From Spirochaetia bacterium (GTDB lineage Bacteria; Spirochaetota; Spirochaetia; DSM-2461), in assembly GCA_963668315.1 (NCBI GenBank), contig OY764216.1:3008001-3072000 (forward strand): a stretch of DNA of 64,000 nucleotides, given 5' to 3'. The notes beneath the pieces were generated by a model, which had not been told where the DNA came from, made no database searches, and was given only the letters and a program-made list of their open reading frames with translations. Shown piece after piece: positions 1 to 64,000 of this stretch (position 1 is its first letter; each line of letters opens with the position of its first letter). The position numbers were made by a program, and so were the translations under genes.

Positions 1-720
1 GAACAGGATTTTCTCCCCGAAGGACTCCAGCTGCGGGAGTGCCGGGTCGACGATAATCTGCTTACCCTGACTGTCGCCGCGGAAAAATCCGGCGCCTATG
101 CCATCCCCCCCCTGAATGTTCTGTTTGACAACGGCAGCGGCGGGGTGGAACTGCTCACCCGTCCCGTGGAATTCGAAGTGGTTTCCCTGGCCGGAGAGGG
201 TCAGGAGGAGATGGCCGATATAACCCCGGCTCTTTCTATCGGATTTCTGACACGGGGACAGATCGCCCTTGCCGCGGGACTGATTATCCTGATGGGCCTG
301 TTTCTGTTCTGGCTTCTCTACTGGCGCAGGAGGGTGAAAGTTATCCCCCCCGAACCAGTCTGGACTATCCTGGAGAGAGAGATCGGCCTGTTGCAGAGTG
401 ACGCTTCCCTTCTTGAAGGGGAGGGGGACGAGTTCTATGACCGTTCCGTTTCTCTGGTGAAGAAAGCCCTGGACGGGGTTTACGGAGAAAAAACCGGGGA
501 GAGAACCCGGGAGGAGTTTATGGCAGATCTGCTCCATTCCTCCCGTTACGAGGGAGATCTCAAAGCCTGGTTTGTCGCCTTTTTTGAAAGGGCCGATATG
601 GTCCGATTCGCCAGAACGGGCTTTTCCCGCGATACGGCGCTGAGAGATCTGGACGAAGCAGTCCGCTTTGCGCACCGGGCCGCCGAACAGGCCCGAGGCG
701 AAGGGGAGGGGAAATCATGA
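1..720 (+). CDS. Bat-operon membrane protein (BatD-like Ig domain + TM + helical C-terminus), 5'-truncated
   Basis: Frame 1 is open from base 1 (EQDFLPEGLQL...SGAYAIPPLNV) into the tracked ORF 145..720; one TM segment followed by YWRRR; C-terminal ADMVRFAR motif typical of genes preceding batA; ATGA overlap with the next gene. Confidence 0.7.
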   Translation, partial: EQDFLPEGLQLRECRVDDNLLTLTVAAEKSGAYAIPPLNVLFDNGSGGVELLTRPVEFEVVSLAGEGQEEMADITPALSIGFLTRGQIALAAGLIILMGLFLFWLLYWRRRVKVIPPEPVWTILEREIGLLQSDASLLEGEGDEFYDRSVSLVKKALDGVYGEKTGERTREEFMADLLHSSRYEGDLKAWFVAFFERADMVRFARTGFSRDTALRDLDEAVRFAHRAAEQARGEGEGKS

Positions 721-1697
721 TTTTCCATTCACCCCAGGCCTTCCTTTTGCTTCTGCTGATTCCCCTCCTTGTCTATCTCAAACTGAAAAGTTCCGGAAGG
801 GGATATGCCTTTCCCTCCTTTGACATGCTGTCGGGAGAAAGAAAAACGTGGCGCGAAAGATTGGTTTACCTTCCCGAGGTTTTCCTGCTTCTCGCCCTGT
901 TTTTCTTCATCATAGCCCTGGCCCGTCCCCAGAGGGGATTTTCCGAAGAGAGGCAGGTCACGAACGGAATCGCCGTCGAAATGGTGGTTGACCGTTCGGG
1001 CAGTATGGGGGCCCAGGTGGATAACAGCCGGAACCGGCTGGACGTGGTCAAGGATATCTTCAAGGAGTTCGTGGGCGGCCGGCCCGACGATATGATCGGC
1101 CTGATCTCCTTCGCCCGTTATGCCGATACCCATGCTCCCCTGACTCTGGCCCACGATGTCCTGCCGAAATTCATCGATACCATTTCCCTTGTTACCGAGG
1201 AGTCGGAAGACGGGACGGCTATCGGTGACGCCCTGGCCCTCGGTGCGGCCCGGCTTCATACGGCGCGCGAGGAGGAGGGGTACGATATCAAGAGCCGCAT
1301 CATCATCCTGCTGACGGACGGAGTGAACAATACAGGGCGGAGGACGCCGGAGGAAGCGGCGGAACTGGCCGCCGGATGGGGCATCAAGGTGTATACCATC
1401 GGATTCAGCCAGCCCACCGTGATCGGTCAGCTGCTGGGAACGGGGCGGTTTAATGTGGATGAGGCGTCCTTGAAGAATATCGCTGAGAAGACGGGGGGGC
1501 AATACTTCCGCGCCGGCGATGAAAAAAGTCTGGGAGACGTTATCGGCGAGATAGACAAACTGGAAAAATCAGAAGTGGAAGCCTATTCCTACCGGCAGTA
1601 TCGGGAAGTTTTTCTTCCTTTTGCTCTGACCGGTCTGATCTTTCTCATTCTTTACGGCGTTCTTTCCGCCACACTGTTCAGGAGACTGGAAGTATGA
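717..1697 (+). CDS. batA: BatA-like vWA domain protein
   Basis: N-terminal FHSPQAFLLL TM, ALARPQ, MIDAS DRSGSM, GTAIGDAL, IIILLTDGVNN, C-terminal TM. Confidence 0.9.
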   Translation: MIFHSPQAFLLLLLIPLLVYLKLKSSGRGYAFPSFDMLSGERKTWRERLVYLPEVFLLLALFFFIIALARPQRGFSEERQVTNGIAVEMVVDRSGSMGAQVDNSRNRLDVVKDIFKEFVGGRPDDMIGLISFARYADTHAPLTLAHDVLPKFIDTISLVTEESEDGTAIGDALALGAARLHTAREEEGYDIKSRIIILLTDGVNNTGRRTPEEAAELAAGWGIKVYTIGFSQPTVIGQLLGTGRFNVDEASLKNIAEKTGGQYFRAGDEKSLGDVIGEIDKLEKSEVEAYSYRQYREVFLPFALTGLIFLILYGVLSATLFRRLEV

Positions 1698-3541
1698 TTT
1701 TTTTAAAAAACCAGTCCCTCATGCCCCTTATCTGGCTGCTTTTGGGACTTATCCCCCTTCTGGTGGGAGAATATTATCTGCGACGGAGACAGGAGCGGCA
1801 GTTCCTGGAGGGCCGATCGGACAATGTACTTCTGAGAAGGGACCAGATCAAGCGTTCCCTCTATCTTTTTCTGGCCTGTCTTTTCGCTCTGGCCGCCATA
1901 CTCAGGCCTTCCTGGAATCCCACTGTGAGAATTGTGGAGAGTAAAGGGCGCGATGTCGTATTCCTTCTGGATGTGAGCCGGAGCATGACGGCTTCGGATG
2001 TGGCTCCTTCCCGTCTGGAGAGGGCCAAGCTGGAGATTTCCGAGACGGCTCAGGCCATCGAGGGCGACCGGGTGGCTCTGGTGGCCTTTGCCGGAAACAG
2101 CGTGGTGAAATGTCCCCTCACAACGGATTACGGATTTTTCTCCCTAGCTTTGGAGGATATCTCCGTTAACAGCGTTTCCCGGGGCGGTTCGCAGCTGGGC
2201 GATGCCCTGCGCATGGTGGACAGTCAGGTTTTTGACGACCAGACCAGGGAAGAGAGGGATATTATCCTTATCACCGACGGGGAAGATCAGGAATCCTTTC
2301 CCGTGGAAGCGGCCCGAAGTCTGGGAGAGCAGGGCATCAGGCTGATTATTATCGGCCTGGGTGATGATGTCCAGGGTGCCCGTGTTGTTGACGGGGAAGG
2401 GCAGTACCTGACCTATGAGGGACAGGAAGTCTGGTCCCGCATGGACGGGGAAATCCTCAGGCAGATGGCCGCCGCCACGCCGGGGGGGACCTATGTTCCG
2501 GCGGGAGTGGCGAACTTTTCCCTTCCCCGCATCTACCGCAGCCTGGTCGGGAACAGCGCCAAAGAGAGTACCGGAGAGGAAGAGAGCCTCGTTTATGAGG
2601 AAAAGTATCAGTTTTTTCTGGCCCTGGCCGTTATTTTCCTCCTTTTGGAGGCTCTGCGAATTATCGGTCCTGTGGATTGGCGCAGGGACATTTTCGGTAA
2701 ACTGGCCCGGAAGAGTACGGCCCTTTCTCCTTCTCTCCTGTTTTTTATTCCCCTCCTGGGTTTGATGTTCTCCTTTCCTCTTCACGGAGAGGGACGGGCC
2801 GATCTTTTCAGCCGGGGGGAAGAGGCATTCAGTACGGGAGACTGGGACTCCTTCAACAGTGTCTATGACAAATTGAAGGAGAAGGGGGCTTCGGAAGGGA
2901 AAATCGCCTATAATCAGGGGCGGTCTCTCTACCGGCAGGGCGATTACACCGGGGCGGCCGGTGCCTTCGGGGACGCCGCCTCCCGGCTTGACAGGAAAAA
3001 GGCTTCCCGGGCCTTGTTCAACCGGGGAAATGCCCTGATGAAAGGAGCCGAAGCCGATCCTTCCGGGGCGGCGCAGATGACATCCCAGGCCCGTGAGGCC
3101 TATGAGCGGGCCCTGGAACTGGATCCGGGATTCGAGGATGCCGCCCGGAATCTGGAGCTGCTTCTGAAAAACCAGGAGAACAACCCCCCGAATCAGCAGG
3201 GTGATTCGGATCAATCCGATGGCAAGGGAAATGATCAGAGCGGTGACGGTCAGCAGGGGGATCAGGGCAATCCGCAGGATCAGAGTGCTTCACAGAATCC
3301 CTCCGGTTCCCAGGACCCGCAGAATGCTTCTTCCTCCCGTGATAACGGGAATAGCAGTGACGATCAGACTCAGGGAAGCCCATCCCCCGATCAGCAGGCC
3401 GGCGGGGACAAGGGGGGCGGACAGGACTCCGAGGACGATCTGGCCCAGCAGATTCTTGATCAGGAGCAGGAGGACAGGGATGACCGCGATTCTACCCTCA
3501 CCGTATCGGGAGGGATATATGATGTTGATAAGGACTGGTAA
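1694..3541 (+). CDS. BatB-BatC fusion: vWA domain + TPR + Q/D/S/N-rich linker
   Basis: LLDVSRSM MIDAS, ILITDGED, then TPR (YNQGRSLY, ALFNRGNAL, AARNLELL), low-complexity tract and terminal DKDW typical of BatC. Confidence 0.85.
   Translation: MIFLKNQSLMPLIWLLLGLIPLLVGEYYLRRRQERQFLEGRSDNVLLRRDQIKRSLYLFLACLFALAAILRPSWNPTVRIVESKGRDVVFLLDVSRSMTASDVAPSRLERAKLEISETAQAIEGDRVALVAFAGNSVVKCPLTTDYGFFSLALEDISVNSVSRGGSQLGDALRMVDSQVFDDQTREERDIILITDGEDQESFPVEAARSLGEQGIRLIIIGLGDDVQGARVVDGEGQYLTYEGQEVWSRMDGEILRQMAAATPGGTYVPAGVANFSLPRIYRSLVGNSAKESTGEEESLVYEEKYQFFLALAVIFLLLEALRIIGPVDWRRDIFGKLARKSTALSPSLLFFIPLLGLMFSFPLHGEGRADLFSRGEEAFSTGDWDSFNSVYDKLKEKGASEGKIAYNQGRSLYRQGDYTGAAGAFGDAASRLDRKKASRALFNRGNALMKGAEADPSGAAQMTSQAREAYERALELDPGFEDAARNLELLLKNQENNPPNQQGDSDQSDGKGNDQSGDGQQGDQGNPQDQSASQNPSGSQDPQNASSSRDNGNSSDDQTQGSPSPDQQAGGDKGGGQDSEDDLAQQILDQEQEDRDDRDSTLTVSGGIYDVDKDW
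3175..3490 (+). repeat. Low-complexity Q/D/S/G/N-coding tract in the BatB/C fusion
   Basis: Imperfectly repeated gatcag/cagg motifs encoding QENNPPNQQGDSDQSD...DQEQEDRDD. Confidence 0.6.
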
Positions 3542-5281
3542 ATGAGACGTTTTCATAAAAAAGCATATCTGCCTGCTCTCCTGTGGGTTGTACTGACCTT
3601 TCTCCTCTCGGCGCAGGACGTCAGAGTATCCATCAGCAGCAAGGAAGGATATGTCGGTCTTCCCCTTGATTATACTATTACCATCACCGACACGAAAAAA
3701 GCCGATGTCCCCCAGCTTGAGGGGTTTGACGGATTTGACATCGAATTCAAGGGACAGACCCAGTCCACCCAGGCCTTCAACTTTAACGGACAGAGATCCA
3801 CCTCGATAACGGTGATGTTCAGCTGGGAACTGACGCCCCTGAGGGAAGGGACGCTGACGATACCCTCCATTCCGGTAAAACTGGAAAATCAGGTCTATCA
3901 AACCCCGGAGGGGCAAATTTCCGTTGTCCCTCCCCGGGAAGTGGAGGGGTACCGCCTGGTCCTAGAGGCGGAACAGGAGAAGGTCATCGTGGGACAGCCG
4001 GTAACGGTGAACATGGACTTTTACGTCTCTTCGGAAGTGGGAAATCTGAAATTTACCCTGCCCGGTGGGAAGCAGGGGAGCAGGGAGGGTGTGGATTTTA
4101 CCATACTGGACAGTGAAATCCCCGATCAGAACTCCCACAATATCAGACAGATTCCCGTGGGAGACCGGGTCTTCTACGGCTATGTAGGCTCCCGTATGGA
4201 AGGAGGATCCCAGTATACCGTCCTGACCGTTCCTCTGGAGATAGTCCCCCTTCGCTCGGGAGAAATCGTCCTGGATAACGCCGCTGTCGCCTTCACCTCC
4301 CAGAGAGGCTCCTGGCCCCGCACCGTTTCGGAAGATCATGTCATCCCCTCCCGGGAGTGCAGACTGGCCGTGGGGAAACTGCCGGCCGAGATTGAAAACA
4401 GCGCCAACGGCATACTTCTGTCCCGGGGTGAGCTGAAGGCGGATGTAACCTTATCATCGCAGGAAGCCCGGCCGGGTGATCCTCTCACCCTCCGGATTGT
4501 TCTTTCTCCCCTTGATCATCCTGAGCTGTGTGAAATTCCCCCCCTGGCGGAGTTTACCGGTATAGAGAGTCATTTTTCCCTGCCCAAGGACAGGAGCCGG
4601 CCGAAGGCCGAGGGGGACAGTCTGATTATAACCCAGACAGTCAGGCCCGTCAGCGTGGCGGTAAGGGAGATCCCCTCCCTGGATTTTGTCTATTATGATC
4701 TGGATGAGGAAAGGGTAAAGCATCTTCAGACCGAGCCTATCCCCCTGGTCATGAGTTCCGCCGGAGACCTGTCCATGACCGATGTGGAGAGCTTTCAGAA
4801 CTCCTCGGGCGGTGCAGCGGAACTGAGGGAGAATGACAGGGGAATACGGCAGAACAAATCCCTGGACAGGCTGTCCGCCGGAGACAGGCGGGGAACCTCA
4901 TTCATGGCATCCGTACCCTATCGTCTTACGTTCTTTATCCCTCCCTTCCTTTTTTGTCTCTATCTTATGATTCTGCTTGCCCTTCATATTTTCACAAGGA
5001 GTCGGGAGAAGGCAAACAGCAACTCCCTGAGGCAACTGAAAAAATCCCTGGCCGCGGGAGAGGATTCCCTTATCGCCTATGAACGCTATATCAGACATCG
5101 CCTTTTCGGAGGCAGATCTTTCAAAAGGGGCGAACTGAAGGAGAAAGCGGAGGCCCTGGTACTGGAGAATCTGGAAGATGTCTATCTCCGCCTTGAGCAG
5201 GGCCGTTTCGGAGGGGGGACCGATACCGTGGGACATGAAGAGATTATCGATACCGCAGAGAGACTGGAGAAGAAATTATGA
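3542..5281 (+). CDS. batD: BatD family protein
   Basis: Signal peptide, three Ig-like BatD repeats (LTPLREGTLTIPSIPV; IVPLRSGEIVL; REIPSLDFVYYD), C-terminal TM. Confidence 0.85.
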   Translation: MRRFHKKAYLPALLWVVLTFLLSAQDVRVSISSKEGYVGLPLDYTITITDTKKADVPQLEGFDGFDIEFKGQTQSTQAFNFNGQRSTSITVMFSWELTPLREGTLTIPSIPVKLENQVYQTPEGQISVVPPREVEGYRLVLEAEQEKVIVGQPVTVNMDFYVSSEVGNLKFTLPGGKQGSREGVDFTILDSEIPDQNSHNIRQIPVGDRVFYGYVGSRMEGGSQYTVLTVPLEIVPLRSGEIVLDNAAVAFTSQRGSWPRTVSEDHVIPSRECRLAVGKLPAEIENSANGILLSRGELKADVTLSSQEARPGDPLTLRIVLSPLDHPELCEIPPLAEFTGIESHFSLPKDRSRPKAEGDSLIITQTVRPVSVAVREIPSLDFVYYDLDEERVKHLQTEPIPLVMSSAGDLSMTDVESFQNSSGGAAELRENDRGIRQNKSLDRLSAGDRRGTSFMASVPYRLTFFIPPFLFCLYLMILLALHIFTRSREKANSNSLRQLKKSLAAGEDSLIAYERYIRHRLFGGRSFKRGELKEKAEALVLENLEDVYLRLEQGRFGGGTDTVGHEEIIDTAERLEKKL

Positions 5282-6042
5282 GAAAGATCGGCATCCTGCT
5301 TTTTTTCGCCGCCCGGTTTGTCCTCTTTTCGCAAACAGCCCAGGACCAGCTTCTGGCCGATGCGGATCAGGCATTCCGGGATAAAAAATACGTAGAGTCT
5401 GCCCTCCTATATCAGGAGGCGGCCGAAAGGGGAGCGGTGAATGGTGAACTTTATTACAACCAGGGGAACAGCTGGTTCATGGCGGGGGAGATACATAAGG
5501 CTCATCTCTCCTATCTGAAAGCGGAGTATCTCAAACCGGGAGACGGCGATATAAAACGGAATCTGAGCTTCATAAGAGCCCTGGGCGGAGAGGAGAAGGG
5601 GAGCAGCAGCAAGGGGGAGCTCCTCAGAGTCCTTTTTTTCTGGCATTACGACCTTTCCCTGCGTCTCAGAGCCCTGATGCTTCTTGTGGTAAACATCCTT
5701 TTCTGGCTCCTGCTGGCCTCTCTTGTCATTGTGAAAAGAAGGGGAAGGACCTTTCCTCTGTGGCCTGCCGTGGTGGCAGGACTGTTTTTATGTGCCTTGC
5801 TGATCTCCATCACGGTGAGCCGTCATAATCTGAATCACCACCCTGCCGGTGTTATCCTCGCGGAAACCGTGGCGAGAAAGGGTGACGGAGAATCCTTTGA
5901 AGAAGCATTCAACAGGCCCCTCGAAGGGGGAACGGAGTTCCGTTTGGAGGAAGACCGTTCCGGTTGGTACCGCATAGAGCTGGCAGACGGTTCGGAAGGG
6001 TGGATCGAAGAGGGCGATGCCGCCCTCGTCAGTTTTCCCTGA
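5278..6042 (+). CDS. batE: BatE-like TPR + SH3 protein
   Basis: YYNQGNSWF...YLKAEYLKPGDGDIKRNL TPR, two TMs, C-terminal SH3b (GWYRIELADGSEGWI). Confidence 0.85.
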   Translation: MRKIGILLFFAARFVLFSQTAQDQLLADADQAFRDKKYVESALLYQEAAERGAVNGELYYNQGNSWFMAGEIHKAHLSYLKAEYLKPGDGDIKRNLSFIRALGGEEKGSSSKGELLRVLFFWHYDLSLRLRALMLLVVNILFWLLLASLVIVKRRGRTFPLWPAVVAGLFLCALLISITVSRHNLNHHPAGVILAETVARKGDGESFEEAFNRPLEGGTEFRLEEDRSGWYRIELADGSEGWIEEGDAALVSFP

Positions 6043-7690
6043 CAGCGTCTTCCAGGAGGGCTCTCGTCAGTATCTCCGGCAGAACCACCGGTTCCCCGCC
6101 GGGGGGATAGTAAACGTAGAGAGGTACACCGGCCCGATGGAATTTCTGCAGCCACTCATTAATGACCGGATCGGGCAGGGTGAAATCCCCCTTCATATAC
6201 ACAATTCCCTTCTCTTCAAAAAGGGTTCTGCGAAAGTCTCTGTCAAGAACCGCCAGATGATTAGAACGGCAGGTGGCGCACCAGTCGGCGGAAAACTCCA
6301 GAAACAGAGGTTCTCCCTTCATGCGTAACTCTTCCACCCTATCCGGCGAAAACTCAATCCAGTCTCCGCCGGATGAATAACCGGTGCTCCCGATCTCCCC
6401 GGGATCGAGATTGACAAAAAGAAGGAATCCCGCCACGGCGGACAGAAGGGCCGCTCCATAAAGAAGAAACCGGGACCTCTTTCCCCTGCGCTGTCCCAGG
6501 CCGAAGAGCCAGGCGGACAGGGCCAGTATAAGGAAGAACCAGAGAATTCCGGAAAAGTTTCCTCCCAGCTGTCTCTGAAGAACCGACAGAAGATAAACCG
6601 AAGTTCCCGCCAGAAGAAATCCCATGACCTCCCTGAAACGGTTCATCCATTCCCCCGGTCTGGGCAGTTTGTTTACAAGGCCCGGATTAAGCCCCAGGAG
6701 AATAAAGGGAAGGGCAAGGCCCAGCCCTATAAGTATAAAGAAAACCAGGATAAGCCATCCGGGCTGCATAAAGGCGAAGCCCAGGGCGGAACCGAGAAGG
6801 GGCGCCGTACAGGGAGTCGCCAGTAGAACGGCCATGACTCCTGTGAAAAAGGACCCGCCGTATCCTCCCTGGCTTCCCGCGGCAGCCTGGCCGGCTTTCT
6901 GCGGCGGATTGATGAAATAAACCTCAAACAGGCTCAGGGAAAAGAGAAAGACCAGAGATGCCAGTATGAGGACGAAAAGGGGATTTTGAAATTGAAACCC
7001 CCAACCCAGTGCCGTACCCGAGGCTTTTATTGTTATCACGATGACGGCCAGGGCGGCCATGGACGCCAGAATCCCTCCGGCGTAGGAAAGACTGTTCAAC
7101 AGGATTTTCCTGCGGCTGTCTCCGCTCTGTCCCACAAGATGGAGGGCTTTCAGGGATAGGACGGGAAGAACGCAGGGCATGATATTCAATATGATTCCGC
7201 CCAGAAAAGCAAAAAGAAGGAAAAGCCACAGAGAGCCGAACGATTCATTATCAGCCAGAAGGGAATTCTCTGATCTGACGGAGTCCAGTTCCACCGTAAC
7301 CGGCCGGAAGCAGGTTCCTGTTTCATCGCAGAGCTGGTAAGACGCTTTGAGGGAAATACTCTCGGGTAGGTTCCCTCTCGAAGGGGACGATAGGGACGCC
7401 TGAAGAACGACCGTCCTCTCATAACCGTCAAAATCCCCATATGAACGGGCGGGAGGATACTGAATCTCGCCCAGAGAAAAGGGGAATTCCCCGTTGAGTG
7501 AAAAGGTGAAGAATGTTCTGTTATCTATCTGATGCAATCCCTCGGGAATCTCATAGCTGACAAGGATGGTTCCCTTTCCCTTATTATTCATATAAAAGGA
7601 GGAGGATACTTTTGCCTCCTGCGAGATAAGGGAAAGGGGAGAAAGGAGGGTTGCCAAAATGATAGATAGAAGCGCTTTTTTATATCTCAT
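6029..7690 (-). CDS. dsbD: Protein-disulfide reductase DsbD family
   Basis: N-domain QLCDETGTC, TM domain LNIMPCVLPVL and LATPCTAP, C-terminal thioredoxin ADWCATC. Confidence 0.92.
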   Translation of the reverse strand: MRYKKALLSIILATLLSPLSLISQEAKVSSSFYMNNKGKGTILVSYEIPEGLHQIDNRTFFTFSLNGEFPFSLGEIQYPPARSYGDFDGYERTVVLQASLSSPSRGNLPESISLKASYQLCDETGTCFRPVTVELDSVRSENSLLADNESFGSLWLFLLFAFLGGIILNIMPCVLPVLSLKALHLVGQSGDSRRKILLNSLSYAGGILASMAALAVIVITIKASGTALGWGFQFQNPLFVLILASLVFLFSLSLFEVYFINPPQKAGQAAAGSQGGYGGSFFTGVMAVLLATPCTAPLLGSALGFAFMQPGWLILVFFILIGLGLALPFILLGLNPGLVNKLPRPGEWMNRFREVMGFLLAGTSVYLLSVLQRQLGGNFSGILWFFLILALSAWLFGLGQRRGKRSRFLLYGAALLSAVAGFLLFVNLDPGEIGSTGYSSGGDWIEFSPDRVEELRMKGEPLFLEFSADWCATCRSNHLAVLDRDFRRTLFEEKGIVYMKGDFTLPDPVINEWLQKFHRAGVPLYVYYPPGGEPVVLPEILTRALLEDAVREN

Positions 7691-7696
7691 AAATTG

Positions 7697-7725
7697 AATA
7701 TAGCGTGAAAAAATATTTTTTTCAA
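7697..7725 (-). promoter_or_regulatory. Sigma70-type promoter of dsbD (leaderless geometry)
   Basis: TTGAAA-N17-TATATT, 6 nt before the ATG at 7690; no Shine-Dalgarno. Confidence 0.6.
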
Positions 7726-7743
7726 GATTTATTTTAAGACCTA

Positions 7744-7772
7744 TTGACGAAAAATATCCCCTGTGTTATATT
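7744..7772 (+). promoter_or_regulatory. Sigma70 promoter of tRNA-Val
   Basis: TTGACG-N17-TATATT with extended TG, 18 nt upstream of the tRNA. Confidence 0.75.
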
Positions 7773-7790
7773 GCCATCAGCAATTAACAA

Positions 7791-7863
7791 GGGCGATTAG
7801 CTCAGTTGGGAGAGCGTCTGGTTTACACCCAGGATGTCGGCGGTTCGAGCCCGTCATCGCCCA
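7791..7863 (+). tRNA. tRNA-Val(TAC)
   Basis: Cloverleaf GGGCGAT/ATCGCCC, D-arm GCTC/GAGC, anticodon loop TTTACAC, T-loop TTCGAGC; CCA not encoded. Confidence 0.96.
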
Positions 7864-7905
7864 TACTTAATCCTTTTAATTGCAAAGGATTAGATTCAAT
7901 ATATG

Positions 7906-7938
7906 AAGACCGGTTTTCCTATGATTACCGGTCTTTTT
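7906..7938 (+). terminator. Rho-independent terminator after tRNA-Val
   Basis: AAGACCGGT...ACCGGTCTT followed by T-run. Confidence 0.6.
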
Positions 7939-8060
7939 ATTTATAATTATCCCCTCTCTGTCATCAGCTGTTTATTCCTCTCCTCAGATTTTTTATTTTT
8001 TTGGGGAATAAAAATGAAATCCCGTGTTTTATATCGTATAGTAGATAGATAGAGGCTCAT

Positions 8061-9383
8061 ATGAAATTCGTTAAAGATATGAATCCTTTTACCCTCTCAT
8101 TCAGGGGAAGTCGTGCTTCCCTCGAGAAGGAATATCTTAACGATACCATTGTCAAATCACTCAAAAGAATCAGGGTCGTCATAATTCTCACCACCTTTCT
8201 CTACGGCTTCTTCGGTCTGCTCGACGGCTTTATGGTTCAGAATGCCTTAGGAGTTGTCTGGATCATCCGTTATGCCGTTGTCATCCCCTGCGCCATTCTG
8301 ATGTATCTTCTGTCCTATGGTAAGAATTTTACCCACCATTCCCAGCTCCTGCTGTTTCTCATTTCATACCTGGGTGCCGTCGGCATTATTCTGATGATCA
8401 TTGCGGCTGGTCAGTCTCCCGCATCCTCTTCCTATTATGTCGGACTGATTCTGATAATCATCACCCTCACCTTCGGGTTTCAGCTGCTGTTCCCCTGGGC
8501 TTTTTTCTGTACATTCATGATCGTCCTGACCTATGAGTTCGGCATTCTGGTCTATGGGACACTATCCCCCCAGATGCAATTAAATAATCAGTTTTTCTTC
8601 CTATCATCCGTACTCGTCTGTCTGGCCGCCGGTTATCTGAACGAGATCAATCAGCGTCAGCGCTATCTTTTCAGTCATCTTCTGGATCAGGAAAAAATAA
8701 AAAGTAAAGAACAGAAGAAGAAAATGGAAATTCTGGGCTCCCTTTCCGGTGGGATCGTCCATGATTTAAACAATATGCTTACTTCCCTTCAGGGGTACAG
8801 CGAATTGTCTCTCCATGAAACGGAAAAAGATTCCCCCGCCTACTCCTACCAGGAAGAGATTTTCCGGGTGACCAACAGAGCGCAGACTATGACGAGGGAG
8901 ATATTATCCTTCTTAAGAGATGAGTCCGTTGTTCTGAAACCTGTCAATCTACGGGACGTTTTCAGCAATGTCGAGAAATATGTCACCCCCCTCCTCAAAC
9001 CTTCCATCGATTTTTCCTTTACCATTGAAACGGAGAATAAACTCTGGTCCGATGATAATCAGCTTCACCGCATACTCATGAATCTTTGCACCAATTCTCT
9101 CCAGGCCATGGAGGAGAGGGGCGGCCGATTGATTCTCGTGGGGGAAGAAACGGCATCGGGGGAGATACGAATAGGGGTCAATGATACGGGTACGGGGATT
9201 CTGGACAGCGACAGGGAGCGGATCTTTGAGCCCTGCTATACGACAAAGGGGCATGACTCGGGAACAGGTCTGGGGCTTTATGTGGTAAGGGAGCTGGTAG
9301 AGAGTCTGAAAGGGAGACTGGAAATGCGGAGTGAATCGGGAAGGGGGACGGAATTTTCCCTTTTCTTCCCCGCGGCAAGATAA
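8061..9383 (+). CDS. Membrane-bound sensor histidine kinase (about 6 TM + HisKA + HATPase_c)
   Basis: GGIVHDLNN H-box, LMNLCTNS N-box, DTGTGI, YTTKG, GTGLGL. Confidence 0.9.
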   Translation: MKFVKDMNPFTLSFRGSRASLEKEYLNDTIVKSLKRIRVVIILTTFLYGFFGLLDGFMVQNALGVVWIIRYAVVIPCAILMYLLSYGKNFTHHSQLLLFLISYLGAVGIILMIIAAGQSPASSSYYVGLILIIITLTFGFQLLFPWAFFCTFMIVLTYEFGILVYGTLSPQMQLNNQFFFLSSVLVCLAAGYLNEINQRQRYLFSHLLDQEKIKSKEQKKKMEILGSLSGGIVHDLNNMLTSLQGYSELSLHETEKDSPAYSYQEEIFRVTNRAQTMTREILSFLRDESVVLKPVNLRDVFSNVEKYVTPLLKPSIDFSFTIETENKLWSDDNQLHRILMNLCTNSLQAMEERGGRLILVGEETASGEIRIGVNDTGTGILDSDRERIFEPCYTTKGHDSGTGLGLYVVRELVESLKGRLEMRSESGRGTEFSLFFPAAR

Positions 9384-9386
9384 TGA

Positions 9387-11165
9387 TCAGCTGCCGAGTT
9401 TATTGATTTCCCTGTCCAGATCTCCCGCCGTCTCGATATTTTCCTCGCTGAGTTTCTCCATGGCCCTTGATCCCTGGAGAAGCTGATTGACGGCATGAAG
9501 CATCTCTTCCGTCTCTCCTCTCACTGTTTTCTGGCTGCTGTTGATGCTGTCCATCAGAGAGGTTATCTCACCGCTCCTCCCCTTGGCCAATTCCGTTTCC
9601 CTGTGAACGGACGATGCTTCCCCTCTGACGGAGTCCACCAGGGTAAAGAAATCTGTCACCGCTTTTCCGATTCTGCTGTTTGTCGATTGAAGATCCTCCA
9701 CGGCGGATTCGGCTCTCATGTTCTCCTGGATCAGTTTTTTCAGGGAGAGCTGGTTCTCATTCTCTTCTTCTGCCATCAGGGCGAGCTTATCGTTTAGTGA
9801 GCCGAGGAGGGATGATATGGTGAGGACATTCTTACGGACCTTAACGGAAAGGTTTCCCATTTCTCCGGCCACGACGGCGAACCCCCTGCCCTGATAGCCG
9901 GATCGGGCCGCCTCAATGGAGGCATTAATCGCCAGTATATCCGTTTTGTCGGCAAGATCTTCAATGGAAAGAATGGCGTCGGCAATGGAGGAGGACTGGA
10001 GTATCATCTCTTCAATCTGTTCCTTGAGCAGATCGAGGATTCTTTTGCTGTTCAGCGACTCTTCTTTGACCTTAGTCGTCAGACTGACCTGCTGCGTTAC
10101 GGCCGTCTCCTGTGATACCAGCGATTCCCGGATTTTTTCCCCCTGCCGAGTCATCCGTGTTATCCCATCTTCCAGGGAACCGGTGTGATCTTCCAGGTTT
10201 TCCATAGCCCGGGCTATTTCACGCATCTCTCCGAGTGAACTGTCGACCTGGCCCGTGATCTCTTCCGATCTGCCGTTGACGGCACTGAGGCTCCGGTGGA
10301 GCTGCTGGGAGGCCGCCGCGTGTTCCAGAGCCAGACGGTTGAGCCTTTCTCCCATGTTCACCTGGTCCGCTGCTATCCCCTTCAAAGACTGATGCCTTCT
10401 GCTGAGGTTTTCCATAAACAGGTTGAAGTTTTTTCTGAGTTGGGTTATTTCGTCGTTGCCCCGTTCGGGCATGGAAGCATCGAGAGAGCCGCTGCCGTCG
10501 GCCAGTTCGCCCAGGAAATGTCTCGTACGGTTGATATGTTTCAGGGAACGGAGGAGAATGAGATGGCTGGCAAGGAAATACAGTATGAGGAGAGCGGCGG
10601 CAGAGGGGAGGCCGATTCTGTTGAAAAACCGTTCCTGATCAATCTGCCGGGAGAGATCGTCACTGATAATATCGTTCAGCCTTTTCTCTATGCCGTTCAT
10701 GCGGGTGTTGAGCCCGGCGAGTTCAGTATAGATCAGCCGGTCAATAATGCCCTCCCTGAGGGGGATATGGGAGTAGAGTGGCTCCATGAGTTCCGTTCGG
10801 CAAAGCTCGGAAAGATCCGCCCCCTCTCTCTGCAGAGTGAGAAAATCCTCCGAGAGGGAAGGGGCGGCGGGGATGAGTTTTCCGAGGTTCTCCACTTCTC
10901 TGGACAGATGGGTTTCGGACATACGGTAATTGATGATCCTGTCCCCGCTGATATCTCCTGTCCTGATCAGGTCGACGCTGTAGAGTATCTGAGTAATGGC
11001 CGTAACCTGATAGCTGTTCAGCTGAACAAGTGCCTGCTGGTGTTTCTGCATTTTGCGGGACAGGGCCGTACTGTTATGCAGTTGAATAAGAATAAGGAAG
11101 CCTATGGCTCCCACCGTCAGCAGGCCGAATATGCCCAGCAGAGTCGATTGTTTTCTGATTTTCAT
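9387..11165 (-). CDS. Methyl-accepting chemotaxis protein
   Basis: Two TMs, HAMP (GNDEITQLRKNFN), signalling hairpin ILAINASIEAARSGYQGRGFAVVAGE. Confidence 0.9.
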   Translation of the reverse strand: MKIRKQSTLLGIFGLLTVGAIGFLILIQLHNSTALSRKMQKHQQALVQLNSYQVTAITQILYSVDLIRTGDISGDRIINYRMSETHLSREVENLGKLIPAAPSLSEDFLTLQREGADLSELCRTELMEPLYSHIPLREGIIDRLIYTELAGLNTRMNGIEKRLNDIISDDLSRQIDQERFFNRIGLPSAAALLILYFLASHLILLRSLKHINRTRHFLGELADGSGSLDASMPERGNDEITQLRKNFNLFMENLSRRHQSLKGIAADQVNMGERLNRLALEHAAASQQLHRSLSAVNGRSEEITGQVDSSLGEMREIARAMENLEDHTGSLEDGITRMTRQGEKIRESLVSQETAVTQQVSLTTKVKEESLNSKRILDLLKEQIEEMILQSSSIADAILSIEDLADKTDILAINASIEAARSGYQGRGFAVVAGEMGNLSVKVRKNVLTISSLLGSLNDKLALMAEEENENQLSLKKLIQENMRAESAVEDLQSTNSRIGKAVTDFFTLVDSVRGEASSVHRETELAKGRSGEITSLMDSINSSQKTVRGETEEMLHAVNQLLQGSRAMEKLSEENIETAGDLDREINKLGS

Positions 11166-11293
11166 TTTTAAATAACTCCTGTTCTTACCATTCAGCTATA
11201 TGATTGTCAGATCTTTGTTAGGAATGGGTTAGGAACGCTGGAAAAGAAGCTCTTTTGGAAAAATCCCTCACCTTTTTTTCTGGCCCCCTTTTC

Positions 11294-11321
11294 TTGACAT
11301 TTGAACAGATTATGATAAAAT
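11294..11321 (+). promoter_or_regulatory. Sigma70 promoter of acyl-CoA ligase
   Basis: TTGACA-N16-TAAAAT with TG extension; AAGGAG SD before ATG 11342. Confidence 0.6.
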
Positions 11322-11341
11322 GTCCAAATAAAGGAGATGAG

Positions 11342-13273
11342 ATGAAAGAGACTGTTGTAACAATGCTTACTCAGGCGGCGGAAAAATACGGAACCATGCC
11401 CTATGTCTGTCAGAAAACGGGACAGGGAGAGGGGGCCTGGCATGAATGGAGTTTCGCCGATGTAGACCGGGAATCGGATTATTTTGCCGCGGCCCTGATC
11501 GAAAAGGGCTTCGCCGCCGGGGATTCCATCGCTCTCCTATCCGAAGGCCGCTACAACTGGATTATTGCCGAGTTCGGTGTTCTCAAAGCCCGCTGTTACT
11601 CTGTTCCTCTTTCTTCCAAGCTGAAGGAGGGGGAGATTCCCTTCAGGCTGAATCATTCCGAGTCAAAGGCCGTTATCCTCTCCGAATATACCCTAGAAAG
11701 TGTCGCCGGTATGGCAGGTGAACTGCAGGAAAAGCCCCTGTTTCTCATATTAAGCAACGATACGGATCTGACGGAACGTCTCTGCGGGAAATACGGACTG
11801 GAAAGAGGGACGGATTTAATCGGCTATGAGGAGTTCATCGCCCTGGGCAAGAACAGCAGCGAGGAGACCAAAGGTGAACTGGCCAGGCGCAAAGAGCAGA
11901 TTGAGGAGGATGACGTTGTCACTATCTCCTATACTTCCGGCACAACGGGAAATCCCAAGGGCATCATGCTCACCCACAAAAATTACTGGGTAAACAGCCA
12001 TGATGCGGTTCAGATCGTTGATATCCCCGAAGGAGTAGGGTCTCTCATTATCCTGCCCCTTGACCACTCTTTTGCCCATACGGTGGGAATATATATCAGC
12101 CTGCTTCGGGGATTGTCCATGAGTTTCATTGACAATCGCGGAGGAGGAATGGCTTCCCTGCGAAATCTGACAGTCAACCTGAAGGAAAGAAATCCCTATT
12201 TTCTTCTTACCGTACCTGCTCTATCCGGTAATTTCATGAAGAAGATGAAAGAGGGGATCGAAAGCCAGAGCCCCTTTGTCAGAAGACTTTTTGAAAAGGG
12301 CGTCGAGTGGGGAATCAAGATCAAGGGTAATGGATATAACCGTACGCCCCTGGGGGTTAAAATCGCCGGGTTCATTCCCTATAAACTGGCTTCCCTGCTC
12401 GTATTCCCCAAGCTAAGACAGGTCTTCGGAAACAGTATTACTTTCTGCGTGGGCGGCGGCGCCCTCCTGGAGGTGAAGCAGCAGGAGTTTTACAGCGCCA
12501 TAGGGCTGCCCGTTTATCAGGGCTACGGTCTGACGGAAGCGGCCCCCATTATCTGCGCCAATTCACCCAGAAAGGTGAAATTCGGTTCATCCGGTGTCAT
12601 CATGCCCTCTGTGGAGTGCCGTATCATGGCCTCTGATGAAGACGAGGCGGCTCCCGGAGAGGCCGGTGAGATCGTCATCCGGGGCGGAAACGTTATGAAG
12701 GGCTATTTTAAAAATCCCGAAGCCACGGCGGAGGCTCTCAGGGACGGCTGGCTCTGGACGGGCGATCTGGGATATATGGACGAGGACGGTTTCCTTGTCG
12801 TCACCGGCAGGGCGAAAGCTCTCCTCATCTCGGCGGACGGGGAAAAATACTCTCCCGAAGAGATCGAAGAGGCTGTGGTAAATTCCTGTGATCTGGTGGA
12901 TCAGATCATGGTCTATAACGATATGAAAAAATACACCACCGGATTAATTACCCTGAATGACCAGAATGTGAGAAAGCTGGTGAAGGAGAAGGGAATTGGG
13001 AATGTCGACGAACTCCTCAAGGCCCTTCATGAATCCGTCTATGCCTTCAAGAAGGAGGGACGAATCTCTCCCCTGTGGATCCCCTCGACCTTCGCCATCA
13101 TAGGAGAGACCTTTTCAGAGGATCAGGGGCTTATCAACTCCACCCTCAAGCTGGTCAGACACAAAGTGGTGGAATACTATAAGGACAGGATTGAAGGCAT
13201 GTATACCGGAGAGGAAGGCACCGATTTCTTCAATGCGAAGAATGGGGAAGCGGTTAAAAAGTATCTTCCCTGA
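11342..13273 (+). CDS. Long-chain fatty acid-CoA ligase (AMP-binding)
   Basis: YTSGTTGNPKG, QGYGLTE, GWLWTGDLG; start moved to the ATG downstream of AAGGAG. Confidence 0.92.
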   Translation: MKETVVTMLTQAAEKYGTMPYVCQKTGQGEGAWHEWSFADVDRESDYFAAALIEKGFAAGDSIALLSEGRYNWIIAEFGVLKARCYSVPLSSKLKEGEIPFRLNHSESKAVILSEYTLESVAGMAGELQEKPLFLILSNDTDLTERLCGKYGLERGTDLIGYEEFIALGKNSSEETKGELARRKEQIEEDDVVTISYTSGTTGNPKGIMLTHKNYWVNSHDAVQIVDIPEGVGSLIILPLDHSFAHTVGIYISLLRGLSMSFIDNRGGGMASLRNLTVNLKERNPYFLLTVPALSGNFMKKMKEGIESQSPFVRRLFEKGVEWGIKIKGNGYNRTPLGVKIAGFIPYKLASLLVFPKLRQVFGNSITFCVGGGALLEVKQQEFYSAIGLPVYQGYGLTEAAPIICANSPRKVKFGSSGVIMPSVECRIMASDEDEAAPGEAGEIVIRGGNVMKGYFKNPEATAEALRDGWLWTGDLGYMDEDGFLVVTGRAKALLISADGEKYSPEEIEEAVVNSCDLVDQIMVYNDMKKYTTGLITLNDQNVRKLVKEKGIGNVDELLKALHESVYAFKKEGRISPLWIPSTFAIIGETFSEDQGLINSTLKLVRHKVVEYYKDRIEGMYTGEEGTDFFNAKNGEAVKKYLP

Positions 13274-13283
13274 GGGGAGATTG

Positions 13284-13607
13284 CTACCGCCAGATACCTA
13301 TGATCTCACGAAGGGGTACCAGGGCCGACATATTGGCCTCCTCGGTGAAGTGAAAACCGAAGTTGACCAGAGCGGCTTCCCTTTTCACCCAGCGGATGGT
13401 ACCCCTTACGTAGAATGAGTCGATTTTCAGTGACTCCTCCGGTATTAGCCTCACGTTTACCGGATCTCCCTTGTTTATGTCCGGCTGTCCGAAAAGGGCA
13501 ATTTTCATACCCCGGGACGTAATATCCCTGACCTGGCCGGAATGGCCGTTGGCAAAAGCCCTTATAAAGCAGATATCCCTGTCGTCGGTCCTTGTTTTTT
13601 TAGTCAT
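13284..13607 (-). CDS. Stand-alone PilZ domain protein
   Basis: RTDDR (RxxxR) and DITSRG (DxS/TxxG), GTIRWV...FGFHF beta-barrel pattern. Confidence 0.8.
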   Translation of the reverse strand: MTKKTRTDDRDICFIRAFANGHSGQVRDITSRGMKIALFGQPDINKGDPVNVRLIPEESLKIDSFYVRGTIRWVKREAALVNFGFHFTEEANMSALVPLREIIGIWR

Positions 13608-14124
13608 ACCAGTTAATCCCCATGGTAACGATCGTTCCTTCCGTTGTATCCCCTTCGTAACGGCTCGTGCGTTTCCCCTTGCTGTGGAACTGAAGGCTGA
13701 ACGTATCGGCCAGCTGCCGGGCCGTCAGAATCCCCATGCCGAATCTTTTATACTCATACTTCTCCCGGTAACGCTGGAAGGAGGGACTTTCCAGATCCAC
13801 TTCGGTCGGAGGGCGGTTCAGGTCGTAGGGAAGTATGGCCGGATCGAATCCTCCGCCCGAATCTTTGATCTCGATATGAAGATACTCCTCCCTGGCGGAG
13901 AACTTCAGACGTATCGGCTTATGGCTGTTTCCCCTCTCCCTCTGGGCTCTGAGCGAATTATTAATCAGCTCAATGGTGGAGTAGAGAATGTGTTCTTCCC
14001 GGTCCCGAGAAATGCCCGATTGGACGAGATTTATATATTTTAATATTGCATTGAGTGGCGCTTTGTCCGATATATTAAAAATGAGGTTCCTGTACATTTC
14101 TGTTTTATAGATCAAATGATGCAT
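13600..14124 (-). CDS. Stand-alone GHKL ATPase, RsbW/SpoIIAB-like anti-sigma factor type
   Basis: ELINNS N-box, IKDSGGGFDP, FGMGILTARQLAD, GTIVTM; no HisKA domain. Confidence 0.75.
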   Translation of the reverse strand: MHHLIYKTEMYRNLIFNISDKAPLNAILKYINLVQSGISRDREEHILYSTIELINNSLRAQRERGNSHKPIRLKFSAREEYLHIEIKDSGGGFDPAILPYDLNRPPTEVDLESPSFQRYREKYEYKRFGMGILTARQLADTFSLQFHSKGKRTSRYEGDTTEGTIVTMGINWYD

Positions 14125-14166
14125 GGCCTGTTCTTTATTATAGCTTATAAAACAAGGAATTCAATC

Positions 14167-17043
14167 ATGTTTTATCTTTACGTCAAAATCTATTCCCGCG
14201 GTCAGCTGATGCAGATGGAACCGGCGATAATGGAGGGTTTGGCCGATCGGATTACAGGAATCAACAGGAGTCAGGGAGGAAATCCCGTGCCCGGTATGGA
14301 GGGAGTATTCCGGTATGCCGCCCTTTATCGGGAAACCCTGAATAATATTATTGAAGCTGCCGGTTCCTGCCTAGACATTCTTGAGCTGAACAAAGACAGT
14401 CTGGACGGTTATAACATCATTATCACCAAATCGGATAAAAGGAACTATGAGCTTCAGAAACGCCTGGATTTCCTCGTTTTTCAGATTCTCGAAGACGGGG
14501 GAATCTGGATTGATCCCGAATGCCGGGCGGAACTGGATTCTTTTCTCTCCCTGGAAAAGGAATCCTGCCTGTACCGTATGGAGGGGCGTAAGAAACTGGA
14601 TCTTACCTCCCGCGAGCGCCTCTCCGTCCTGTGGGATGACGACGAGAAGCAGGCTGAGATCACAAAATGGCTGGAAGACGATTCCCGGCCGGTCCTTCTC
14701 ATTACGGGGCGCCATGGAAACGGCAGGAAGAGTAACCTCGATGCGGCCATGGAAGGGTATTACGGGGGCGAAAAAAACTCCGCCGTCCATCTGAGACTGC
14801 GGGGAAGCAAAGACTACATATACGATCCCTTTATGGATTGCTTATTTAAAGATGAAATGGTTGTCGACGGGATGGAACCGGATCATTTCCTTCTGGAATT
14901 GCTGGAAGGGAAGATGATGAGCCGCTGCTCCGATTTTTTTTCCGATGATTTCGAAAAGGCATTTCTCGGGTTTCTTGAGAAAAAGTACCGTAAAGCCCGG
15001 GAAAGGTCCCGCTCTCTTTTTATTATTGTGGAACAGGGAAAAAGCTTCTCTCCCATGAGCAGGAGGCTGCTGGAGAAAATCCTCTCCGACGGAAGGTATC
15101 GAACCATCCTAATCTCCGAAGGAGAAAAGCCCCCCTTTCTCAAGGACACTATGGTTTATGAAGAGATCTCCTTTCAAAAGCCTGGAAAAATCATCCTGGA
15201 ACAAAGGCTTAAGGAAGCCTATCCCTCAATGGAGTGGCCGGAAGAGATCCGCCAGCAGCTTTTGGGGGATATCGGCGTCGATCTTCGCTCTGTATTCTTT
15301 TACTCCTGGCTCCTTTTTCACGGCCTGCCGATGACGGAGGAAAAGAACGCCCTGGACCAGATGGTTGACGCCCTCTCCGCCAGGGAATTGAGGATTCTCC
15401 ACTATATTCACCTTGCCCGGGGACTGGTGGGGAAGGAGGAACTTGCCCGGTTCCTGGCCGACGATCAGGAGGATTCCTCCCTGGTCTTTGAACGGATAGA
15501 AAGGCTGAAGGCCCTTACCCTGATCGATGAGACGGAAAAGGGGGAGCTCTATTCGAATCTGCCCTCATGGGATCGTGACAGGGAAAACCATGCTGCCGTC
15601 GTCAAGGGGCTCATCGGTTTATTAAAGGGAAGAGGAGACTTGAATCCCTTCCGGTATTTCGATTTCCTGGAGGAACACGGGGAGATCGGAAAAGCGCTGG
15701 AGTACTTCAACAATATCATGAACTGGCTTATCAATAACGGATTCCGAGAGAAGGCGGACCGGAGAATCCAGACACCTCCTTTCGCCGGAAAGGATCTGGA
15801 GGAGGAGTACCTGGAAGCCCTTCAGAACATTCTATTTTCCAGCCGTCTGAGACTGGCCATGCTGGAAGGAGAGGGGCCGGCTCTGGATAATCTTGTGGCC
15901 AACGGTATCCTGTCCCAGGTTTCTGAGCGAAGACAGTTCGCCGGAGAATTCTATCTGCAGCTCGCCCGTTATTATTATTGTCAGGGAAATACGGAGCAGA
16001 CGATAAACGCCGCGAAGAACAGCCTTTTCCGTTTTCAGAAAACCGGCTATCATCTGGGTGAAAGCCTGGCGAATATAGAACTGGCCTTCGCCTTCCTCGG
16101 ACAGAGAAAAGTACAGATGGGAATGGACTATTTTGAAATAGCCCGAAGAATCAGCTATCAGATCGAGGATAACTATTCTCTTATCACGGCCCATACCTTC
16201 GGCGCCCTTACCGCCTATCTTTTCGGAAACATGTCAAAGGCAGAGGATATCATTGACCAGACCCTGGAGCTGGCCGGACAGAACGGAAGCCGGAGACGCA
16301 TCTTTTTTCTGACATTTCTCTCAGGCCGGATTCAGTTCGAATACGGTCATTACCGGGAAGGGGCGGAGCTCTTTGAGAGGTGCTACCATCTGGGCAGACA
16401 GATAGGGATGGAAGAGGGGGCCCGTACCGCAGCCCGCTGGATCGGACGCTGCCTGATATATGACGATAAACGGCGTGACGCCTTCCGATGGCTTGATTCT
16501 GAGGATAAAACCCGGGAAGGTCTTTTCTTTCTCGCCGAGGCGGATTTTATGGTTTCCCTCTACGAAGCCGCCCTGAGGAAACTGGAAAGTGCCGGGGGGT
16601 TACCGGAGGAAACTTCATTCGGCTACTCCGAAAAGGATGTCTGGCACGACGGCTATATGAGCATAGAGGGACGGCTTTCTTCTGCTGAGGTGACCGAAGA
16701 TGTTCTGACCGGTCAGATTGACGCCCTTCACGGGCATGTCCTCGCACTGGCGGGAAGACAGGATGAGGCAAAGCAGTTGTTTTCCCGTAAAGGGGGCCAG
16801 GATGATTATCCTTTCAAGCCCTATTCGTATAAATACAGCTATATCCACTTTTCCATTCTTAACGTGGGGGATGTTTCCCTGTCGGGAGATGATAAACGTC
16901 TGGCGGCTCTGAGCAGGGCGATTGAAAGACTCCAATCCCGGGCCGGACGGTTTGATAATCAGAGAAAGAAGCTGGATTTTCTTAATAAAAACTGGTGGAA
17001 CAAGAAAATAATAGAGGAAGCTCACAGAAAGAAATTCCTCTGA
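14167..17043 (+). CDS. Large STAND-like protein (degenerate P-loop NTPase + TPR repeats)
   Basis: VLLITGRHGNGRKS Walker-A-like, LFIIVEQ Walker-B-like, long C-terminal TPR-like helices; start set at MFYLYVK. Confidence 0.6.
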   Translation: MFYLYVKIYSRGQLMQMEPAIMEGLADRITGINRSQGGNPVPGMEGVFRYAALYRETLNNIIEAAGSCLDILELNKDSLDGYNIIITKSDKRNYELQKRLDFLVFQILEDGGIWIDPECRAELDSFLSLEKESCLYRMEGRKKLDLTSRERLSVLWDDDEKQAEITKWLEDDSRPVLLITGRHGNGRKSNLDAAMEGYYGGEKNSAVHLRLRGSKDYIYDPFMDCLFKDEMVVDGMEPDHFLLELLEGKMMSRCSDFFSDDFEKAFLGFLEKKYRKARERSRSLFIIVEQGKSFSPMSRRLLEKILSDGRYRTILISEGEKPPFLKDTMVYEEISFQKPGKIILEQRLKEAYPSMEWPEEIRQQLLGDIGVDLRSVFFYSWLLFHGLPMTEEKNALDQMVDALSARELRILHYIHLARGLVGKEELARFLADDQEDSSLVFERIERLKALTLIDETEKGELYSNLPSWDRDRENHAAVVKGLIGLLKGRGDLNPFRYFDFLEEHGEIGKALEYFNNIMNWLINNGFREKADRRIQTPPFAGKDLEEEYLEALQNILFSSRLRLAMLEGEGPALDNLVANGILSQVSERRQFAGEFYLQLARYYYCQGNTEQTINAAKNSLFRFQKTGYHLGESLANIELAFAFLGQRKVQMGMDYFEIARRISYQIEDNYSLITAHTFGALTAYLFGNMSKAEDIIDQTLELAGQNGSRRRIFFLTFLSGRIQFEYGHYREGAELFERCYHLGRQIGMEEGARTAARWIGRCLIYDDKRRDAFRWLDSEDKTREGLFFLAEADFMVSLYEAALRKLESAGGLPEETSFGYSEKDVWHDGYMSIEGRLSSAEVTEDVLTGQIDALHGHVLALAGRQDEAKQLFSRKGGQDDYPFKPYSYKYSYIHFSILNVGDVSLSGDDKRLAALSRAIERLQSRAGRFDNQRKKLDFLNKNWWNKKIIEEAHRKKFL

Positions 17044-17075
17044 GAAAACTAATTTCAATTTTTTTGTGAAAGATG

Positions 17076-17104
17076 TTGACAGAAAAGTTGATTATAGATA
17101 TATT
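17076..17104 (+). promoter_or_regulatory. Sigma70 promoter of tRNA-Met
   Basis: TTGACA-N17-TATATT. Confidence 0.75.
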
Positions 17105-17118
17105 ATGGAAGCTTTTTT

Positions 17119-17191
17119 GGTGGCGTAGCTCAGTAGGTAGAGCACTCGGCTCATATCCGATCGGTCAGGGGTTCAAATCCCTTCGCCACTA
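17119..17191 (+). tRNA. tRNA-Met(CAT), probably elongator
   Basis: Acceptor GGTGGCG/CGCCACT, anticodon loop CTCATAT, T-loop TTCAAAT; lacks the initiator C1:A72 mismatch and GGG/CCC stem; Ile2 not fully excluded; no CCA. Confidence 0.92.
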
Positions 17192-17193
17192 AT

Positions 17194-17225
17194 AACCGTT
17201 CCTTGCTGAGGAACGGTTTTTTTTT
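17194..17225 (+). terminator. Rho-independent terminator after tRNA-Met
   Basis: AACCGTTCCT-TGCTG-AGGAACGGTT + T-run. Confidence 0.85.
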
Positions 17226-17238
17226 GTCCGGAGGAACT

Positions 17239-17853
17239 ATGGATAAAAGAGTCTTCTCCCGCAGCGGAGAGATGGAAAAACTTTTCCGCTCCCTTTCCGT
17301 TCGTTACATTCTGCGGTCTGAACAAACCGTCAGTCTCTCCCCGACCTTTCATTACGAGAAATCTTCCTATTATAAAAGGAACAGGGCCGAATTCCTGCTC
17401 TTGACGGAGAAGTATTCCGAATCTGTTCTTGAGCATCGTTTCATAGCTTCATCGGTGGGGTATCTCGATTCCTCCCTGGGCAGAGGTCTTTTCGCCGAGC
17501 AGGAGATAGGAACGGATGAGTTCATAGGGGAGTATGCCGGACTCATTCAGTTCGCTTCTCCCTGCCGTCCCGTGAAGGACAGTTCCGGTGGTTATGAAAC
17601 GGATTATTCCTGGACCTATCCGGAAAGGAAAGGATTCCGCAGCCTGGAAGTCAACGGGCGTATCAGCGGAAATGAGGCACGCTTCATCAATCACAGCTTT
17701 ACTCCCAACTGCCGGATGGAACATACCCTCGTCGAAGGCAGATGGGTGCTGTTCCTCCTGGCTGAACGTCCCATCGCCGTGGGTGAACAGCTAACCGTTG
17801 ATTACGGCGAGGAGTACTGGACCGGCGGTTTCCGCGAATTAATCATGATTTAA
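17239..17853 (+). CDS. SET-domain protein-lysine methyltransferase
   Basis: GRGLFA, FIGEYAG, GNEARFINHS, GEQLTVDYG..YW; GGAGGA SD before ATG 17239. Confidence 0.88.
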   Translation: MDKRVFSRSGEMEKLFRSLSVRYILRSEQTVSLSPTFHYEKSSYYKRNRAEFLLLTEKYSESVLEHRFIASSVGYLDSSLGRGLFAEQEIGTDEFIGEYAGLIQFASPCRPVKDSSGGYETDYSWTYPERKGFRSLEVNGRISGNEARFINHSFTPNCRMEHTLVEGRWVLFLLAERPIAVGEQLTVDYGEEYWTGGFRELIMI

Positions 17854-17926
17854 AAGGATAATCTCTCATTTTCCCGCCTGGAATGACGAAGATATAACAT
17901 AGAACCGGAAAAACTCGGAGTGAATC

Positions 17927-18388
17927 ATGAAAAAAACCTCATTTTCTGCTATTTTATTCATCATTGCCTGGGCCTTGTTCGGCGAGACCGTCATGATCGA
18001 GACGGTGGATCGATTTGAATTCGGTGATCTGGAAGAGGAAACGCAGAATGTGATCATCCAGATGGAGACGGGTGTTATGGATGCGCTTTTCGACGGAGGC
18101 CATCTCTTTTTCAATATGTTTACGGTCAACGGAAGCCTGGATCCCGCCCTGGGACGCAAATCGCTGGATCAGGCGAAAAGAGCCGGTGCCGGCTGGTTCC
18201 TCCGCTTAAGACTTGCGGATACCGGAGTCGACTGGTGGTTTTATAAATTGTCCGATTTCGCCCTTCTGGGGGAAGGAGAGGTAAATCAGGATGACATAGC
18301 AGGAAGTGATGATATGACCCGGGAAGAATTTTTCTTTGAAGCCGGGAAAAGCGCCGGAATGGGAATCCTGGCCTTTATGAATCGCTAA
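17927..18388 (+). CDS. Hypothetical exported protein
   Basis: Sec-type signal peptide MKKTSFSAILFIIAWALFG; GGAG SD. Confidence 0.65.
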   Translation: MKKTSFSAILFIIAWALFGETVMIETVDRFEFGDLEEETQNVIIQMETGVMDALFDGGHLFFNMFTVNGSLDPALGRKSLDQAKRAGAGWFLRLRLADTGVDWWFYKLSDFALLGEGEVNQDDIAGSDDMTREEFFFEAGKSAGMGILAFMNR

Positions 18389-18405
18389 GAAGAGTAGGAG
18401 AGTAT

Positions 18406-19989
18406 ATGAAAAAGCTATTGCTAAGCCTTTGCCTGGTTATATTTGTATCGGCAGTCTGTTTCGCCCAGAACGCTCTTTGGGCGGGAAATGCCGCTCGGGG
18501 AAATGACGATATCTATCCGGCGTCGGTCAGGACGTCGGGAAAAGCGGCGGGTATGTCGCTGGCTCTTCCCGAAGGAACACTGGTTCAGGTTAAAAATCAG
18601 AAAAACGGCCAGACGGTCGATGTCACCATTGTGGCCGGACAGGGAAAACCGGGCATCTTCCTTTTGCTGAATTCCGCGGCTTCCGATGCTCTCGATATTC
18701 ATTCCGGCGAAGTCATCATGGTGGAAATACGGGAAAAAAGCTCCGTAAGCAATCCCTTTCTCGATTACAGCGCCGATCCGGACCGCTTTAAGAAAAGTCT
18801 GAACGACGAAATCGTTTCTCCCCGGCAGAATGACCCCGATAACACGGCAACCGTGGATGTGGAAGGGGAAATGGACAGAATGGGCTACGAAGCGATCGAA
18901 GAATCTGCCGCTGAAGAAGAGCAGCCCGCCCCGGTTGAGGATACACCCGCTGTTGCGGCAGCCGATGAACCGTCCATTCCCGATGATAAGGCCGTAGAAG
19001 CCGAACCCGCCGGGGATACTCTTCTGCTTTCCGTGGATGAAGCCGCTGAAGATACCGAAACCCTGGATGCCGCTCCTGAGAATGAAGAGACAGAGGTCGT
19101 GACCGCTGTTAGGGAAGAGGATATTCCGGAAGAAGAGATAGTTGTTCCGGAAACAGACGGATCCCGGGAGTTTGAAGATATTATTATTGCGGACAGTGAA
19201 GACACCTATGATGCGGTTCTCAACTACGGAGACTCAAAGGAAGAGAAGGCCGAAGAGGTCGCGGTAGAGGAAACAGCCGTTGAAGAGACCCCATCTCCTG
19301 CGGTTGTTGAAGAGCCCGCCGAGAGTGAAGCTGAAGCGGAGGGAACCCCCTTTCTCGCGGAGGATCTGACTCTCAACGATTTAAACGGTCAAGAGGAGAT
19401 ATCCGAGCCGGCTCAACCGGAAGCCGCGCCGGAGGAAAGGGACTCTCCTCCCGTAGATCCGGGACGTGTCATCTACTTTCTGACCCCCGCCGAGCTCAGA
19501 CCTCCAGAACCTGTGGAAGACGAGGAAGCTCCTCTTCCCGTCTGGGAAAAGGATGAGGATTCCCTCTCTCTGACCGCTTCTTCCCCCGAGGCTGGAGAAG
19601 GCGCAGCGGACCTCTCTGAGGGTGATATTCTTATTGCCGATCCCTCTGAAAAAGAGGAAGCAGCGGAAAGTCCGGTCATCGAGCCGGAAATCCACTTCGA
19701 ACCCCAGTATGTTGAGCTGGAGGAACTGGAGAAATTCATCCGGGAGACCCTGGAAGACGGTTCACGTTATGTACAGGTTGCCAGCTTTGGTAGAAAAGAC
19801 TATTCCCTGATTTACGGAAACATGGTGAATCTTCAGAAATCCTTTCCCTATCTGCCTATGATCCTGCTTCCCGTCGAGGGCGAAAGCACTTTGAAGCTTA
19901 TGGTCGGTCCGGTTTCCCGCGATGAAGTGGGCATCCTGCTGTACGCCATGAAAGCCAATGGTTTCGCCGATGCCTTCCTGAACAGGTAG
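18406..19989 (+). CDS. Exported protein: RlpA-like N-domain, acidic linker, C-terminal SPOR domain
   Basis: Signal peptide; LPEGTLVQVKNQKNGQTVDVTIV double-psi-barrel-like; long E/A/P-rich linker; YVQVASF...LMVGP...GFADAF SPOR pattern. Confidence 0.7.
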   Translation: MKKLLLSLCLVIFVSAVCFAQNALWAGNAARGNDDIYPASVRTSGKAAGMSLALPEGTLVQVKNQKNGQTVDVTIVAGQGKPGIFLLLNSAASDALDIHSGEVIMVEIREKSSVSNPFLDYSADPDRFKKSLNDEIVSPRQNDPDNTATVDVEGEMDRMGYEAIEESAAEEEQPAPVEDTPAVAAADEPSIPDDKAVEAEPAGDTLLLSVDEAAEDTETLDAAPENEETEVVTAVREEDIPEEEIVVPETDGSREFEDIIIADSEDTYDAVLNYGDSKEEKAEEVAVEETAVEETPSPAVVEEPAESEAEAEGTPFLAEDLTLNDLNGQEEISEPAQPEAAPEERDSPPVDPGRVIYFLTPAELRPPEPVEDEEAPLPVWEKDEDSLSLTASSPEAGEGAADLSEGDILIADPSEKEEAAESPVIEPEIHFEPQYVELEELEKFIRETLEDGSRYVQVASFGRKDYSLIYGNMVNLQKSFPYLPMILLPVEGESTLKLMVGPVSRDEVGILLYAMKANGFADAFLNR

Positions 19990-19994
19990 CGCCT

Positions 19995-20726
19995 ATGCTG
20001 ACCGAGGAAGAAGCCGTCTCATTTTTGCAGGCCAGAGGCTGGGGGCTTATAACGCCCCAGACTCATCTCATCGACATGGAAGACGATTTCAAGGCCATAT
20101 GGAAGGATATTTCATCCTATACGCTGATCTCCGTGGAAAGGGGATATGCCATCTGTCAGGCCCTTGAGTACCTCGAGAAGAGAGGTATCGGAGGGGACAT
20201 CGTCGAGTGCGGCGTCTGGAAAGGGGGCGCCTGTATGCTGGCGGCCCGCCTGATCCAGGAACGGGGATATATCAAGCGTAAGATCTGGCTTTACGATACC
20301 TTTGAGGGGATGACGGAACCGACCGGGGAAGATATTATTGCCGCCAGCGGCCAGCCTGTTTCCGAAAGGAATCCTAAGGGATGGTGGGCCGTCACCCGGG
20401 AAGAGGTGGCTGGGAATCTGGCCGGAACCGGATACGACGCCGGTTTGATTGAACTGGTGAAAGGGGACGTTTGCGAAACCCTGGAACAGCGTATTCCCTC
20501 TTCCCCTGTCGCTCTTCTCAGACTGGATACGGACTGGTATGAATCTACGAAGAAAGAGATGGACGTGCTTTTTCCCAGGCTGATGCAAGGGGGAGTCCTT
20601 CTCCTGGACGATTACGGTCATTTCCGGGGTGCCGCCAAGGGAGTGGACGAATACTTCCGCAGAAGGGAGATCGTTCCCCTACTGCAGCGTGTTGATTATA
20701 CCGGGAGACTTTATATCAAGGAGTAG
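19995..20726 (+). CDS. TylF/MycF/NovP family O-methyltransferase
   Basis: GDIVECGVWKG, YDTFEGM, LRLDTDWYES, DDYG. Confidence 0.9.
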   Translation: MLTEEEAVSFLQARGWGLITPQTHLIDMEDDFKAIWKDISSYTLISVERGYAICQALEYLEKRGIGGDIVECGVWKGGACMLAARLIQERGYIKRKIWLYDTFEGMTEPTGEDIIAASGQPVSERNPKGWWAVTREEVAGNLAGTGYDAGLIELVKGDVCETLEQRIPSSPVALLRLDTDWYESTKKEMDVLFPRLMQGGVLLLDDYGHFRGAAKGVDEYFRRREIVPLLQRVDYTGRLYIKE

Positions 20727-21218
20727 CTGATCTATCACCTTGAAAAAACCTTCCGATGTAAGATCGGGATAAATCCCTTCCGACGATCCTCTTAGCAGAA
20801 AATTGTGATCCGCAAGGAGTATGGTGGGGTAGTTCATCACCCCCCAGCGGTCGGCGGAACGGTTCTCCCTGTCCTTGTAATCCTCTTCGGAAGGGGACAC
20901 CGTAATGATTGCAAACGGGGCTCCGGCATAGTGTTCCGAAAGTTCTGCCAGATCCTCTTTCAAATCGTTTTCAAAGGGATCGCCCCCGGAAAGAAAGATA
21001 ATGAGCATTATCTGACGGGAAGAGCCGTTAACGGACACCGATTCTCCCGATGGCGAGATGAGCCGTCCCGGAATAAGCGGCTGGGGCTGGGGAAAATAAT
21101 GAAATCCCAGAAGCTCAAGCCGGGAGATATTATCTCTATAGGCGGGACTGTCCGCTTCTGCATAAACCATAAAAGAGGCCAGCAATAGATAAATTACGAT
21201 TAAAATAGGGCGGTTCAT
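20679..21218 (-). CDS. Exported TlpA/thioredoxin-fold-like protein lacking CxxC
   Basis: Signal peptide, SGESVSV...IMLIIF...WGVMNYPTILLAD thioredoxin-like pattern; no Cys in the protein. Confidence 0.5.
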   Translation of the reverse strand: MNRPILIVIYLLLASFMVYAEADSPAYRDNISRLELLGFHYFPQPQPLIPGRLISPSGESVSVNGSSRQIMLIIFLSGGDPFENDLKEDLAELSEHYAGAPFAIITVSPSEEDYKDRENRSADRWGVMNYPTILLADHNFLLRGSSEGIYPDLTSEGFFKVIDQLLLDIKSPGIINTLQ

Positions 21219-21225
21219 AGAAGTA

Positions 21226-21254
21226 ATAATACCAAAAAAAAGGATTTTTTGCAA
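21226..21254 (-). promoter_or_regulatory. Promoter of the TlpA-like gene (leaderless geometry)
   Basis: TTGCAA-N17-TATTAT, 7 nt before ATG 21218. Confidence 0.55.
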
Positions 21255-21303
21255 AAAAAGTATTTTAATAATCAGTGGGTAACGGTATAATTCTCACGTT
21301 GTT

Positions 21304-22413
21304 ATGTGGATATTAATCATTCTATTGATTATGGTAACCGCCTTTTTACTGCTGAACGGTTCAACGGGAAGTGCGAAAAGCTTTCAGATCGTTCAGTTTT
21401 ATTCAAAAGGCAAAGACGCCGGCTTCAAGTGGAGCGAGATCTCTCTGCTCTGGAAAGCGGCTGTTCTCGCCGATGTTGACGTCCCGTCAAAAATTTATTT
21501 TTCCCTCGACGAACTGGATAACTGCATAGATGTTATTACGCGGAAATATGCCGTACTGGATAAGAAGAGTCCCGGCGATCCCGTGATAAAGGAACTTGTG
21601 GGGAAGCTGTTCGATTACCGGAAGAAGGTTGAGTTCAGCAAGCCGCGGTATAAAAGGGGACTGAAGACGACGAGGGACATCCCTCTGAATCAGGTCATGA
21701 AAATACGCACTTCCGAAGCGGGAATCCATACCACCACCGTCTGCGGCAACACCGATACCTACGTGGTCATCAGCTATCCGAAGGGTGAGGCGGTTCCCAT
21801 GGGGTTTACCTGGCGGGGCAGGATCCTTAATTTCTATTTCTGGCGTGATAATGACGCGGGCTACTTTTTTCAGAGCAAACTGCTTGATTCCTACCGGGAT
21901 TCGGATAACAAGTACTTTCGTCTGGCCCATTCGGATTATCTTTTGAGAAGCCAGAAAAGAAAGTCGGTCAGGGCCGATGCCCAGTTCGCAGCCCAGATGT
22001 ACAGGCTTAAATCATCCGCCTCATTCACAAATGAGATCGAGACCAATCCGGGTCTGTTCTGCGTGGTCACCGACATATCCGAAGACGGCGCCGCCGTCAG
22101 GGTAGGGGGACGGGGTAAAAAGGGGATGTCCCTCAAGCTTCAGTTCAAGATAATGAATCAGCTGATCGTTATGAACGGGGTGGTTAAAAGTGTTGATTAC
22201 GATTTTGATAAGGATCAGTCCATCCTCCATATTGAGCTGATGCCCCTGGATGAGTCCAGCCGGTTTGCCGTACTCTCCTATGTTTACGATGTCGACAGGA
22301 GCCGGAAGAGAAAACAGATGGCCCTGGAGGAAAACAAGAGGGAACGTAAGGAGAAAATCGCCGGGGATATGCTGGATATAGAGGAGATCACGGCCGAGGA
22401 AGAATTGGAATAG
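21304..22413 (+). CDS. Membrane-anchored PilZ/YcgR-like (flagellar brake type) protein
   Basis: N-terminal TM, YcgR-N-like region (FWRDNDAGYFF), QKRKSVR and DISEDG c-di-GMP motifs. Confidence 0.8.
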   Translation: MWILIILLIMVTAFLLLNGSTGSAKSFQIVQFYSKGKDAGFKWSEISLLWKAAVLADVDVPSKIYFSLDELDNCIDVITRKYAVLDKKSPGDPVIKELVGKLFDYRKKVEFSKPRYKRGLKTTRDIPLNQVMKIRTSEAGIHTTTVCGNTDTYVVISYPKGEAVPMGFTWRGRILNFYFWRDNDAGYFFQSKLLDSYRDSDNKYFRLAHSDYLLRSQKRKSVRADAQFAAQMYRLKSSASFTNEIETNPGLFCVVTDISEDGAAVRVGGRGKKGMSLKLQFKIMNQLIVMNGVVKSVDYDFDKDQSILHIELMPLDESSRFAVLSYVYDVDRSRKRKQMALEENKRERKEKIAGDMLDIEEITAEEELE

Positions 22414-22471
22414 ACTGTTGTTTTTTCCGGTTTAATTCATTAAAATGTGAGAAATGACGAAAGGAGTCGAG

Positions 22472-23368
22472 ATGAACTTGATTAGGAAAATTTCACCGGT
22501 TTTCGCCGGTATGATGATTTTCGGAATGTTTTATTCCTGTGCCGGCAGTCCTGAAGAAACAGAGACGGTTCAGAAGGAAACCGGTATAGAGGTTACTGAA
22601 AAAAAAGAAACGGTTAAAGAAGCGACCTATGAATCCAGGATGGTGGATATATATAAGGTTTCCAAGGAAAGCTACTTTCTTGACGACGGTTCGGAGAACG
22701 GTTACAAGGAGTATGCTTATGACGAAAGGGGCTTTTTGATTGATATCGCCAATTACCGTGGTTCGGGAGAACTCCTTTTTGAAGAAAAATTCACTCTGAA
22801 CGAGAAAGGGCAGACCGTCAGGTCCGAACTGTATGACAGCGAGGGGCTCACTTCCTATACCGTTTATGCCTATGATGACGAGAATCAGCTCGTTTCGGAA
22901 GAGTATTATAATCACAGGGATGTTTTTCTTTCCGGTTCCCGCTATGACTACGATAACCGGGGGAGGAGGATTCTATGGGAGTCCTTCGACGATAAAAAGA
23001 CTCTCGTTCTTAAATCCGAATACATCTATAAGGGCGATGATCTCACGAAGATCGTGTTTATGACGCCCCTCAACGAAGACGACGGTTCCTATGATTATAC
23101 CTATGAACAGGGTAAGCTAATGAAAGAAGTCAGTATTAATGGAAGCGGAAAAGAGGAGCGGCGCACGGAGTATGAATATTCCGGCGATCAGATCGCCAAG
23201 GAGAAAATATTTCAGCTTGGCCGTCTTTCCCGTGTGAACGAACTGAACTATGACGGTTCGGGCAATATGGTCAATATGGTGACCTACAACCGGTCGCAGA
23301 AACTTCTCGGTCATACAGAATATGAATATATCATGTTCCAGAACGAAGAATCGGTTCTTGTAAATTAG
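22472..23368 (+). CDS. Lipoprotein with YD/RHS-like beta-hairpin repeats
   Basis: Lipobox FYSC; recurring YxYDxxG repeats (EYAYDERG, YAYDDEN, RYDYDNRG, LNYDGSGN); AAGGAG SD. Confidence 0.7.
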   Translation: MNLIRKISPVFAGMMIFGMFYSCAGSPEETETVQKETGIEVTEKKETVKEATYESRMVDIYKVSKESYFLDDGSENGYKEYAYDERGFLIDIANYRGSGELLFEEKFTLNEKGQTVRSELYDSEGLTSYTVYAYDDENQLVSEEYYNHRDVFLSGSRYDYDNRGRRILWESFDDKKTLVLKSEYIYKGDDLTKIVFMTPLNEDDGSYDYTYEQGKLMKEVSINGSGKEERRTEYEYSGDQIAKEKIFQLGRLSRVNELNYDGSGNMVNMVTYNRSQKLLGHTEYEYIMFQNEESVLVN

Positions 23369-23375
23369 GGGGAGA

Positions 23376-24545
23376 ATGATGAAAAAAATCTTGATAATGA
23401 TTATGGTGTCCCTCTCGGTTATTTCCCTGTCCGCAGGAGAAAGGGGAGAAATGTGGTCCCGCCTTTATGCGAGAACCACTTCTGTTGAGCAGAAGGTCAC
23501 CGCCATGGAAAAAATGGTTCAGCTTGATGATCCTTCCCTTGAACTGACTTTTACTTCCGCCCTCGATGATCTTCTGAACGGAGAAATGGTAAAATATGCA
23601 ACCGGACCGATGAGCTATACATGGGAAAAACTGGTACGCATGTCCATGAATGAACTGGCGCAGCTGAACGCCCTCGACGCCGCCTATTTACTGATGCAGG
23701 TCGTCAATGAGTATTCGGGCATTATCAAAGCCGATGCCATCATGGCGCTGGGTGACATGAGAGCTCTGGATTATGCCGGCGACATAGCCATGCTCCTGAG
23801 AAATCTCAATATGAACAACGATCCCGATAAAAGCGCCGCCGAGCTGGAAGCCTATAGTTCTATTTATGCCTTGGGAAAGATGAAGGTCATAGAAGGATAT
23901 TCCCCTGTTTTCTACGCCCATGTCGGTTGGTATTCCCGTCGTACCAGAGGACTTGCCAAGGACGTTCTGGCAAGTATGCTGGAAGATCCCTCAGAGCAGA
24001 TTCTGGAAATTATGAGGGATGCGGATTACAAGAATAAGCTTGTGGCTCTGAATATGGAACTTGAATCTACGGCTCCCGTTGAAGGAAAATCCAAGGTCGT
24101 TCTTTACGCCCTGAAACAGGGAGTGGAGTTATACTCATCCGATCCCGATGATCAGGTAAATCTCTACCAGCTTAGGATTACCGCTCTGACAGCCTGCTAT
24201 CAGATGGGCATCTCCGACCCCGACTCTCTCGTGAATTTGGAAAGAGCCTATCGTGAAGCGGAAAAACTGGAGGAAAAAATCCTAATCGTTCAGGCAGTGG
24301 GAACGAATGGGAGTGATGAAGCCGTGGGGCTTATGTCGGACTGGCTGAATACGTTTCATGAGAAAATGGTAAGCGGTCTGAATCCCAATAACGATGAAAT
24401 CACCCTGATAACCCAGTTGATTTACGGACTGGAGATCTCCGGTAACGAACTGGCGGCTCCCGTATTAAGTGAAATAGAAGTTTACGGCTATTCCAATAAG
24501 ATAAACAGAGCAGCTGCGGCGGCTCTTAAGAAATTACAGCCGTAA
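23376..24545 (+). CDS. Exported HEAT-repeat protein
   Basis: Signal peptide; KADAIMALGDMRA, YALGKM, RAAAAALKKL HEAT-like helices. Confidence 0.7.
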   Translation: MMKKILIMIMVSLSVISLSAGERGEMWSRLYARTTSVEQKVTAMEKMVQLDDPSLELTFTSALDDLLNGEMVKYATGPMSYTWEKLVRMSMNELAQLNALDAAYLLMQVVNEYSGIIKADAIMALGDMRALDYAGDIAMLLRNLNMNNDPDKSAAELEAYSSIYALGKMKVIEGYSPVFYAHVGWYSRRTRGLAKDVLASMLEDPSEQILEIMRDADYKNKLVALNMELESTAPVEGKSKVVLYALKQGVELYSSDPDDQVNLYQLRITALTACYQMGISDPDSLVNLERAYREAEKLEEKILIVQAVGTNGSDEAVGLMSDWLNTFHEKMVSGLNPNNDEITLITQLIYGLEISGNELAAPVLSEIEVYGYSNKINRAAAAALKKLQP

Positions 24546-24562
24546 TTTCCGGTTATTTTCAT

Positions 24563-24599
24563 AAAAAGCCTCTGCCCCAGCGGGTATGAGGCTTTTTTT
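24563..24599 (+). terminator. Terminator-like hairpin overlapping the comEC start codon
   Basis: AAAAAGCCTC-TGCCC-CAGC-GGGTA-T-GAGGCTTTTT(TT). Confidence 0.6.
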
Positions 24600-25830
24600 C
24601 GTTATTATCCTGACTCAATTCCTTCTCCCCCTTTCGGGACACTCTTCCTATATTCCCTTTGCCCTGTATGACCGGGGAGAAGCCGTCCTGACAGAGGATA
24701 TCTTCCCCGGAAGCCGGAAAACACGGATCCGCTGTTTTGCATTGGGGAAGGGGGAGGATATTCGCGGCGGAGCTGATTTTGTCTCCGAAATTTTTCTCCC
24801 CGAAATTAATGAACCCCATTATCGGGGTGAGATTATTAGCTTCCGTACGGAGGAGGGCGGAGGAAGGCGAAGACATATCCTCCTGTTCAGAAAAGGGGAG
24901 TATATGAATGGCCTGAACCGTATCCGGGGAGTGATACTGGAGAGGCTTGAAGAGACGTTTCTTTCCCTGGGATCTCCGGGAATGCTTCTTGAGGCACTTA
25001 TTCTGGGAAAGAAGTACGGAGCGGAATATATGAATGATCTTTTCCGGAACGCCGGTGTCAGCCATCTTCTCGCCCTGTCGGGACTTCATGTCGGACTCGT
25101 CGCCGGTGTTATCTATACCATTTTGAGGCTGTTCGTTCCCTCCCGTTACCGAAATTACGTGACCCTGCTTTTCCTCTCTTTCTATGCGTGGCTTGTGGGG
25201 TTGAATTACTCTTTTCTGCGAGCTGTGGTCATGTTCGGCCTTGTCTCCCTTCTGAAACCGTGGGGAATCAAGCTGTCCCCGCTGAAGCTGCTTCTTTCTT
25301 CCGCGGTACTACAGTCCGTGCTATGGAGCGATTGTCTGACCTCCTGGTCTTTCTGGCTTTCCTATGGGGCCATGGGAGGGATCGTCCTTTTCAGCTCCTT
25401 CTGGCTGCCCCTGTGCAAAAGGATCCTTCCCGATCTGTGCGCCTATCCCCTGGGAGTTTCCCTGGCCGCCCAGACAGCTCTGGTCCCCCTGATTCTCCTG
25501 GGATTCGGAACATTCCGCCCGGCCGGTATTGCGGCAGGTCTTGTCATGACTCCCCTGATTACCTTCTATCTTACCGGCGGGATTGTTCTGCTTCCTCTTC
25601 TCCTGGCGTTCCCGGCCTTTGCCGGGATCTGTTACATACCCTTCCAGGCCGTATACGGAGTGTTGGAAGAAATCAGTCTCATATTCGGACGGTTTCCCTG
25701 CTTTGAATTGTCAAGGCCGTCGGGAAAGATCTTATTATTCCTGTCGATATCTGCTATACTAGGTCTATTAAGTCTATTAATTATAAAGGAAATACAATTT
25801 GTCAGAAAGAATTCTCAAGCTGAATTATGA
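24586..25830 (+). CDS. comEC: ComEC/Rec2 family competence protein (no metallo-beta-lactamase domain)
   Basis: FRNAGVSHLLALSGLHVG, SFLRAVVM, SFWLSY; polytopic membrane protein. Confidence 0.85.
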   Translation: MRLFFVIILTQFLLPLSGHSSYIPFALYDRGEAVLTEDIFPGSRKTRIRCFALGKGEDIRGGADFVSEIFLPEINEPHYRGEIISFRTEEGGGRRRHILLFRKGEYMNGLNRIRGVILERLEETFLSLGSPGMLLEALILGKKYGAEYMNDLFRNAGVSHLLALSGLHVGLVAGVIYTILRLFVPSRYRNYVTLLFLSFYAWLVGLNYSFLRAVVMFGLVSLLKPWGIKLSPLKLLLSSAVLQSVLWSDCLTSWSFWLSYGAMGGIVLFSSFWLPLCKRILPDLCAYPLGVSLAAQTALVPLILLGFGTFRPAGIAAGLVMTPLITFYLTGGIVLLPLLLAFPAFAGICYIPFQAVYGVLEEISLIFGRFPCFELSRPSGKILLFLSISAILGLLSLLIIKEIQFVRKNSQAEL

Positions 25831-26686
25831 CTCCCCCTCGGAAATCAAAGCTCTTCTGGAAATGATGGGGCTCGGTCCCCGGAAAAGATGGGGACAGAAT
25901 TTTCTGATTAACAGCGGTGCCAGGGAAAGAATCGTAAACTGGCTCGATGTAGAGCCGGATCAGATCATCTGGGAGATAGGTCCGGGCCTGGGAGCTCTGA
26001 CATCAATTCTGGTGACGAAAACATCCCGGCTGACTCTCTTTGAAATTGACCCCGGCTACTGCGAATATCTCTCCATGGCATATAAAGAGGAGAATCCGCA
26101 GATTATTCCCGGAGATGTTATGAAAACCTGGCAGAATCAGTATGAGGTGGAGGCACCCGATCGGATTATCGGGAATCTACCTTATAACGCGGCTTCAGCC
26201 ATTATCTCTTCCTTTATAGAAAATGATAAGACGGCGGGCAAAATGGTTTTTACCGTTCAGTCGGAAATGGGCGACAGAATGAAAGCACGGGTCGGAACGA
26301 AAAATTACTCATCCTTTTCCATACTGTGTCAGTTCGGCTGCCAGATAAAAGACAGGGGAGTACTGAGTGCCGGCTCCTTCTATCCGGCTCCTCGGGTCGC
26401 CTCGAGAGTCATGGAGATGGTCCCCCTGGACAGATCGGGTCAAATCGCTGACAGGAAACTTTTTTTTACGCTGGTCAGGGCTATGTTTCAGTCAAGACGA
26501 AAGACCCTGAAGAACAATATAAATACCGCCTGTTCAGCGCGATTCAGCAACTATCCCAAGGAACAGTTGTATCAGGCATTTCTCGATGAGGGGATTCCCC
26601 TGGAAACGAGACCGGAAAGGGTGGAAGTGGAACAGTTCATTGCTGTCGCCAACAGACTCGTATCCCCCCTCTCCTCTGCGCAATAA
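25799..26686 (+). CDS. rsmA: 16S rRNA adenine dimethyltransferase RsmA/KsgA
   Basis: KRWGQNFL, EIGPGLGALT, IGNLPYN, FYPAPRVAS; TTG start. Confidence 0.95.
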   Translation: MSERILKLNYDSPSEIKALLEMMGLGPRKRWGQNFLINSGARERIVNWLDVEPDQIIWEIGPGLGALTSILVTKTSRLTLFEIDPGYCEYLSMAYKEENPQIIPGDVMKTWQNQYEVEAPDRIIGNLPYNAASAIISSFIENDKTAGKMVFTVQSEMGDRMKARVGTKNYSSFSILCQFGCQIKDRGVLSAGSFYPAPRVASRVMEMVPLDRSGQIADRKLFFTLVRAMFQSRRKTLKNNINTACSARFSNYPKEQLYQAFLDEGIPLETRPERVEVEQFIAVANRLVSPLSSAQ

Positions 26687-26699
26687 GAGCCTGATCGGG

Positions 26700-26728
26700 T
26701 TGAGTAAAATCGGGAAATCGGATATTTT
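26700..26728 (+). promoter_or_regulatory. Promoter of membrane-protein gene (leaderless geometry)
   Basis: TTGAGT-N17-TATTTT, 6 nt before ATG 26735; no SD. Confidence 0.45.
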
Positions 26729-26734
26729 CTAATT

Positions 26735-27406
26735 ATGATAGTCTTCTTACTTTTTTCGGTACCCTGCTGGCTTTTATTTCTTAATTCTTTCTTTCAAAAT
26801 GAAGGGATAAGAAAAAGGGATTACTTTATTCCCCTTGGAAAGGGAGCCGTGTATTACGTGGTGGCTCTTCTTGTGTCCTGGTTTGTTTCCGATAAACTGG
26901 TTTTGGGACAGGTTACCCCGATGGGGGTATTCCTATATAATTTCCGTTATTACGGAGGTATGTCCTCCTCTCTGTGGGTCATTATCTATTTTCTCAGCGT
27001 GCTGATTTCGCGGAAAGGTTCTGACGACTATCGGTTAAGAGAGATTATCCTCATGCTGAGCGCCGGTTTTTTCGGGGAGTCCCTTTACCGTACCGTAATA
27101 AGCGAAAGCTGGTACGGGTGGTATGAACTTTTTTTCCTTCCCCTGGGGAATATAGGGATGATTATCCTGCTGGCCGTTATGCTGGTCCGTATGGATCACT
27201 TCTATCTTCCCGGAAAAATACTCCTTTTCTGTCTCTCTCTGATCACTATTTTTATTCATAATATTGTACCGGCGCTTTTTTCTTACAACAGGCCGCTTAT
27301 TGCCTCCATTATAGGTCTTGTCCTTTTTATCGGTTCTTTTTTCGTGTTTACAGCCGAACTGGGGGGGAATCTTCCGGGTGGTTCAGTAAAGTATTATAAA
27401 AAATAG
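26735..27406 (+). CDS. Hypothetical integral membrane protein (about 7 TM)
   Basis: Highly hydrophobic ORF filling the rsmA-flaA gap. Confidence 0.7.
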   Translation: MIVFLLFSVPCWLLFLNSFFQNEGIRKRDYFIPLGKGAVYYVVALLVSWFVSDKLVLGQVTPMGVFLYNFRYYGGMSSSLWVIIYFLSVLISRKGSDDYRLREIILMLSAGFFGESLYRTVISESWYGWYELFFLPLGNIGMIILLAVMLVRMDHFYLPGKILLFCLSLITIFIHNIVPALFSYNRPLIASIIGLVLFIGSFFVFTAELGGNLPGGSVKYYKK

Positions 27407-27454
27407 GGCAGGGGTAAAAAAAATCCTTACGGGGGATGAATTAAAAAAAAACGT

Positions 27455-27483
27455 TTGACACTCTTACCCCTGAGAAATATAAT
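27455..27483 (+). promoter_or_regulatory. Consensus sigma70 promoter of the flaA pair
   Basis: TTGACA-N17-TATAAT, perfect consensus. Confidence 0.85.
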
Positions 27484-27533
27484 TCAACGTAAAGAGAGTA
27501 ATGTTTTCTTTTATATATGTGAAGGAGTTCAGA

Positions 27534-28364
27534 ATGAAACGACGCTATCGGCTGCTATTGGCTATGCTTTGCCTAATGATTCTGGCGACGGGATATATCT
27601 TTGCCGACGAATCCGTGTTGAATTATGAGTCGATTGTTATCGATACTTTCGATGGAGAGGGATCGGCTACCTATGCCGATGATGGAGCTCCCATCGTCTG
27701 GAAGGTTTTCGGGAGCAAGTTCTCCACGAGACCCGTACCCGATAACATTGATGATCCCGCAAACTTCCCCAGACAGACCTATGCTATGGATACCTGGCCC
27801 AACGACCTTTTCGGTGCATATCCCGAAGACAGGGAAAGCCTTGGTGTATTCGGTGTATGGACCAGGTTTGACAGAATGGGCAACAATCAGTATGAGATAG
27901 TCGCCGGAGAAGAAGTCGACGGTGAATGGGTTCAGAAACCGATTGAGCTTAACGGAAGAGTTAAAACGATAGACTGGTGGGTATGGGGCTCTAATTTCAA
28001 TTACTACATTGAGATTTATGTCATGGACCACAGAGGCTTCGAATATCAGCTGCTTCCTGTCAGAGTTGACAAGCTCACGGGAAAAAAGATCCAGTCCAAT
28101 CTGAATTATTCCGGTTGGCAGAACTTCTTCATTGACATTCCCAATTATATTGATCAGGAAGTGACCTATCAGCCCCGGAATGCCAATATGAAAATCACCA
28201 AGTTTGTTGTGTATACCGATCCCAGAGAGAAAGTTACCGATTCTTATCTTTATCTGGATCATCTTAAGATGTTGACTGACACCCACGAAAGCGTTTTCGA
28301 CGGTTATGAACTGAAGGAAGGCGCCAAAAGGGATGAAATCTGGGGAGCTCAGGATGAGGAGTAG
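27534..28364 (+). CDS. flaA: Flagellar filament outer-layer (sheath) protein FlaA
   Basis: Signal peptide; PIELNGRVKTIDWWVWGSNFNYYIE, LNYSGWQNF, YLYLDHLK; AAGGAG SD. Confidence 0.88.
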   Translation: MKRRYRLLLAMLCLMILATGYIFADESVLNYESIVIDTFDGEGSATYADDGAPIVWKVFGSKFSTRPVPDNIDDPANFPRQTYAMDTWPNDLFGAYPEDRESLGVFGVWTRFDRMGNNQYEIVAGEEVDGEWVQKPIELNGRVKTIDWWVWGSNFNYYIEIYVMDHRGFEYQLLPVRVDKLTGKKIQSNLNYSGWQNFFIDIPNYIDQEVTYQPRNANMKITKFVVYTDPREKVTDSYLYLDHLKMLTDTHESVFDGYELKEGAKRDEIWGAQDEE

Positions 28365-28368
28365 TCTG

Positions 28369-29100
28369 ATGAATAAAAAAATCCTGCTAACTGTTTCGAT
28401 TTTGGTTCTGGCCCTTTCCTTTGCTGCCGCTCAGGTAAACGGTCCGGATCCCACAAAAACCGGTGTCACTTCCGCTCAGCAGAAGCTCAAGGAAGTCTCG
28501 GTAAGCAAGTTTGAGAATGCCGGATTCTGGTATGGTCTGTTTCCCCGGGATGACGGTTTGCTTTTCCTCCGTTCTTTCCCCGGAAATCCTCTGGATAAGG
28601 AAGCGCTTCCCGAAGAGGTTGAAGCGGGAATTGTCACTCTGGATCAGGACGGCATGATCATGGAAGGTGATAATTTCGTTCTCGGCGCCAAGGTGTATTT
28701 TTTCCACCGGGGTGTCATCAATTTCTCCATTAAGCCCGTACGGCCCCTTCCCATCGAAGGAATTACAAAGACCGTGTCGCTCTGGGTTTGCGGAAGAAAT
28801 ACCAACCACAGACTTGAAATCGTCATTACCGACCATTTCGGAAACGATGCTGTTATAGATATGGGCAAGCTCAATTTCATGGGATGGAAAAAGCTTACCA
28901 TTGCTGTTCCTCCCAATATTGTTCAGAGGGATTACCACTATAATAACAAGATGGGTGTAAGCGTCAGTGCATTTAATATCAAATGTGATCTGGACGATAC
29001 CTATGGTAACTATTACCTCTATCTCGATGATCTGAGAGCCGTTACGGACCTTTTTGCTGAAGCAAACCGCGACGCCGACGACATGGTAGACAGCTGGTAG
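28369..29100 (+). CDS. flaA: Second flagellar sheath protein FlaA
   Basis: Signal peptide; PLPIEGITKTVSLWVCGRN, LNFMGWKKL, YLYLDDLRAVTD. Confidence 0.88.
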   Translation: MNKKILLTVSILVLALSFAAAQVNGPDPTKTGVTSAQQKLKEVSVSKFENAGFWYGLFPRDDGLLFLRSFPGNPLDKEALPEEVEAGIVTLDQDGMIMEGDNFVLGAKVYFFHRGVINFSIKPVRPLPIEGITKTVSLWVCGRNTNHRLEIVITDHFGNDAVIDMGKLNFMGWKKLTIAVPPNIVQRDYHYNNKMGVSVSAFNIKCDLDDTYGNYYLYLDDLRAVTDLFAEANRDADDMVDSW

Positions 29101-29105
29101 GAAAG

Positions 29106-29133
29106 GACCCGTCTCCGGACGGGTTTTTTTTTT
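29106..29133 (+). terminator. Rho-independent terminator after the flaA genes
   Basis: GACCCGTC-TCCG-GACGGGTT + long T-run. Confidence 0.85.
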
Positions 29134-29150
29134 GCCCGAAACTTTATCCT

Positions 29151-30323
29151 ATGGATGATAAGCTTAAAGAATTATCAGAAATCGAGCTTTTTTCCGGTCT
29201 GTCAAAGGAAGATTTATCTTATGTTTCCGAGTTCTGCCTTACCAGAACATTCCGGAAAGGTAATGTCCTTTTTTATGAAGGCGAAGAAGCGGATTGCCTC
29301 TATGTGATTGTGGAAGGCCAGGTGGAAATATGGTCTGATTTCCGGGAAAAGGAGAGGGATCTTCTGGCAATCAGCAAGGAGAAGTGTATTGTCGGTGAGA
29401 TGGCCCTGATTGACAGTCTGCCGAGAAGCGCAACCCTGATTGCCGCCTCTGAAGTCCGGACCTATTACATAGACAGGGGCAGCTATGAGAAAATCATTCT
29501 CAATTGTCCCAGTATCGCTGTCATTCTTATGAAATCTCTATCTAAAATCGTACGGAACAGTAATCAGAGTTATGTTACGACCTTGAGAGAACAAAATAGG
29601 AAAATAGAAACCACCTATAAAGAACTGATTGCCACACAGGAGAAGCTTCATCAGGAAGAAAAGCTGGCCACCATTGGCCAGTTCTCTTCTATGATACTCC
29701 ATGATATACGAAATCCCGTTTCAGTAATAAAAAGCTATTCCGAACTTGCCCTTAAAAAATACGGGGCTGAAATGGATGATAATCTGATTAAGTACTTTTC
29801 CCATATTATAGGAGAGACCAAGAAGCTTAATTTTCTTGCCGCCGATCTGCTGGATTTTTCCAAAGGTCAGATTACCCTGAATTTTTCCATAATTGAGGTT
29901 ACTTCATTTATCAGAACAATTCTGAAAGATCAGATGCCGGCGCTAAATGCCAAGAGTATAAAAGTAAAACTTGACTGCCGCTATAAGGGCGTGGCGCTCA
30001 TCGATGGGGAAAGATTTGAAAGGGTGATTATTAATCTGATCACGAATGCCAGAAAAGCGGTTGCCCCGGGAGGTTCCATTGAGATTCAGACCTGGGAAGA
30101 TAAGGATATACTGCATATGGTCTTTCTGGATAATGGATCAGGAATGTCCCGGGAAACTCTGAACCATCTGTTTGAACCGTTCTATTCCAAAAGCGACAGG
30201 GGAACGGGACTGGGTATGATCATCATTAAAAATATCGTGGAAGTTCATGACGGTTCTGTTTCTGTCAAGAGCCGCGAGGGAGAAGGGACGAAGGTCCATC
30301 TTACTCTTCCTTTGACCCATTAG
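29151..30323 (+). CDS. Cytoplasmic cNMP-binding histidine kinase
   Basis: cNMP domain (LFYEGEEAD..GEMALIDSLPRSAT) + HisKA (ILHDIRNP) + HATPase (NLITNA, DNGSGM, GTGLGM). Confidence 0.9.
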   Translation: MDDKLKELSEIELFSGLSKEDLSYVSEFCLTRTFRKGNVLFYEGEEADCLYVIVEGQVEIWSDFREKERDLLAISKEKCIVGEMALIDSLPRSATLIAASEVRTYYIDRGSYEKIILNCPSIAVILMKSLSKIVRNSNQSYVTTLREQNRKIETTYKELIATQEKLHQEEKLATIGQFSSMILHDIRNPVSVIKSYSELALKKYGAEMDDNLIKYFSHIIGETKKLNFLAADLLDFSKGQITLNFSIIEVTSFIRTILKDQMPALNAKSIKVKLDCRYKGVALIDGERFERVIINLITNARKAVAPGGSIEIQTWEDKDILHMVFLDNGSGMSRETLNHLFEPFYSKSDRGTGLGMIIIKNIVEVHDGSVSVKSREGEGTKVHLTLPLTH

Positions 30324-31135
30324 TTTTTCATGGCTTCGAGAAAAAGCTTCTGAAAATTTATCCGGGTATTGTCCGTTAGTTCTTCCGGTGTTTCCTGTCG
30401 CAATTCTGCAAGGAAATCTAAGGTATAACCGATCTGTCCCGTATGGTTCGTTCTCCCTCTTCGCTGTTGTGGAGAAAGATAGGGGGCATCCGTTTCAACG
30501 AGAATACGGTCTTTCGGTGTATATTGGGCCGCTTCCTGAATATTGAGGGCGCTTTTGTATGTGACATTACCGGCAAAGGAGAGGTAAAAACCCCTATCCA
30601 GTATTTTTCCGGCATAGGATCGGTCTGAGGAAAAACAGTGCATTACTCCGCCTTTTGGCAGGGAATAGCAGTTTAACATATCCAGACAGTCGCGGTCCGC
30701 CTCCCTATTGTGGATGATGACGGGGAGGTTTTCTTCACAAGCCAGTTCCAGCATGGCGGCGAAAAAATCCTTCTGCACTGCCGGTTCGATATCCTTCCAG
30801 TAATAATCCAGTCCGATTTCTCCGACGGCTATGACTTTCTCATGGCGGCACTGATTTCTGAGAATCTCCCGTCGGTCGGTAAGATTTCCCCCCGCATCTT
30901 CAGGATGTATACCTGCTGAGAAATAGAGTCCCTCATAAAGTGATGAGAGGGCAAGCCTTTCGCTGAAATCAGTCTCTTTTACGCCGGCATCCAGAATCCA
31001 GGAAAAGTCGCGGGAAGATAAATATTCAAAAAGCTCATTCAGATCGATACCTTTCTCTTTCATATGAAGAAGGTGGGTATGGGAATCGGTAAGACCCTGA
31101 TAGACGTGATAGGGAGGGTATTTTTTTTTGCTCAT
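30320..31135 (-). CDS. tatD: TatD family hydrolase
   Basis: DSHTHL, AGIHP, VGEIGLDYY, IIHNREA, MHCFS, ETDAPYL. Confidence 0.93.
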   Translation of the reverse strand: MSKKKYPPYHVYQGLTDSHTHLLHMKEKGIDLNELFEYLSSRDFSWILDAGVKETDFSERLALSSLYEGLYFSAGIHPEDAGGNLTDRREILRNQCRHEKVIAVGEIGLDYYWKDIEPAVQKDFFAAMLELACEENLPVIIHNREADRDCLDMLNCYSLPKGGVMHCFSSDRSYAGKILDRGFYLSFAGNVTYKSALNIQEAAQYTPKDRILVETDAPYLSPQQRRGRTNHTGQIGYTLDFLAELRQETPEELTDNTRINFQKLFLEAMKN

Positions 31136-31149
31136 AAAACCTCTGCGGT

Positions 31150-31182
31150 AAAAAAAAGGATCTGCCGGAGCAGACCCTTTTT
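31150..31182 (-). terminator. Terminator after fba
   Basis: A-run-GGATCTGC-CGGA-GCAGACCC-T-run. Confidence 0.7.
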
Positions 31183-31197
31183 CTTATAGAAAAACGA

Positions 31198-32190
31198 TTA
31201 GGCTTTTCCTGCGGAACCAAGAACGTTTTTGTTCTTTTCCATATAAAGTTCTTTCAGAAGATCCCTGGCAGGACCGAGGTACTTACGGGGATCGAATTCA
31301 TCGGGTTTCTCTGCGAATACTTTTCTGATGGCAGCAGTCATGGCGATACGTCCGTCAGAGTCGATATTGATTTTACAGACTGCGGAGGAAGCAGCCTTTC
31401 TGAGCTGTTCTTCGGGGATACCGACGGAATCCTTCATAGCGCCGCCGAACTTATTGATGGTGGCAACATGTTCCTGGGGAACGGAAGAGGAACCGTGGAG
31501 AACGATGGGGAATCCGGGGATTCTTTTTTCGATCTCTTCGAGGATGTCAAAACGAAGGGGAGGGGGAATAAGGATACCGTCAGCGTTTCTGGTACACTGG
31601 GCGGGGGTGAACTTATTGGCTCCGTGGCTGGTTCCAATGGAGATAGCCAGAGAATCAACTCCGGTCTTCTTTACGAAGTCTTCCACTTCTTCGGGGCGGG
31701 TATAGGTGGATTTATCGGCGACAACGTCGTCTTCAACACCGGCCAGAACTCCCAGCTCGCCTTCAACGGTTACGCCGTGGGCATGGGCATAGTCACAGAC
31801 TTTTTTCGTCAGGGCTACATTTTCTTCGTAGGAGTGATGGGAACCGTCGATCATAACGGAGGAAAAACCGTTGTCGATACAATCTTTACAGAGCTCGAAG
31901 GTATCACCGTGGTCCAGGTGAAGAACGATGGGAATTTCGTAACCCAGTTCTTTCACATACTCTACAGCACCTTTTGCCATGTTTCTCAGCAGGGTTGCAT
32001 TAGCGTACTTTCTGGCTCCTGAGGAAACCTGCAGGATAACCGGTGACTTGGTTTCAACACAAGCCTGCAGAATAGCCTGCATCTGCTCCATGTTGTTAAA
32101 GTTGTAAGCGGGAATGGCGTATTTGCCTTCGATGGCTTTGGCAAAAATTTCTTTGCTGTTAACCAGTCCCAGATCTTTGTAATTAGTCAT
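31198..32190 (-). CDS. fba: Class II fructose-1,6-bisphosphate aldolase
   Basis: YAIPAYNFNN, LHLDHG, SVMIDGS, VEGELG, AISIGTSHG, VLHGSS, DPRKYL. Confidence 0.96.
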   Translation of the reverse strand: MTNYKDLGLVNSKEIFAKAIEGKYAIPAYNFNNMEQMQAILQACVETKSPVILQVSSGARKYANATLLRNMAKGAVEYVKELGYEIPIVLHLDHGDTFELCKDCIDNGFSSVMIDGSHHSYEENVALTKKVCDYAHAHGVTVEGELGVLAGVEDDVVADKSTYTRPEEVEDFVKKTGVDSLAISIGTSHGANKFTPAQCTRNADGILIPPPLRFDILEEIEKRIPGFPIVLHGSSSVPQEHVATINKFGGAMKDSVGIPEEQLRKAASSAVCKINIDSDGRIAMTAAIRKVFAEKPDEFDPRKYLGPARDLLKELYMEKNKNVLGSAGKA

Positions 32191-32251
32191 TTATATCTCC
32201 TTCAAGCCGATGGATCATCGACCATATGTTTAACGGAAAATCGTTTCTATA

Positions 32252-32280
32252 AATATAATAAACCCATAGAACTTGGTCAA
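32252..32280 (-). promoter_or_regulatory. Sigma70 promoter of fba
   Basis: TTGACC-N17-TATATT. Confidence 0.7.
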
Positions 32281-32332
32281 TAATGGGTGAAGACATTGGA
32301 ATATAAAATTACCGAATTAGGGGCTATCTCAC

Positions 32333-33496
32333 TTATATTACGGGGTCGGGTACTTCATAGGTCCGCTGAAGGGGGGAGTAGAGGGAGCACCTGTCCATGA
32401 CATCGTCGAATTCCTTGACAAGAATATTGATGAAGTAAACCGTGTTATCCACCATATTGACCTGGAAATAGTAGGGTAGCTGCCCATAGGAAAAGGAGAG
32501 AGAACCGGAATAGGGAAACCATTCCTGTCCGCCCACGGGAATGTAATTATAGGAGTAATACATGACATTAACATCGGAGACGTCATTAAGAGCCACCGTG
32601 GAATAGACAATCTTGTAGCGCAGATCCGATGAAGCGGCCCGGCTGTCCGAGGCCTCTGAAAAACTCAGGTTCAGTACAAAATCCTGGGCTACCGCGGGAA
32701 TCCAGTCGGATCCCGTATCATCAACTGTTATGTCAGAGATTGCGGGAGCCGTGTAGTCGCAGAGAAAAGTATAAGGGGCGGAAGGCTGATTATAATATCC
32801 GGACGTTCCGGCTTCGCAGCTTCCTCCGTTGAGAGATAAGAAGTATTCCCCTTCAGACAGTGATCCGCTGGGATCGATGGAGAAAATCCTGTCTTCCATA
32901 CTTGGATATGTTATGGCGGCAAGTGGATAATTCGACGTGAAATCTTCGACAGTCAGTGTGGAATTGCTGATGAAATCGTTAAACTCCAGGGTTATGTAGG
33001 GAGTTGCAGTCTTGAAAATACGATAGGGTGATGTATTGATAGTATAGTCGGGAGAACCGTAAAAATGAGAGGTCAGCCCTCTGTTGAGATTGATCTCATA
33101 GGTCAGATCATAATAGGTATCTTCCGTTCCGGTATATCCGACAAAATCTTTGGTCAGAGTCATATTCTGAGAGGACTGCCAGTAGCGGTTGCTCAGGGTT
33201 ATATAATTGTAAAATGAAGTGCCCAGTCCCCGGTTGCTTACGGCGAAGGAGGCCGTATGGGGAGCGGTAAAATCCAGAGAGGGGGGGACGGTAAAGCTTA
33301 TTTTCTTATTGTCCCTGTCTATATTGCCGTAGGAATCTAAATAGAAAGCCGTATTATTGTAGCTCTCGAAGACAAAACTTTCGAAATCGAATACATATCC
33401 TGCTTCTTCCACCGGATCGTACCGGTTGAAAAAATCATCACAGGAAGCAAGAGCGACTAATAAGAATAATGAGGAAAACTTTTTAATTCTGTTCAT
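32333..33496 (-). CDS. Tyr-rich lipoprotein with tandem Ig/Fn3-like domains
   Basis: Lipobox ALASC; beta-rich segments KISFTVP, ITLEFNDFI, DYTAP...LSFSEASD...YFINILVKE. Confidence 0.65.
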   Translation of the reverse strand: MNRIKKFSSLFLLVALASCDDFFNRYDPVEEAGYVFDFESFVFESYNNTAFYLDSYGNIDRDNKKISFTVPPSLDFTAPHTASFAVSNRGLGTSFYNYITLSNRYWQSSQNMTLTKDFVGYTGTEDTYYDLTYEINLNRGLTSHFYGSPDYTINTSPYRIFKTATPYITLEFNDFISNSTLTVEDFTSNYPLAAITYPSMEDRIFSIDPSGSLSEGEYFLSLNGGSCEAGTSGYYNQPSAPYTFLCDYTAPAISDITVDDTGSDWIPAVAQDFVLNLSFSEASDSRAASSDLRYKIVYSTVALNDVSDVNVMYYSYNYIPVGGQEWFPYSGSLSFSYGQLPYYFQVNMVDNTVYFINILVKEFDDVMDRCSLYSPLQRTYEVPDPVI

Positions 33497-33587
33497 AATT
33501 ACCCCATATTATTACATTATTTCTTCATTAATATTATACATACAGCCCTTGAAAATACAAATAGAAAAAACAAAATGTCAAAAAAAA

Positions 33588-34961
33588 CTAAAACCGATAC
33601 CCCAGGCGCAGTGATATCTGAGTAATATCCACCTGTCCGTCCTGTATGATCCAAGTATCGTTTCTCTGACTCACTTCCACGAGGAGTCTATCATAATTAA
33701 TGACAAGCCCTCCGCCCCAGGTGAGGAGGGTTCCGGCCGTGGATATCCGCTCTCCCTCCACATGCATACCCATCCAGCGGGACCCCATCTGTGCTTCGGC
33801 AAAAAGATTGACGGGAAAGGGAAACCTGGTCCTTCCGTAGAGGCCCATAGTAACGGTTGTAAAGAAGTCCCCCCTGTCGTTGGGGGCAAGGAAAGCAACG
33901 CGGCCGGTCCAGCCGAGGAAGTTAATAAGGGGGAGATCCTTGTTGATATCGGCCCGTAGAACCGCTTCTATCTCATTAAAAGGGGTTAGTATACCGGCTC
34001 CTTCGGCGAAAGTAAAATTGGTAACCGACTGGTCGAAAACGGCATCCGCAAGGGGAAGGCCGATGAGAAGGTCGGTTCCCCAACGCAAATTTTCGTAATA
34101 GTCTTCATCCCTGATCTTCTGCGGATCCACAATGGTAAATGCACCGGTCAGAACCATCTCTTCCAGGGGCGGATTGATCAGAACCAGGTCGTAGGATCCC
34201 GCCTTAAGCCCGACAAGATTGAACCAGAGAATTATCTCATCCTCGCTGATATATTCGCTGATTGGAAGACGGTGACGCTGACCGTCCCTTTCAAGAAAGG
34301 CTACGATATCTTTGTCAAAATTGGAGCCCTTGAGAATCACCCGGGGATTCTGGGTGTCAAGCAAAGCGGTGCGGGGTTCCAGCTCCGTCACTCGGGGGGA
34401 TACTTTTTCCTTAAGGGTAATGCAGCGTTCTTTCACCGTTTCGCTGCCCGAAGGATTTATAATACGCAGATCGTACTGACCAGCGGCTAGATGTTCCGTT
34501 TCCAGAACAATTTCTATTGTATTATTCCCCTTTTTCTCATAGGCAAGATTTTCCGCCTTACCGTCCCTTTCCAGTCGGATGAGGGCGCCTTCCATTATAT
34601 CAGAGGTATGAACCGTCACTCTTTGAGAGCGCTCGCCCGCAAAGATGGTATGGGGAGGGACGTCGATGATGACCGGCTCCAGATCTTTTAATACGGTCAG
34701 GGTAATCCAGTCTGTCACGGCATCGGTTTTTTCGAATTTGTTCAGAAAGCTGATCCGGTATTCATATTCTCCCGGGGAGAGGTCCAGATAGATAAGGGGA
34801 TCGCTTATTCTTCTTTCAAAGAGGAGCCGGTTATCCTTTTTCAGTTCCAGAAGGAAGGTATGGCCCGGCAGGTCTTCCCACTCCAGCTTGATCCCCTCCT
34901 GTCCCGGGAGAGGGAAAATGAACAGAAGGAATATAAAAGGAAAGATGATCTTTCTTGCCAT
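33588..34961 (-). CDS. Fn3 + two IPT/TIG domains + C-terminal outer-membrane beta-barrel
   Basis: Signal peptide; LSPGEYEYRI; ILKGSNF...GSYDLVLINP IPT repeats; amphipathic strands ending ISLRLGYRF (beta-signal). Confidence 0.7.
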   Translation of the reverse strand: MARKIIFPFIFLLFIFPLPGQEGIKLEWEDLPGHTFLLELKKDNRLLFERRISDPLIYLDLSPGEYEYRISFLNKFEKTDAVTDWITLTVLKDLEPVIIDVPPHTIFAGERSQRVTVHTSDIMEGALIRLERDGKAENLAYEKKGNNTIEIVLETEHLAAGQYDLRIINPSGSETVKERCITLKEKVSPRVTELEPRTALLDTQNPRVILKGSNFDKDIVAFLERDGQRHRLPISEYISEDEIILWFNLVGLKAGSYDLVLINPPLEEMVLTGAFTIVDPQKIRDEDYYENLRWGTDLLIGLPLADAVFDQSVTNFTFAEGAGILTPFNEIEAVLRADINKDLPLINFLGWTGRVAFLAPNDRGDFFTTVTMGLYGRTRFPFPVNLFAEAQMGSRWMGMHVEGERISTAGTLLTWGGGLVINYDRLLVEVSQRNDTWIIQDGQVDITQISLRLGYRF

Positions 34962-36374
34962 CTATCCGTTCCATCCTAAGAGAAGATAGGGGGAAAAGGC
35001 GGTCATGGAGTGGGACTTGAAATGTGTCCAGTCTATGGAATAGCCCAGCTCATAGGTCATTTTTTTTCTGGTATATTGCAGCGCCGCTTCAATCCTGTTG
35101 GTAAAATCCAGAGAATTGACAACACGCCCCTTATTGAAAAAATAGAGGGAATAGGCCGATCCGAAACCGAGGGAGAGGAAGAGATTCACCGGGGTGCCCC
35201 AGTCGGAGAGATAAAAGAAGCTTCCGTCAAGGACTACTTGTGTCAGGGTAAGATAATCGGCAATGGCATCGCTGTACTGGGTATAATGGATCCCCGCGGC
35301 ATAACCCGATTGTCTAAGTAGGGGGAGAGTGTATATTCCGGAATTCTGGAATTTTCGTCTGCCATTCAGGGTGAACCCGAGAAACGAAGTCTTGAACAAT
35401 CGGTCGCTGTCCTTGTCCATGGGGGCGGACAGATGGTAGGCAAATCCGAAAAAGAGGGGAGAGGTTTCTCTTTTCATGCGGATCTGTTCCTCCTGGCTGA
35501 TGATTTTCTCTTCCAGGGCGAGATCTATTTCATTGGAAACCACACCGCCCTCGTTTTCAACGGAAATCCTGTATGTTCCCAGCGCCAGCTCCGACGGATC
35601 GAGGTAGAATGTTATTTCCTCCCCGTAAAAGGTCTCCATATTCTCATATCCGGCAGGGGAGGGCCCGTCTATGACAAGGCGGGCCCGGGAGGAGAAGTTT
35701 TCTCCCTTGATGAGAAATTTCCCGGGGCTGTCTCCCCTGTGGATGACGGAAGGAGAGATCGATTCTATGACAGGAAGACGGCGCTCCGTTATTTTTACGG
35801 CCCTTTCCTTGGCATATTCCTTATTGGAAGGATTGATAACAATCAGATCCCAGAGACCGATTTCATGAAGCATCTCTCCCTGAAAAACAACTTCAAGCTC
35901 CAGCCCTTCGCCAGAGGGGGCGCGGGATTCTTCATAGCCTCTTATTCTATCCTGACCTTTTACAAGGTAGAAACGGCACATTTCATCGAAATTTCTGCCC
36001 CTTATTTCCAGGGTGATGCTCTCTTCATCACTGTAGAAAAGATAAGGCGAGGACCCGTCTATGATGGGCTGGGGGTTGGGATAGACTTGGAGCGGGCTCC
36101 AGTCGCTGCGGGATGCCATTTTTTCGAATTTATTAAATACGGATATCCTGATGTTGTAGGTACCGGGATTCAGAAACAGAGGGAGGGAAGGTTCTTCCGT
36201 TCTGATGGAGTAGAGTATGACGCCACCCGCCTCTATCTCCACCAGATAATAACGGGCCCCCTCAACAGGGGCCCACTCCAGTAATTTCTCTTCCGCGGGA
36301 AACTCGGTGCTTTGCGCCGTAAGAACGAGGGAGGAGAAAAGGAAAAGCAGACAGACCGGTACTTTAGTCTGCAT
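34962..36374 (-). CDS. Paralog: Fn3 + two IPT/TIG domains + probable beta-barrel
   Basis: Shares NKFEK..DW and GxNF/LIVINP motifs with 33588..34961; C-terminal alternating strands ending PYLLLGWNG. Confidence 0.7.
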   Translation of the reverse strand: MQTKVPVCLLFLFSSLVLTAQSTEFPAEEKLLEWAPVEGARYYLVEIEAGGVILYSIRTEEPSLPLFLNPGTYNIRISVFNKFEKMASRSDWSPLQVYPNPQPIIDGSSPYLFYSDEESITLEIRGRNFDEMCRFYLVKGQDRIRGYEESRAPSGEGLELEVVFQGEMLHEIGLWDLIVINPSNKEYAKERAVKITERRLPVIESISPSVIHRGDSPGKFLIKGENFSSRARLVIDGPSPAGYENMETFYGEEITFYLDPSELALGTYRISVENEGGVVSNEIDLALEEKIISQEEQIRMKRETSPLFFGFAYHLSAPMDKDSDRLFKTSFLGFTLNGRRKFQNSGIYTLPLLRQSGYAAGIHYTQYSDAIADYLTLTQVVLDGSFFYLSDWGTPVNLFLSLGFGSAYSLYFFNKGRVVNSLDFTNRIEAALQYTRKKMTYELGYSIDWTHFKSHSMTAFSPYLLLGWNG

Positions 36375-39099
36375 ACTGTATTACCGGCGAAAGGATCACC
36401 GGAGCCTCTTCGATGGTATCCAGAGTGATGGAGAAAACGGTCCTTGTTTCGGGAGATGTCCGTACTATCCCGATATTTCCATAATCAATGACCGCTTTAA
36501 CGGTAAAGACGAACTGGCCCACGTCCAGTTTGGAAAGGTCCCTGAATACGAATTCTGTGCCGCGGTAATTATCCTGGAAAAAGATCCGGTTTCCCGACTG
36601 GTCATATAAAGAAAGGGTATATGTTGCTCCCTCTTCAACCTGTCCCCACCGGAATGTAAGGTCATCCTGATCGGACATATCGATTATCCCGTCCTCCGTG
36701 GGAGAGACCATCCTTACCGCATTCAGCGATGTAACCGGTTCAATGGTCATTTCCGACCTGCCCGCAGGGGACGTACGCCCGCGGCTGTCGATTCCGTTTA
36801 CTTCGATGACATAATCGTCCGGATAGAGATCGTCTATACGGTAGTAATTCTGCTTCGTTTCCCTCCTCATAAGCAGTGTCCCCGAATCCTTCTGTCTCAG
36901 GGTAAGGGAATAGTCGGGAAATCTGTAGGAGGAATCCCACCGGATCAACAGACCGTCCTGAAGAATTTCCAGCCGGTTTGCCGAGAACTGATCGGAAGGC
37001 GACGTGATCACTGGCGCCTGGTAATTGATGATCGAACCAATGGAAAAGGTGGACCGGGAAACAGCACTTGCCGCGGGAAACCCCTTTCCCTCGTCCTCCC
37101 TCAGGGATCTCAGCTCCATCCTGTAGTCTCCCTCCGATAGGAGGGACACATCAATGTCGTAGGATAGAATATCCGTGCCGGGGAGTGTAACCAGAGGGAC
37201 CGTTTCACCCTCTTTGAAAAGGGCTCCCTCATAGGCGATACTGTTAGCAATGTCACTCCATGATAATGTCAATTTTTCTTCTCCGATCACTTCAATAGTA
37301 CTGTCCGGACGGGGATATGTCAAATCGGGAGGCAGTAAGGGCTTTCTTACAGAGAAGGCTCTCCGTGTTCCCCCGAGAGCCACGCGGTCCTCTTCATCCA
37401 TGATATCGACCTGCCAGAGAAAATCGCCCTCTTCCCCGATATATTGGGTATTCTGAGGATGATCAAGGCGGCTGTTGGCAATAATTCTCTCGTTTCCATC
37501 GGTGATTTTCCAGAGTCTGAAACGGAAGTTCCCCCTCTCTGAAGAGTCCCATATAAAGGATATGTCCTCAGGGGAGAGGGTGATCGCTTCATCCGCTTCG
37601 GGGCTCAGAAGCTCAATGGTTTTGACCTTTTCCCTGTTTTGGAAGGTTCGTATTTCAGAGGAGTCAACCGGAACCGATCCATCGGTTAAGGGGATAATCC
37701 GCCAGTAATACGTTCCTTCCTCCAGCCCGCCTGCTGCGTCGTAATAATTCCTTGACGTATTTTCCCTGCGCAGAACCCCTTCCATGGAGGAATCAGCCGA
37801 GAGGATAAACTGATAAAGGGGAATCTCCGGGTCCCCTTTCCAGCTGAACCTGACACCCCTGGAAAAATCTTCGGGCGAAAGGGACGCCTCATTCTCGGGA
37901 GAAATCAGTTCGGGAGGCTGAAGCTCTTCCTGCCTGATGACCATAAGGATCCTGTCCTCCGTCGGGGAGGTTCTTCCGATGTTTTCAATTCCGTTGTACT
38001 GGGCCGTGACACGCCACCAGTAGGCACCTTCTGTCAGATCGTCGATTTTCATCTGGTTATACCGGGTTCTCCGGGATATGACAGGATTGGTCATATCCGA
38101 CATCAATCCCATTTCCAGTTCCCAGTATTCGGCATTTTCCGCTCCCTGCCATGAGAAGGTGGGGGAAGGAACCTGATCCCGGTAGGTTAATTCCGTTTCA
38201 TTCAGAGGAAGGAGTGCTTTCAGAGGAAGATTCTCCATAATTCTGATTTTACCGGTCGAGCTGAACCTGCTGTCCTCTTCTGTTCCGACACGCCAGAAGT
38301 AATCGCCCGGAAGAAGGTCGAGATTATACTCCTGTTCCTCAAGATCATCGGCCTGAAAAACGATCCTTTCAAAATCCGTGTCCAGTGCTATCCAGAGGGA
38401 TCGTGTTTCCGCCGGCTGAGGCTCAATCCAGGCGAAGCGCATCTTCTGGGTTTCTCCGAAAGTCACCCAGCTGCTGTTGTTGGGCGGAGTGGAGAGGATG
38501 AAGCTCATCCTGTCCACGCTGGTTTCCCCTTCCGGCGTCAGGCGGAACTGTTCGTTGGCCTCAATTTTCTCCTCACCCCGTGACACGTCGCCGGCGAGCA
38601 CTGACATATTGAAGATGCCCTTATCATCGGTTGAGAGGGTTATTTCCGAAGCGTTACCCAGTATGATGGGCTGGGGATTCTCCTCACGGAGATTAATAAG
38701 CCTAAGGGGTTCGCTTCTCTCCTCCGTCGAAAGGGCGCTGATGGTTCCGTCGAAATAAATGGTATTGTCCATGAGACTCAGAACAATGCGGGAGCTGTTC
38801 TCCAGCGAAATCTCCGTACCGTCAATAAGATTCATCATGATCGAGGAAAAGGCGTCGGAACTGATGGTATCCCCGTCAAAAAGATCATCCTGGTTATTGA
38901 GATTGTAGGTGTAATCGTCTCCGGAAATCTGTCTTTTGGGATAATAGGACAGATCGGAAACCGTGCCAATCGGTTCTCCGGCCCCCCGAATTTTCGATGA
39001 GATAATTTCCAGATACCGGGTTCCGGCGAAATAGAATACCGAGAGAAGGAGGGCGAGGGCAAGAAGATCTTTGAAAAGGGTTTTAATCCATAATCTCAT
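36364..39099 (-). CDS. FecR-domain protein with seven Ig/Fn3-like repeats
   Basis: N-terminal TM; LFDGDTISS...LIDGTEISLENSSRIVL FecR motif; seven PxLxSP...FxW...GxYxWRV-type repeats. Confidence 0.8.
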   Translation of the reverse strand: MRLWIKTLFKDLLALALLLSVFYFAGTRYLEIISSKIRGAGEPIGTVSDLSYYPKRQISGDDYTYNLNNQDDLFDGDTISSDAFSSIMMNLIDGTEISLENSSRIVLSLMDNTIYFDGTISALSTEERSEPLRLINLREENPQPIILGNASEITLSTDDKGIFNMSVLAGDVSRGEEKIEANEQFRLTPEGETSVDRMSFILSTPPNNSSWVTFGETQKMRFAWIEPQPAETRSLWIALDTDFERIVFQADDLEEQEYNLDLLPGDYFWRVGTEEDSRFSSTGKIRIMENLPLKALLPLNETELTYRDQVPSPTFSWQGAENAEYWELEMGLMSDMTNPVISRRTRYNQMKIDDLTEGAYWWRVTAQYNGIENIGRTSPTEDRILMVIRQEELQPPELISPENEASLSPEDFSRGVRFSWKGDPEIPLYQFILSADSSMEGVLRRENTSRNYYDAAGGLEEGTYYWRIIPLTDGSVPVDSSEIRTFQNREKVKTIELLSPEADEAITLSPEDISFIWDSSERGNFRFRLWKITDGNERIIANSRLDHPQNTQYIGEEGDFLWQVDIMDEEDRVALGGTRRAFSVRKPLLPPDLTYPRPDSTIEVIGEEKLTLSWSDIANSIAYEGALFKEGETVPLVTLPGTDILSYDIDVSLLSEGDYRMELRSLREDEGKGFPAASAVSRSTFSIGSIINYQAPVITSPSDQFSANRLEILQDGLLIRWDSSYRFPDYSLTLRQKDSGTLLMRRETKQNYYRIDDLYPDDYVIEVNGIDSRGRTSPAGRSEMTIEPVTSLNAVRMVSPTEDGIIDMSDQDDLTFRWGQVEEGATYTLSLYDQSGNRIFFQDNYRGTEFVFRDLSKLDVGQFVFTVKAVIDYGNIGIVRTSPETRTVFSITLDTIEEAPVILSPVIQYAD

Positions 39100-41929
39100 A
39101 TTTTACTTCTTTCTCATCCACATCTTTCTTCAGAACGTCGCTGAAATCTCCTTCAATTCCCACATAGGAACGCATTTCATCCAGATCTTTCGGTCTGGCC
39201 GGATTATCCATCCGTCCGAGAACGGCGTAGATCTGCTGGGGTTCGCTCTTTCCCTTCACCTTGATCTTGTTCATGGGAACCACATCGTAGATGCCTTTCA
39301 CCTGATTATACGTGTCCGTGGATATGAGAATGTCCGTGCCCATAGGTTTGTTCAAAGGTTCGATACGGGAAGCCAGGTTTACCGCGTCGCCGATAACCGT
39401 ATATTCCATTCTGTCCTCCGAGCCTATCTGACCGGATACCACAGGGCCGGAATTGATGCCGCAGCCGATTTTGATAATGGGTTTTTTGTCTCCGCCCCGT
39501 CCTTTGTTGAACCTGATCAGGGCTTCCCTCATGGCAAGGGCGCAGTTGACGCAGTTTTCCGGATCATTCCCATGGGATTTGGGGACGCCCCACAGGCCCA
39601 TGATGGCATCACCGATATACTTGTCCACATGGCCCATGGTGTCGTTGACGCATTTGACCATTTCCGTCATATATTCATTCAGGAACTCCACCACTTCACC
39701 GGGCTCGAGCTTTTCCGAAATGGCTGTGAATGAGCGGATATCGGAGAAGAAAATCGTGGCTTCCTTTGTTTCTCCCCCCAGTTTCAGCTCTCCTTTCGCG
39801 GCCATCTCGGCCACTTCCTTGTTCACAAAGCGGCCGAAGGCGTCCTTCATTCTCTCCCGTTCCTGAAGACCGTGTCCCATGTCGATGAACGCCTGGGTCA
39901 GAACTCCCGTCTCATCCCGGTTGCGTACTTTCAGCTTCAGTTCGTACTGCCCGTTTTCAATCAGTTTCGTGGCTACCATGAGACGGGCGAGGGGGAGGGA
40001 GATCGTCTTGGAAAAGAAGTAGATGATGAGGATCGTCAGAGAAAGTATCATGATCATCAGGTAAAGATTCTGCCTGAGAATATCGTTGATGGGGCCGAAA
40101 ACGGCAGACCTTTTTATTTCGGAGACGAAAAAGAGGTCCCAGTCCTTGATTATGGTGAAAGCTCCCAGCATCTGCTCCCCCGGTTCCGGCTCTGTTTCCT
40201 CAGTACCGATTATCGTCTGCTGATAGCTTATCTGCTGGTTGGAAGTTGAGCCCGACTCTCTCACATAGGAGAGAATGGGATGGTTTTCATAATCCCCGGG
40301 AAGACAGGATGTCACGAGGGTCTTGTCCGGATGTCCGATCATCTCTCCCATACCGTTCAGAACGAAAATGGTCCTGCTGCCTGAGCTGTTGATGATATCG
40401 TTGAGAAGTTCCGCCGTCTGAACAATGATGATCAGGGGTTTCTGCCTGTTATCGCTCTCATCCCAGTAGGTCAGGATTACGCCCGTCACCGGTTCGGTAT
40501 TTCTCGTGTCCGTCAGAAAAAAGGAGGGGTTGAATGTCCTCCGGTAGTTCTGATCCCCCTGCCAGGCCTCTTCTGTCATGGACGCATAATTCTCCTCAAG
40601 AACACTGCTGATATAGTCCTTGCTGAAGTATCCCGGAGAGTTGTAGACCACATCGCTGGAAAGGAGTTCGAAGTAAAGAATATAGGGATAATCGTTTATC
40701 AGGGTATCTTCCAGATTCGCCCTGTTATTGTTGAGAAGGACTCTGAGTGTCTCCCGAAGGCTGTTGAAACTGTTTTTTGTATTGGTGGAGAGCAGGTCGG
40801 CGACGGTCAGGCTGTTCTGCTCTATCTCGCGGGAGAGGGTCTTCTCAAAGAGGGAGAAGGATATTACCGACATGGAGCTCATGGCCAGAACGATCACGGT
40901 GGAAATGATGAGTATAAGTTTGAAGCCGATGGAGAAGCGCACCCCCAGCTTTCGGCTTTTTGGCTTTTTCAGATCAAGTTCTTCGGGCAGTTCCTCGTCC
41001 TTGCTGTTCTGTTCGGTGAGTCTGTCGATTTTCTTAATCAGATCGGGAGGCATAATGGCCACCTCCCGGATTATTTCTTTTATCTCGACCTTCGCAGGGC
41101 CCTGGCTGACCGGCAAAGCCGCCGGTTCTTCCGGACGTCTGGACGGTTTCTTCAGAATCTTCAGAATGCTTCCCCTGATCTTCAGTTTCTCAAGAAGTCT
41201 GCTTCCTTCTTCTTGTCCGGAATAGAGAAAATACAAAGGCTGCCGGACCTGATCGTCCCGGACCGATTCGTAGGGAAGATCCAGGGGGCCCATAAGGGGA
41301 ATCTCACCCTTTGCCGTCAGGGAGGATAGACTGTCTATTGTCTGCAGAAGATCGTCCTGTCTGTTCAGATCAAGGTAGAAGAGTATGCGCCACTCATCAG
41401 GCCTTGCCTTCTCGAGATAATGGCGGGGAATACGCAGGGCGTGGGTGAAATCCTCATCCTTTCCGATGGAAAGGGTTTTGAGATCCCACTGAAGTTCCGT
41501 ATCAATCAGCCGCTTGTGGAAAAGCCTCGTCATGGCGGATATATCAAAATCGATCGACTCTCCGGTGAGAACGGACTCCCTGACATTGACGAAGAGTCCT
41601 TCGGCTTTTTTTTCTTCCAGCACCCGGAAGAGGCGGACGATATGTTCGATAAGGCGGTTGAGAAGGCGGTAATCTTCCGTTGAAATCGGGGAATTCCTCT
41701 CGGCCAGTTCCGAGGTGAAAGTGAGTCCCAGCTGCGCCATGGAGTTCAGGGGGGACAAGCCCATAAAAGTCCCCAGAAAAGAAAGAATGCGGAATTCCTC
41801 TTTCAGCGAAGCGATATCAGGTCTTTTGGCTGTTTTTAATTTTTTGTGTTCCATAAGAAGAGAACGTACATGGTGACCCGCTTCTCTCTTCAGGGATAAA
41901 GGTTGTTTGCTGCTCTTTTCTCTTTCCAC
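39083..41929 (-). CDS. Membrane class III adenylate cyclase (CheA-like N-terminus, TM, Cache-like periplasmic domain, TM, HAMP, cyclase)
   Basis: FFSDIRSFT, VDKYIGDAIM, EYTVIGDAVNLASRIE, VKGKSEP; HAMP NRDETGVLTQAF. Confidence 0.92.
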   Translation of the reverse strand: MEREKSSKQPLSLKREAGHHVRSLLMEHKKLKTAKRPDIASLKEEFRILSFLGTFMGLSPLNSMAQLGLTFTSELAERNSPISTEDYRLLNRLIEHIVRLFRVLEEKKAEGLFVNVRESVLTGESIDFDISAMTRLFHKRLIDTELQWDLKTLSIGKDEDFTHALRIPRHYLEKARPDEWRILFYLDLNRQDDLLQTIDSLSSLTAKGEIPLMGPLDLPYESVRDDQVRQPLYFLYSGQEEGSRLLEKLKIRGSILKILKKPSRRPEEPAALPVSQGPAKVEIKEIIREVAIMPPDLIKKIDRLTEQNSKDEELPEELDLKKPKSRKLGVRFSIGFKLILIISTVIVLAMSSMSVISFSLFEKTLSREIEQNSLTVADLLSTNTKNSFNSLRETLRVLLNNNRANLEDTLINDYPYILYFELLSSDVVYNSPGYFSKDYISSVLEENYASMTEEAWQGDQNYRRTFNPSFFLTDTRNTEPVTGVILTYWDESDNRQKPLIIIVQTAELLNDIINSSGSRTIFVLNGMGEMIGHPDKTLVTSCLPGDYENHPILSYVRESGSTSNQQISYQQTIIGTEETEPEPGEQMLGAFTIIKDWDLFFVSEIKRSAVFGPINDILRQNLYLMIMILSLTILIIYFFSKTISLPLARLMVATKLIENGQYELKLKVRNRDETGVLTQAFIDMGHGLQERERMKDAFGRFVNKEVAEMAAKGELKLGGETKEATIFFSDIRSFTAISEKLEPGEVVEFLNEYMTEMVKCVNDTMGHVDKYIGDAIMGLWGVPKSHGNDPENCVNCALAMREALIRFNKGRGGDKKPIIKIGCGINSGPVVSGQIGSEDRMEYTVIGDAVNLASRIEPLNKPMGTDILISTDTYNQVKGIYDVVPMNKIKVKGKSEPQQIYAVLGRMDNPARPKDLDEMRSYVGIEGDFSDVLKKDVDEKEVKYEIMD

Positions 41930-42093
41930 TTTCTTTCCATCGCTCAGGATTTAACTGCAGGAGTCAAAGCCTCTTTTCCTTCTATTATCGGCAAAGATAG
42001 GGTTAAAATCCATCGGCAGAGGGAAAAAAGGGAGGGGATGTTGCCTTTCAAGACGGGATTGAAAAAACTTATCATGGCGGAACCGGCTTTTAC

Positions 42094-42122
42094 TTGCCTA
42101 GAAATCCGACTTAATATATTAT
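42094..42122 (+). promoter_or_regulatory. Promoter of alaS (leaderless geometry)
   Basis: TTGCCT-N17-TATTAT, 6 nt before ATG 42129; no SD. Confidence 0.55.
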
Positions 42123-42128
42123 ACAGCC

Positions 42129-43916
42129 ATGAATGCCAAAGAACTTCGAGAGAAATACATAACCTTTTTTACAGAGCGGGGACATAAGGAAATTTCCGGA
42201 AAATCCCTGATTCCCGAAAACGATCCCACCGTGCTGTTTACCACGGCGGGTATGCATCCGCTGGTCCCCTATCTGCTGGGACAGCCTCATCCGGCGGGAA
42301 AGAGGCTTGTCGACTATCAGAAGTGCATCAGGACTCAGGATATAGATGCCGTCGGTGATCCTTCCCATCTCACTTTTTTTGAAATGCTGGGAAACTGGTC
42401 TCTGGGCGACTATTTCAAAAAAGAGTCTATTGCCATGAGTTATGAATTTCTCACATCACCCGATTATCTCGGCGCTGATCGGGAGAAACTTTCCGTAACG
42501 GTATTCGAAGGGGACGACGAAGTGCCCGCCGATGAGGAATCCATCGGTTACTGGAGGGAATGCGGAATCCCCGATGAGCGGATCTACCGCCTGCCCCGGG
42601 AAGATAACTGGTGGGGGCCTGCGGGTACCACCGGTCCCTGCGGTCCCGATTCAGAGATGTTTCTGGATACGGGGCTGGAACCGTGCGGTCCCGACTGTAA
42701 ACCCGGCTGTCACTGCGGGAAATATTTTGAAGTCTGGAATAACGTTTTCATGCAGTACAACAAGCAGGAGGACGGTTCCTATAAGAAGCTCGATGCTCCC
42801 TGCGTCGATACGGGAATGGGATTGGAAAGGACCATTACCATGCTTTTAGGAAAGAAATCGGTTTACGAAACGGAATTTTTCATCCCTATTATAGAAAAAG
42901 TGGAATCCCTGACGGGGAAAAAGTACGGCCAGTCGGAAGATGTGGATATGTCCATACGCATCATATCCGACCATATCAAGGCATCCTGCATGATCCTGGG
43001 AGACGAGAAGGGCGTCAGCCCTTCCAATGTCGGACAGGGTTACGTTCTGCGGAGACTGCTCAGAAGGGCTATCCGCCATGGAAAGAAGCTCGGTATCGAA
43101 GACAATTTCCTGGTGGAGCTCTCGGAAATCGTTCTGGCCATGTACGAGGGTGTCTATAAGGAACTCAGGGAAAATGAAGAGAGGATCAAAGAAGAGCTGG
43201 AGCGTGAGGAAAATCAGTTCCGTACCACTCTGGTCAAGGGAGAGAAGGAGTTTGAAAAACTGCTTCCCAATCTTCTGAAAAATCCTAAAAAGATGGTAAG
43301 CGGAAAAGTGGCTTTCAAGCTTTACGATACCTACGGGTTTCCCGTGGAGCTTACCGAGGACCTGGCCGGTGAAAACGGGATGACCGTCGACAGGGAAGGG
43401 TTCGAGGAGGCTTTCAAAAAGCATCAGGAAGCATCCAAAAAGGGTGCGGACAAAGCCTTTAAAGGCGGACTGGCCGATCATTCCGTCATGACGACAAGGT
43501 ACCATACGGCGACTCACCTTCTGCACGAGGCTTTGAGACTCGTTCTGGGAGAGCATGTGGCTCAGAAGGGTTCCAATCTCAACTCGGAGAGACTTCGGTT
43601 TGACTTCTCCCATCCCGATCCCATGACGCCGGAACAGATTCAGCAGGTAGAAGATATGGTAAATGAGAAAATCCAGGCGGCTTTGCCTGTTACCATGAAA
43701 GTCATGACTCTCGACGAAGCCAGAAATCTGAATGCCAGAGCTCTGTTCTCCGGTAAATATGATGAGCAGGTTAAGGTCTACTTCATGGGTGATTTTTCCG
43801 TTGAAGTATGCGGCGGACCCCATGTGGAAAATACTTCCGAACTGGGCAGCTTTAAAATTCAGAAAGAGCAGTCCTCATCAAGGGGAGTGCGGCGGATCAG
43901 AGCAGTACTGGAATAG
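42129..43916 (+). CDS. alaS: Alanine-tRNA ligase (short form without C-Ala domain)
   Basis: LFTTAGM, HLTFFEMLGNWSLGDYFK, DTGMGLER, LYDTYGFP, HTATH, RLRFDFSH, CGGPHV, GVRRIRA. Confidence 0.97.
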   Translation: MNAKELREKYITFFTERGHKEISGKSLIPENDPTVLFTTAGMHPLVPYLLGQPHPAGKRLVDYQKCIRTQDIDAVGDPSHLTFFEMLGNWSLGDYFKKESIAMSYEFLTSPDYLGADREKLSVTVFEGDDEVPADEESIGYWRECGIPDERIYRLPREDNWWGPAGTTGPCGPDSEMFLDTGLEPCGPDCKPGCHCGKYFEVWNNVFMQYNKQEDGSYKKLDAPCVDTGMGLERTITMLLGKKSVYETEFFIPIIEKVESLTGKKYGQSEDVDMSIRIISDHIKASCMILGDEKGVSPSNVGQGYVLRRLLRRAIRHGKKLGIEDNFLVELSEIVLAMYEGVYKELRENEERIKEELEREENQFRTTLVKGEKEFEKLLPNLLKNPKKMVSGKVAFKLYDTYGFPVELTEDLAGENGMTVDREGFEEAFKKHQEASKKGADKAFKGGLADHSVMTTRYHTATHLLHEALRLVLGEHVAQKGSNLNSERLRFDFSHPDPMTPEQIQQVEDMVNEKIQAALPVTMKVMTLDEARNLNARALFSGKYDEQVKVYFMGDFSVEVCGGPHVENTSELGSFKIQKEQSSSRGVRRIRAVLE

Positions 43917-43930
43917 CTCAAGACCGATAC

Positions 43931-43970
43931 AAAAAAAGCCCGACCTTAAAGAAGGCGGGCTTTATTCTTT
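43931..43970. terminator. Probable bidirectional terminator between alaS and the TPR gene
   Basis: AAAGCCCG-ACCTT-AAAG-AAGG-CGGGCTTT flanked by A-run and T-rich tail. Confidence 0.65.
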
Positions 43971-44000
43971 ATAAGAATCATGAAAAAGAAACTCTGTTTC

Positions 44001-45164
44001 TCAGGCTCCGGCTTTGAGGCGGGAAAGCTCACTGGTCACTTTGCTGTTCTTGATTCCCCCGATATTCAGGTAATTATTCAGAACCTTGATAGCCTGTTCT
44101 TTCTCTCCCATCTCACCGTAACAGCTGGCGCACTCAATACAGAACCGGCAGTTCTTCGGATCCGATGAAATCAGCTTGGTCAAAGACGTAATTGCTTCAT
44201 CGTAATGGCCGCGGTCTCTATTGATCAGAGCCAGGCCCATGACCGCGTAATGATCATATTCTATATTGAGGGCGTAATTATAGTACTGTTCCGCCCTTTC
44301 AAGATCTCCCATGTGGCGGTAGGCATCTCCGGCTCTTGTAAGAATCACCTTGTTTCTCTTGTCGTTGTCCAGAATCTTGTTCCAGTATATCAGGGATTTA
44401 TTCTGCTGATTCATGCCCCGGTAGCAGTCTGCCAGTCCGAAGAGAGCATAAAAATTGTTCGGCTGAATATCCAGGGCCTGCTGGAAGTAGGGGACACCCT
44501 GTTCAAAGGTTTTCATTTTCCTGTGGCAGTTTCCAATGGATGTCAGTACGCGGATATCGACGCGGCTGTTGGAAAGTTCCAGCATCCTCGTCCAGTATTT
44601 CAAGGCTCCTTCGTACTCTTTGAAGTCATAATGGAGATGGCCCAGGCCGATCAGGGCATAGGAGTTGTTTGCTTCCATTTCCAGGACTTTCAGGTAGAGT
44701 TCTTTGCTCCGGTTGAAGTCTCTCACCTTGCGATAAGCATCGGCAATGCGGGTAAGAACCGTAATATTCTTGTCGTCATGATGGAGGTACTCCTCCCAGA
44801 TATCAATGGCTCTGTTGAATTGTTTCAGGGCTTTGTAGCAATCGGCAAGACCGAAGAGGGCATAATTATTCCCCCGGTGATAGGTCAGGCATTTCTGATA
44901 ATGGCCGATGGCCTCATGGTACCGCCTCTCCTTTCTGTAAACGTCACCCAGACCAACAAGAGCGTAATTGTTGCTGGATTCCATTTCCAGAATCGTATTG
45001 AAGCAATCGGCAGCTCTTTCTGTAAGATTTTCCTTTAAGAGCTGGTACCCTTTCTGTGACAGTTCCGTAATCCGGTTGTGATCATCCGGAGACAGACCGT
45101 CCTGGCTTTCTGTTTGGACATCGTTCAGTTCATCAGATTCATTAGTAGTCAGCATCTCACCCAT
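44001..45164 (-). CDS. Tetratricopeptide-repeat protein
   Basis: About 10 regular TPRs (NNYALFGLADCY, VLTRIADAY, NSYALIGLG). Confidence 0.9.
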   Translation of the reverse strand: MGEMLTTNESDELNDVQTESQDGLSPDDHNRITELSQKGYQLLKENLTERAADCFNTILEMESSNNYALVGLGDVYRKERRYHEAIGHYQKCLTYHRGNNYALFGLADCYKALKQFNRAIDIWEEYLHHDDKNITVLTRIADAYRKVRDFNRSKELYLKVLEMEANNSYALIGLGHLHYDFKEYEGALKYWTRMLELSNSRVDIRVLTSIGNCHRKMKTFEQGVPYFQQALDIQPNNFYALFGLADCYRGMNQQNKSLIYWNKILDNDKRNKVILTRAGDAYRHMGDLERAEQYYNYALNIEYDHYAVMGLALINRDRGHYDEAITSLTKLISSDPKNCRFCIECASCYGEMGEKEQAIKVLNNYLNIGGIKNSKVTSELSRLKAGA

Positions 45165-45179
45165 CCTTATCTTTACATT

Positions 45180-45497
45180 TTATTTAAGCCATTGCTTTAT
45201 TACTTGAGCCATCCTGATTACCATTTCATCAACTTTGTTCTGGTCCTCCGCCTGCATATACATACGCAATGCTTCCAGGGGCTGACCCTTTTCATAATAA
45301 AAATCGCCCAGCCTGATGATTCCGTCCTTGTATCCCAAGGTCAGAAAAATCTTCCGGGCCATTTCCGTATTACCGCCGTTGAAAAATTCATTGCCCCGCC
45401 TGATAAGCTGGATCCTCTGCTGAGAAGTTAAGTCATCCCGCTTATCGACGGTGGTTTTTAGAAACCCTTCCTTGGGTAATTTCTTTAAAATATCCAT
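45180..45497 (-). CDS. Small hypothetical TPR-like protein
   Basis: LIRRGNEFFN...YKDGIIRLGDFYY helical pattern; co-directional with neighbours. Confidence 0.7.
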   Translation of the reverse strand: MDILKKLPKEGFLKTTVDKRDDLTSQQRIQLIRRGNEFFNGGNTEMARKIFLTLGYKDGIIRLGDFYYEKGQPLEALRMYMQAEDQNKVDEMVIRMAQVIKQWLK

Positions 45498-45537
45498 ACT
45501 GTTGATGTATCAGGTTCTCAAAAGAAAGAACACAGTA

Positions 45538-46128
45538 TTATAATAGACCCTTTGTAGACAAATTTCCACTTTTCGGTGAAATTCTTGTAAAAGAGTATTT
45601 AAGGGCCCGTCCGAAGGCTTTGAAAATCGCTTCGGACATGTGGTGGGAGTTTTCTCCATAGGGGCAGTCTATATGGAGATTAATTCTGCTGTTGGACGTA
45701 AAGGCCTGGAAAAATTCCTTTAGAAGGAACATATCGAAGTTACCCGAACGTTCCTGCGGGTAATCCGCCCGGTAAACCAGATAGGGCCTGTTGCAGGCGT
45801 CAATGGTGACATCAGCCAGGGCGTCGTCCATGGGGACTCGGAAATGACCGTAGCGGGCAAGGGGGGAGAATTTCTCAAGATAGGCGTGGAAGGCGGAACC
45901 GAGAACCAGACCGGTATCTTCCACAAGGTGGTGAGGGTCTATGTCGATGTCGCCCGAGGCCTTCAGGTTCATGGAGAATCCCCCGTGAAAAGTCATGGCA
46001 TGGAGCATATGGTCGAAAAAGGGGAGGGAGGTATCAATGGAAATCTCTCCCCGTACGTCCAGATCCAGCGCTACCTCGATATCGGTTTCCTTGGTTTTCC
46101 TTTTTACGGTTATGGTTTCTTCTGACAT
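45538..46128 (-). CDS. hisB: Imidazoleglycerol-phosphate dehydratase
   Basis: RKTKETDI, FFDHML, GDIDIDPHHLVED, PMDDAL, GENSHHMSEAIFKAFGRAL, STKG. Confidence 0.96.
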   Translation of the reverse strand: MSEETITVKRKTKETDIEVALDLDVRGEISIDTSLPFFDHMLHAMTFHGGFSMNLKASGDIDIDPHHLVEDTGLVLGSAFHAYLEKFSPLARYGHFRVPMDDALADVTIDACNRPYLVYRADYPQERSGNFDMFLLKEFFQAFTSNSRINLHIDCPYGENSHHMSEAIFKAFGRALKYSFTRISPKSGNLSTKGLL

Positions 46129-46132
46129 GGAA

Positions 46133-46759
46133 TCAGCCTCCTATCCTTTCCAGCAAATTCCGGATTTTATCGTAGTTGAGCTTAAAGTAGGCTTTATTGG
46201 ATATCATCCTGACCTTTATCGTCATGAGATCCTGTATGACTTCCAGACCGTTGGCTTTGAGGGTACTGCCCGTTTCCACCAGATCAACGATGTAGGGAGC
46301 AAGTCCCAGGGAGGGGGCCAGTTCAACGCTGCCGTTCAGCTTAATGATGTTGACCGAAATCCCCTTGTTATGGAAATAATCCCGGGTCATGGCTGTATAG
46401 GAGGTGGCTATGGTCAGCTCCTCCGTGTCCTTTTCGGGCCTTCCCTCTTTCAGGGCGGCCATGGAAAGGCGGGTCCCGCCGAAGTCGAAAGTATGGAGTT
46501 TGTAAAAATCCAGTCCCGATTCATAAACCACATCGTCACCGCAGACGCCCAGTCCGGCTATCCCGGAATTGACGTAGGCGGGAAGGTCGCTGTTTTTCAC
46601 CAGGTAAATTTTCAGCAGACCCTCATCATCGTACGAAACGAGTTTACGTTTTTCGAATTTAAAGTTCAGCTCCTTTGAGGAAAAGTGCTCCTGGACCTGT
46701 TCGAACAGGCGCCCCTTGGGAAGAGCTATGGTTAAGGGTTCGTTATTCATATATGACAT
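46133..46759 (-). CDS. hisG: ATP phosphoribosyltransferase, short form
   Basis: IALPKGRL, LNGSVELAP, IVDLVETGSTLKANGL; 208 aa. Confidence 0.95.
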   Translation of the reverse strand: MSYMNNEPLTIALPKGRLFEQVQEHFSSKELNFKFEKRKLVSYDDEGLLKIYLVKNSDLPAYVNSGIAGLGVCGDDVVYESGLDFYKLHTFDFGGTRLSMAALKEGRPEKDTEELTIATSYTAMTRDYFHNKGISVNIIKLNGSVELAPSLGLAPYIVDLVETGSTLKANGLEVIQDLMTIKVRMISNKAYFKLNYDKIRNLLERIGG

Positions 46760-46760
46760 C

Positions 46761-47825
46761 CTATCCTAAGATCACCGGTTCACCCCGGTCTCTCCGTTCC
46801 GCCGCTTCCCTATAAAGGTCGGCGAAATCCTTGTTTTTGTTTTCTATGCGCAGGGGAGCCGACGAAGCCGGTCTTTCCAGGAGCTTCTCGATCTTCCTGA
46901 GGAGGAGGGAGAATCCGACGGAGGATACATTCCGTCCGAAACGTCCGAAAAGGTCATCGTATCTGCCGCCCGAAGCCACGGCCCGGTCTGCTCCTTCCAT
47001 GTAGGCCTGGAACACAAAACCCGTATAATAAGGCTGTCCCCCGATTTCCGAAAGATCAATACGGAACCTGTCTGCCTTACCGGTTTTCTCCAGCTGGTCG
47101 ATCAATGACTCAAAGCCCTTGATGGAATCGGCGAGGGGGGAGATGAGGCCGGAATCGAGGTGTTGCAGTTCCCTGCGGAATTCCTCAAACGTTCCTATGA
47201 AGAAGAGAAGATTCACCAGCGCTTTGGGGAGCAGTTCGCACATGCCCCCATAGTCCCGGCTGTCCAGAAGGAATGCGATCTCCTTCTCCTTTCCCGTTAG
47301 CCCCTGCATTTCGAGAATCTTCCTGAAAAAAGCCCGTGAACCTATATGAATGCGGAAAGGGGGAAGGTCCAGCCCTGTCAGCTGGTCATGGAGAAGCATT
47401 ATGATTTCCAGATCACCCTCGAGTTCCTCTTTTCCTATGAGCTCACAGCCGGTCTGAAAGAATTCATTATGGGAAATATCCTCATTGTTCTGATATCTCA
47501 GAATACTGTCGGAATAGAATACGCGCACGGGCAGATGCTTTTCTTCCAGAGTCAGCGCCATCTGCCGTGCCAGAAAAAGAGTGATGTCCGATCTGAGTAT
47601 GAGAAGATCTCCCTCCCGGCTTATCATCCGGTAGCTCTCTTCCTGCCTTTTTTTATCAAGCAGATCGCTGTAGCTGTCATAGAAATCCACCATGGGGGTC
47701 TGCACCGGCAGATAGCCCCATAAATGGTACAGATCTTCAATCTGCCGTAAAATATCTTTATGCCTTACCGCTTCTTCCAGAAAGAAGCTTTCCGTTCCCT
47801 GGGGAACTCGTAACTTTTGACTCAA
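46761..47825 (-). CDS. hisZ: ATP phosphoribosyltransferase regulatory subunit
   Basis: LRSDIT, EFFQTGCELIG, YYTGFVF, GGRYDDL; next to short hisG. Confidence 0.92.
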   Translation of the reverse strand: MSQKLRVPQGTESFFLEEAVRHKDILRQIEDLYHLWGYLPVQTPMVDFYDSYSDLLDKKRQEESYRMISREGDLLILRSDITLFLARQMALTLEEKHLPVRVFYSDSILRYQNNEDISHNEFFQTGCELIGKEELEGDLEIIMLLHDQLTGLDLPPFRIHIGSRAFFRKILEMQGLTGKEKEIAFLLDSRDYGGMCELLPKALVNLLFFIGTFEEFRRELQHLDSGLISPLADSIKGFESLIDQLEKTGKADRFRIDLSEIGGQPYYTGFVFQAYMEGADRAVASGGRYDDLFGRFGRNVSSVGFSLLLRKIEKLLERPASSAPLRIENKNKDFADLYREAAERRDRGEPVILG

Positions 47826-47870
47826 AATATTCTCCTTGATGGTCCATTTTATAGGGATAGATAGGTAAAA

Positions 47871-49307
47871 TCAATATGTACTTACGAAATGCAGAATTGA
47901 ATCGACAATTTTCTCAGCATCCTGATCACGGAGATTTTCGTTCCTCAGGGCCCAGGAGTTGTTGTCGTAATTGATGTTGCGGATTTCCATGAGAACGGCG
48001 CCGTCGCGGGCGGGATTACCGTTGAGTACATGCAGATTCTGTTCCTTGATGGAGAGTCCGGCAGGGAAGGATTCAATAAAGGCTTCGGCGAATTTTTCAG
48101 ACCTTTCCCTTTCCTCGTCGTCTTCCCCGAAGGTCAGAACGCCGCTTTGCGCAAAGCCGCCCGGGGTATTGTCGCAATGGATGCTGATGAAAAGGGAGTG
48201 CCTGTTCTTTTCCCTCTCGATAATCTCCCTGGCCGTTATCAGTCTTTTTTCCAGTCCGGCGCTTCCCCCTGCCGGCCATTCGCTCCAGGCTCCCGTCTCA
48301 TTGAGGGAGGGGGAATTGTACACTTCGTTCTTTTCATTGACGAAAGTTATCGAAGCATCGGGGGTATGGCGGATGTGGTGGTTGGGGCTGATTATGGTCA
48401 GGTCCGCATCGGCGCCGTGCTGGCAGAGAAGGGCGTAAACCCTCAGGGAGATATCATAGGCGTATTCATCTTCTACCACGAAGGCGGAATGGCCCTGACC
48501 GTCAATCGTTTCGACCACGGCACCCGGGTCGAGTCCGCCGTGACCGGGATCGATAACAATCGTCCAACCCTTCAGATCCCGGGAAAGGAGACCGGCCTTG
48601 TCCACTTCCCGGTCCAGTCTAGCAAGGACATCCCGGGCCATGGCGTAGTTTTCCACCGTACTGTTCTGGGAAAGTTCCCCGTATTCCAGCGAGGGCTGAG
48701 TCAGCCTTTCCGGCTCTCCGTTGAACCAGGGGCCCATCTCCGGTTCACGCCTGTCGCTCAGCATCGCCTTGAGTACGCTGACTCCCCGGGAAAAGCGGGA
48801 AAGGAGAGGAAGTTTAAGTTTCATCCCGGGAAAAATCCTTTCCGAAGGCAGATCATTCAGGCGGGCGATGGCATCGGTGGTCGTATTATAATCCGAGGCG
48901 ATTCTCCACAGGGAATCCCCTTCAGCAACGGTATAGGTATTGTCAGAGCTTTCCTCCCGGGGAAGAATCAGCCTCTGGCCTATCAGAATCTTTTCCCCGT
49001 CAATATGGTTTGCCTGACGTATTTCTTCCTGGGATATATCAGTCTCCCAGGCAATTTTTGAAAGGGAATCTCCCGGTTTGACAATCCAGTAGCTCTCTCC
49101 CGCGCCCAGGGGAATCTCCAGTTCGTCCCCCTCTTTAATAAAGCTTCCCTCCAGGCGGTTCGCCGCCATAAGATCGTCCACGGAAATCCCGTAATCGGAG
49201 GCGATGGAATAGAGCGTTTCATCCTTAGCCACCCGATGTATCTCTTCAGCGGTAAGGGTGAGTGTCAACAGGAAACATAAAGCTGTCAGAAATGGGATGG
49301 TTTTGAT
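47871..49307 (-). CDS. LysM (x3) N-acetylmuramoyl-L-alanine amidase (Amidase_3)
   Basis: Three LysM repeats; IDPGHGGLDPG, EDEYAY, FISIHCD, VLMEI; start extended to an in-frame ATC 6 nt after AAGGAGG, which completes the signal peptide (start uncertain). Confidence 0.85.
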   Translation of the reverse strand: MKTIPFLTALCFLLTLTLTAEEIHRVAKDETLYSIASDYGISVDDLMAANRLEGSFIKEGDELEIPLGAGESYWIVKPGDSLSKIAWETDISQEEIRQANHIDGEKILIGQRLILPREESSDNTYTVAEGDSLWRIASDYNTTTDAIARLNDLPSERIFPGMKLKLPLLSRFSRGVSVLKAMLSDRREPEMGPWFNGEPERLTQPSLEYGELSQNSTVENYAMARDVLARLDREVDKAGLLSRDLKGWTIVIDPGHGGLDPGAVVETIDGQGHSAFVVEDEYAYDISLRVYALLCQHGADADLTIISPNHHIRHTPDASITFVNEKNEVYNSPSLNETGAWSEWPAGGSAGLEKRLITAREIIEREKNRHSLFISIHCDNTPGGFAQSGVLTFGEDDEERERSEKFAEAFIESFPAGLSIKEQNLHVLNGNPARDGAVLMEIRNINYDNNSWALRNENLRDQDAEKIVDSILHFVSTY

Positions 49308-49396
49308 TTCCGGCCTCCTTCATGGCTTGCGGAAGGGCAAATCCGCCGCGCTACTCTTTCTTTATCGATTTTTTATCCTCCCCGGTTGAGAGAAAG

Positions 49397-49425
49397 TTGA
49401 CAATTGCTTCTCCCTTTATTAAGTT
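49397..49425 (+). promoter_or_regulatory. Promoter of the nitroreductase operon
   Basis: TTGACA-N17-TAAGTT, GGAGG SD downstream. Confidence 0.55.
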
Positions 49426-49448
49426 ACAGCTGACGGCGGGAGGAAAAA

Positions 49449-49961
49449 ATGGATTTTCAGGAATTGATACTGTCGAGAAGAAGTATAAGGAAGTACCAGA
49501 ACAGGGAAATAGAACGTTCAGAACTCAGGAAGATCCTTGAGGCGGCCATGGCGGCTCCTTCTGCCGTGGCCAAAGACCCCTGGTATTTCTACGCCGTAAG
49601 CAACAGAGATATTCTGCAGGGTATGGCGGACGTCCTGCCCTACGGGAAGATGCTCCGGGATGCCGGTGCCTCCCTCGTCGTTTGCGGACTCCCCGAAGAG
49701 GCTAACCGGGGGGAAATCGGCTATATGGTACAGGATTGTTCCGCCGCGGTGGAAAACATACTCCTTTCGGCCCATGGTTTGGGGATAGGGGCGGTATGGC
49801 TCGGCGTCTATCCCAATGAGGACAGAATGGAAGGCATGGTCCGTCTTCTGGATATCCCCGGGAACATGATACCCCTGGCGGTCGTATCACTGGGATACCC
49901 GGCTGAATCTCCCGCACCCCGAACCCGGTACAGCGATTCACGGGTAACCTGGAAGGACTGA
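49449..49961 (+). CDS. Nitroreductase family protein
   Basis: RRSIRKY, AAMAAPSA, DCSAAVENILLSAHGLGIGAVWLG, LGYP. Confidence 0.93.
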   Translation: MDFQELILSRRSIRKYQNREIERSELRKILEAAMAAPSAVAKDPWYFYAVSNRDILQGMADVLPYGKMLRDAGASLVVCGLPEEANRGEIGYMVQDCSAAVENILLSAHGLGIGAVWLGVYPNEDRMEGMVRLLDIPGNMIPLAVVSLGYPAESPAPRTRYSDSRVTWKD

Positions 49962-51176
49962 TTGGAAAAGCAGAAAACCGCCGTCATCATAGGGGGAGGT
50001 CCGGCCGGGCTTTTCGCCGCCTCTCAGTTGACGGCAAAGGGCATAAACGTTCAATTGTACGAGAAAATGCGTTCGCCGGGAAGGAAATTTCTTCTGGCGG
50101 GGCAGTCGGGGCTGAATCTGACCAACGATGAGGCTCCCCCCCTTATGTCCGGCCGTTACGGCCGTCACGAAGCGCTTTTCCTCCCCCTGCTTCAGGACTT
50201 TTCCTCGGAAGATATGAGATCCTGGTTTCGCCGACTGGGAGTGGAAACCTTCCGTGGGAACGGGGGAAAGATTTTCCCCGTTGACGGTATGTCCGTCAAA
50301 AAGATCCTGAACATCTGGCTTGATTCCCTGAGGGAAACCGGTCTGTTCCGTCTCCGGGAAGGTTGGGTCTGGCAGGGATGGCGGGATGAAGGGCTTCTAT
50401 TGGTGAAGGACAATTCCGAACGCATCATAAAGGAGAAGCCCGTTCTCTTCGCTCTGGGGGGGGCAAGCTGGCCCGCCACCGGTTCGGATGGGACATGGGG
50501 GGACTATCTGCGGATGAAGGGTATCCGCATCAATCAATTCAAGCCGATGAACTGCGGTTTTCATGTGGATTGGTCTGCTGTTGTTCGGGAGAGGCATACG
50601 GATGAGCCTGTAAAGGGTATCGCCCTCGTCATGGGAGAAGAGAGGAAAAGGGGAGATCTGGTAATTACCCCATCCGGTCTCGAGGGTAGCCCCCTGTACT
50701 GGTTCAGCCTGAAATTGCGGGAGCAGTTGGAAGAAAGGGGCGGGGCGGAAATCGCCATGGATTTGACGCCCGATCTGTCCCGGGAGAAAGTAAGGGCGAT
50801 TCTTGACGGGAGACCCCGCAAAAAAAGCCTCTCCTCCTACCTCGTGACAAAGGGCCTGTTAAGTCCCGTCAAGAAAAGCCTTCTCTGGGAATTTACCTCT
50901 CCCGAAGAGAGAGATCATACAGACCTCCTGGCGGCTTGCATAAAGAGCCTTCCCCTGAAAATTACGGGTATCAACGATATCAAAAGGGCTATCTCCAGTT
51001 CCGGAGGAATCGACATGGGGGAGCTTGATGAAAACCTTATGATCAGAAAAATCCCCGGATATTTCGCTTCGGGGGAAATGCTGGACTGGGATGCGCCCAC
51101 GGGAGGATATATGCTCCAGGGCTGCTTTGCCTCGTCTTTCAGGGCTGCAAGAGGGTTGATGGCATGGCCGGGCTGA
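49962..51176 (+). CDS. HI0933/BaiN family flavoprotein
   Basis: IIGGGPAG, GRKFLLAGQSGLNLT, ALGGASWP.TGSDG, GEMLDWDAPTGGY. Confidence 0.9.
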   Translation: MEKQKTAVIIGGGPAGLFAASQLTAKGINVQLYEKMRSPGRKFLLAGQSGLNLTNDEAPPLMSGRYGRHEALFLPLLQDFSSEDMRSWFRRLGVETFRGNGGKIFPVDGMSVKKILNIWLDSLRETGLFRLREGWVWQGWRDEGLLLVKDNSERIIKEKPVLFALGGASWPATGSDGTWGDYLRMKGIRINQFKPMNCGFHVDWSAVVRERHTDEPVKGIALVMGEERKRGDLVITPSGLEGSPLYWFSLKLREQLEERGGAEIAMDLTPDLSREKVRAILDGRPRKKSLSSYLVTKGLLSPVKKSLLWEFTSPEERDHTDLLAACIKSLPLKITGINDIKRAISSSGGIDMGELDENLMIRKIPGYFASGEMLDWDAPTGGYMLQGCFASSFRAARGLMAWPG

Positions 51177-52606
51177 AACGAATAGTCCTGTGGCTCTTTA
51201 TGGTGGCTTTCTTCTCCCTTTATGCCGATGAAGTGAGAGTGGAACCACTTGAATTCTGGCATAACGGGTCATCATGGCCCGAGACTCTCTCCGTTAATCA
51301 GCTTGTCGAGTCCTCCCTCGCGGCTTCCGGTCTCGAGGGAGAGGATCTGTCCCGATACTTCGAGAGGCTCATGGCTTCCCTGGACAATTTTCAAAGCGAA
51401 TATCTTCCCCGTATCAGTGGTCAGAACAGCCGTGAAAGGGGAGAAGCCATACTGATGTGGATGCATGAAACCTATCTGACCGGCCGATACAGAACCGATC
51501 AGACCCGCATGGACGTCCTTATGGACAGGGGGGATTATAATTGCGTATCCTCGGCTATCCTCTACCTTATTTTCACCCGGGCGGCCGGTCTGGCTACGGC
51601 AGGTGAAGAGACTGTTGATCATGCCTTTTGCACTCTTCGTCTTGAATCAGGCCGGTCGGTGGATATCGAAACTACCACTCTTCTGGGGTTCGATCCGGGT
51701 ACTAAAAAAGAGTTCTCCCGGGAATTTTCCGGGCGGACCGGGTTTGCCTATGTGGAACCGGGGGATTACGCCCGCCGGCAGCCGGCATCGGATAAACAGA
51801 TGATAAGCCTGATCCTTCAGAACCGGATTGCCCTTCTGCAGCGACGGGGTGAATACGGAAATGCAGCCGGCCCCGCCGTGGACCGCTGGGTTTTCCTGCC
51901 GAACGACAGGAACAGAAAGGATATGAATGATTCCTTCCGTAATTATGTTTCGCTTCTGAACAGCCGGAATGAGTTCGGTAAAGCCCTCTCCTTTCTCGTT
52001 CCCCTCTCCGAAGAACTGGGGCTGACAGAGGAGAATGAAGACCTTATCGTAATCCTTGTTCAGAATCAGCTTATCAGCCTGACTAATTCCCGCCGTTTTG
52101 AAGAAGCAGAAGCTTTTTTCGATGAATGGTCAGAATGGCTGAGCCCCGATCAGGCGGGAGAACAGAGAGCGCAGATTCATGACAGAAAAGCACAAACCGC
52201 CGTGGAGAGGGAAAGCTATCCCGATGCGCTCGCCCTTATCAGGCGGATGGGAGATGACGGCTCTCTTCCCCGTATGAGGTCCGATGAGCTGATTACCTGG
52301 CTTCATCAGAACAAAGCCATGGAGATAGCGAACGCCCCGGGAATGGCAAGGGATCAGGCGTATCGGGATGCGATGGATTTTCTTGACTCCCTGCCGGAAG
52401 AGGAGAGGCGGCTTCCCGGGATTTCCGATCATAGAAACAGATACCAACAGAACTGGAGTGTGGTCATTCACAATCAGTGGGCGGCCTTGATGAACCGGGG
52501 CGATTATGAACAGGCCCGGAAGATTCTAGAAGAGGCTCTGGCTGTGGAGGGAACGAATTCGGATCTTCTCAAGGACAAAGCATATATGGAGACAAAAATA
52601 CCGTGA
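51164..52606 (+). CDS. Exported transglutaminase-like (Cys-His-Asp) + TPR protein
   Basis: Signal peptide; GDYNCVSSAILY...DHAFC...VDIETT; C-terminal helical repeats. Confidence 0.6.
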   Translation: MAGLKRIVLWLFMVAFFSLYADEVRVEPLEFWHNGSSWPETLSVNQLVESSLAASGLEGEDLSRYFERLMASLDNFQSEYLPRISGQNSRERGEAILMWMHETYLTGRYRTDQTRMDVLMDRGDYNCVSSAILYLIFTRAAGLATAGEETVDHAFCTLRLESGRSVDIETTTLLGFDPGTKKEFSREFSGRTGFAYVEPGDYARRQPASDKQMISLILQNRIALLQRRGEYGNAAGPAVDRWVFLPNDRNRKDMNDSFRNYVSLLNSRNEFGKALSFLVPLSEELGLTEENEDLIVILVQNQLISLTNSRRFEEAEAFFDEWSEWLSPDQAGEQRAQIHDRKAQTAVERESYPDALALIRRMGDDGSLPRMRSDELITWLHQNKAMEIANAPGMARDQAYRDAMDFLDSLPEEERRLPGISDHRNRYQQNWSVVIHNQWAALMNRGDYEQARKILEEALAVEGTNSDLLKDKAYMETKIP

Positions 52607-52705
52607 TGGTTCTCCAGTTTCTTTTTGAAATACGGGTTTTTCTTTCCGGTTGTGTTATAGTAATATAAATCGAAATTAAAATTATTTACATAATGTTATC
52701 AGGAG

Positions 52706-53272
52706 TTGAAATTGCCATTTACATTTAAAACAGTTCCGGATATTGACGGTCTTGTTGTCGTTGAGCCGGCGGTTTTCAAGGACGATCGGGGATATTTTCT
52801 GGAAACTTTCCGCCGTGATCAGTTCCGCGCAAACGGAATAGGGGAAGAGTTCGTCCAGGATAACCACTCTCTCTCTTCAAAGGGAACTCTGAGGGGGCTT
52901 CATTTCCAGCGTGATCCGGCCGCCCAGGGAAAACTGGTGTCAGTTATCACCGGTGCAGTCTGGGATGTGGCAGTAGACCTCAGACCCGGATCTCCCAGTT
53001 TCGGGAAGTGGTTCGGAGTCGAATTATCCGATACCAATCACAGAATGTTCTATATTCCGCCCGGTTTTGCCCACGGCTTCATCTCCCTGGCCGACGACAC
53101 CCACTTCGTTTATAAATGCACGGCCTATTACTCACCCGAAAATGACGGGGGAATTCGGTGGAATGATCCTGATCTGGCGGTAGAGTGGCCCGAGGGCACC
53201 GATCCGCTGGTTTCACCCAAGGATGATAAGCTTCCCCTTTTCGCCGACTGGCGCAAGGAGGCGGGTATATGA
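52706..53272 (+). CDS. rfbC: dTDP-4-dehydrorhamnose 3,5-epimerase
   Basis: DDRGYFLE, FVQDNHS, LRGLHFQ, DVAVDLR, PPGFAHGF; the true start may be the TTG at 52712. Confidence 0.96.
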   Translation: MKLPFTFKTVPDIDGLVVVEPAVFKDDRGYFLETFRRDQFRANGIGEEFVQDNHSLSSKGTLRGLHFQRDPAAQGKLVSVITGAVWDVAVDLRPGSPSFGKWFGVELSDTNHRMFYIPPGFAHGFISLADDTHFVYKCTAYYSPENDGGIRWNDPDLAVEWPEGTDPLVSPKDDKLPLFADWRKEAGI

Positions 53273-54135
53273 TCTGGCTTATCGGCAACAGGGGAATGCT
53301 CGGGCAGGAGGTCGCTTCCCTGCTTAAGGACAGGGGACTTGCCTTCCTGGGAACGGACAGGGATACGGATATCACCGATGTGCAGGCCTTGAGAGACTTC
53401 GCCATGGGAAAAGATATTGAGTGGATTATCAACTGTTCCGCCTACACGGCTGTGGACAAAGCTGAAGAGGAGAGGGAGAAAGCTTTCCTGCTTAACGAAA
53501 AGGGAGCGGAGAATATCGGTATTGTCGCCTCCGAACTGGACGCTGCCGTGATTCATATCTCCACGGATTATGTTTTTGACGGCAAAAAAAACTATCCCCT
53601 CGGTGAAGAGGAAGGAACCGGACCGGTTTCGGTGTACGGAGAGAGCAAGCTGGCGGGAGAAAAGGCCCTGCAGCGGAGAAATCCCAGGACTTTTATTCTC
53701 CGAACCGCCTGGTTGTACGGACGGGAAGGGGCGAATTTCGTCTATACCATGCTGCGTCTGATGAAAGAGAAAGAGAGTATAAAAGTCGTCGATGATCAGA
53801 TCGGTTCTCCCACCTGGACATTCGATCTGGCCTCTCTGATTCTCAGAATTATCACTTCCGGTTCTGAACATTACGGCATCTATCACTTCTCCGGATCGGG
53901 AGAGACTAGCTGGTATGGTTTCGCCCGGGAGATTTACCGGCAGGGACGGGAAAGGGGGATTCTGGAAGGGGAGTGCGATATCCGTCCCTGTACCAGCGGG
54001 GAGTTCTCTTCCGCCGCGGTCAGACCGGCCTATTCCCTTCTCTCCAAGGAGAAGGTGAAAAACATACTCAAAGGAGAGGTTCCTCCCTGGGAAGAGAGCC
54101 TTGATCATTTTTTTGAAAGAGGATTAGCAGAATGA
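53269..54135 (+). CDS. rfbD: dTDP-4-dehydrorhamnose reductase
   Basis: GNRGMLG, AYTAVDKAE, ISTDYVFDG, YGESKLAGE, DQIGSPT, RPAYS. Confidence 0.96.
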   Translation: MIWLIGNRGMLGQEVASLLKDRGLAFLGTDRDTDITDVQALRDFAMGKDIEWIINCSAYTAVDKAEEEREKAFLLNEKGAENIGIVASELDAAVIHISTDYVFDGKKNYPLGEEEGTGPVSVYGESKLAGEKALQRRNPRTFILRTAWLYGREGANFVYTMLRLMKEKESIKVVDDQIGSPTWTFDLASLILRIITSGSEHYGIYHFSGSGETSWYGFAREIYRQGRERGILEGECDIRPCTSGEFSSAAVRPAYSLLSKEKVKNILKGEVPPWEESLDHFFERGLAE

Positions 54136-55202
54136 GAAAACTGAAAAATATCATGGTTACCGGAGGAGCCGGTTTTATCGGCGCCAACTTCATCAACTGG
54201 TTGTTTAATAGTGGCGATTTCACCGGAAGGATAATTAATTTCGACAAGCTGACCTACGCCGGAAATCCGGAAAGTCTGAAAGGGGTGAGCGACAACTTTG
54301 GGGAAGACCGATATCTTCTTGTTCAGGGGGATATCTGTGACAGAAAAATCGTTGAGGAGACCCTTGAAAAATACGATATCGACACGATTATCCATTTTGC
54401 CGCCGAAAGCCATGTTGACCGTTCCATCGAAGGGCCCGAAGTATTCGTTCAGACCAATGTCATGGGAACTTTTACTCTTCTTGATGCGGCCCGGCATTTC
54501 TGGGAAGGAAAGGATGGGTGCCTGTTTCACCATGTCAGTACCGATGAAGTTTACGGGTCGCTGGGGGAAACGGGATTTTTCTATGAAACGACTCCCTACG
54601 ATCCTCGCAGCGCCTATTCCGCCTCCAAGGCGTCTTCCGATCACCTGGTCCGGTCGTATTTCCACACTTACGGCCTGCCCATCACCTTAAGCAACTGCTC
54701 CAACAATTACGGTCCTCTTCAGTTTCCCGAAAAACTGATTCCCGTCATTATTGAGAATATCCTTAAGGAAAATTCCCTGCCCGTCTACGGAGACGGGAAG
54801 AATATTCGTGACTGGCTTTTTGTGGAAGACCATAACAGCGCCGTCTGGAAAATTGTCAATGAAGGCAAAACGGGGGATTCCTACAACATCGGCGGAGAAA
54901 ACGAGTGGGAAAACATCAAGCTGGTCCATAGACTGTGCGAACTGATGGCAGAAAAAAAGGGAAAAGACAGGGACTACTATAAAAAACTGATTACCTTCGT
55001 CAAGGACAGGCCCGGCCATGACAGACGTTATGCCATCAACTGCGACAAACTCAAGAAAGAACTGGGCTGGAAGCAGAGCCTTGATTTCTCCGAGGGCTTG
55101 AGAAAAACGGTGGACTGGTACCTGGATAACCGGGAGTGGGTCGAAAATGTGAAAAGCGGTGAATACCGGAACTGGATGGAGAAGAACTACACTTCCCGTT
55201 AA
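54132..55202 (+). CDS. rfbB: dTDP-glucose 4,6-dehydratase
   Basis: VTGGAGFIG, DKLTYAGN, AAESHVDRSI, STDEVYG, YSASKA, DRPGHDRRY. Confidence 0.97.
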   Translation: MRKLKNIMVTGGAGFIGANFINWLFNSGDFTGRIINFDKLTYAGNPESLKGVSDNFGEDRYLLVQGDICDRKIVEETLEKYDIDTIIHFAAESHVDRSIEGPEVFVQTNVMGTFTLLDAARHFWEGKDGCLFHHVSTDEVYGSLGETGFFYETTPYDPRSAYSASKASSDHLVRSYFHTYGLPITLSNCSNNYGPLQFPEKLIPVIIENILKENSLPVYGDGKNIRDWLFVEDHNSAVWKIVNEGKTGDSYNIGGENEWENIKLVHRLCELMAEKKGKDRDYYKKLITFVKDRPGHDRRYAINCDKLKKELGWKQSLDFSEGLRKTVDWYLDNREWVENVKSGEYRNWMEKNYTSR

Positions 55203-55208
55203 TGTGTC

Positions 55209-56510
55209 TCAGTAAAGGGGAGTCCAGGAGCCGTCTTTTGCGTCGATCCTGATCTCCCGGTCTTGCGGCCCTTCATCAATGAGGCGGCCGCTGTAGTATT
55301 TCCTGCCTGCAACGAGCGCCATGCGGCCTTTAAGGGAGAGATTCTCCGGGACCCGGGGCTCCTTCTCTGCCGTTTCATCTCCCTGGTAGTGATTGAGAAG
55401 GACACGCGAGACATAATCGGCTATTTTTTTCCTGTCCTCTTCCCTGACGCCGTAGCGATAGAGAAAATTCCGGGCGAATCGATTAATTCTCTCATAGGAG
55501 AGTTCCCATCCGTTCCCTTCCGGAAATTCTGCTTCCAGTCTGCCTTCCCGCAGGGTTATGTCAGGACCCTCGCAGATAATATCCCGATACGCAAAGGGCC
55601 AGGATATGAGTGAGCCCGTTTCCACATCGAAAAGACTGTGCCCCTCCTGGGTCTGAATGGCTATATCCTGTGAATGGTAATGGCCCGTGAACACGACATT
55701 GACGTCGTATTTCATGAGGAGAGATAGAAGTTCCTTGCGATTAATAAGTCTCATGCCTTTATCCCTATCCTGACCGGGATAGTGTTCCAGGAGGGAGTGG
55801 TGCATGAATAGCAGAACAGATAGGCCCCTGAGCCGGCTTTCACTGAGAGTCTCCTCCAGCCATGTGAGCGTTTCTTCATGCAAATAACCAGGACCTGATC
55901 CGTATCGGCAGCTGTCCAGGCCGATGAGAAGGGTTTTTTCATTGACTTCCACGGCGTAACTCAGTGAATAGATATCCCGGGAAAGGGCTTCATCATAACC
56001 GAAGGGTCGATAGAGGCTGAGAAACTCCCCCGCGCTCAATGATTCCGTATCTATCGCCTTATCTCCGCGGAAGGCAAGGGGGTAGGGATTGTCAATATCA
56101 TGATTGCCCGGTATGGCATAAACATCTACTCCCTCTGCTTCCAGGGAGGAAAAATACCGGGATAGAACCATATGACTCTCTTTTTCGCCATTGTTGGTCA
56201 GATCTCCGGGAACGATGATAAAATCAGGCTTTTCCCTGAGCACCTCGTCTTTGAAATCCGCCAGAATAGAATCGCCATATTCCGTTAAATTCCCTTTTTT
56301 ATATAGCATATGCCTTTGAAAGGCCGATCCGCTGTCATAAAGAGCGGGAGCAAGAAAATGGATATCGCTGATGACGAAAAAACGAGAATTGCCATAGTCC
56401 GCTGATCTTTTAGGGTATTGATCGCTTACTGATGAAGTACGGCATCCTGCCAGTAAAAAGAAAGGAAAGGTCAGAATCAACAGATTTGACATAATCTTCA
56501 TAAACGACAT
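55209..56510 (-). CDS. Calcineurin-like metallophosphoesterase lipoprotein
   Basis: Lipobox LAGC; SDIH, GDLT, PGNHD, MHH, TGHYH; start may be 56501. Confidence 0.85.
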   Translation of the reverse strand: MSFMKIMSNLLILTFPFFLLAGCRTSSVSDQYPKRSADYGNSRFFVISDIHFLAPALYDSGSAFQRHMLYKKGNLTEYGDSILADFKDEVLREKPDFIIVPGDLTNNGEKESHMVLSRYFSSLEAEGVDVYAIPGNHDIDNPYPLAFRGDKAIDTESLSAGEFLSLYRPFGYDEALSRDIYSLSYAVEVNEKTLLIGLDSCRYGSGPGYLHEETLTWLEETLSESRLRGLSVLLFMHHSLLEHYPGQDRDKGMRLINRKELLSLLMKYDVNVVFTGHYHSQDIAIQTQEGHSLFDVETGSLISWPFAYRDIICEGPDITLREGRLEAEFPEGNGWELSYERINRFARNFLYRYGVREEDRKKIADYVSRVLLNHYQGDETAEKEPRVPENLSLKGRMALVAGRKYYSGRLIDEGPQDREIRIDAKDGSWTPLY

Positions 56511-56629
56511 GATAACATAAAAAATGAGAGAAAAAAAAGCAAAAAAAAGCTGGAATCAACTGTTTTTTTTTATTAAGTGCGCTATAATGTGTAGCAACAG
56601 TGAAGATAACAAGGGAGTGTGTGTTTAAT

Positions 56630-57073
56630 ATGAAGAAGAAAACCTTAGGAACTAACTACTCTAAAGAAAGCTGGAAGCCACTCAGTATCTTTTGCTTGAA
56701 TCAGAAAGAGAAAGGTGATATCTATTCAAAAAGCAGCTTTTCCCGTGTCATAGATTATGAACAGCAGAGGGCCAAAAGGAATGAATCCACATTCGCCCTT
56801 GTCTCATGTTCGTTCGGGGAGAGTGAAGAAAATAAAAGCGGTTTGAAAAGATACCTGGACTGCGTTAAAAAAACAGTCAGGACCGTTGATCATATAGGAT
56901 GGAGAGGTGAAGGAAATGTGGGAATCCTGCTCCCCTGTACCAATAGGGACGGGGCGGAACAGTTTCTCAATAAAATCCATTCCTTTTCCGGGGTTGCCCG
57001 TCAGCCCGTCTCCTATAGGATCGAAACGTACAACGGCGAACGAGAGGTTGCCCGAACCGCACAGGATGTTTAA
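56630..57073 (+). CDS. Degenerate GGDEF-like domain protein with intact I-site
   Basis: [15 protein letters not shown]...[31 protein letters not shown]. Confidence 0.65.
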
Positions 57074-57939
57074 TGAAAGGTATAATTCTCGCCGGGGGCA
57101 GCGGAACAAGGCTGTACCCCTCCACCATGGTTGTATGCAAGCAGCTGCTGCCGGTTTATGACAAGCCGATGATCTATTATCCCCTTTCCACGCTGATGTT
57201 GGCGGGGATAAGGGATATTCTCATTATTTCCACCCCCGAGGATCTTCCCCGTTTTGAAGAGTTGCTGGGAGATGGATCGGACCTGGGTCTTTCCCTTAAC
57301 TATAAAATTCAAGAGGCGCCGAACGGTCTTGCCGAGGCATTTATCCTTGGAAAGGATTTCATCGGAAGTGATTCCGTATGTCTCGTCCTGGGTGATAATA
57401 TTTTTTACGGTCATGGTTTGCCGGAAATGCTCACTCAGGCGGCGGAACAGAAAAAGGGCGCCCGGGTTTTCGGCTATAATGTAGCCGATCCTGAACGGTA
57501 CGGGGTAGTGGAGTTCGACGGAAATAAACGTGTCCTTTCCCTCGAGGAGAAACCGGAGAAACCAAAATCGAATTACGCGGTGGTAGGTCTCTATTTTTAC
57601 GATAACCGTGTTGTGGAAATGGCGGAGAATCTTGCTCCTTCTGCCAGGGGAGAACTGGAAATAACCGATTTGAATAGGCTTTATCTTGAAAAGGGTGAAT
57701 TGAGCGTTACTCTGATGGGGCGCGGGTTCGCCTGGCTCGATACGGGAACGCACAATTCCCTCGCCGATGCCACCCAGTATGTGAAGGCCATCGAGGACAG
57801 ACAGAATCTGAAAATTTCCTGTATCGAAGAAATCGCTTATCGCAAGAATTTCATCGACAAAGCAGCCCTCCGTAAATTGGCGGTGAAATATAAAAAATCA
57901 ACCTACGGCCAATATCTTCTGAAAGTGGCGGAAGAATAG
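57073..57939 (+). CDS. rfbA: Glucose-1-phosphate thymidylyltransferase
   Basis: [48 protein letters not shown]. Confidence 0.97.
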
Positions 57940-59210
57940 TGGGTGACGGAGATTTACAAGATTCGATAGTCCATGATAATATTTCTATCATGGACCATGA
58001 AGAACAGCAGGAAGAAAAGTCTCTCCTGGAAATGCTCCTTTTTGTCTGGAACATCGTATGGAGCTACAGGATTCTGATATTTATTTTAACATTTCTGGGG
58101 GCCGCTGGAACAGTAGGTTTTGCCGTGATGACAATACGTCTGCCCGTCGAAGAAAGCCCTATGCCGAATGTTTATCGCTCTTATACAAGGGTTATCATAC
58201 AGGAAAGCTCCTCGTCCGGGGGAGATAACATTGCTGCCATGATGGATATGATGGGCTTCAGTTCGTCGGGCAGTCAGCAGATGACGAACGGAAACCTGGC
58301 CCAAATGGTCTATTCCAGTTTCCCCTACGCAGACAGCGTAGCGGAAAGAATGAATTTCCCCGAAAAATATCATACCAAACCGGATAATAAGACAGCGTTA
58401 CGACGGATATTTTATGCGAGTTCCAGTTTCTCCTTTGACAATAGAACGAGAATTCTGCAGTTATCATATAACAGCACTGATAAATATTTTGCCACGGAAG
58501 TCGTGGAAGCCATGCTGGCCGAGCTGCAGAACTGGTTCATGGAGCAGGGCGGCGTGGCCAGTCAGAGTCAGCTGAGCAATATCGAATCAAAAATATTTGA
58601 TGTTTCCAAGGAAATCAGCCGTCTTGAAGATCAGATTAAGGAAATTCAGACTGAATATGGCGTATTGAATATCGAAGATCTCGCTGCTTCCCGTCAGTCC
58701 TTGAGTGACAGTCTGAATGAACAGCTCCTGGATCTCGATCTCCAGATCAGCCGTCAGACAAGCACACAATCCTCCTATTCCCCCATCGAGACCAGCGCCG
58801 TCAAGTCACTGCGTGCGCAGCGGGACGAAATTGCCAATACCCTCTATCGCCTGTCAAATGGTCTGCCCGTGGGGGGGCGTGTTTTTCCTCCCGTTGATGA
58901 ATTGCCCCAGTTGGCCCTGGATTTCAACCGGCTCCAGCTGCTCCTTCAGATTCAGGAAGGGATATATCAATCTCTGACGAGTCAATACGAGGTGCTGAAG
59001 CTTTCAGGGAACGGGTCTCTGGCATTGACCGTACTCGAGCCGGCGGAAGTCCCCCTGGAGAAATACGGCCCCAAAAGGAGCATGATATGCATTCAGGGCA
59101 CCATGGGAGCCTTCTTTTTCGGTGTGGCCCTTGCCTTTCTCTTTACCTTTCTCAAAACGATTAAAGCCAAGCGGGAAGAGAATCTGATTCCCCTGGATGA
59201 TGAAGAATAA
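57939..59210 (+). CDS. Polysaccharide chain-length determinant (Wzz/Wzc-N, GNVR-like), no kinase domain
   Basis: Two TMs flanking a coiled-coil periplasmic region; VLEPAEVPLEKYGPKRS before the C-terminal TM. Confidence 0.85.
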   Translation: MGDGDLQDSIVHDNISIMDHEEQQEEKSLLEMLLFVWNIVWSYRILIFILTFLGAAGTVGFAVMTIRLPVEESPMPNVYRSYTRVIIQESSSSGGDNIAAMMDMMGFSSSGSQQMTNGNLAQMVYSSFPYADSVAERMNFPEKYHTKPDNKTALRRIFYASSSFSFDNRTRILQLSYNSTDKYFATEVVEAMLAELQNWFMEQGGVASQSQLSNIESKIFDVSKEISRLEDQIKEIQTEYGVLNIEDLAASRQSLSDSLNEQLLDLDLQISRQTSTQSSYSPIETSAVKSLRAQRDEIANTLYRLSNGLPVGGRVFPPVDELPQLALDFNRLQLLLQIQEGIYQSLTSQYEVLKLSGNGSLALTVLEPAEVPLEKYGPKRSMICIQGTMGAFFFGVALAFLFTFLKTIKAKREENLIPLDDEE

Positions 59211-59227
59211 AATTATACGACGAAGAG

Positions 59228-59266
59228 AAATAAAAAAAGACTTCCTTGGGAAGTCTTTTTTTATTT
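59228..59266. terminator. Bidirectional terminator between the wzz-like gene and tRNA-Cys
   Basis: Perfect 18-bp inverted repeat AAATAAAAAAAGACTTCC-TTG-GGAAGTCTTTTTTTATTT. Confidence 0.85.
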
Positions 59267-59269
59267 AAG

Positions 59270-59342
59270 AGGCGCCGAGCGGACTCGAACCGCTGAATCA
59301 TGGATTTGCAATCCACTCCCTTAGCCGCTTGGGTACGGCGCC
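59270..59342 (-). tRNA. tRNA-Cys(GCA)
   Basis: Reverse complement GGCGCCG...GTGGA-TTGCAAA-TCCAT...TTCGAGT...CGGCGCC-T; U73 discriminator; no CCA. Confidence 0.96.
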
Positions 59343-59358
59343 ATTTGAATGTAGGAAG

Positions 59359-59387
59359 AATATAACAGATCTATCCGTTAATGTCCA
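59359..59387 (-). promoter_or_regulatory. Promoter of tRNA-Cys
   Basis: TGGACA-N17-TATATT with TG extension. Confidence 0.65.
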
Positions 59388-59408
59388 CACCCTTTTGTAA
59401 AAAAAAGT

Positions 59409-59786
59409 CTAAAATGTAAAATCTTCCGGAAGGGGATTATAGTGCATATCAATACGTTCAATCGTCTTCTCATGGGGAAGGTGGAACAGGGTTTTAATCC
59501 TCTCATACTGATCATCATCAAACTCATCTCCATGATAAACAACGAACTTTTCCTTTTTCAGAAGATAGACGACTCTCCCCCTGGGGATGGAATCATATTC
59601 GGCCCTTAGATTCTGGGGCAGTTTCTCAAGTATTCCCCTTTTTGCCATTATGAACCAGGCGGCGTAATGTCCGACTTCATAGTCAATACTAATCCGTGTT
59701 TTCACTCCTTCGGACAGGGGGCTGTATTCGCAATGGAACAGTTTATCGTCATAACTCCAGAAAATACCGACGCAGGGTTCACTCAT
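59409..59786 (-). CDS. Small hypothetical protein (VGIFW...HY..W...PRGRVVY motif)
   Basis: 125-aa ORF coupled to the upstream gene by a TGATG overlap. Confidence 0.65.
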   Translation of the reverse strand: MSEPCVGIFWSYDDKLFHCEYSPLSEGVKTRISIDYEVGHYAAWFIMAKRGILEKLPQNLRAEYDSIPRGRVVYLLKKEKFVVYHGDEFDDDQYERIKTLFHLPHEKTIERIDMHYNPLPEDFTF

Positions 59787-61048
59787 CAGAAAACTCCTTT
59801 TGTTTCATTTAGAGAGCTGATTATCAGATCGTCAATGGAAAGGGCGCTGTTCAGCGCCAGCCTGCTCAGGGTCTCCCAGTTTTCCATTAGATTAAGCCTT
59901 TCGCTTGAGTAACTGAGGCGTAATCCCTTTTCGCCGTATTTATTGAGAAGGATAAGGCAGGGATCCGATGGATTAACAAATTCTTTTGGGCTGAGGGCAG
60001 GGTAGAGACCCGTTTTGCTCCAGCCCATAATGCTCTGCACCGAGCGGGAGAGAAGATAATCTTCTGCCGCCTGAGCTACAAGGGACGTATTATCTCTGAG
60101 GGGACGGGCAATGAGAGTGTAATCGTAAAGGGGAGTGATAAAATCGGGGTAGCACGTATAATCATCAAGAGCTATTTTGCTGGTTGATTCAATAAAAAAA
60201 TCGGCCCCGTCTCCGGAAGGATCGGCCGATGAGTGAAGAATGCCCATTTCTTTTAAGCTTCGGTTTAAAACGAGAGCTTTCTTGAGAGCTTCACGGCTGA
60301 GGTCAGGGGAGCTATTATAATAGTTTTCGAAAAGGGAGAAAGTCTTGTAATCATATACATTCCAGCTGTAACTGTGACTGGATTCACCCAGAATATCAGA
60401 CAGAACCATGGGGCGTATGTTTGAGCGCTTCGGAGCAAATAGAGATATTATGGAAAAGCCATAGTCCCTGGGAATCTCCGTTTTACCTTCGAGATCGGGT
60501 CGTGTCTCTTCGGGGAAAACAATAAGATGGGGTATCTCTTTTTTCTGATTAAATCGGTTCATAAGATCTCTGGCGGGATAAGCAGAGAGCAGAGGATTGA
60601 ACGACAGATTATGGAAACGGCAGAATTCCTCCAGCCTGTCCCTGGTGAAGGTATCATTCTCAGGCAGCAATACGGTGAGAGTTGTCTCTTCGGAAATCCT
60701 GCCCCAGATATCTATCCGGGTAGGATTTTCAAGGCGATTATCACCCCGGGAAAGGTAATAAATCCCGTCGGAAAAAACAAGCTTCAGCGTCTTCAGGAGA
60801 TTTTCCGGTTCTTCCAGTATAATGCTGTTCCTGCCCCCATAGGCCTCAATACGGTATACATCTTCGAAGAGGGGAATGATTTCTGAAACCACCACCGAGC
60901 CCTCTCGCAGGGGATTATCCGGAACAGCGTAATCAATCAATTCCTCCCGGTCGTAGCTATCGTAAAATTCTCCATTAATCCAGATATCAAGGGAAAAGAG
61001 GGGAATTGAAAATATCAGAAAGACTGTGGGGAGGATATGTCTTTTCAT
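59786..61048 (-). CDS. Exported hypothetical protein; C-terminal half resembles a degenerate solute-binding protein
   Basis: Signal peptide; EDYLLSRSVQ....KTGLYPA resembles the SBP C-terminal motif; ATGA-coupled to rpiB. Confidence 0.55.
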   Translation of the reverse strand: MKRHILPTVFLIFSIPLFSLDIWINGEFYDSYDREELIDYAVPDNPLREGSVVVSEIIPLFEDVYRIEAYGGRNSIILEEPENLLKTLKLVFSDGIYYLSRGDNRLENPTRIDIWGRISEETTLTVLLPENDTFTRDRLEEFCRFHNLSFNPLLSAYPARDLMNRFNQKKEIPHLIVFPEETRPDLEGKTEIPRDYGFSIISLFAPKRSNIRPMVLSDILGESSHSYSWNVYDYKTFSLFENYYNSSPDLSREALKKALVLNRSLKEMGILHSSADPSGDGADFFIESTSKIALDDYTCYPDFITPLYDYTLIARPLRDNTSLVAQAAEDYLLSRSVQSIMGWSKTGLYPALSPKEFVNPSDPCLILLNKYGEKGLRLSYSSERLNLMENWETLSRLALNSALSIDDLIISSLNETKGVF

Positions 61049-61497
61049 ATTTGTCCGATCTTCATCATCTTATCGACACGACGCTGATGCCTTCCCCCCT
61101 CGAATTCCGCATCGATATAAGCATCGATTATCTGGGAAACCGGTTCTGGATAGGAGATGTGAGGACTGCCGCCGAAGGCTATAAAATTACAGTTATTGTG
61201 TTTTTTAGTCATGCCCGCCGCCCAGGCGTTCTGGGGAAGGGCACATCGGATCCCGGGCATTTTATTAGCCGAAATGGAAATGCCGATGCCGGTCGTACAC
61301 AGAAGGATACCGAACTCATAGTCCCCCTCTTCAATAAATCTGCGGCAGGCTTCTTCTGCTTTATCGGGGTAATCCATAGAGTCCGCCGTATTCACGCCGC
61401 AGTCCTCGATGGTATAGCCCCGGTTCTTCAGGTGTTCAATAATCACCCTTTTAAGATCCAGGGCTCCATGATCATTGCCTATGATGACTTTCTTCAT
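61045..61497 (-). CDS. rpiB: Ribose-5-phosphate isomerase B
   Basis: IGNDHGA, DYPD, GILLCTTGIGISISANK, FEGGRHQRRV. Confidence 0.95.
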   Translation of the reverse strand: MKKVIIGNDHGALDLKRVIIEHLKNRGYTIEDCGVNTADSMDYPDKAEEACRRFIEEGDYEFGILLCTTGIGISISANKMPGIRCALPQNAWAAGMTKKHNNCNFIAFGGSPHISYPEPVSQIIDAYIDAEFEGGRHQRRVDKMMKIGQI

Positions 61498-61526
61498 CGT
61501 ATATCTCCATTTATGTTAATAGGTTC

Positions 61527-61555
61527 ATTATAGCGGAAACCTTCCGGCTTGACAA
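61527..61555 (-). promoter_or_regulatory. Promoter of rpiB
   Basis: TTGTCA-N17-TATAAT; GGAG SD. Confidence 0.7.
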
Positions 61556-61581
61556 TTAATTTGCCATTAAAGGATATGGTT

Positions 61582-62253
61582 CTACCGGTGTCTTTCCACG
61601 CCGATACGGGGGCAGAAGGGTGAAAGGGGACAGCGGGAGCAGTGGGGGGAGAGGGGTGTGCACTCTTTCTGCCCGAAAAGTACGAGGTCTTCATTAAGGG
61701 AAATCCAGTATTCAACGGGAAGTATCATACGGAGAGCTTTTTCCGTATCATCCGGTTTTGAGGTCTTTACCCACCCCATTCTGTTGGCTATACGGTGGAC
61801 ATGGATGTCGACGCATATCGCCGGAATTCCCCAGCCCAGACTTAATACGAGATTGGCCGTCTTAAGTCCGACTCCGGGCAGGGAGAGAAGATCTTCTCGG
61901 GTCCGGGGGACTTTCCCATCGTAACTCTCGATAAGAATAAGGCATATCTCCCTTATGGTTTCCCCCTTTTTTCTGAAAAACCCGGCGGGATAGATCAGTT
62001 CAGAAATCTCTTCCCCGGTTAACCGAGACATTTTTTCTACCCCATCGGCTCTTTCGAAGAGTTTTAAAGAACTTTCCAGGGTGACTTTATCCTTTGTCCT
62101 GAGGGAGATGATCGTGGATATCAGTACTTTGAACGGATCGGATGAGGCCATGCCGATTTCAGAGACAGAGGGCAATTCCCCTTTGACATGCTCTTCTATC
62201 CTTCCAAGAACATTCTGCCAGTAAGGGAAACTAAATTTTTTCAATGAGAACAA
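61582..62253 (-). CDS. nth: Endonuclease III
   Basis: LLSLPGVGLKTANLVL HhH, VDIHVHRIANR, C-x6-C-x2-C-x5-C FeS motif; exact start uncertain. Confidence 0.93.
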   Translation of the reverse strand: MFSLKKFSFPYWQNVLGRIEEHVKGELPSVSEIGMASSDPFKVLISTIISLRTKDKVTLESSLKLFERADGVEKMSRLTGEEISELIYPAGFFRKKGETIREICLILIESYDGKVPRTREDLLSLPGVGLKTANLVLSLGWGIPAICVDIHVHRIANRMGWVKTSKPDDTEKALRMILPVEYWISLNEDLVLFGQKECTPLSPHCSRCPLSPFCPRIGVERHR

Positions 62254-62710
62254 TTCCCTGGGCTTCTATTGCATCGCCACGGCCCGTAGAGTCCTGTTTC
62301 TCCTTTGTTTTCGCTTTGACGGAAACTTCCGAAAGGGAAAGGCCCGTCAAGCGGGCCAGGGATGAGCGTATTTCATCGATATGAGGGCGCAGACGCGGGG
62401 TTTCCAGGATAACGGAGCTGTCTATATTCACCGGTCTCCATCCCTCAATCCTGAGTAATTCCATAATAGAGGAGAGGAGCATTTTACTGTCTGCATCTTT
62501 CCAGCGAACATCGCTCGGAGGGAAATGGCTTCCGATATCACCGAGAGCGGCGGCACCAAGGAGGGCGTCAATCAGGGCGTGAATCAGAACATCTCCGTCT
62601 GAATGGGCCTCGCATCCCTTTGACGAGGGTATATCCACCCCGCCGAGGATAAGAGGCCTTCCCTCGGTGAGCCGGTGAATGTCATATCCCTGACCTATCC
62701 GTATCGTCAC
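62231..62710 (-). CDS. ispF: 2-C-methyl-D-erythritol 2,4-cyclodiphosphate synthase
   Basis: RIGQGYDIH, HSDGDVLIHALIDALLGA, GDIGSHFP, VSVKAKT. Confidence 0.96.
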   Translation of the reverse strand: MTIRIGQGYDIHRLTEGRPLILGGVDIPSSKGCEAHSDGDVLIHALIDALLGAAALGDIGSHFPPSDVRWKDADSKMLLSSIMELLRIEGWRPVNIDSSVILETPRLRPHIDEIRSSLARLTGLSLSEVSVKAKTKEKQDSTGRGDAIEAQGIVLIEKI

Positions 62711-63411
62711 AGGCTCTCCTCTTCCCGAAGGGTAATGCCCAGGGATGCCAGATCGGAGCGGTAAGTGATTTTGTCATTTTCCAGGTTTCCCTCGACCGTA
62801 TAGACGGGCCCCACAAAACGGTCCCATATCTCAGAATCATCGGTAAAAAGAACATCGGACAGGGAGGCCTTCCTGTGGGCATCAAGAAGGAGGTCGTATT
62901 TGAAGCCCTGGGGCGTCTGTGCTCCCTTGGTGAAGCGGCGGTCCAGATGGGTTACGATTTTTCCCTCGCCGTCTATTATTTTCATGGTATTTGTCGCCGG
63001 CTCAACCGGTATGCAGGCTTGCATGCCTCTGGTTTTCTCAAGCACCGCACCAATCGTTTCTGCCGAAACGAACGGGCGGGCTCCATCGTGAATGAGGATA
63101 TTATCCGGAGGGCTGTCTTTCAGGTATACCAGAGCGTTCATCACCGATTCCTGTCTGGTTTGTCCCCCGGAAATAAATTCTATCCCATCAAGTGTGCTGA
63201 GAATATCTTTCGTAACGGGAAGGTAGTCCGTGCGGCAGACAAGGATAATTCTTTCGAAAAGCCCTGTTTTCACGAAAGTTTCCACTCCGTGAAAAAGCAG
63301 GGGCCGATTGCGAAAGGTCATATACTCTTTTTTGATACCATGGCCCATGCGGGAACTGGAGCCTGCGGCCAGAATGACAGCCACATTCATGATGTTATCA
63401 GTCCGCTTCAA
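62707..63411 (-). CDS. ispD: 2-C-methyl-D-erythritol 4-phosphate cytidylyltransferase
   Basis: ILAAGSSSRMG, GGQTRQESV, IHDGARPF, AQTPQGF, TDD, NDKIT. Confidence 0.95.
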   Translation of the reverse strand: MKRTDNIMNVAVILAAGSSSRMGHGIKKEYMTFRNRPLLFHGVETFVKTGLFERIILVCRTDYLPVTKDILSTLDGIEFISGGQTRQESVMNALVYLKDSPPDNILIHDGARPFVSAETIGAVLEKTRGMQACIPVEPATNTMKIIDGEGKIVTHLDRRFTKGAQTPQGFKYDLLLDAHRKASLSDVLFTDDSEIWDRFVGPVYTVEGNLENDKITYRSDLASLGITLREEESL

Positions 63412-63901
63412 GCTGACAGAGGATCAGCTGTTCAATCTCTTTCTTGGACTTTCCCATGGAAGAGGATATTTCGTCAATGAGAAGTTTCTGAGCGTTGTCG
63501 AAAAGCTTACGTTCCTGTACGGGAAGCTCTTTGTTCTTGCTTCTGTGATATAAACGGGCTACAACAAGAGCGATATCCGTGACGGAACCGCTTTTAATAA
63601 GGTCCAGGTTCATATTGTACCGTTCTTTCCAGTCGGAAGGTGCGGTAGTCACGTTTTTATTGATTTCATCGAGGGCTTTCTGCGCTTCAGCGGGAGTGAC
63701 CACAGGCCGGACTCCTAAATCATCCACCTTGTTAACAGGAATATGAACGATCATATCATCGCTTGTTTCAAGATTGACAACGTAATACATGAGTTTGTTG
63801 CCCTTGAAAACACGTTCTTCGATTTTTTCTATTTTGCCTACGCCCTGAAGAGGATAAACGACGTAATCCCCTTCTGAAAAAGTGGTGATTTTCTTTGCCA
63901 T
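63398..63901 (-). CDS. carD: CarD family transcriptional regulator
   Basis: GDYVVYPLQGVGKI, LGVRPV, WKERY, ERKLF; canonical carD-ispD-ispF order. Confidence 0.93.
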   Translation of the reverse strand: MAKKITTFSEGDYVVYPLQGVGKIEKIEERVFKGNKLMYYVVNLETSDDMIVHIPVNKVDDLGVRPVVTPAEAQKALDEINKNVTTAPSDWKERYNMNLDLIKSGSVTDIALVVARLYHRSKNKELPVQERKLFDNAQKLLIDEISSSMGKSKKEIEQLILCQLEAD

Positions 63902-63908
63902 GGGTACT

Positions 63909-63938
63909 ATTATACCTTAAAAAGGGGGTTAAGGTCAA
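63909..63938 (-). promoter_or_regulatory. Promoter of carD (leaderless geometry)
   Basis: TTGACC-N18-TATAAT, 7 nt before ATG 63901; no SD. Confidence 0.6.
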
Positions 63939-64000
63939 ATAGGGGGGAGTCGATAAGGAACTATGACTGGAATAAAAGTAGGGGTTTTACTCTCGCTTAT

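Follow-up and report, generated by a model that had tools for sequence, protein, structure and literature searches.

The 64,000-nucleotide stretch of DNA analysed here (the window) carries four genes whose products probably form one envelope-spanning signalling chain, a reading to which we give a probability of about 0.6. In it a beta-barrel protein of the outer membrane would be joined to an inner-membrane rod by the tail of the rod, and a FecR domain at the other end of the rod would set the activity of a receptor cyclase. The barrel of either OMP1 or OMP2 would be the outer membrane anchor, followed toward the periplasm by IPT spacers and by an Fn3 joint in which the rod tail completes the first Fn3 domain of the barrel protein. 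From the joint, seven Fn3 repeats would lead to the FecR domain next to the inner membrane, which may contact the dCache region of the neighbouring cyclase and act through it on the TM/HAMP segment and the class III cyclase domain, and the putative output, cAMP, would be received by cNMP-binding proteins. The likeliest input would be where the distal anchor lies or whether it is occupied (distance to the outer membrane, load, or binding to the barrel), and not a small ligand of the dCache pocket. We found no published experiment in which a member was examined as a signalling unit.

Organization of the locus

Inspection of the open reading frames showed four tightly packed minus-strand genes at 33588..41929 (Table 1). 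The cyclase and rod genes overlap by 17 bp, the rod and OMP1 genes overlap by 11 bp, and OMP1 and OMP2 abut with a gap of 0, which confirms the coupling on which the original prediction was built; the catalytic motifs are intact as well. The four genes are probably co-transcribed. A promoter-like site lies directly 3' of OMP2 (promoter/terminator scan, consensus matching only) and for this reason the downstream lipoprotein gene was excluded from the module. A linked effector gene was rejected because the 86 flanking genes that were scanned vary and none is a fixed neighbour. Among the same 86 genes no TonB-dependent receptor was found (E 1e-12), and no sigma domain at this strict cut-off in what is a part of all neighbours, in agreement with the earlier statement that an ECF sigma factor and a TonB receptor are missing.

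Table 1. Features of the four-gene set in the window
Feature	Position	Strand	Description
Receptor adenylate cyclase	39083..41929	-	948 aa; TM1 338-356, dCache-like periplasmic region, TM2
Cytoplasmic N-terminal region of cyclase (residues 1-325)	40955..41929	-	no family match
HAMP of cyclase	residues 638-690	-	
Class III cyclase domain (residues 721-901)	39227..39769	-	D730, K770, D774, T844, N851, R855
Rod	36364..39099	-	911 aa; membrane helix at the N-terminus, then FecR-type domain, seven Fn3 and disordered tail
FecR-type periplasmic domain of rod (residues 45-197)	38509..38967	-	family-level assignment
Seven Fn3 repeats of rod (residues 198-893)	36421..38508	-	model
Rod tail (residues 894-911)	36367..36420	-	disordered alone; predicted donor strand
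OMP1	34962..36374	-	470 aa; signal peptide, Fn3 without strand A (28-100), two IPT/TIG, barrel 304-470
OMP2	33588..34961	-	457 aa; OMP1 paralogue: strand-A-less Fn3 start, docking loop, barrel-type C-terminus, terminal Phe

The receptor cyclase and the FecR-Fn3 rod

The cyclase matches PF00211 (Guanylate_cyc) with 93.7 bits against a cut-off of 21.9 and has the motifs SDIRSF at 729, DKYIGD at 769, YTVIG at 843 and VNLASR at 850. In class III cyclases the Asp pair binds metal, the Lys together with Thr/Asp recognizes ATP, and the Asn and Arg are also catalytic. All six positions are intact in 59/59 full-length cyclase rows, including the K770 and T844 pair from which ATP specificity had originally been deduced. 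By its residues, therefore, the enzyme is predicted to be a class III adenylate cyclase of the ATP type with cAMP as its product. Two hydrophobic helices border the periplasmic region, and these together with the HAMP segment uphold the earlier description of a Cache/HAMP receptor except that the Cache label is valid at the family level only, dCache_1 being matched by Pfam in 24/59 receptor periplasms of the homologue rows while neither Pfam nor NCBIfam gave a Cache match in the window's own cyclase. CHASE2 was matched in 0/59 receptor rows. The scores in an atlas search with the N-terminal region of the cyclase (at most 0.82) were at chance level, and relatives of this region were found at 7 loci only, all of the window's own family.

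Domains of the dCache type usually bind small ligands and the receptor is weakly similar to the chemoreceptors PctB/PctC. It may be argued from this that the cyclase alone senses a small periplasmic ligand while rod and barrel merely staple the membranes together and the operon serves joint expression or localisation, the more so as a rod-barrel joint requires no signalling role. Against this, the RxWY motif, which we take to be the amino-acid-binding motif of dCache, is missing from 59/59 receptor periplasms. The pair of genes that is never separated is receptor and FecR and not rod and barrel, and the receptor-rod pairing outlasts a swap of the output domain to SpoIIE. We consider such a purely structural role unlikely.

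The membrane helix of the rod begins within the first 10 residues, leaving almost no cytoplasmic N-terminal part. The seven repeats that had been proposed are present as seven Fn3 domains in the model, and the FecR assignment held at the family level only: PF04773 was matched in 53/55 homologue N-termini and no Pfam match to FecR was obtained in the window's own rod. The FecR region also matched chain 6ovk_R, presumably PupR, weakly (E 0.015). Self-cleavage of FecR is at a Gly-Thr site, and each Gly-Thr column pair is present in at most 26/55 rows, the site being mapped inexactly. Foldseek searches with whole models gave little information because generic Ig arrays dominated the matches.

The barrel proteins and their predicted joint with the rod

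OMP1 and OMP2 are paralogues (24% identity over 427 aa, E 3e-24) and both start with a signal-like stretch, as expected from the original prediction of two exported barrel proteins. The C-terminus of OMP1 was modelled as an 8-stranded barrel (pLDDT 90.6), so that the barrel-fold check turned out positively, and in the model it matches the 8-stranded OmpA/NspA/OmpW fold, with Z 18.9 and rmsd 2.3 over 151 residues for NspA and Z 17.0 and rmsd 2.2 over 153 residues for OmpW. Its C-terminal end is without a terminal aromatic residue. The OMP2 barrel was recognized by a profile match (E 1e-23) in which OMP2 itself is among the rows building the profile. Membership in the LIC11435 family (NF047756) was rejected because the scores of 83.6 and 69.1 bits, obtained over the N-terminal half only, do not reach the cut-off of 380.

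Since the Fn3/IPT domains are N-terminal to an even-stranded barrel they probably face the periplasm, in which case they would lengthen the rod and not be surface receptors. The proposed chain from barrel to rod was strengthened by the complex model described below and lost the idea that the Fn3/IPT domains are exposed. That the duplicated barrel is special to this genome was not borne out either; tandem barrel paralogues are retained across genera and the duplication is a family-level trait.

The first Fn3 of the barrel proteins lacks strand A. Of these N-domains, 44/44 begin at position 11 or later of the repeat profile and 41/44 at position 16 or later, whereas 136/140 held-out internal repeats begin before position 10. 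The disordered tail of the rod is similar to this missing strand, and a complex model, which covered the rod and OMP1 only, places the tail at the strand-A gap with a score of 0.69 against 0.20 for the best control. The mark of 0.69 was reached by 116/157 solved pairs and 2/215 mismatched pairs, counts that are rough with own alignments. The runs agree in at least 93% of contacts and the partner pLDDT is at least 88. Conservation extends to the residues in contact in the model, on the rod as well as on the barrel protein. A conserved loop in the last Fn3 repeat (L855, L858) is predicted to make a further contact with the barrel protein. Many solved structures show Ig folds complemented by a strand, and so the success of the complex model may partly be fold memory. 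The model predicts that the rod tail locks into the barrel protein by providing strand A, and it is this link of an inner-membrane to an outer-membrane protein that would be the new element here.

Conservation, variants and fusions

In 50 evenly picked genomes, which are related so that counts are not independent, and with profiles made from paired loci, a FecR rod immediately follows 43/44 receptor cyclases of this type and 43/43 strong FecR rod hits come directly after a receptor cyclase, the pairs occurring in the same 23/50 genomes in both directions. The synteny expected across spirochaetes was thus found. A cyclase match was directly upstream in 60/60 fetched rod loci. A barrel gene is a neighbour of 43/49 tailed rods and 0/11 propeller-ended rods; for the other 6/49 tailed rods no barrel gene lies within the fetched stretch. 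Receptor and FecR are the invariant core, while the barrel is exchangeable, its place being taken by a propeller, DUF5683 or nothing at other loci.

Some loci (L147, L148) have FecR without the Fn3 rod. Such stalkless short FecR proteins and the propeller-tipped rods adjoin the same cyclase type, which suggests that FecR could be a stand-alone co-receptor or inhibitor whose Fn3 stalk binds a periplasmic cue such as peptidoglycan, endoflagella or misfolded protein, the barrel, with outer loops that are short in the OMP1 model, only positioning it. This is somewhat less probable still than the purely structural role. Against it, most loci have kept the barrel partner and the two halves of the interface, and the keeping of tandem paralogues across genera suggests specific inputs at the barrel.

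Natural fusions join the same parts. L145 is a single cyclase-rod fusion. In proteins of a second phylum the rod runs on into the barrel with a signal-peptidase-like site between them, and either a cyclase or a phosphatase provides the output; in 12/19 long proteins examined the tail is followed by an amphipathic stretch with AxA and then by the strand-A-less domain. A metagenome scan for rod-barrel fusions gave four weak loci. Receptors with a SpoIIE phosphatase output are still accompanied by a rod (13 proteins). The gene set is a conserved spirochaete module. We propose, tentatively, that it belongs to a widespread undescribed class of trans-envelope transducers, in which a variable-length Fn3 rod locked by a split Fn3 would be a ruler or load sensor switching a dCache receptor with interchangeable cyclase or PP2C-type phosphatase output, and which in some lineages would be one polyprotein cut at an internal signal-peptidase site.

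Comparison with known systems

The NsrA-CyaK/CyaD1/CyaD2 relay of Sinorhizobium meliloti (PMC7529298, PMC13001267) likewise needs an outer membrane beta-barrel for signalling and has an inner-membrane receptor cyclase and cAMP output. Its sensor is CHASE2 and NsrA has ~600 residues, compared to dCache-HAMP and eight strands here; the window set further has FecR on a separate inner-membrane rod and a predicted split-Fn3 joint. By analogy it may work like NsrA-CyaK but it is not a member of that system. A Campylobacterota cluster (PMC9239204) comprises a CHASE2 cyclase, a phosphodiesterase, a FecR-domain protein of the outer membrane and a TPR protein; FecR and adenylate cyclase occur together without a sigma factor as in the window, but FecR is on the outer membrane protein and neither an Fn3 rod nor dCache is described (PMC9239204).

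FecA-FecR-FecI and PupB-PupR resemble the window set in that a periplasmic domain of the FecR type is carried by an inner-membrane protein with one membrane pass. The window set differs from FecA-FecR-FecI in lacking a TonB-dependent receptor and an ECF sigma and in having next to no N-terminal domain in the cytoplasm, and membership was rejected given the 8-stranded barrel partner and the lack of an anti-sigma domain and, among the 86 flanking genes scanned at the strict cut-off, of a sigma domain. In chaperone-usher pili an incomplete Ig-like fold is completed by a strand from another chain. The joint resembles this donor-strand complementation in that respect and differs in that the fold is Fn3, the strand is A, the donor is C-terminal and there is a single inner-/outer-membrane joint. 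Such a joint, together with the fused signal-peptidase-like form, would be a new design for signalling across the periplasm.

Treponema and Leptospira counterparts

The TP0485-TP0483 order that had been proposed for Treponema pallidum was found as a homologous trio, TP0485-TP0484-Tp0483, in identical order; the original interpretation as a whole is partly supported. The fetched Leptospira loci have the order cyclase, FecR protein and LIC11435-family protein, and LIC11437 is annotated as a cyclase. In the Leptospira-containing family the rod is present in 75/75 sampled genomes, with several paralogous cyclases per genome. Compared to the window, the T. pallidum and Leptospira sets have shorter rods (671-705 aa) and one partner, and their proteins have been examined one at a time, as adhesins or antigens.

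Tp0483 is reported to bind fibronectin (PMC10118025), and in another review (PMC11350617) LIC11436 is given as a predicted surface protein that binds fibronectin; the latter conflicts with a periplasmic rod if LIC11436 is an orthologue. From these reports (PMC10118025, PMC11350617) the rod and barrel proteins could be surface adhesins with the Fn3 array outside. We regard this as the most improbable of the explanations. The rod begins with a long membrane helix, and inspection by eye revealed neither an AxA site nor a secretion barrel of its own; the set is also present in free-living-type and non-spirochaete genomes. The outer membrane location of Tp0483 is itself disputed, the review mentioning a study in which neither such a location nor protection was found (PMC10118025), and its structure is little known according to a 2023 review.

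If the tentatively proposed transducer class is real, Tp0483 and LIC11436 would belong to a machine for cAMP signalling and not be simple adhesins. The signalling chain would propose an input for the T. pallidum receptor cyclase TP0485 and for the paralogous cyclases of the Leptospira-containing family, and the predicted joint would offer a residue-level explanation for Tp0483. The Leptospira-type partners gave no match to the barrel profile, from which these six rows were excluded; the one partner that was scanned has DUF5683.

Conservation of the gene set and its core

The module formed by the receptor cyclase, the FecR rod protein and the paralogous partner proteins OMP1 and OMP2 is real and widely conserved, and the core that never varies is the receptor together with FecR. 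As originally described, there are four ORFs, all read from the minus strand, with junctions of a 17 bp overlap, an 11 bp overlap and a zero gap; the first has Guanylate_cyc and HAMP (Pfam), with the expected catalytic motifs at residues 729-855. The labels FecR and Cache held at the family level, where 53 of 55 rod N-termini match FecR and dCache_1 is found in 24 of 59 receptor periplasms, but not for the window's own proteins, none of which has a Pfam match to either. CHASE2 was found in 0/59 receptor periplasms. In this genome the module is present once, alongside three other cyclase domains and 15 cNMP-binding matches.

The rod profile matches 225 of 401 genomes of the phylum at E 0.001, a figure that takes in weak generic Fn3 matches; by family these are 75/75 genomes in the Leptospira-containing f20, 36/50 in f2, 0/38 in f25 and 0/8 in f5. 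Sixty loci, picked for diversity and contig extent, were fetched out of the 150 best listed matches, and in all 60 the ORF directly upstream of the rod matches the cyclase. Six catalytic positions are all intact in 59/59 rows (the window and 58 loci, after exclusion of two ORFs that were short or split). A less biased test was carried out on every eighth genome (n = 50), using one profile for the receptor periplasm and one for FecR; at a cut-off of E 1e-32 these gave 44 receptor and 43 FecR matches, 36 weaker FecR matches (9e-15 or worse) being dropped. Synteny was supported: 43/44 receptors and 43/43 FecR matches were paired, in the same 23 of 50 genomes and at a spacing of 927-1229 bases, although the test is partly circular because paired loci were the source of both profiles, with rows coming from three of the 50 genomes, and the counts cover related genomes that are not independent. 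The gene order proposed for T. pallidum was also found: three proteins of 614, 671 and 374 aa are encoded there in matching order, named in the sources as T. pallidum adenylate cyclase, TP_0484 and Tp0483, and Tp0483 aligns end to end with the OMP profile (99.2%, E 5.8e-20). Leptospira loci hold a cyclase, a FecR protein and an LIC11435-family protein. Pairs of tandem Fn3-barrel genes recur at six orthologous loci in three genera of the window's family, and a fourth genus has three loci where the second gene of the pair is barrel-only.

A predicted joint between rod and barrel

The rod model (pLDDT 89.0) starts with a helix at the N-terminus, followed by a FecR region rich in beta structure, seven repeats, borne out as Fn3 in the predicted structure, and a tail that drops under pLDDT 50. 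The OMP1 model (pLDDT 90.6) has a signal helix, a first Fn3 from residue 31, two IPT domains and, as had been proposed, a barrel-strand ending, whose eight C-terminal strands match the solved barrels NspA (Z 18.9, rmsd 2.3, 151 residues) and OmpW (Z 17.0, rmsd 2.2, 153 residues). OMP2 is indeed its paralogue (24%). Going by established barrel topology, the Fn3 and IPT domains at the N-terminus would be expected on the periplasmic side.

Each rod repeat opens with a Pro-rich strand A, the rod's terminal tail resembles one extra strand A, and the barrel proteins start at the following strand. Against the repeat profile, barrel N-domains start at position 11 or later in 44/44 and at 16 or later in 41/44; held-out rod repeats start before position 10 in 136/140. 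The complex prediction for rod 790-911 with OMP1 21-198 scored 0.69 (best control 0.20), on a scale whose mark is reached by 116/157 solved and 2/215 mismatched pairs and is rough here, the alignments being user-supplied; contact agreement between runs was at least 93% and partner pLDDT at least 88. The model supports rod-barrel binding, and makes the joint a specific prediction, although the score may be partly owed to solved Ig folds. In the model, tail residues 900-903 pack onto W34 of OMP1, and L855/L858 of the rod onto its F83. On the rod side L855 is conserved in 71/80, L858 as L/F/Y in 80/80 and Y909 as Y/F in 78/80; on the OMP side W34 is conserved in 45/45 and position 83 as F/L/Y in 43/45. 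A loop motif, defined after the fact from the last repeat itself, occurs in 36/80 last repeats versus 0/80 of every other repeat.

Among the 60 loci, 43/49 tailed rods have a partner gene within two ORFs, the six lacking it counting against the chain that we propose below, and 0/11 rods ending in a PQQ-type propeller have one. The propeller rods (L057, L062, L065, L069, L070, L075, L077, L083, L085, L088, L090) may be a single lineage; they are paralogues beside the same cyclase with no barrel gene, and PEGA precedes the propeller in those scanned.

Fused forms and a second phylum

Rod and barrel are joined in a single chain in two database proteins. In a second phylum, reached through a relative's genome (G401), there were matches in 21/131 genomes, and 20/26 fetched loci include a receptor with the same TM-periplasm-HAMP build, a looser count as the profile includes HAMP. 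Of 17 such receptors scanned, 13 have a SpoIIE output and four a cyclase. In 12/19 long rod proteins, several of the 12 being close kin, a short amphipathic segment with an AxA motif comes after the tail and then, where the contig reaches, an Fn3 domain without strand A. Rod-barrel fusions containing these two elements internally (L095, L107, L111-L113, L115, L117, L120, L128, L130; P0123, P0167) are possibly polyproteins cut by signal peptidase; the internal AxA would be the site freeing the barrel half, which would still be held via the tail. In one spirochaete (L145:4201-8991, plus strand) cyclase and rod are fused in frame (1596 aa) with a barrel gene next, which may reflect a single indel.

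Proposed route of the signal

The best reading, with a probability of about 0.6, is a chain of barrel, split Fn3 joint, rod, FecR, dCache, HAMP and cyclase. The signal would pass from the barrel through the joint, where the rod tail would complete the partner domain, to the rod, from the rod through FecR to the receptor's dCache, and from there through HAMP to the cyclase. RxWY, an amino-acid-binding motif, was found in 0/59 receptor periplasms, and its absence fits a protein as the input. It also counts against the chain that OMP1 has no terminal aromatic residue and that Leptospira-type partners do not match the barrel profile. A tether of rod and barrel, beside which the cyclase acts independently, would use the same joint; set against the invariant receptor-FecR core, we consider it unlikely. 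What lies at the far end differs between loci (barrel, DUF5683, propeller or, at L147 and L148, no stalk), as does the output domain, and here a periplasmic co-receptor, its barrel serving merely for positioning, has to be weighed against the predicted barrel joint; it is slightly less probable again.

That the rod and barrel proteins are surface adhesins would agree with passages reporting fibronectin binding by LIC11436, with increased binding of a saprophyte (PMC11350617), and by Tp0483, whose location is disputed (PMC10118025). Both reports count against the proposed chain; adhesion is nevertheless improbable as the explanation. The module would work like NsrA-CyaK (PMC7529298, PMC13001267), but it does not belong to that system or to FecA-FecR-FecI; a cluster of a CHASE2 cyclase and FecR is also on record (PMC9239204). 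The published work, which further takes in PMC6685089, PMC13719327, PMC5498481, PMC3798601 and PMC13181057, also covers single genes as adhesins or antigens. In titles, abstract openings and passages, with few subscription journals covered, we found no treatment of the trio as one unit and, supplements aside (proteome-wide structure tables there may already call Tp0483 a barrel), no description of the split domain; TP0485 is mentioned in none of 28 papers.

Neighbouring features

Features of the window outside or within the module
Feature	Position	Strand	Remark
ORF run (975, 527, 369, 304 aa)	14116-23368	+	no Pfam match at E 1e-8
cNMP-binding domain fused to histidine kinase	29151-30323	+	~3 kb from module
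Lipoprotein-like ORF (387 aa)	32333-33496	-	without family
OMP2	33588-34961	-	
OMP1	34962-36374	-	
Rod	36364-39099	-	
Cyclase	39083-41929	-	
Cyclase N-terminal cytoplasmic extension (325 aa)	40955-41929	-	without family
Alanyl-tRNA synthetase, short (595 aa)	42129-43916	+	divergent from module

The cNMP-binding histidine kinase is a candidate cAMP effector; no gene of this kind was found among 86 flanking genes scanned. Two FlaA genes are among the neighbouring genes and, like the names of the homologues, indicate a spirochaete. At 55209-56510, an ORF gives a translation with stops when read on the plus strand. The cyclase extensions differ at other loci, one being GGDEF-like (L059). The lipoprotein-like ORF begins 91 bp past OMP2, behind a promoter-like site, and homologues occupy the same place at just two loci, L131 and L132; elsewhere, Ig-like or Flg_new repeat proteins are common at this position.
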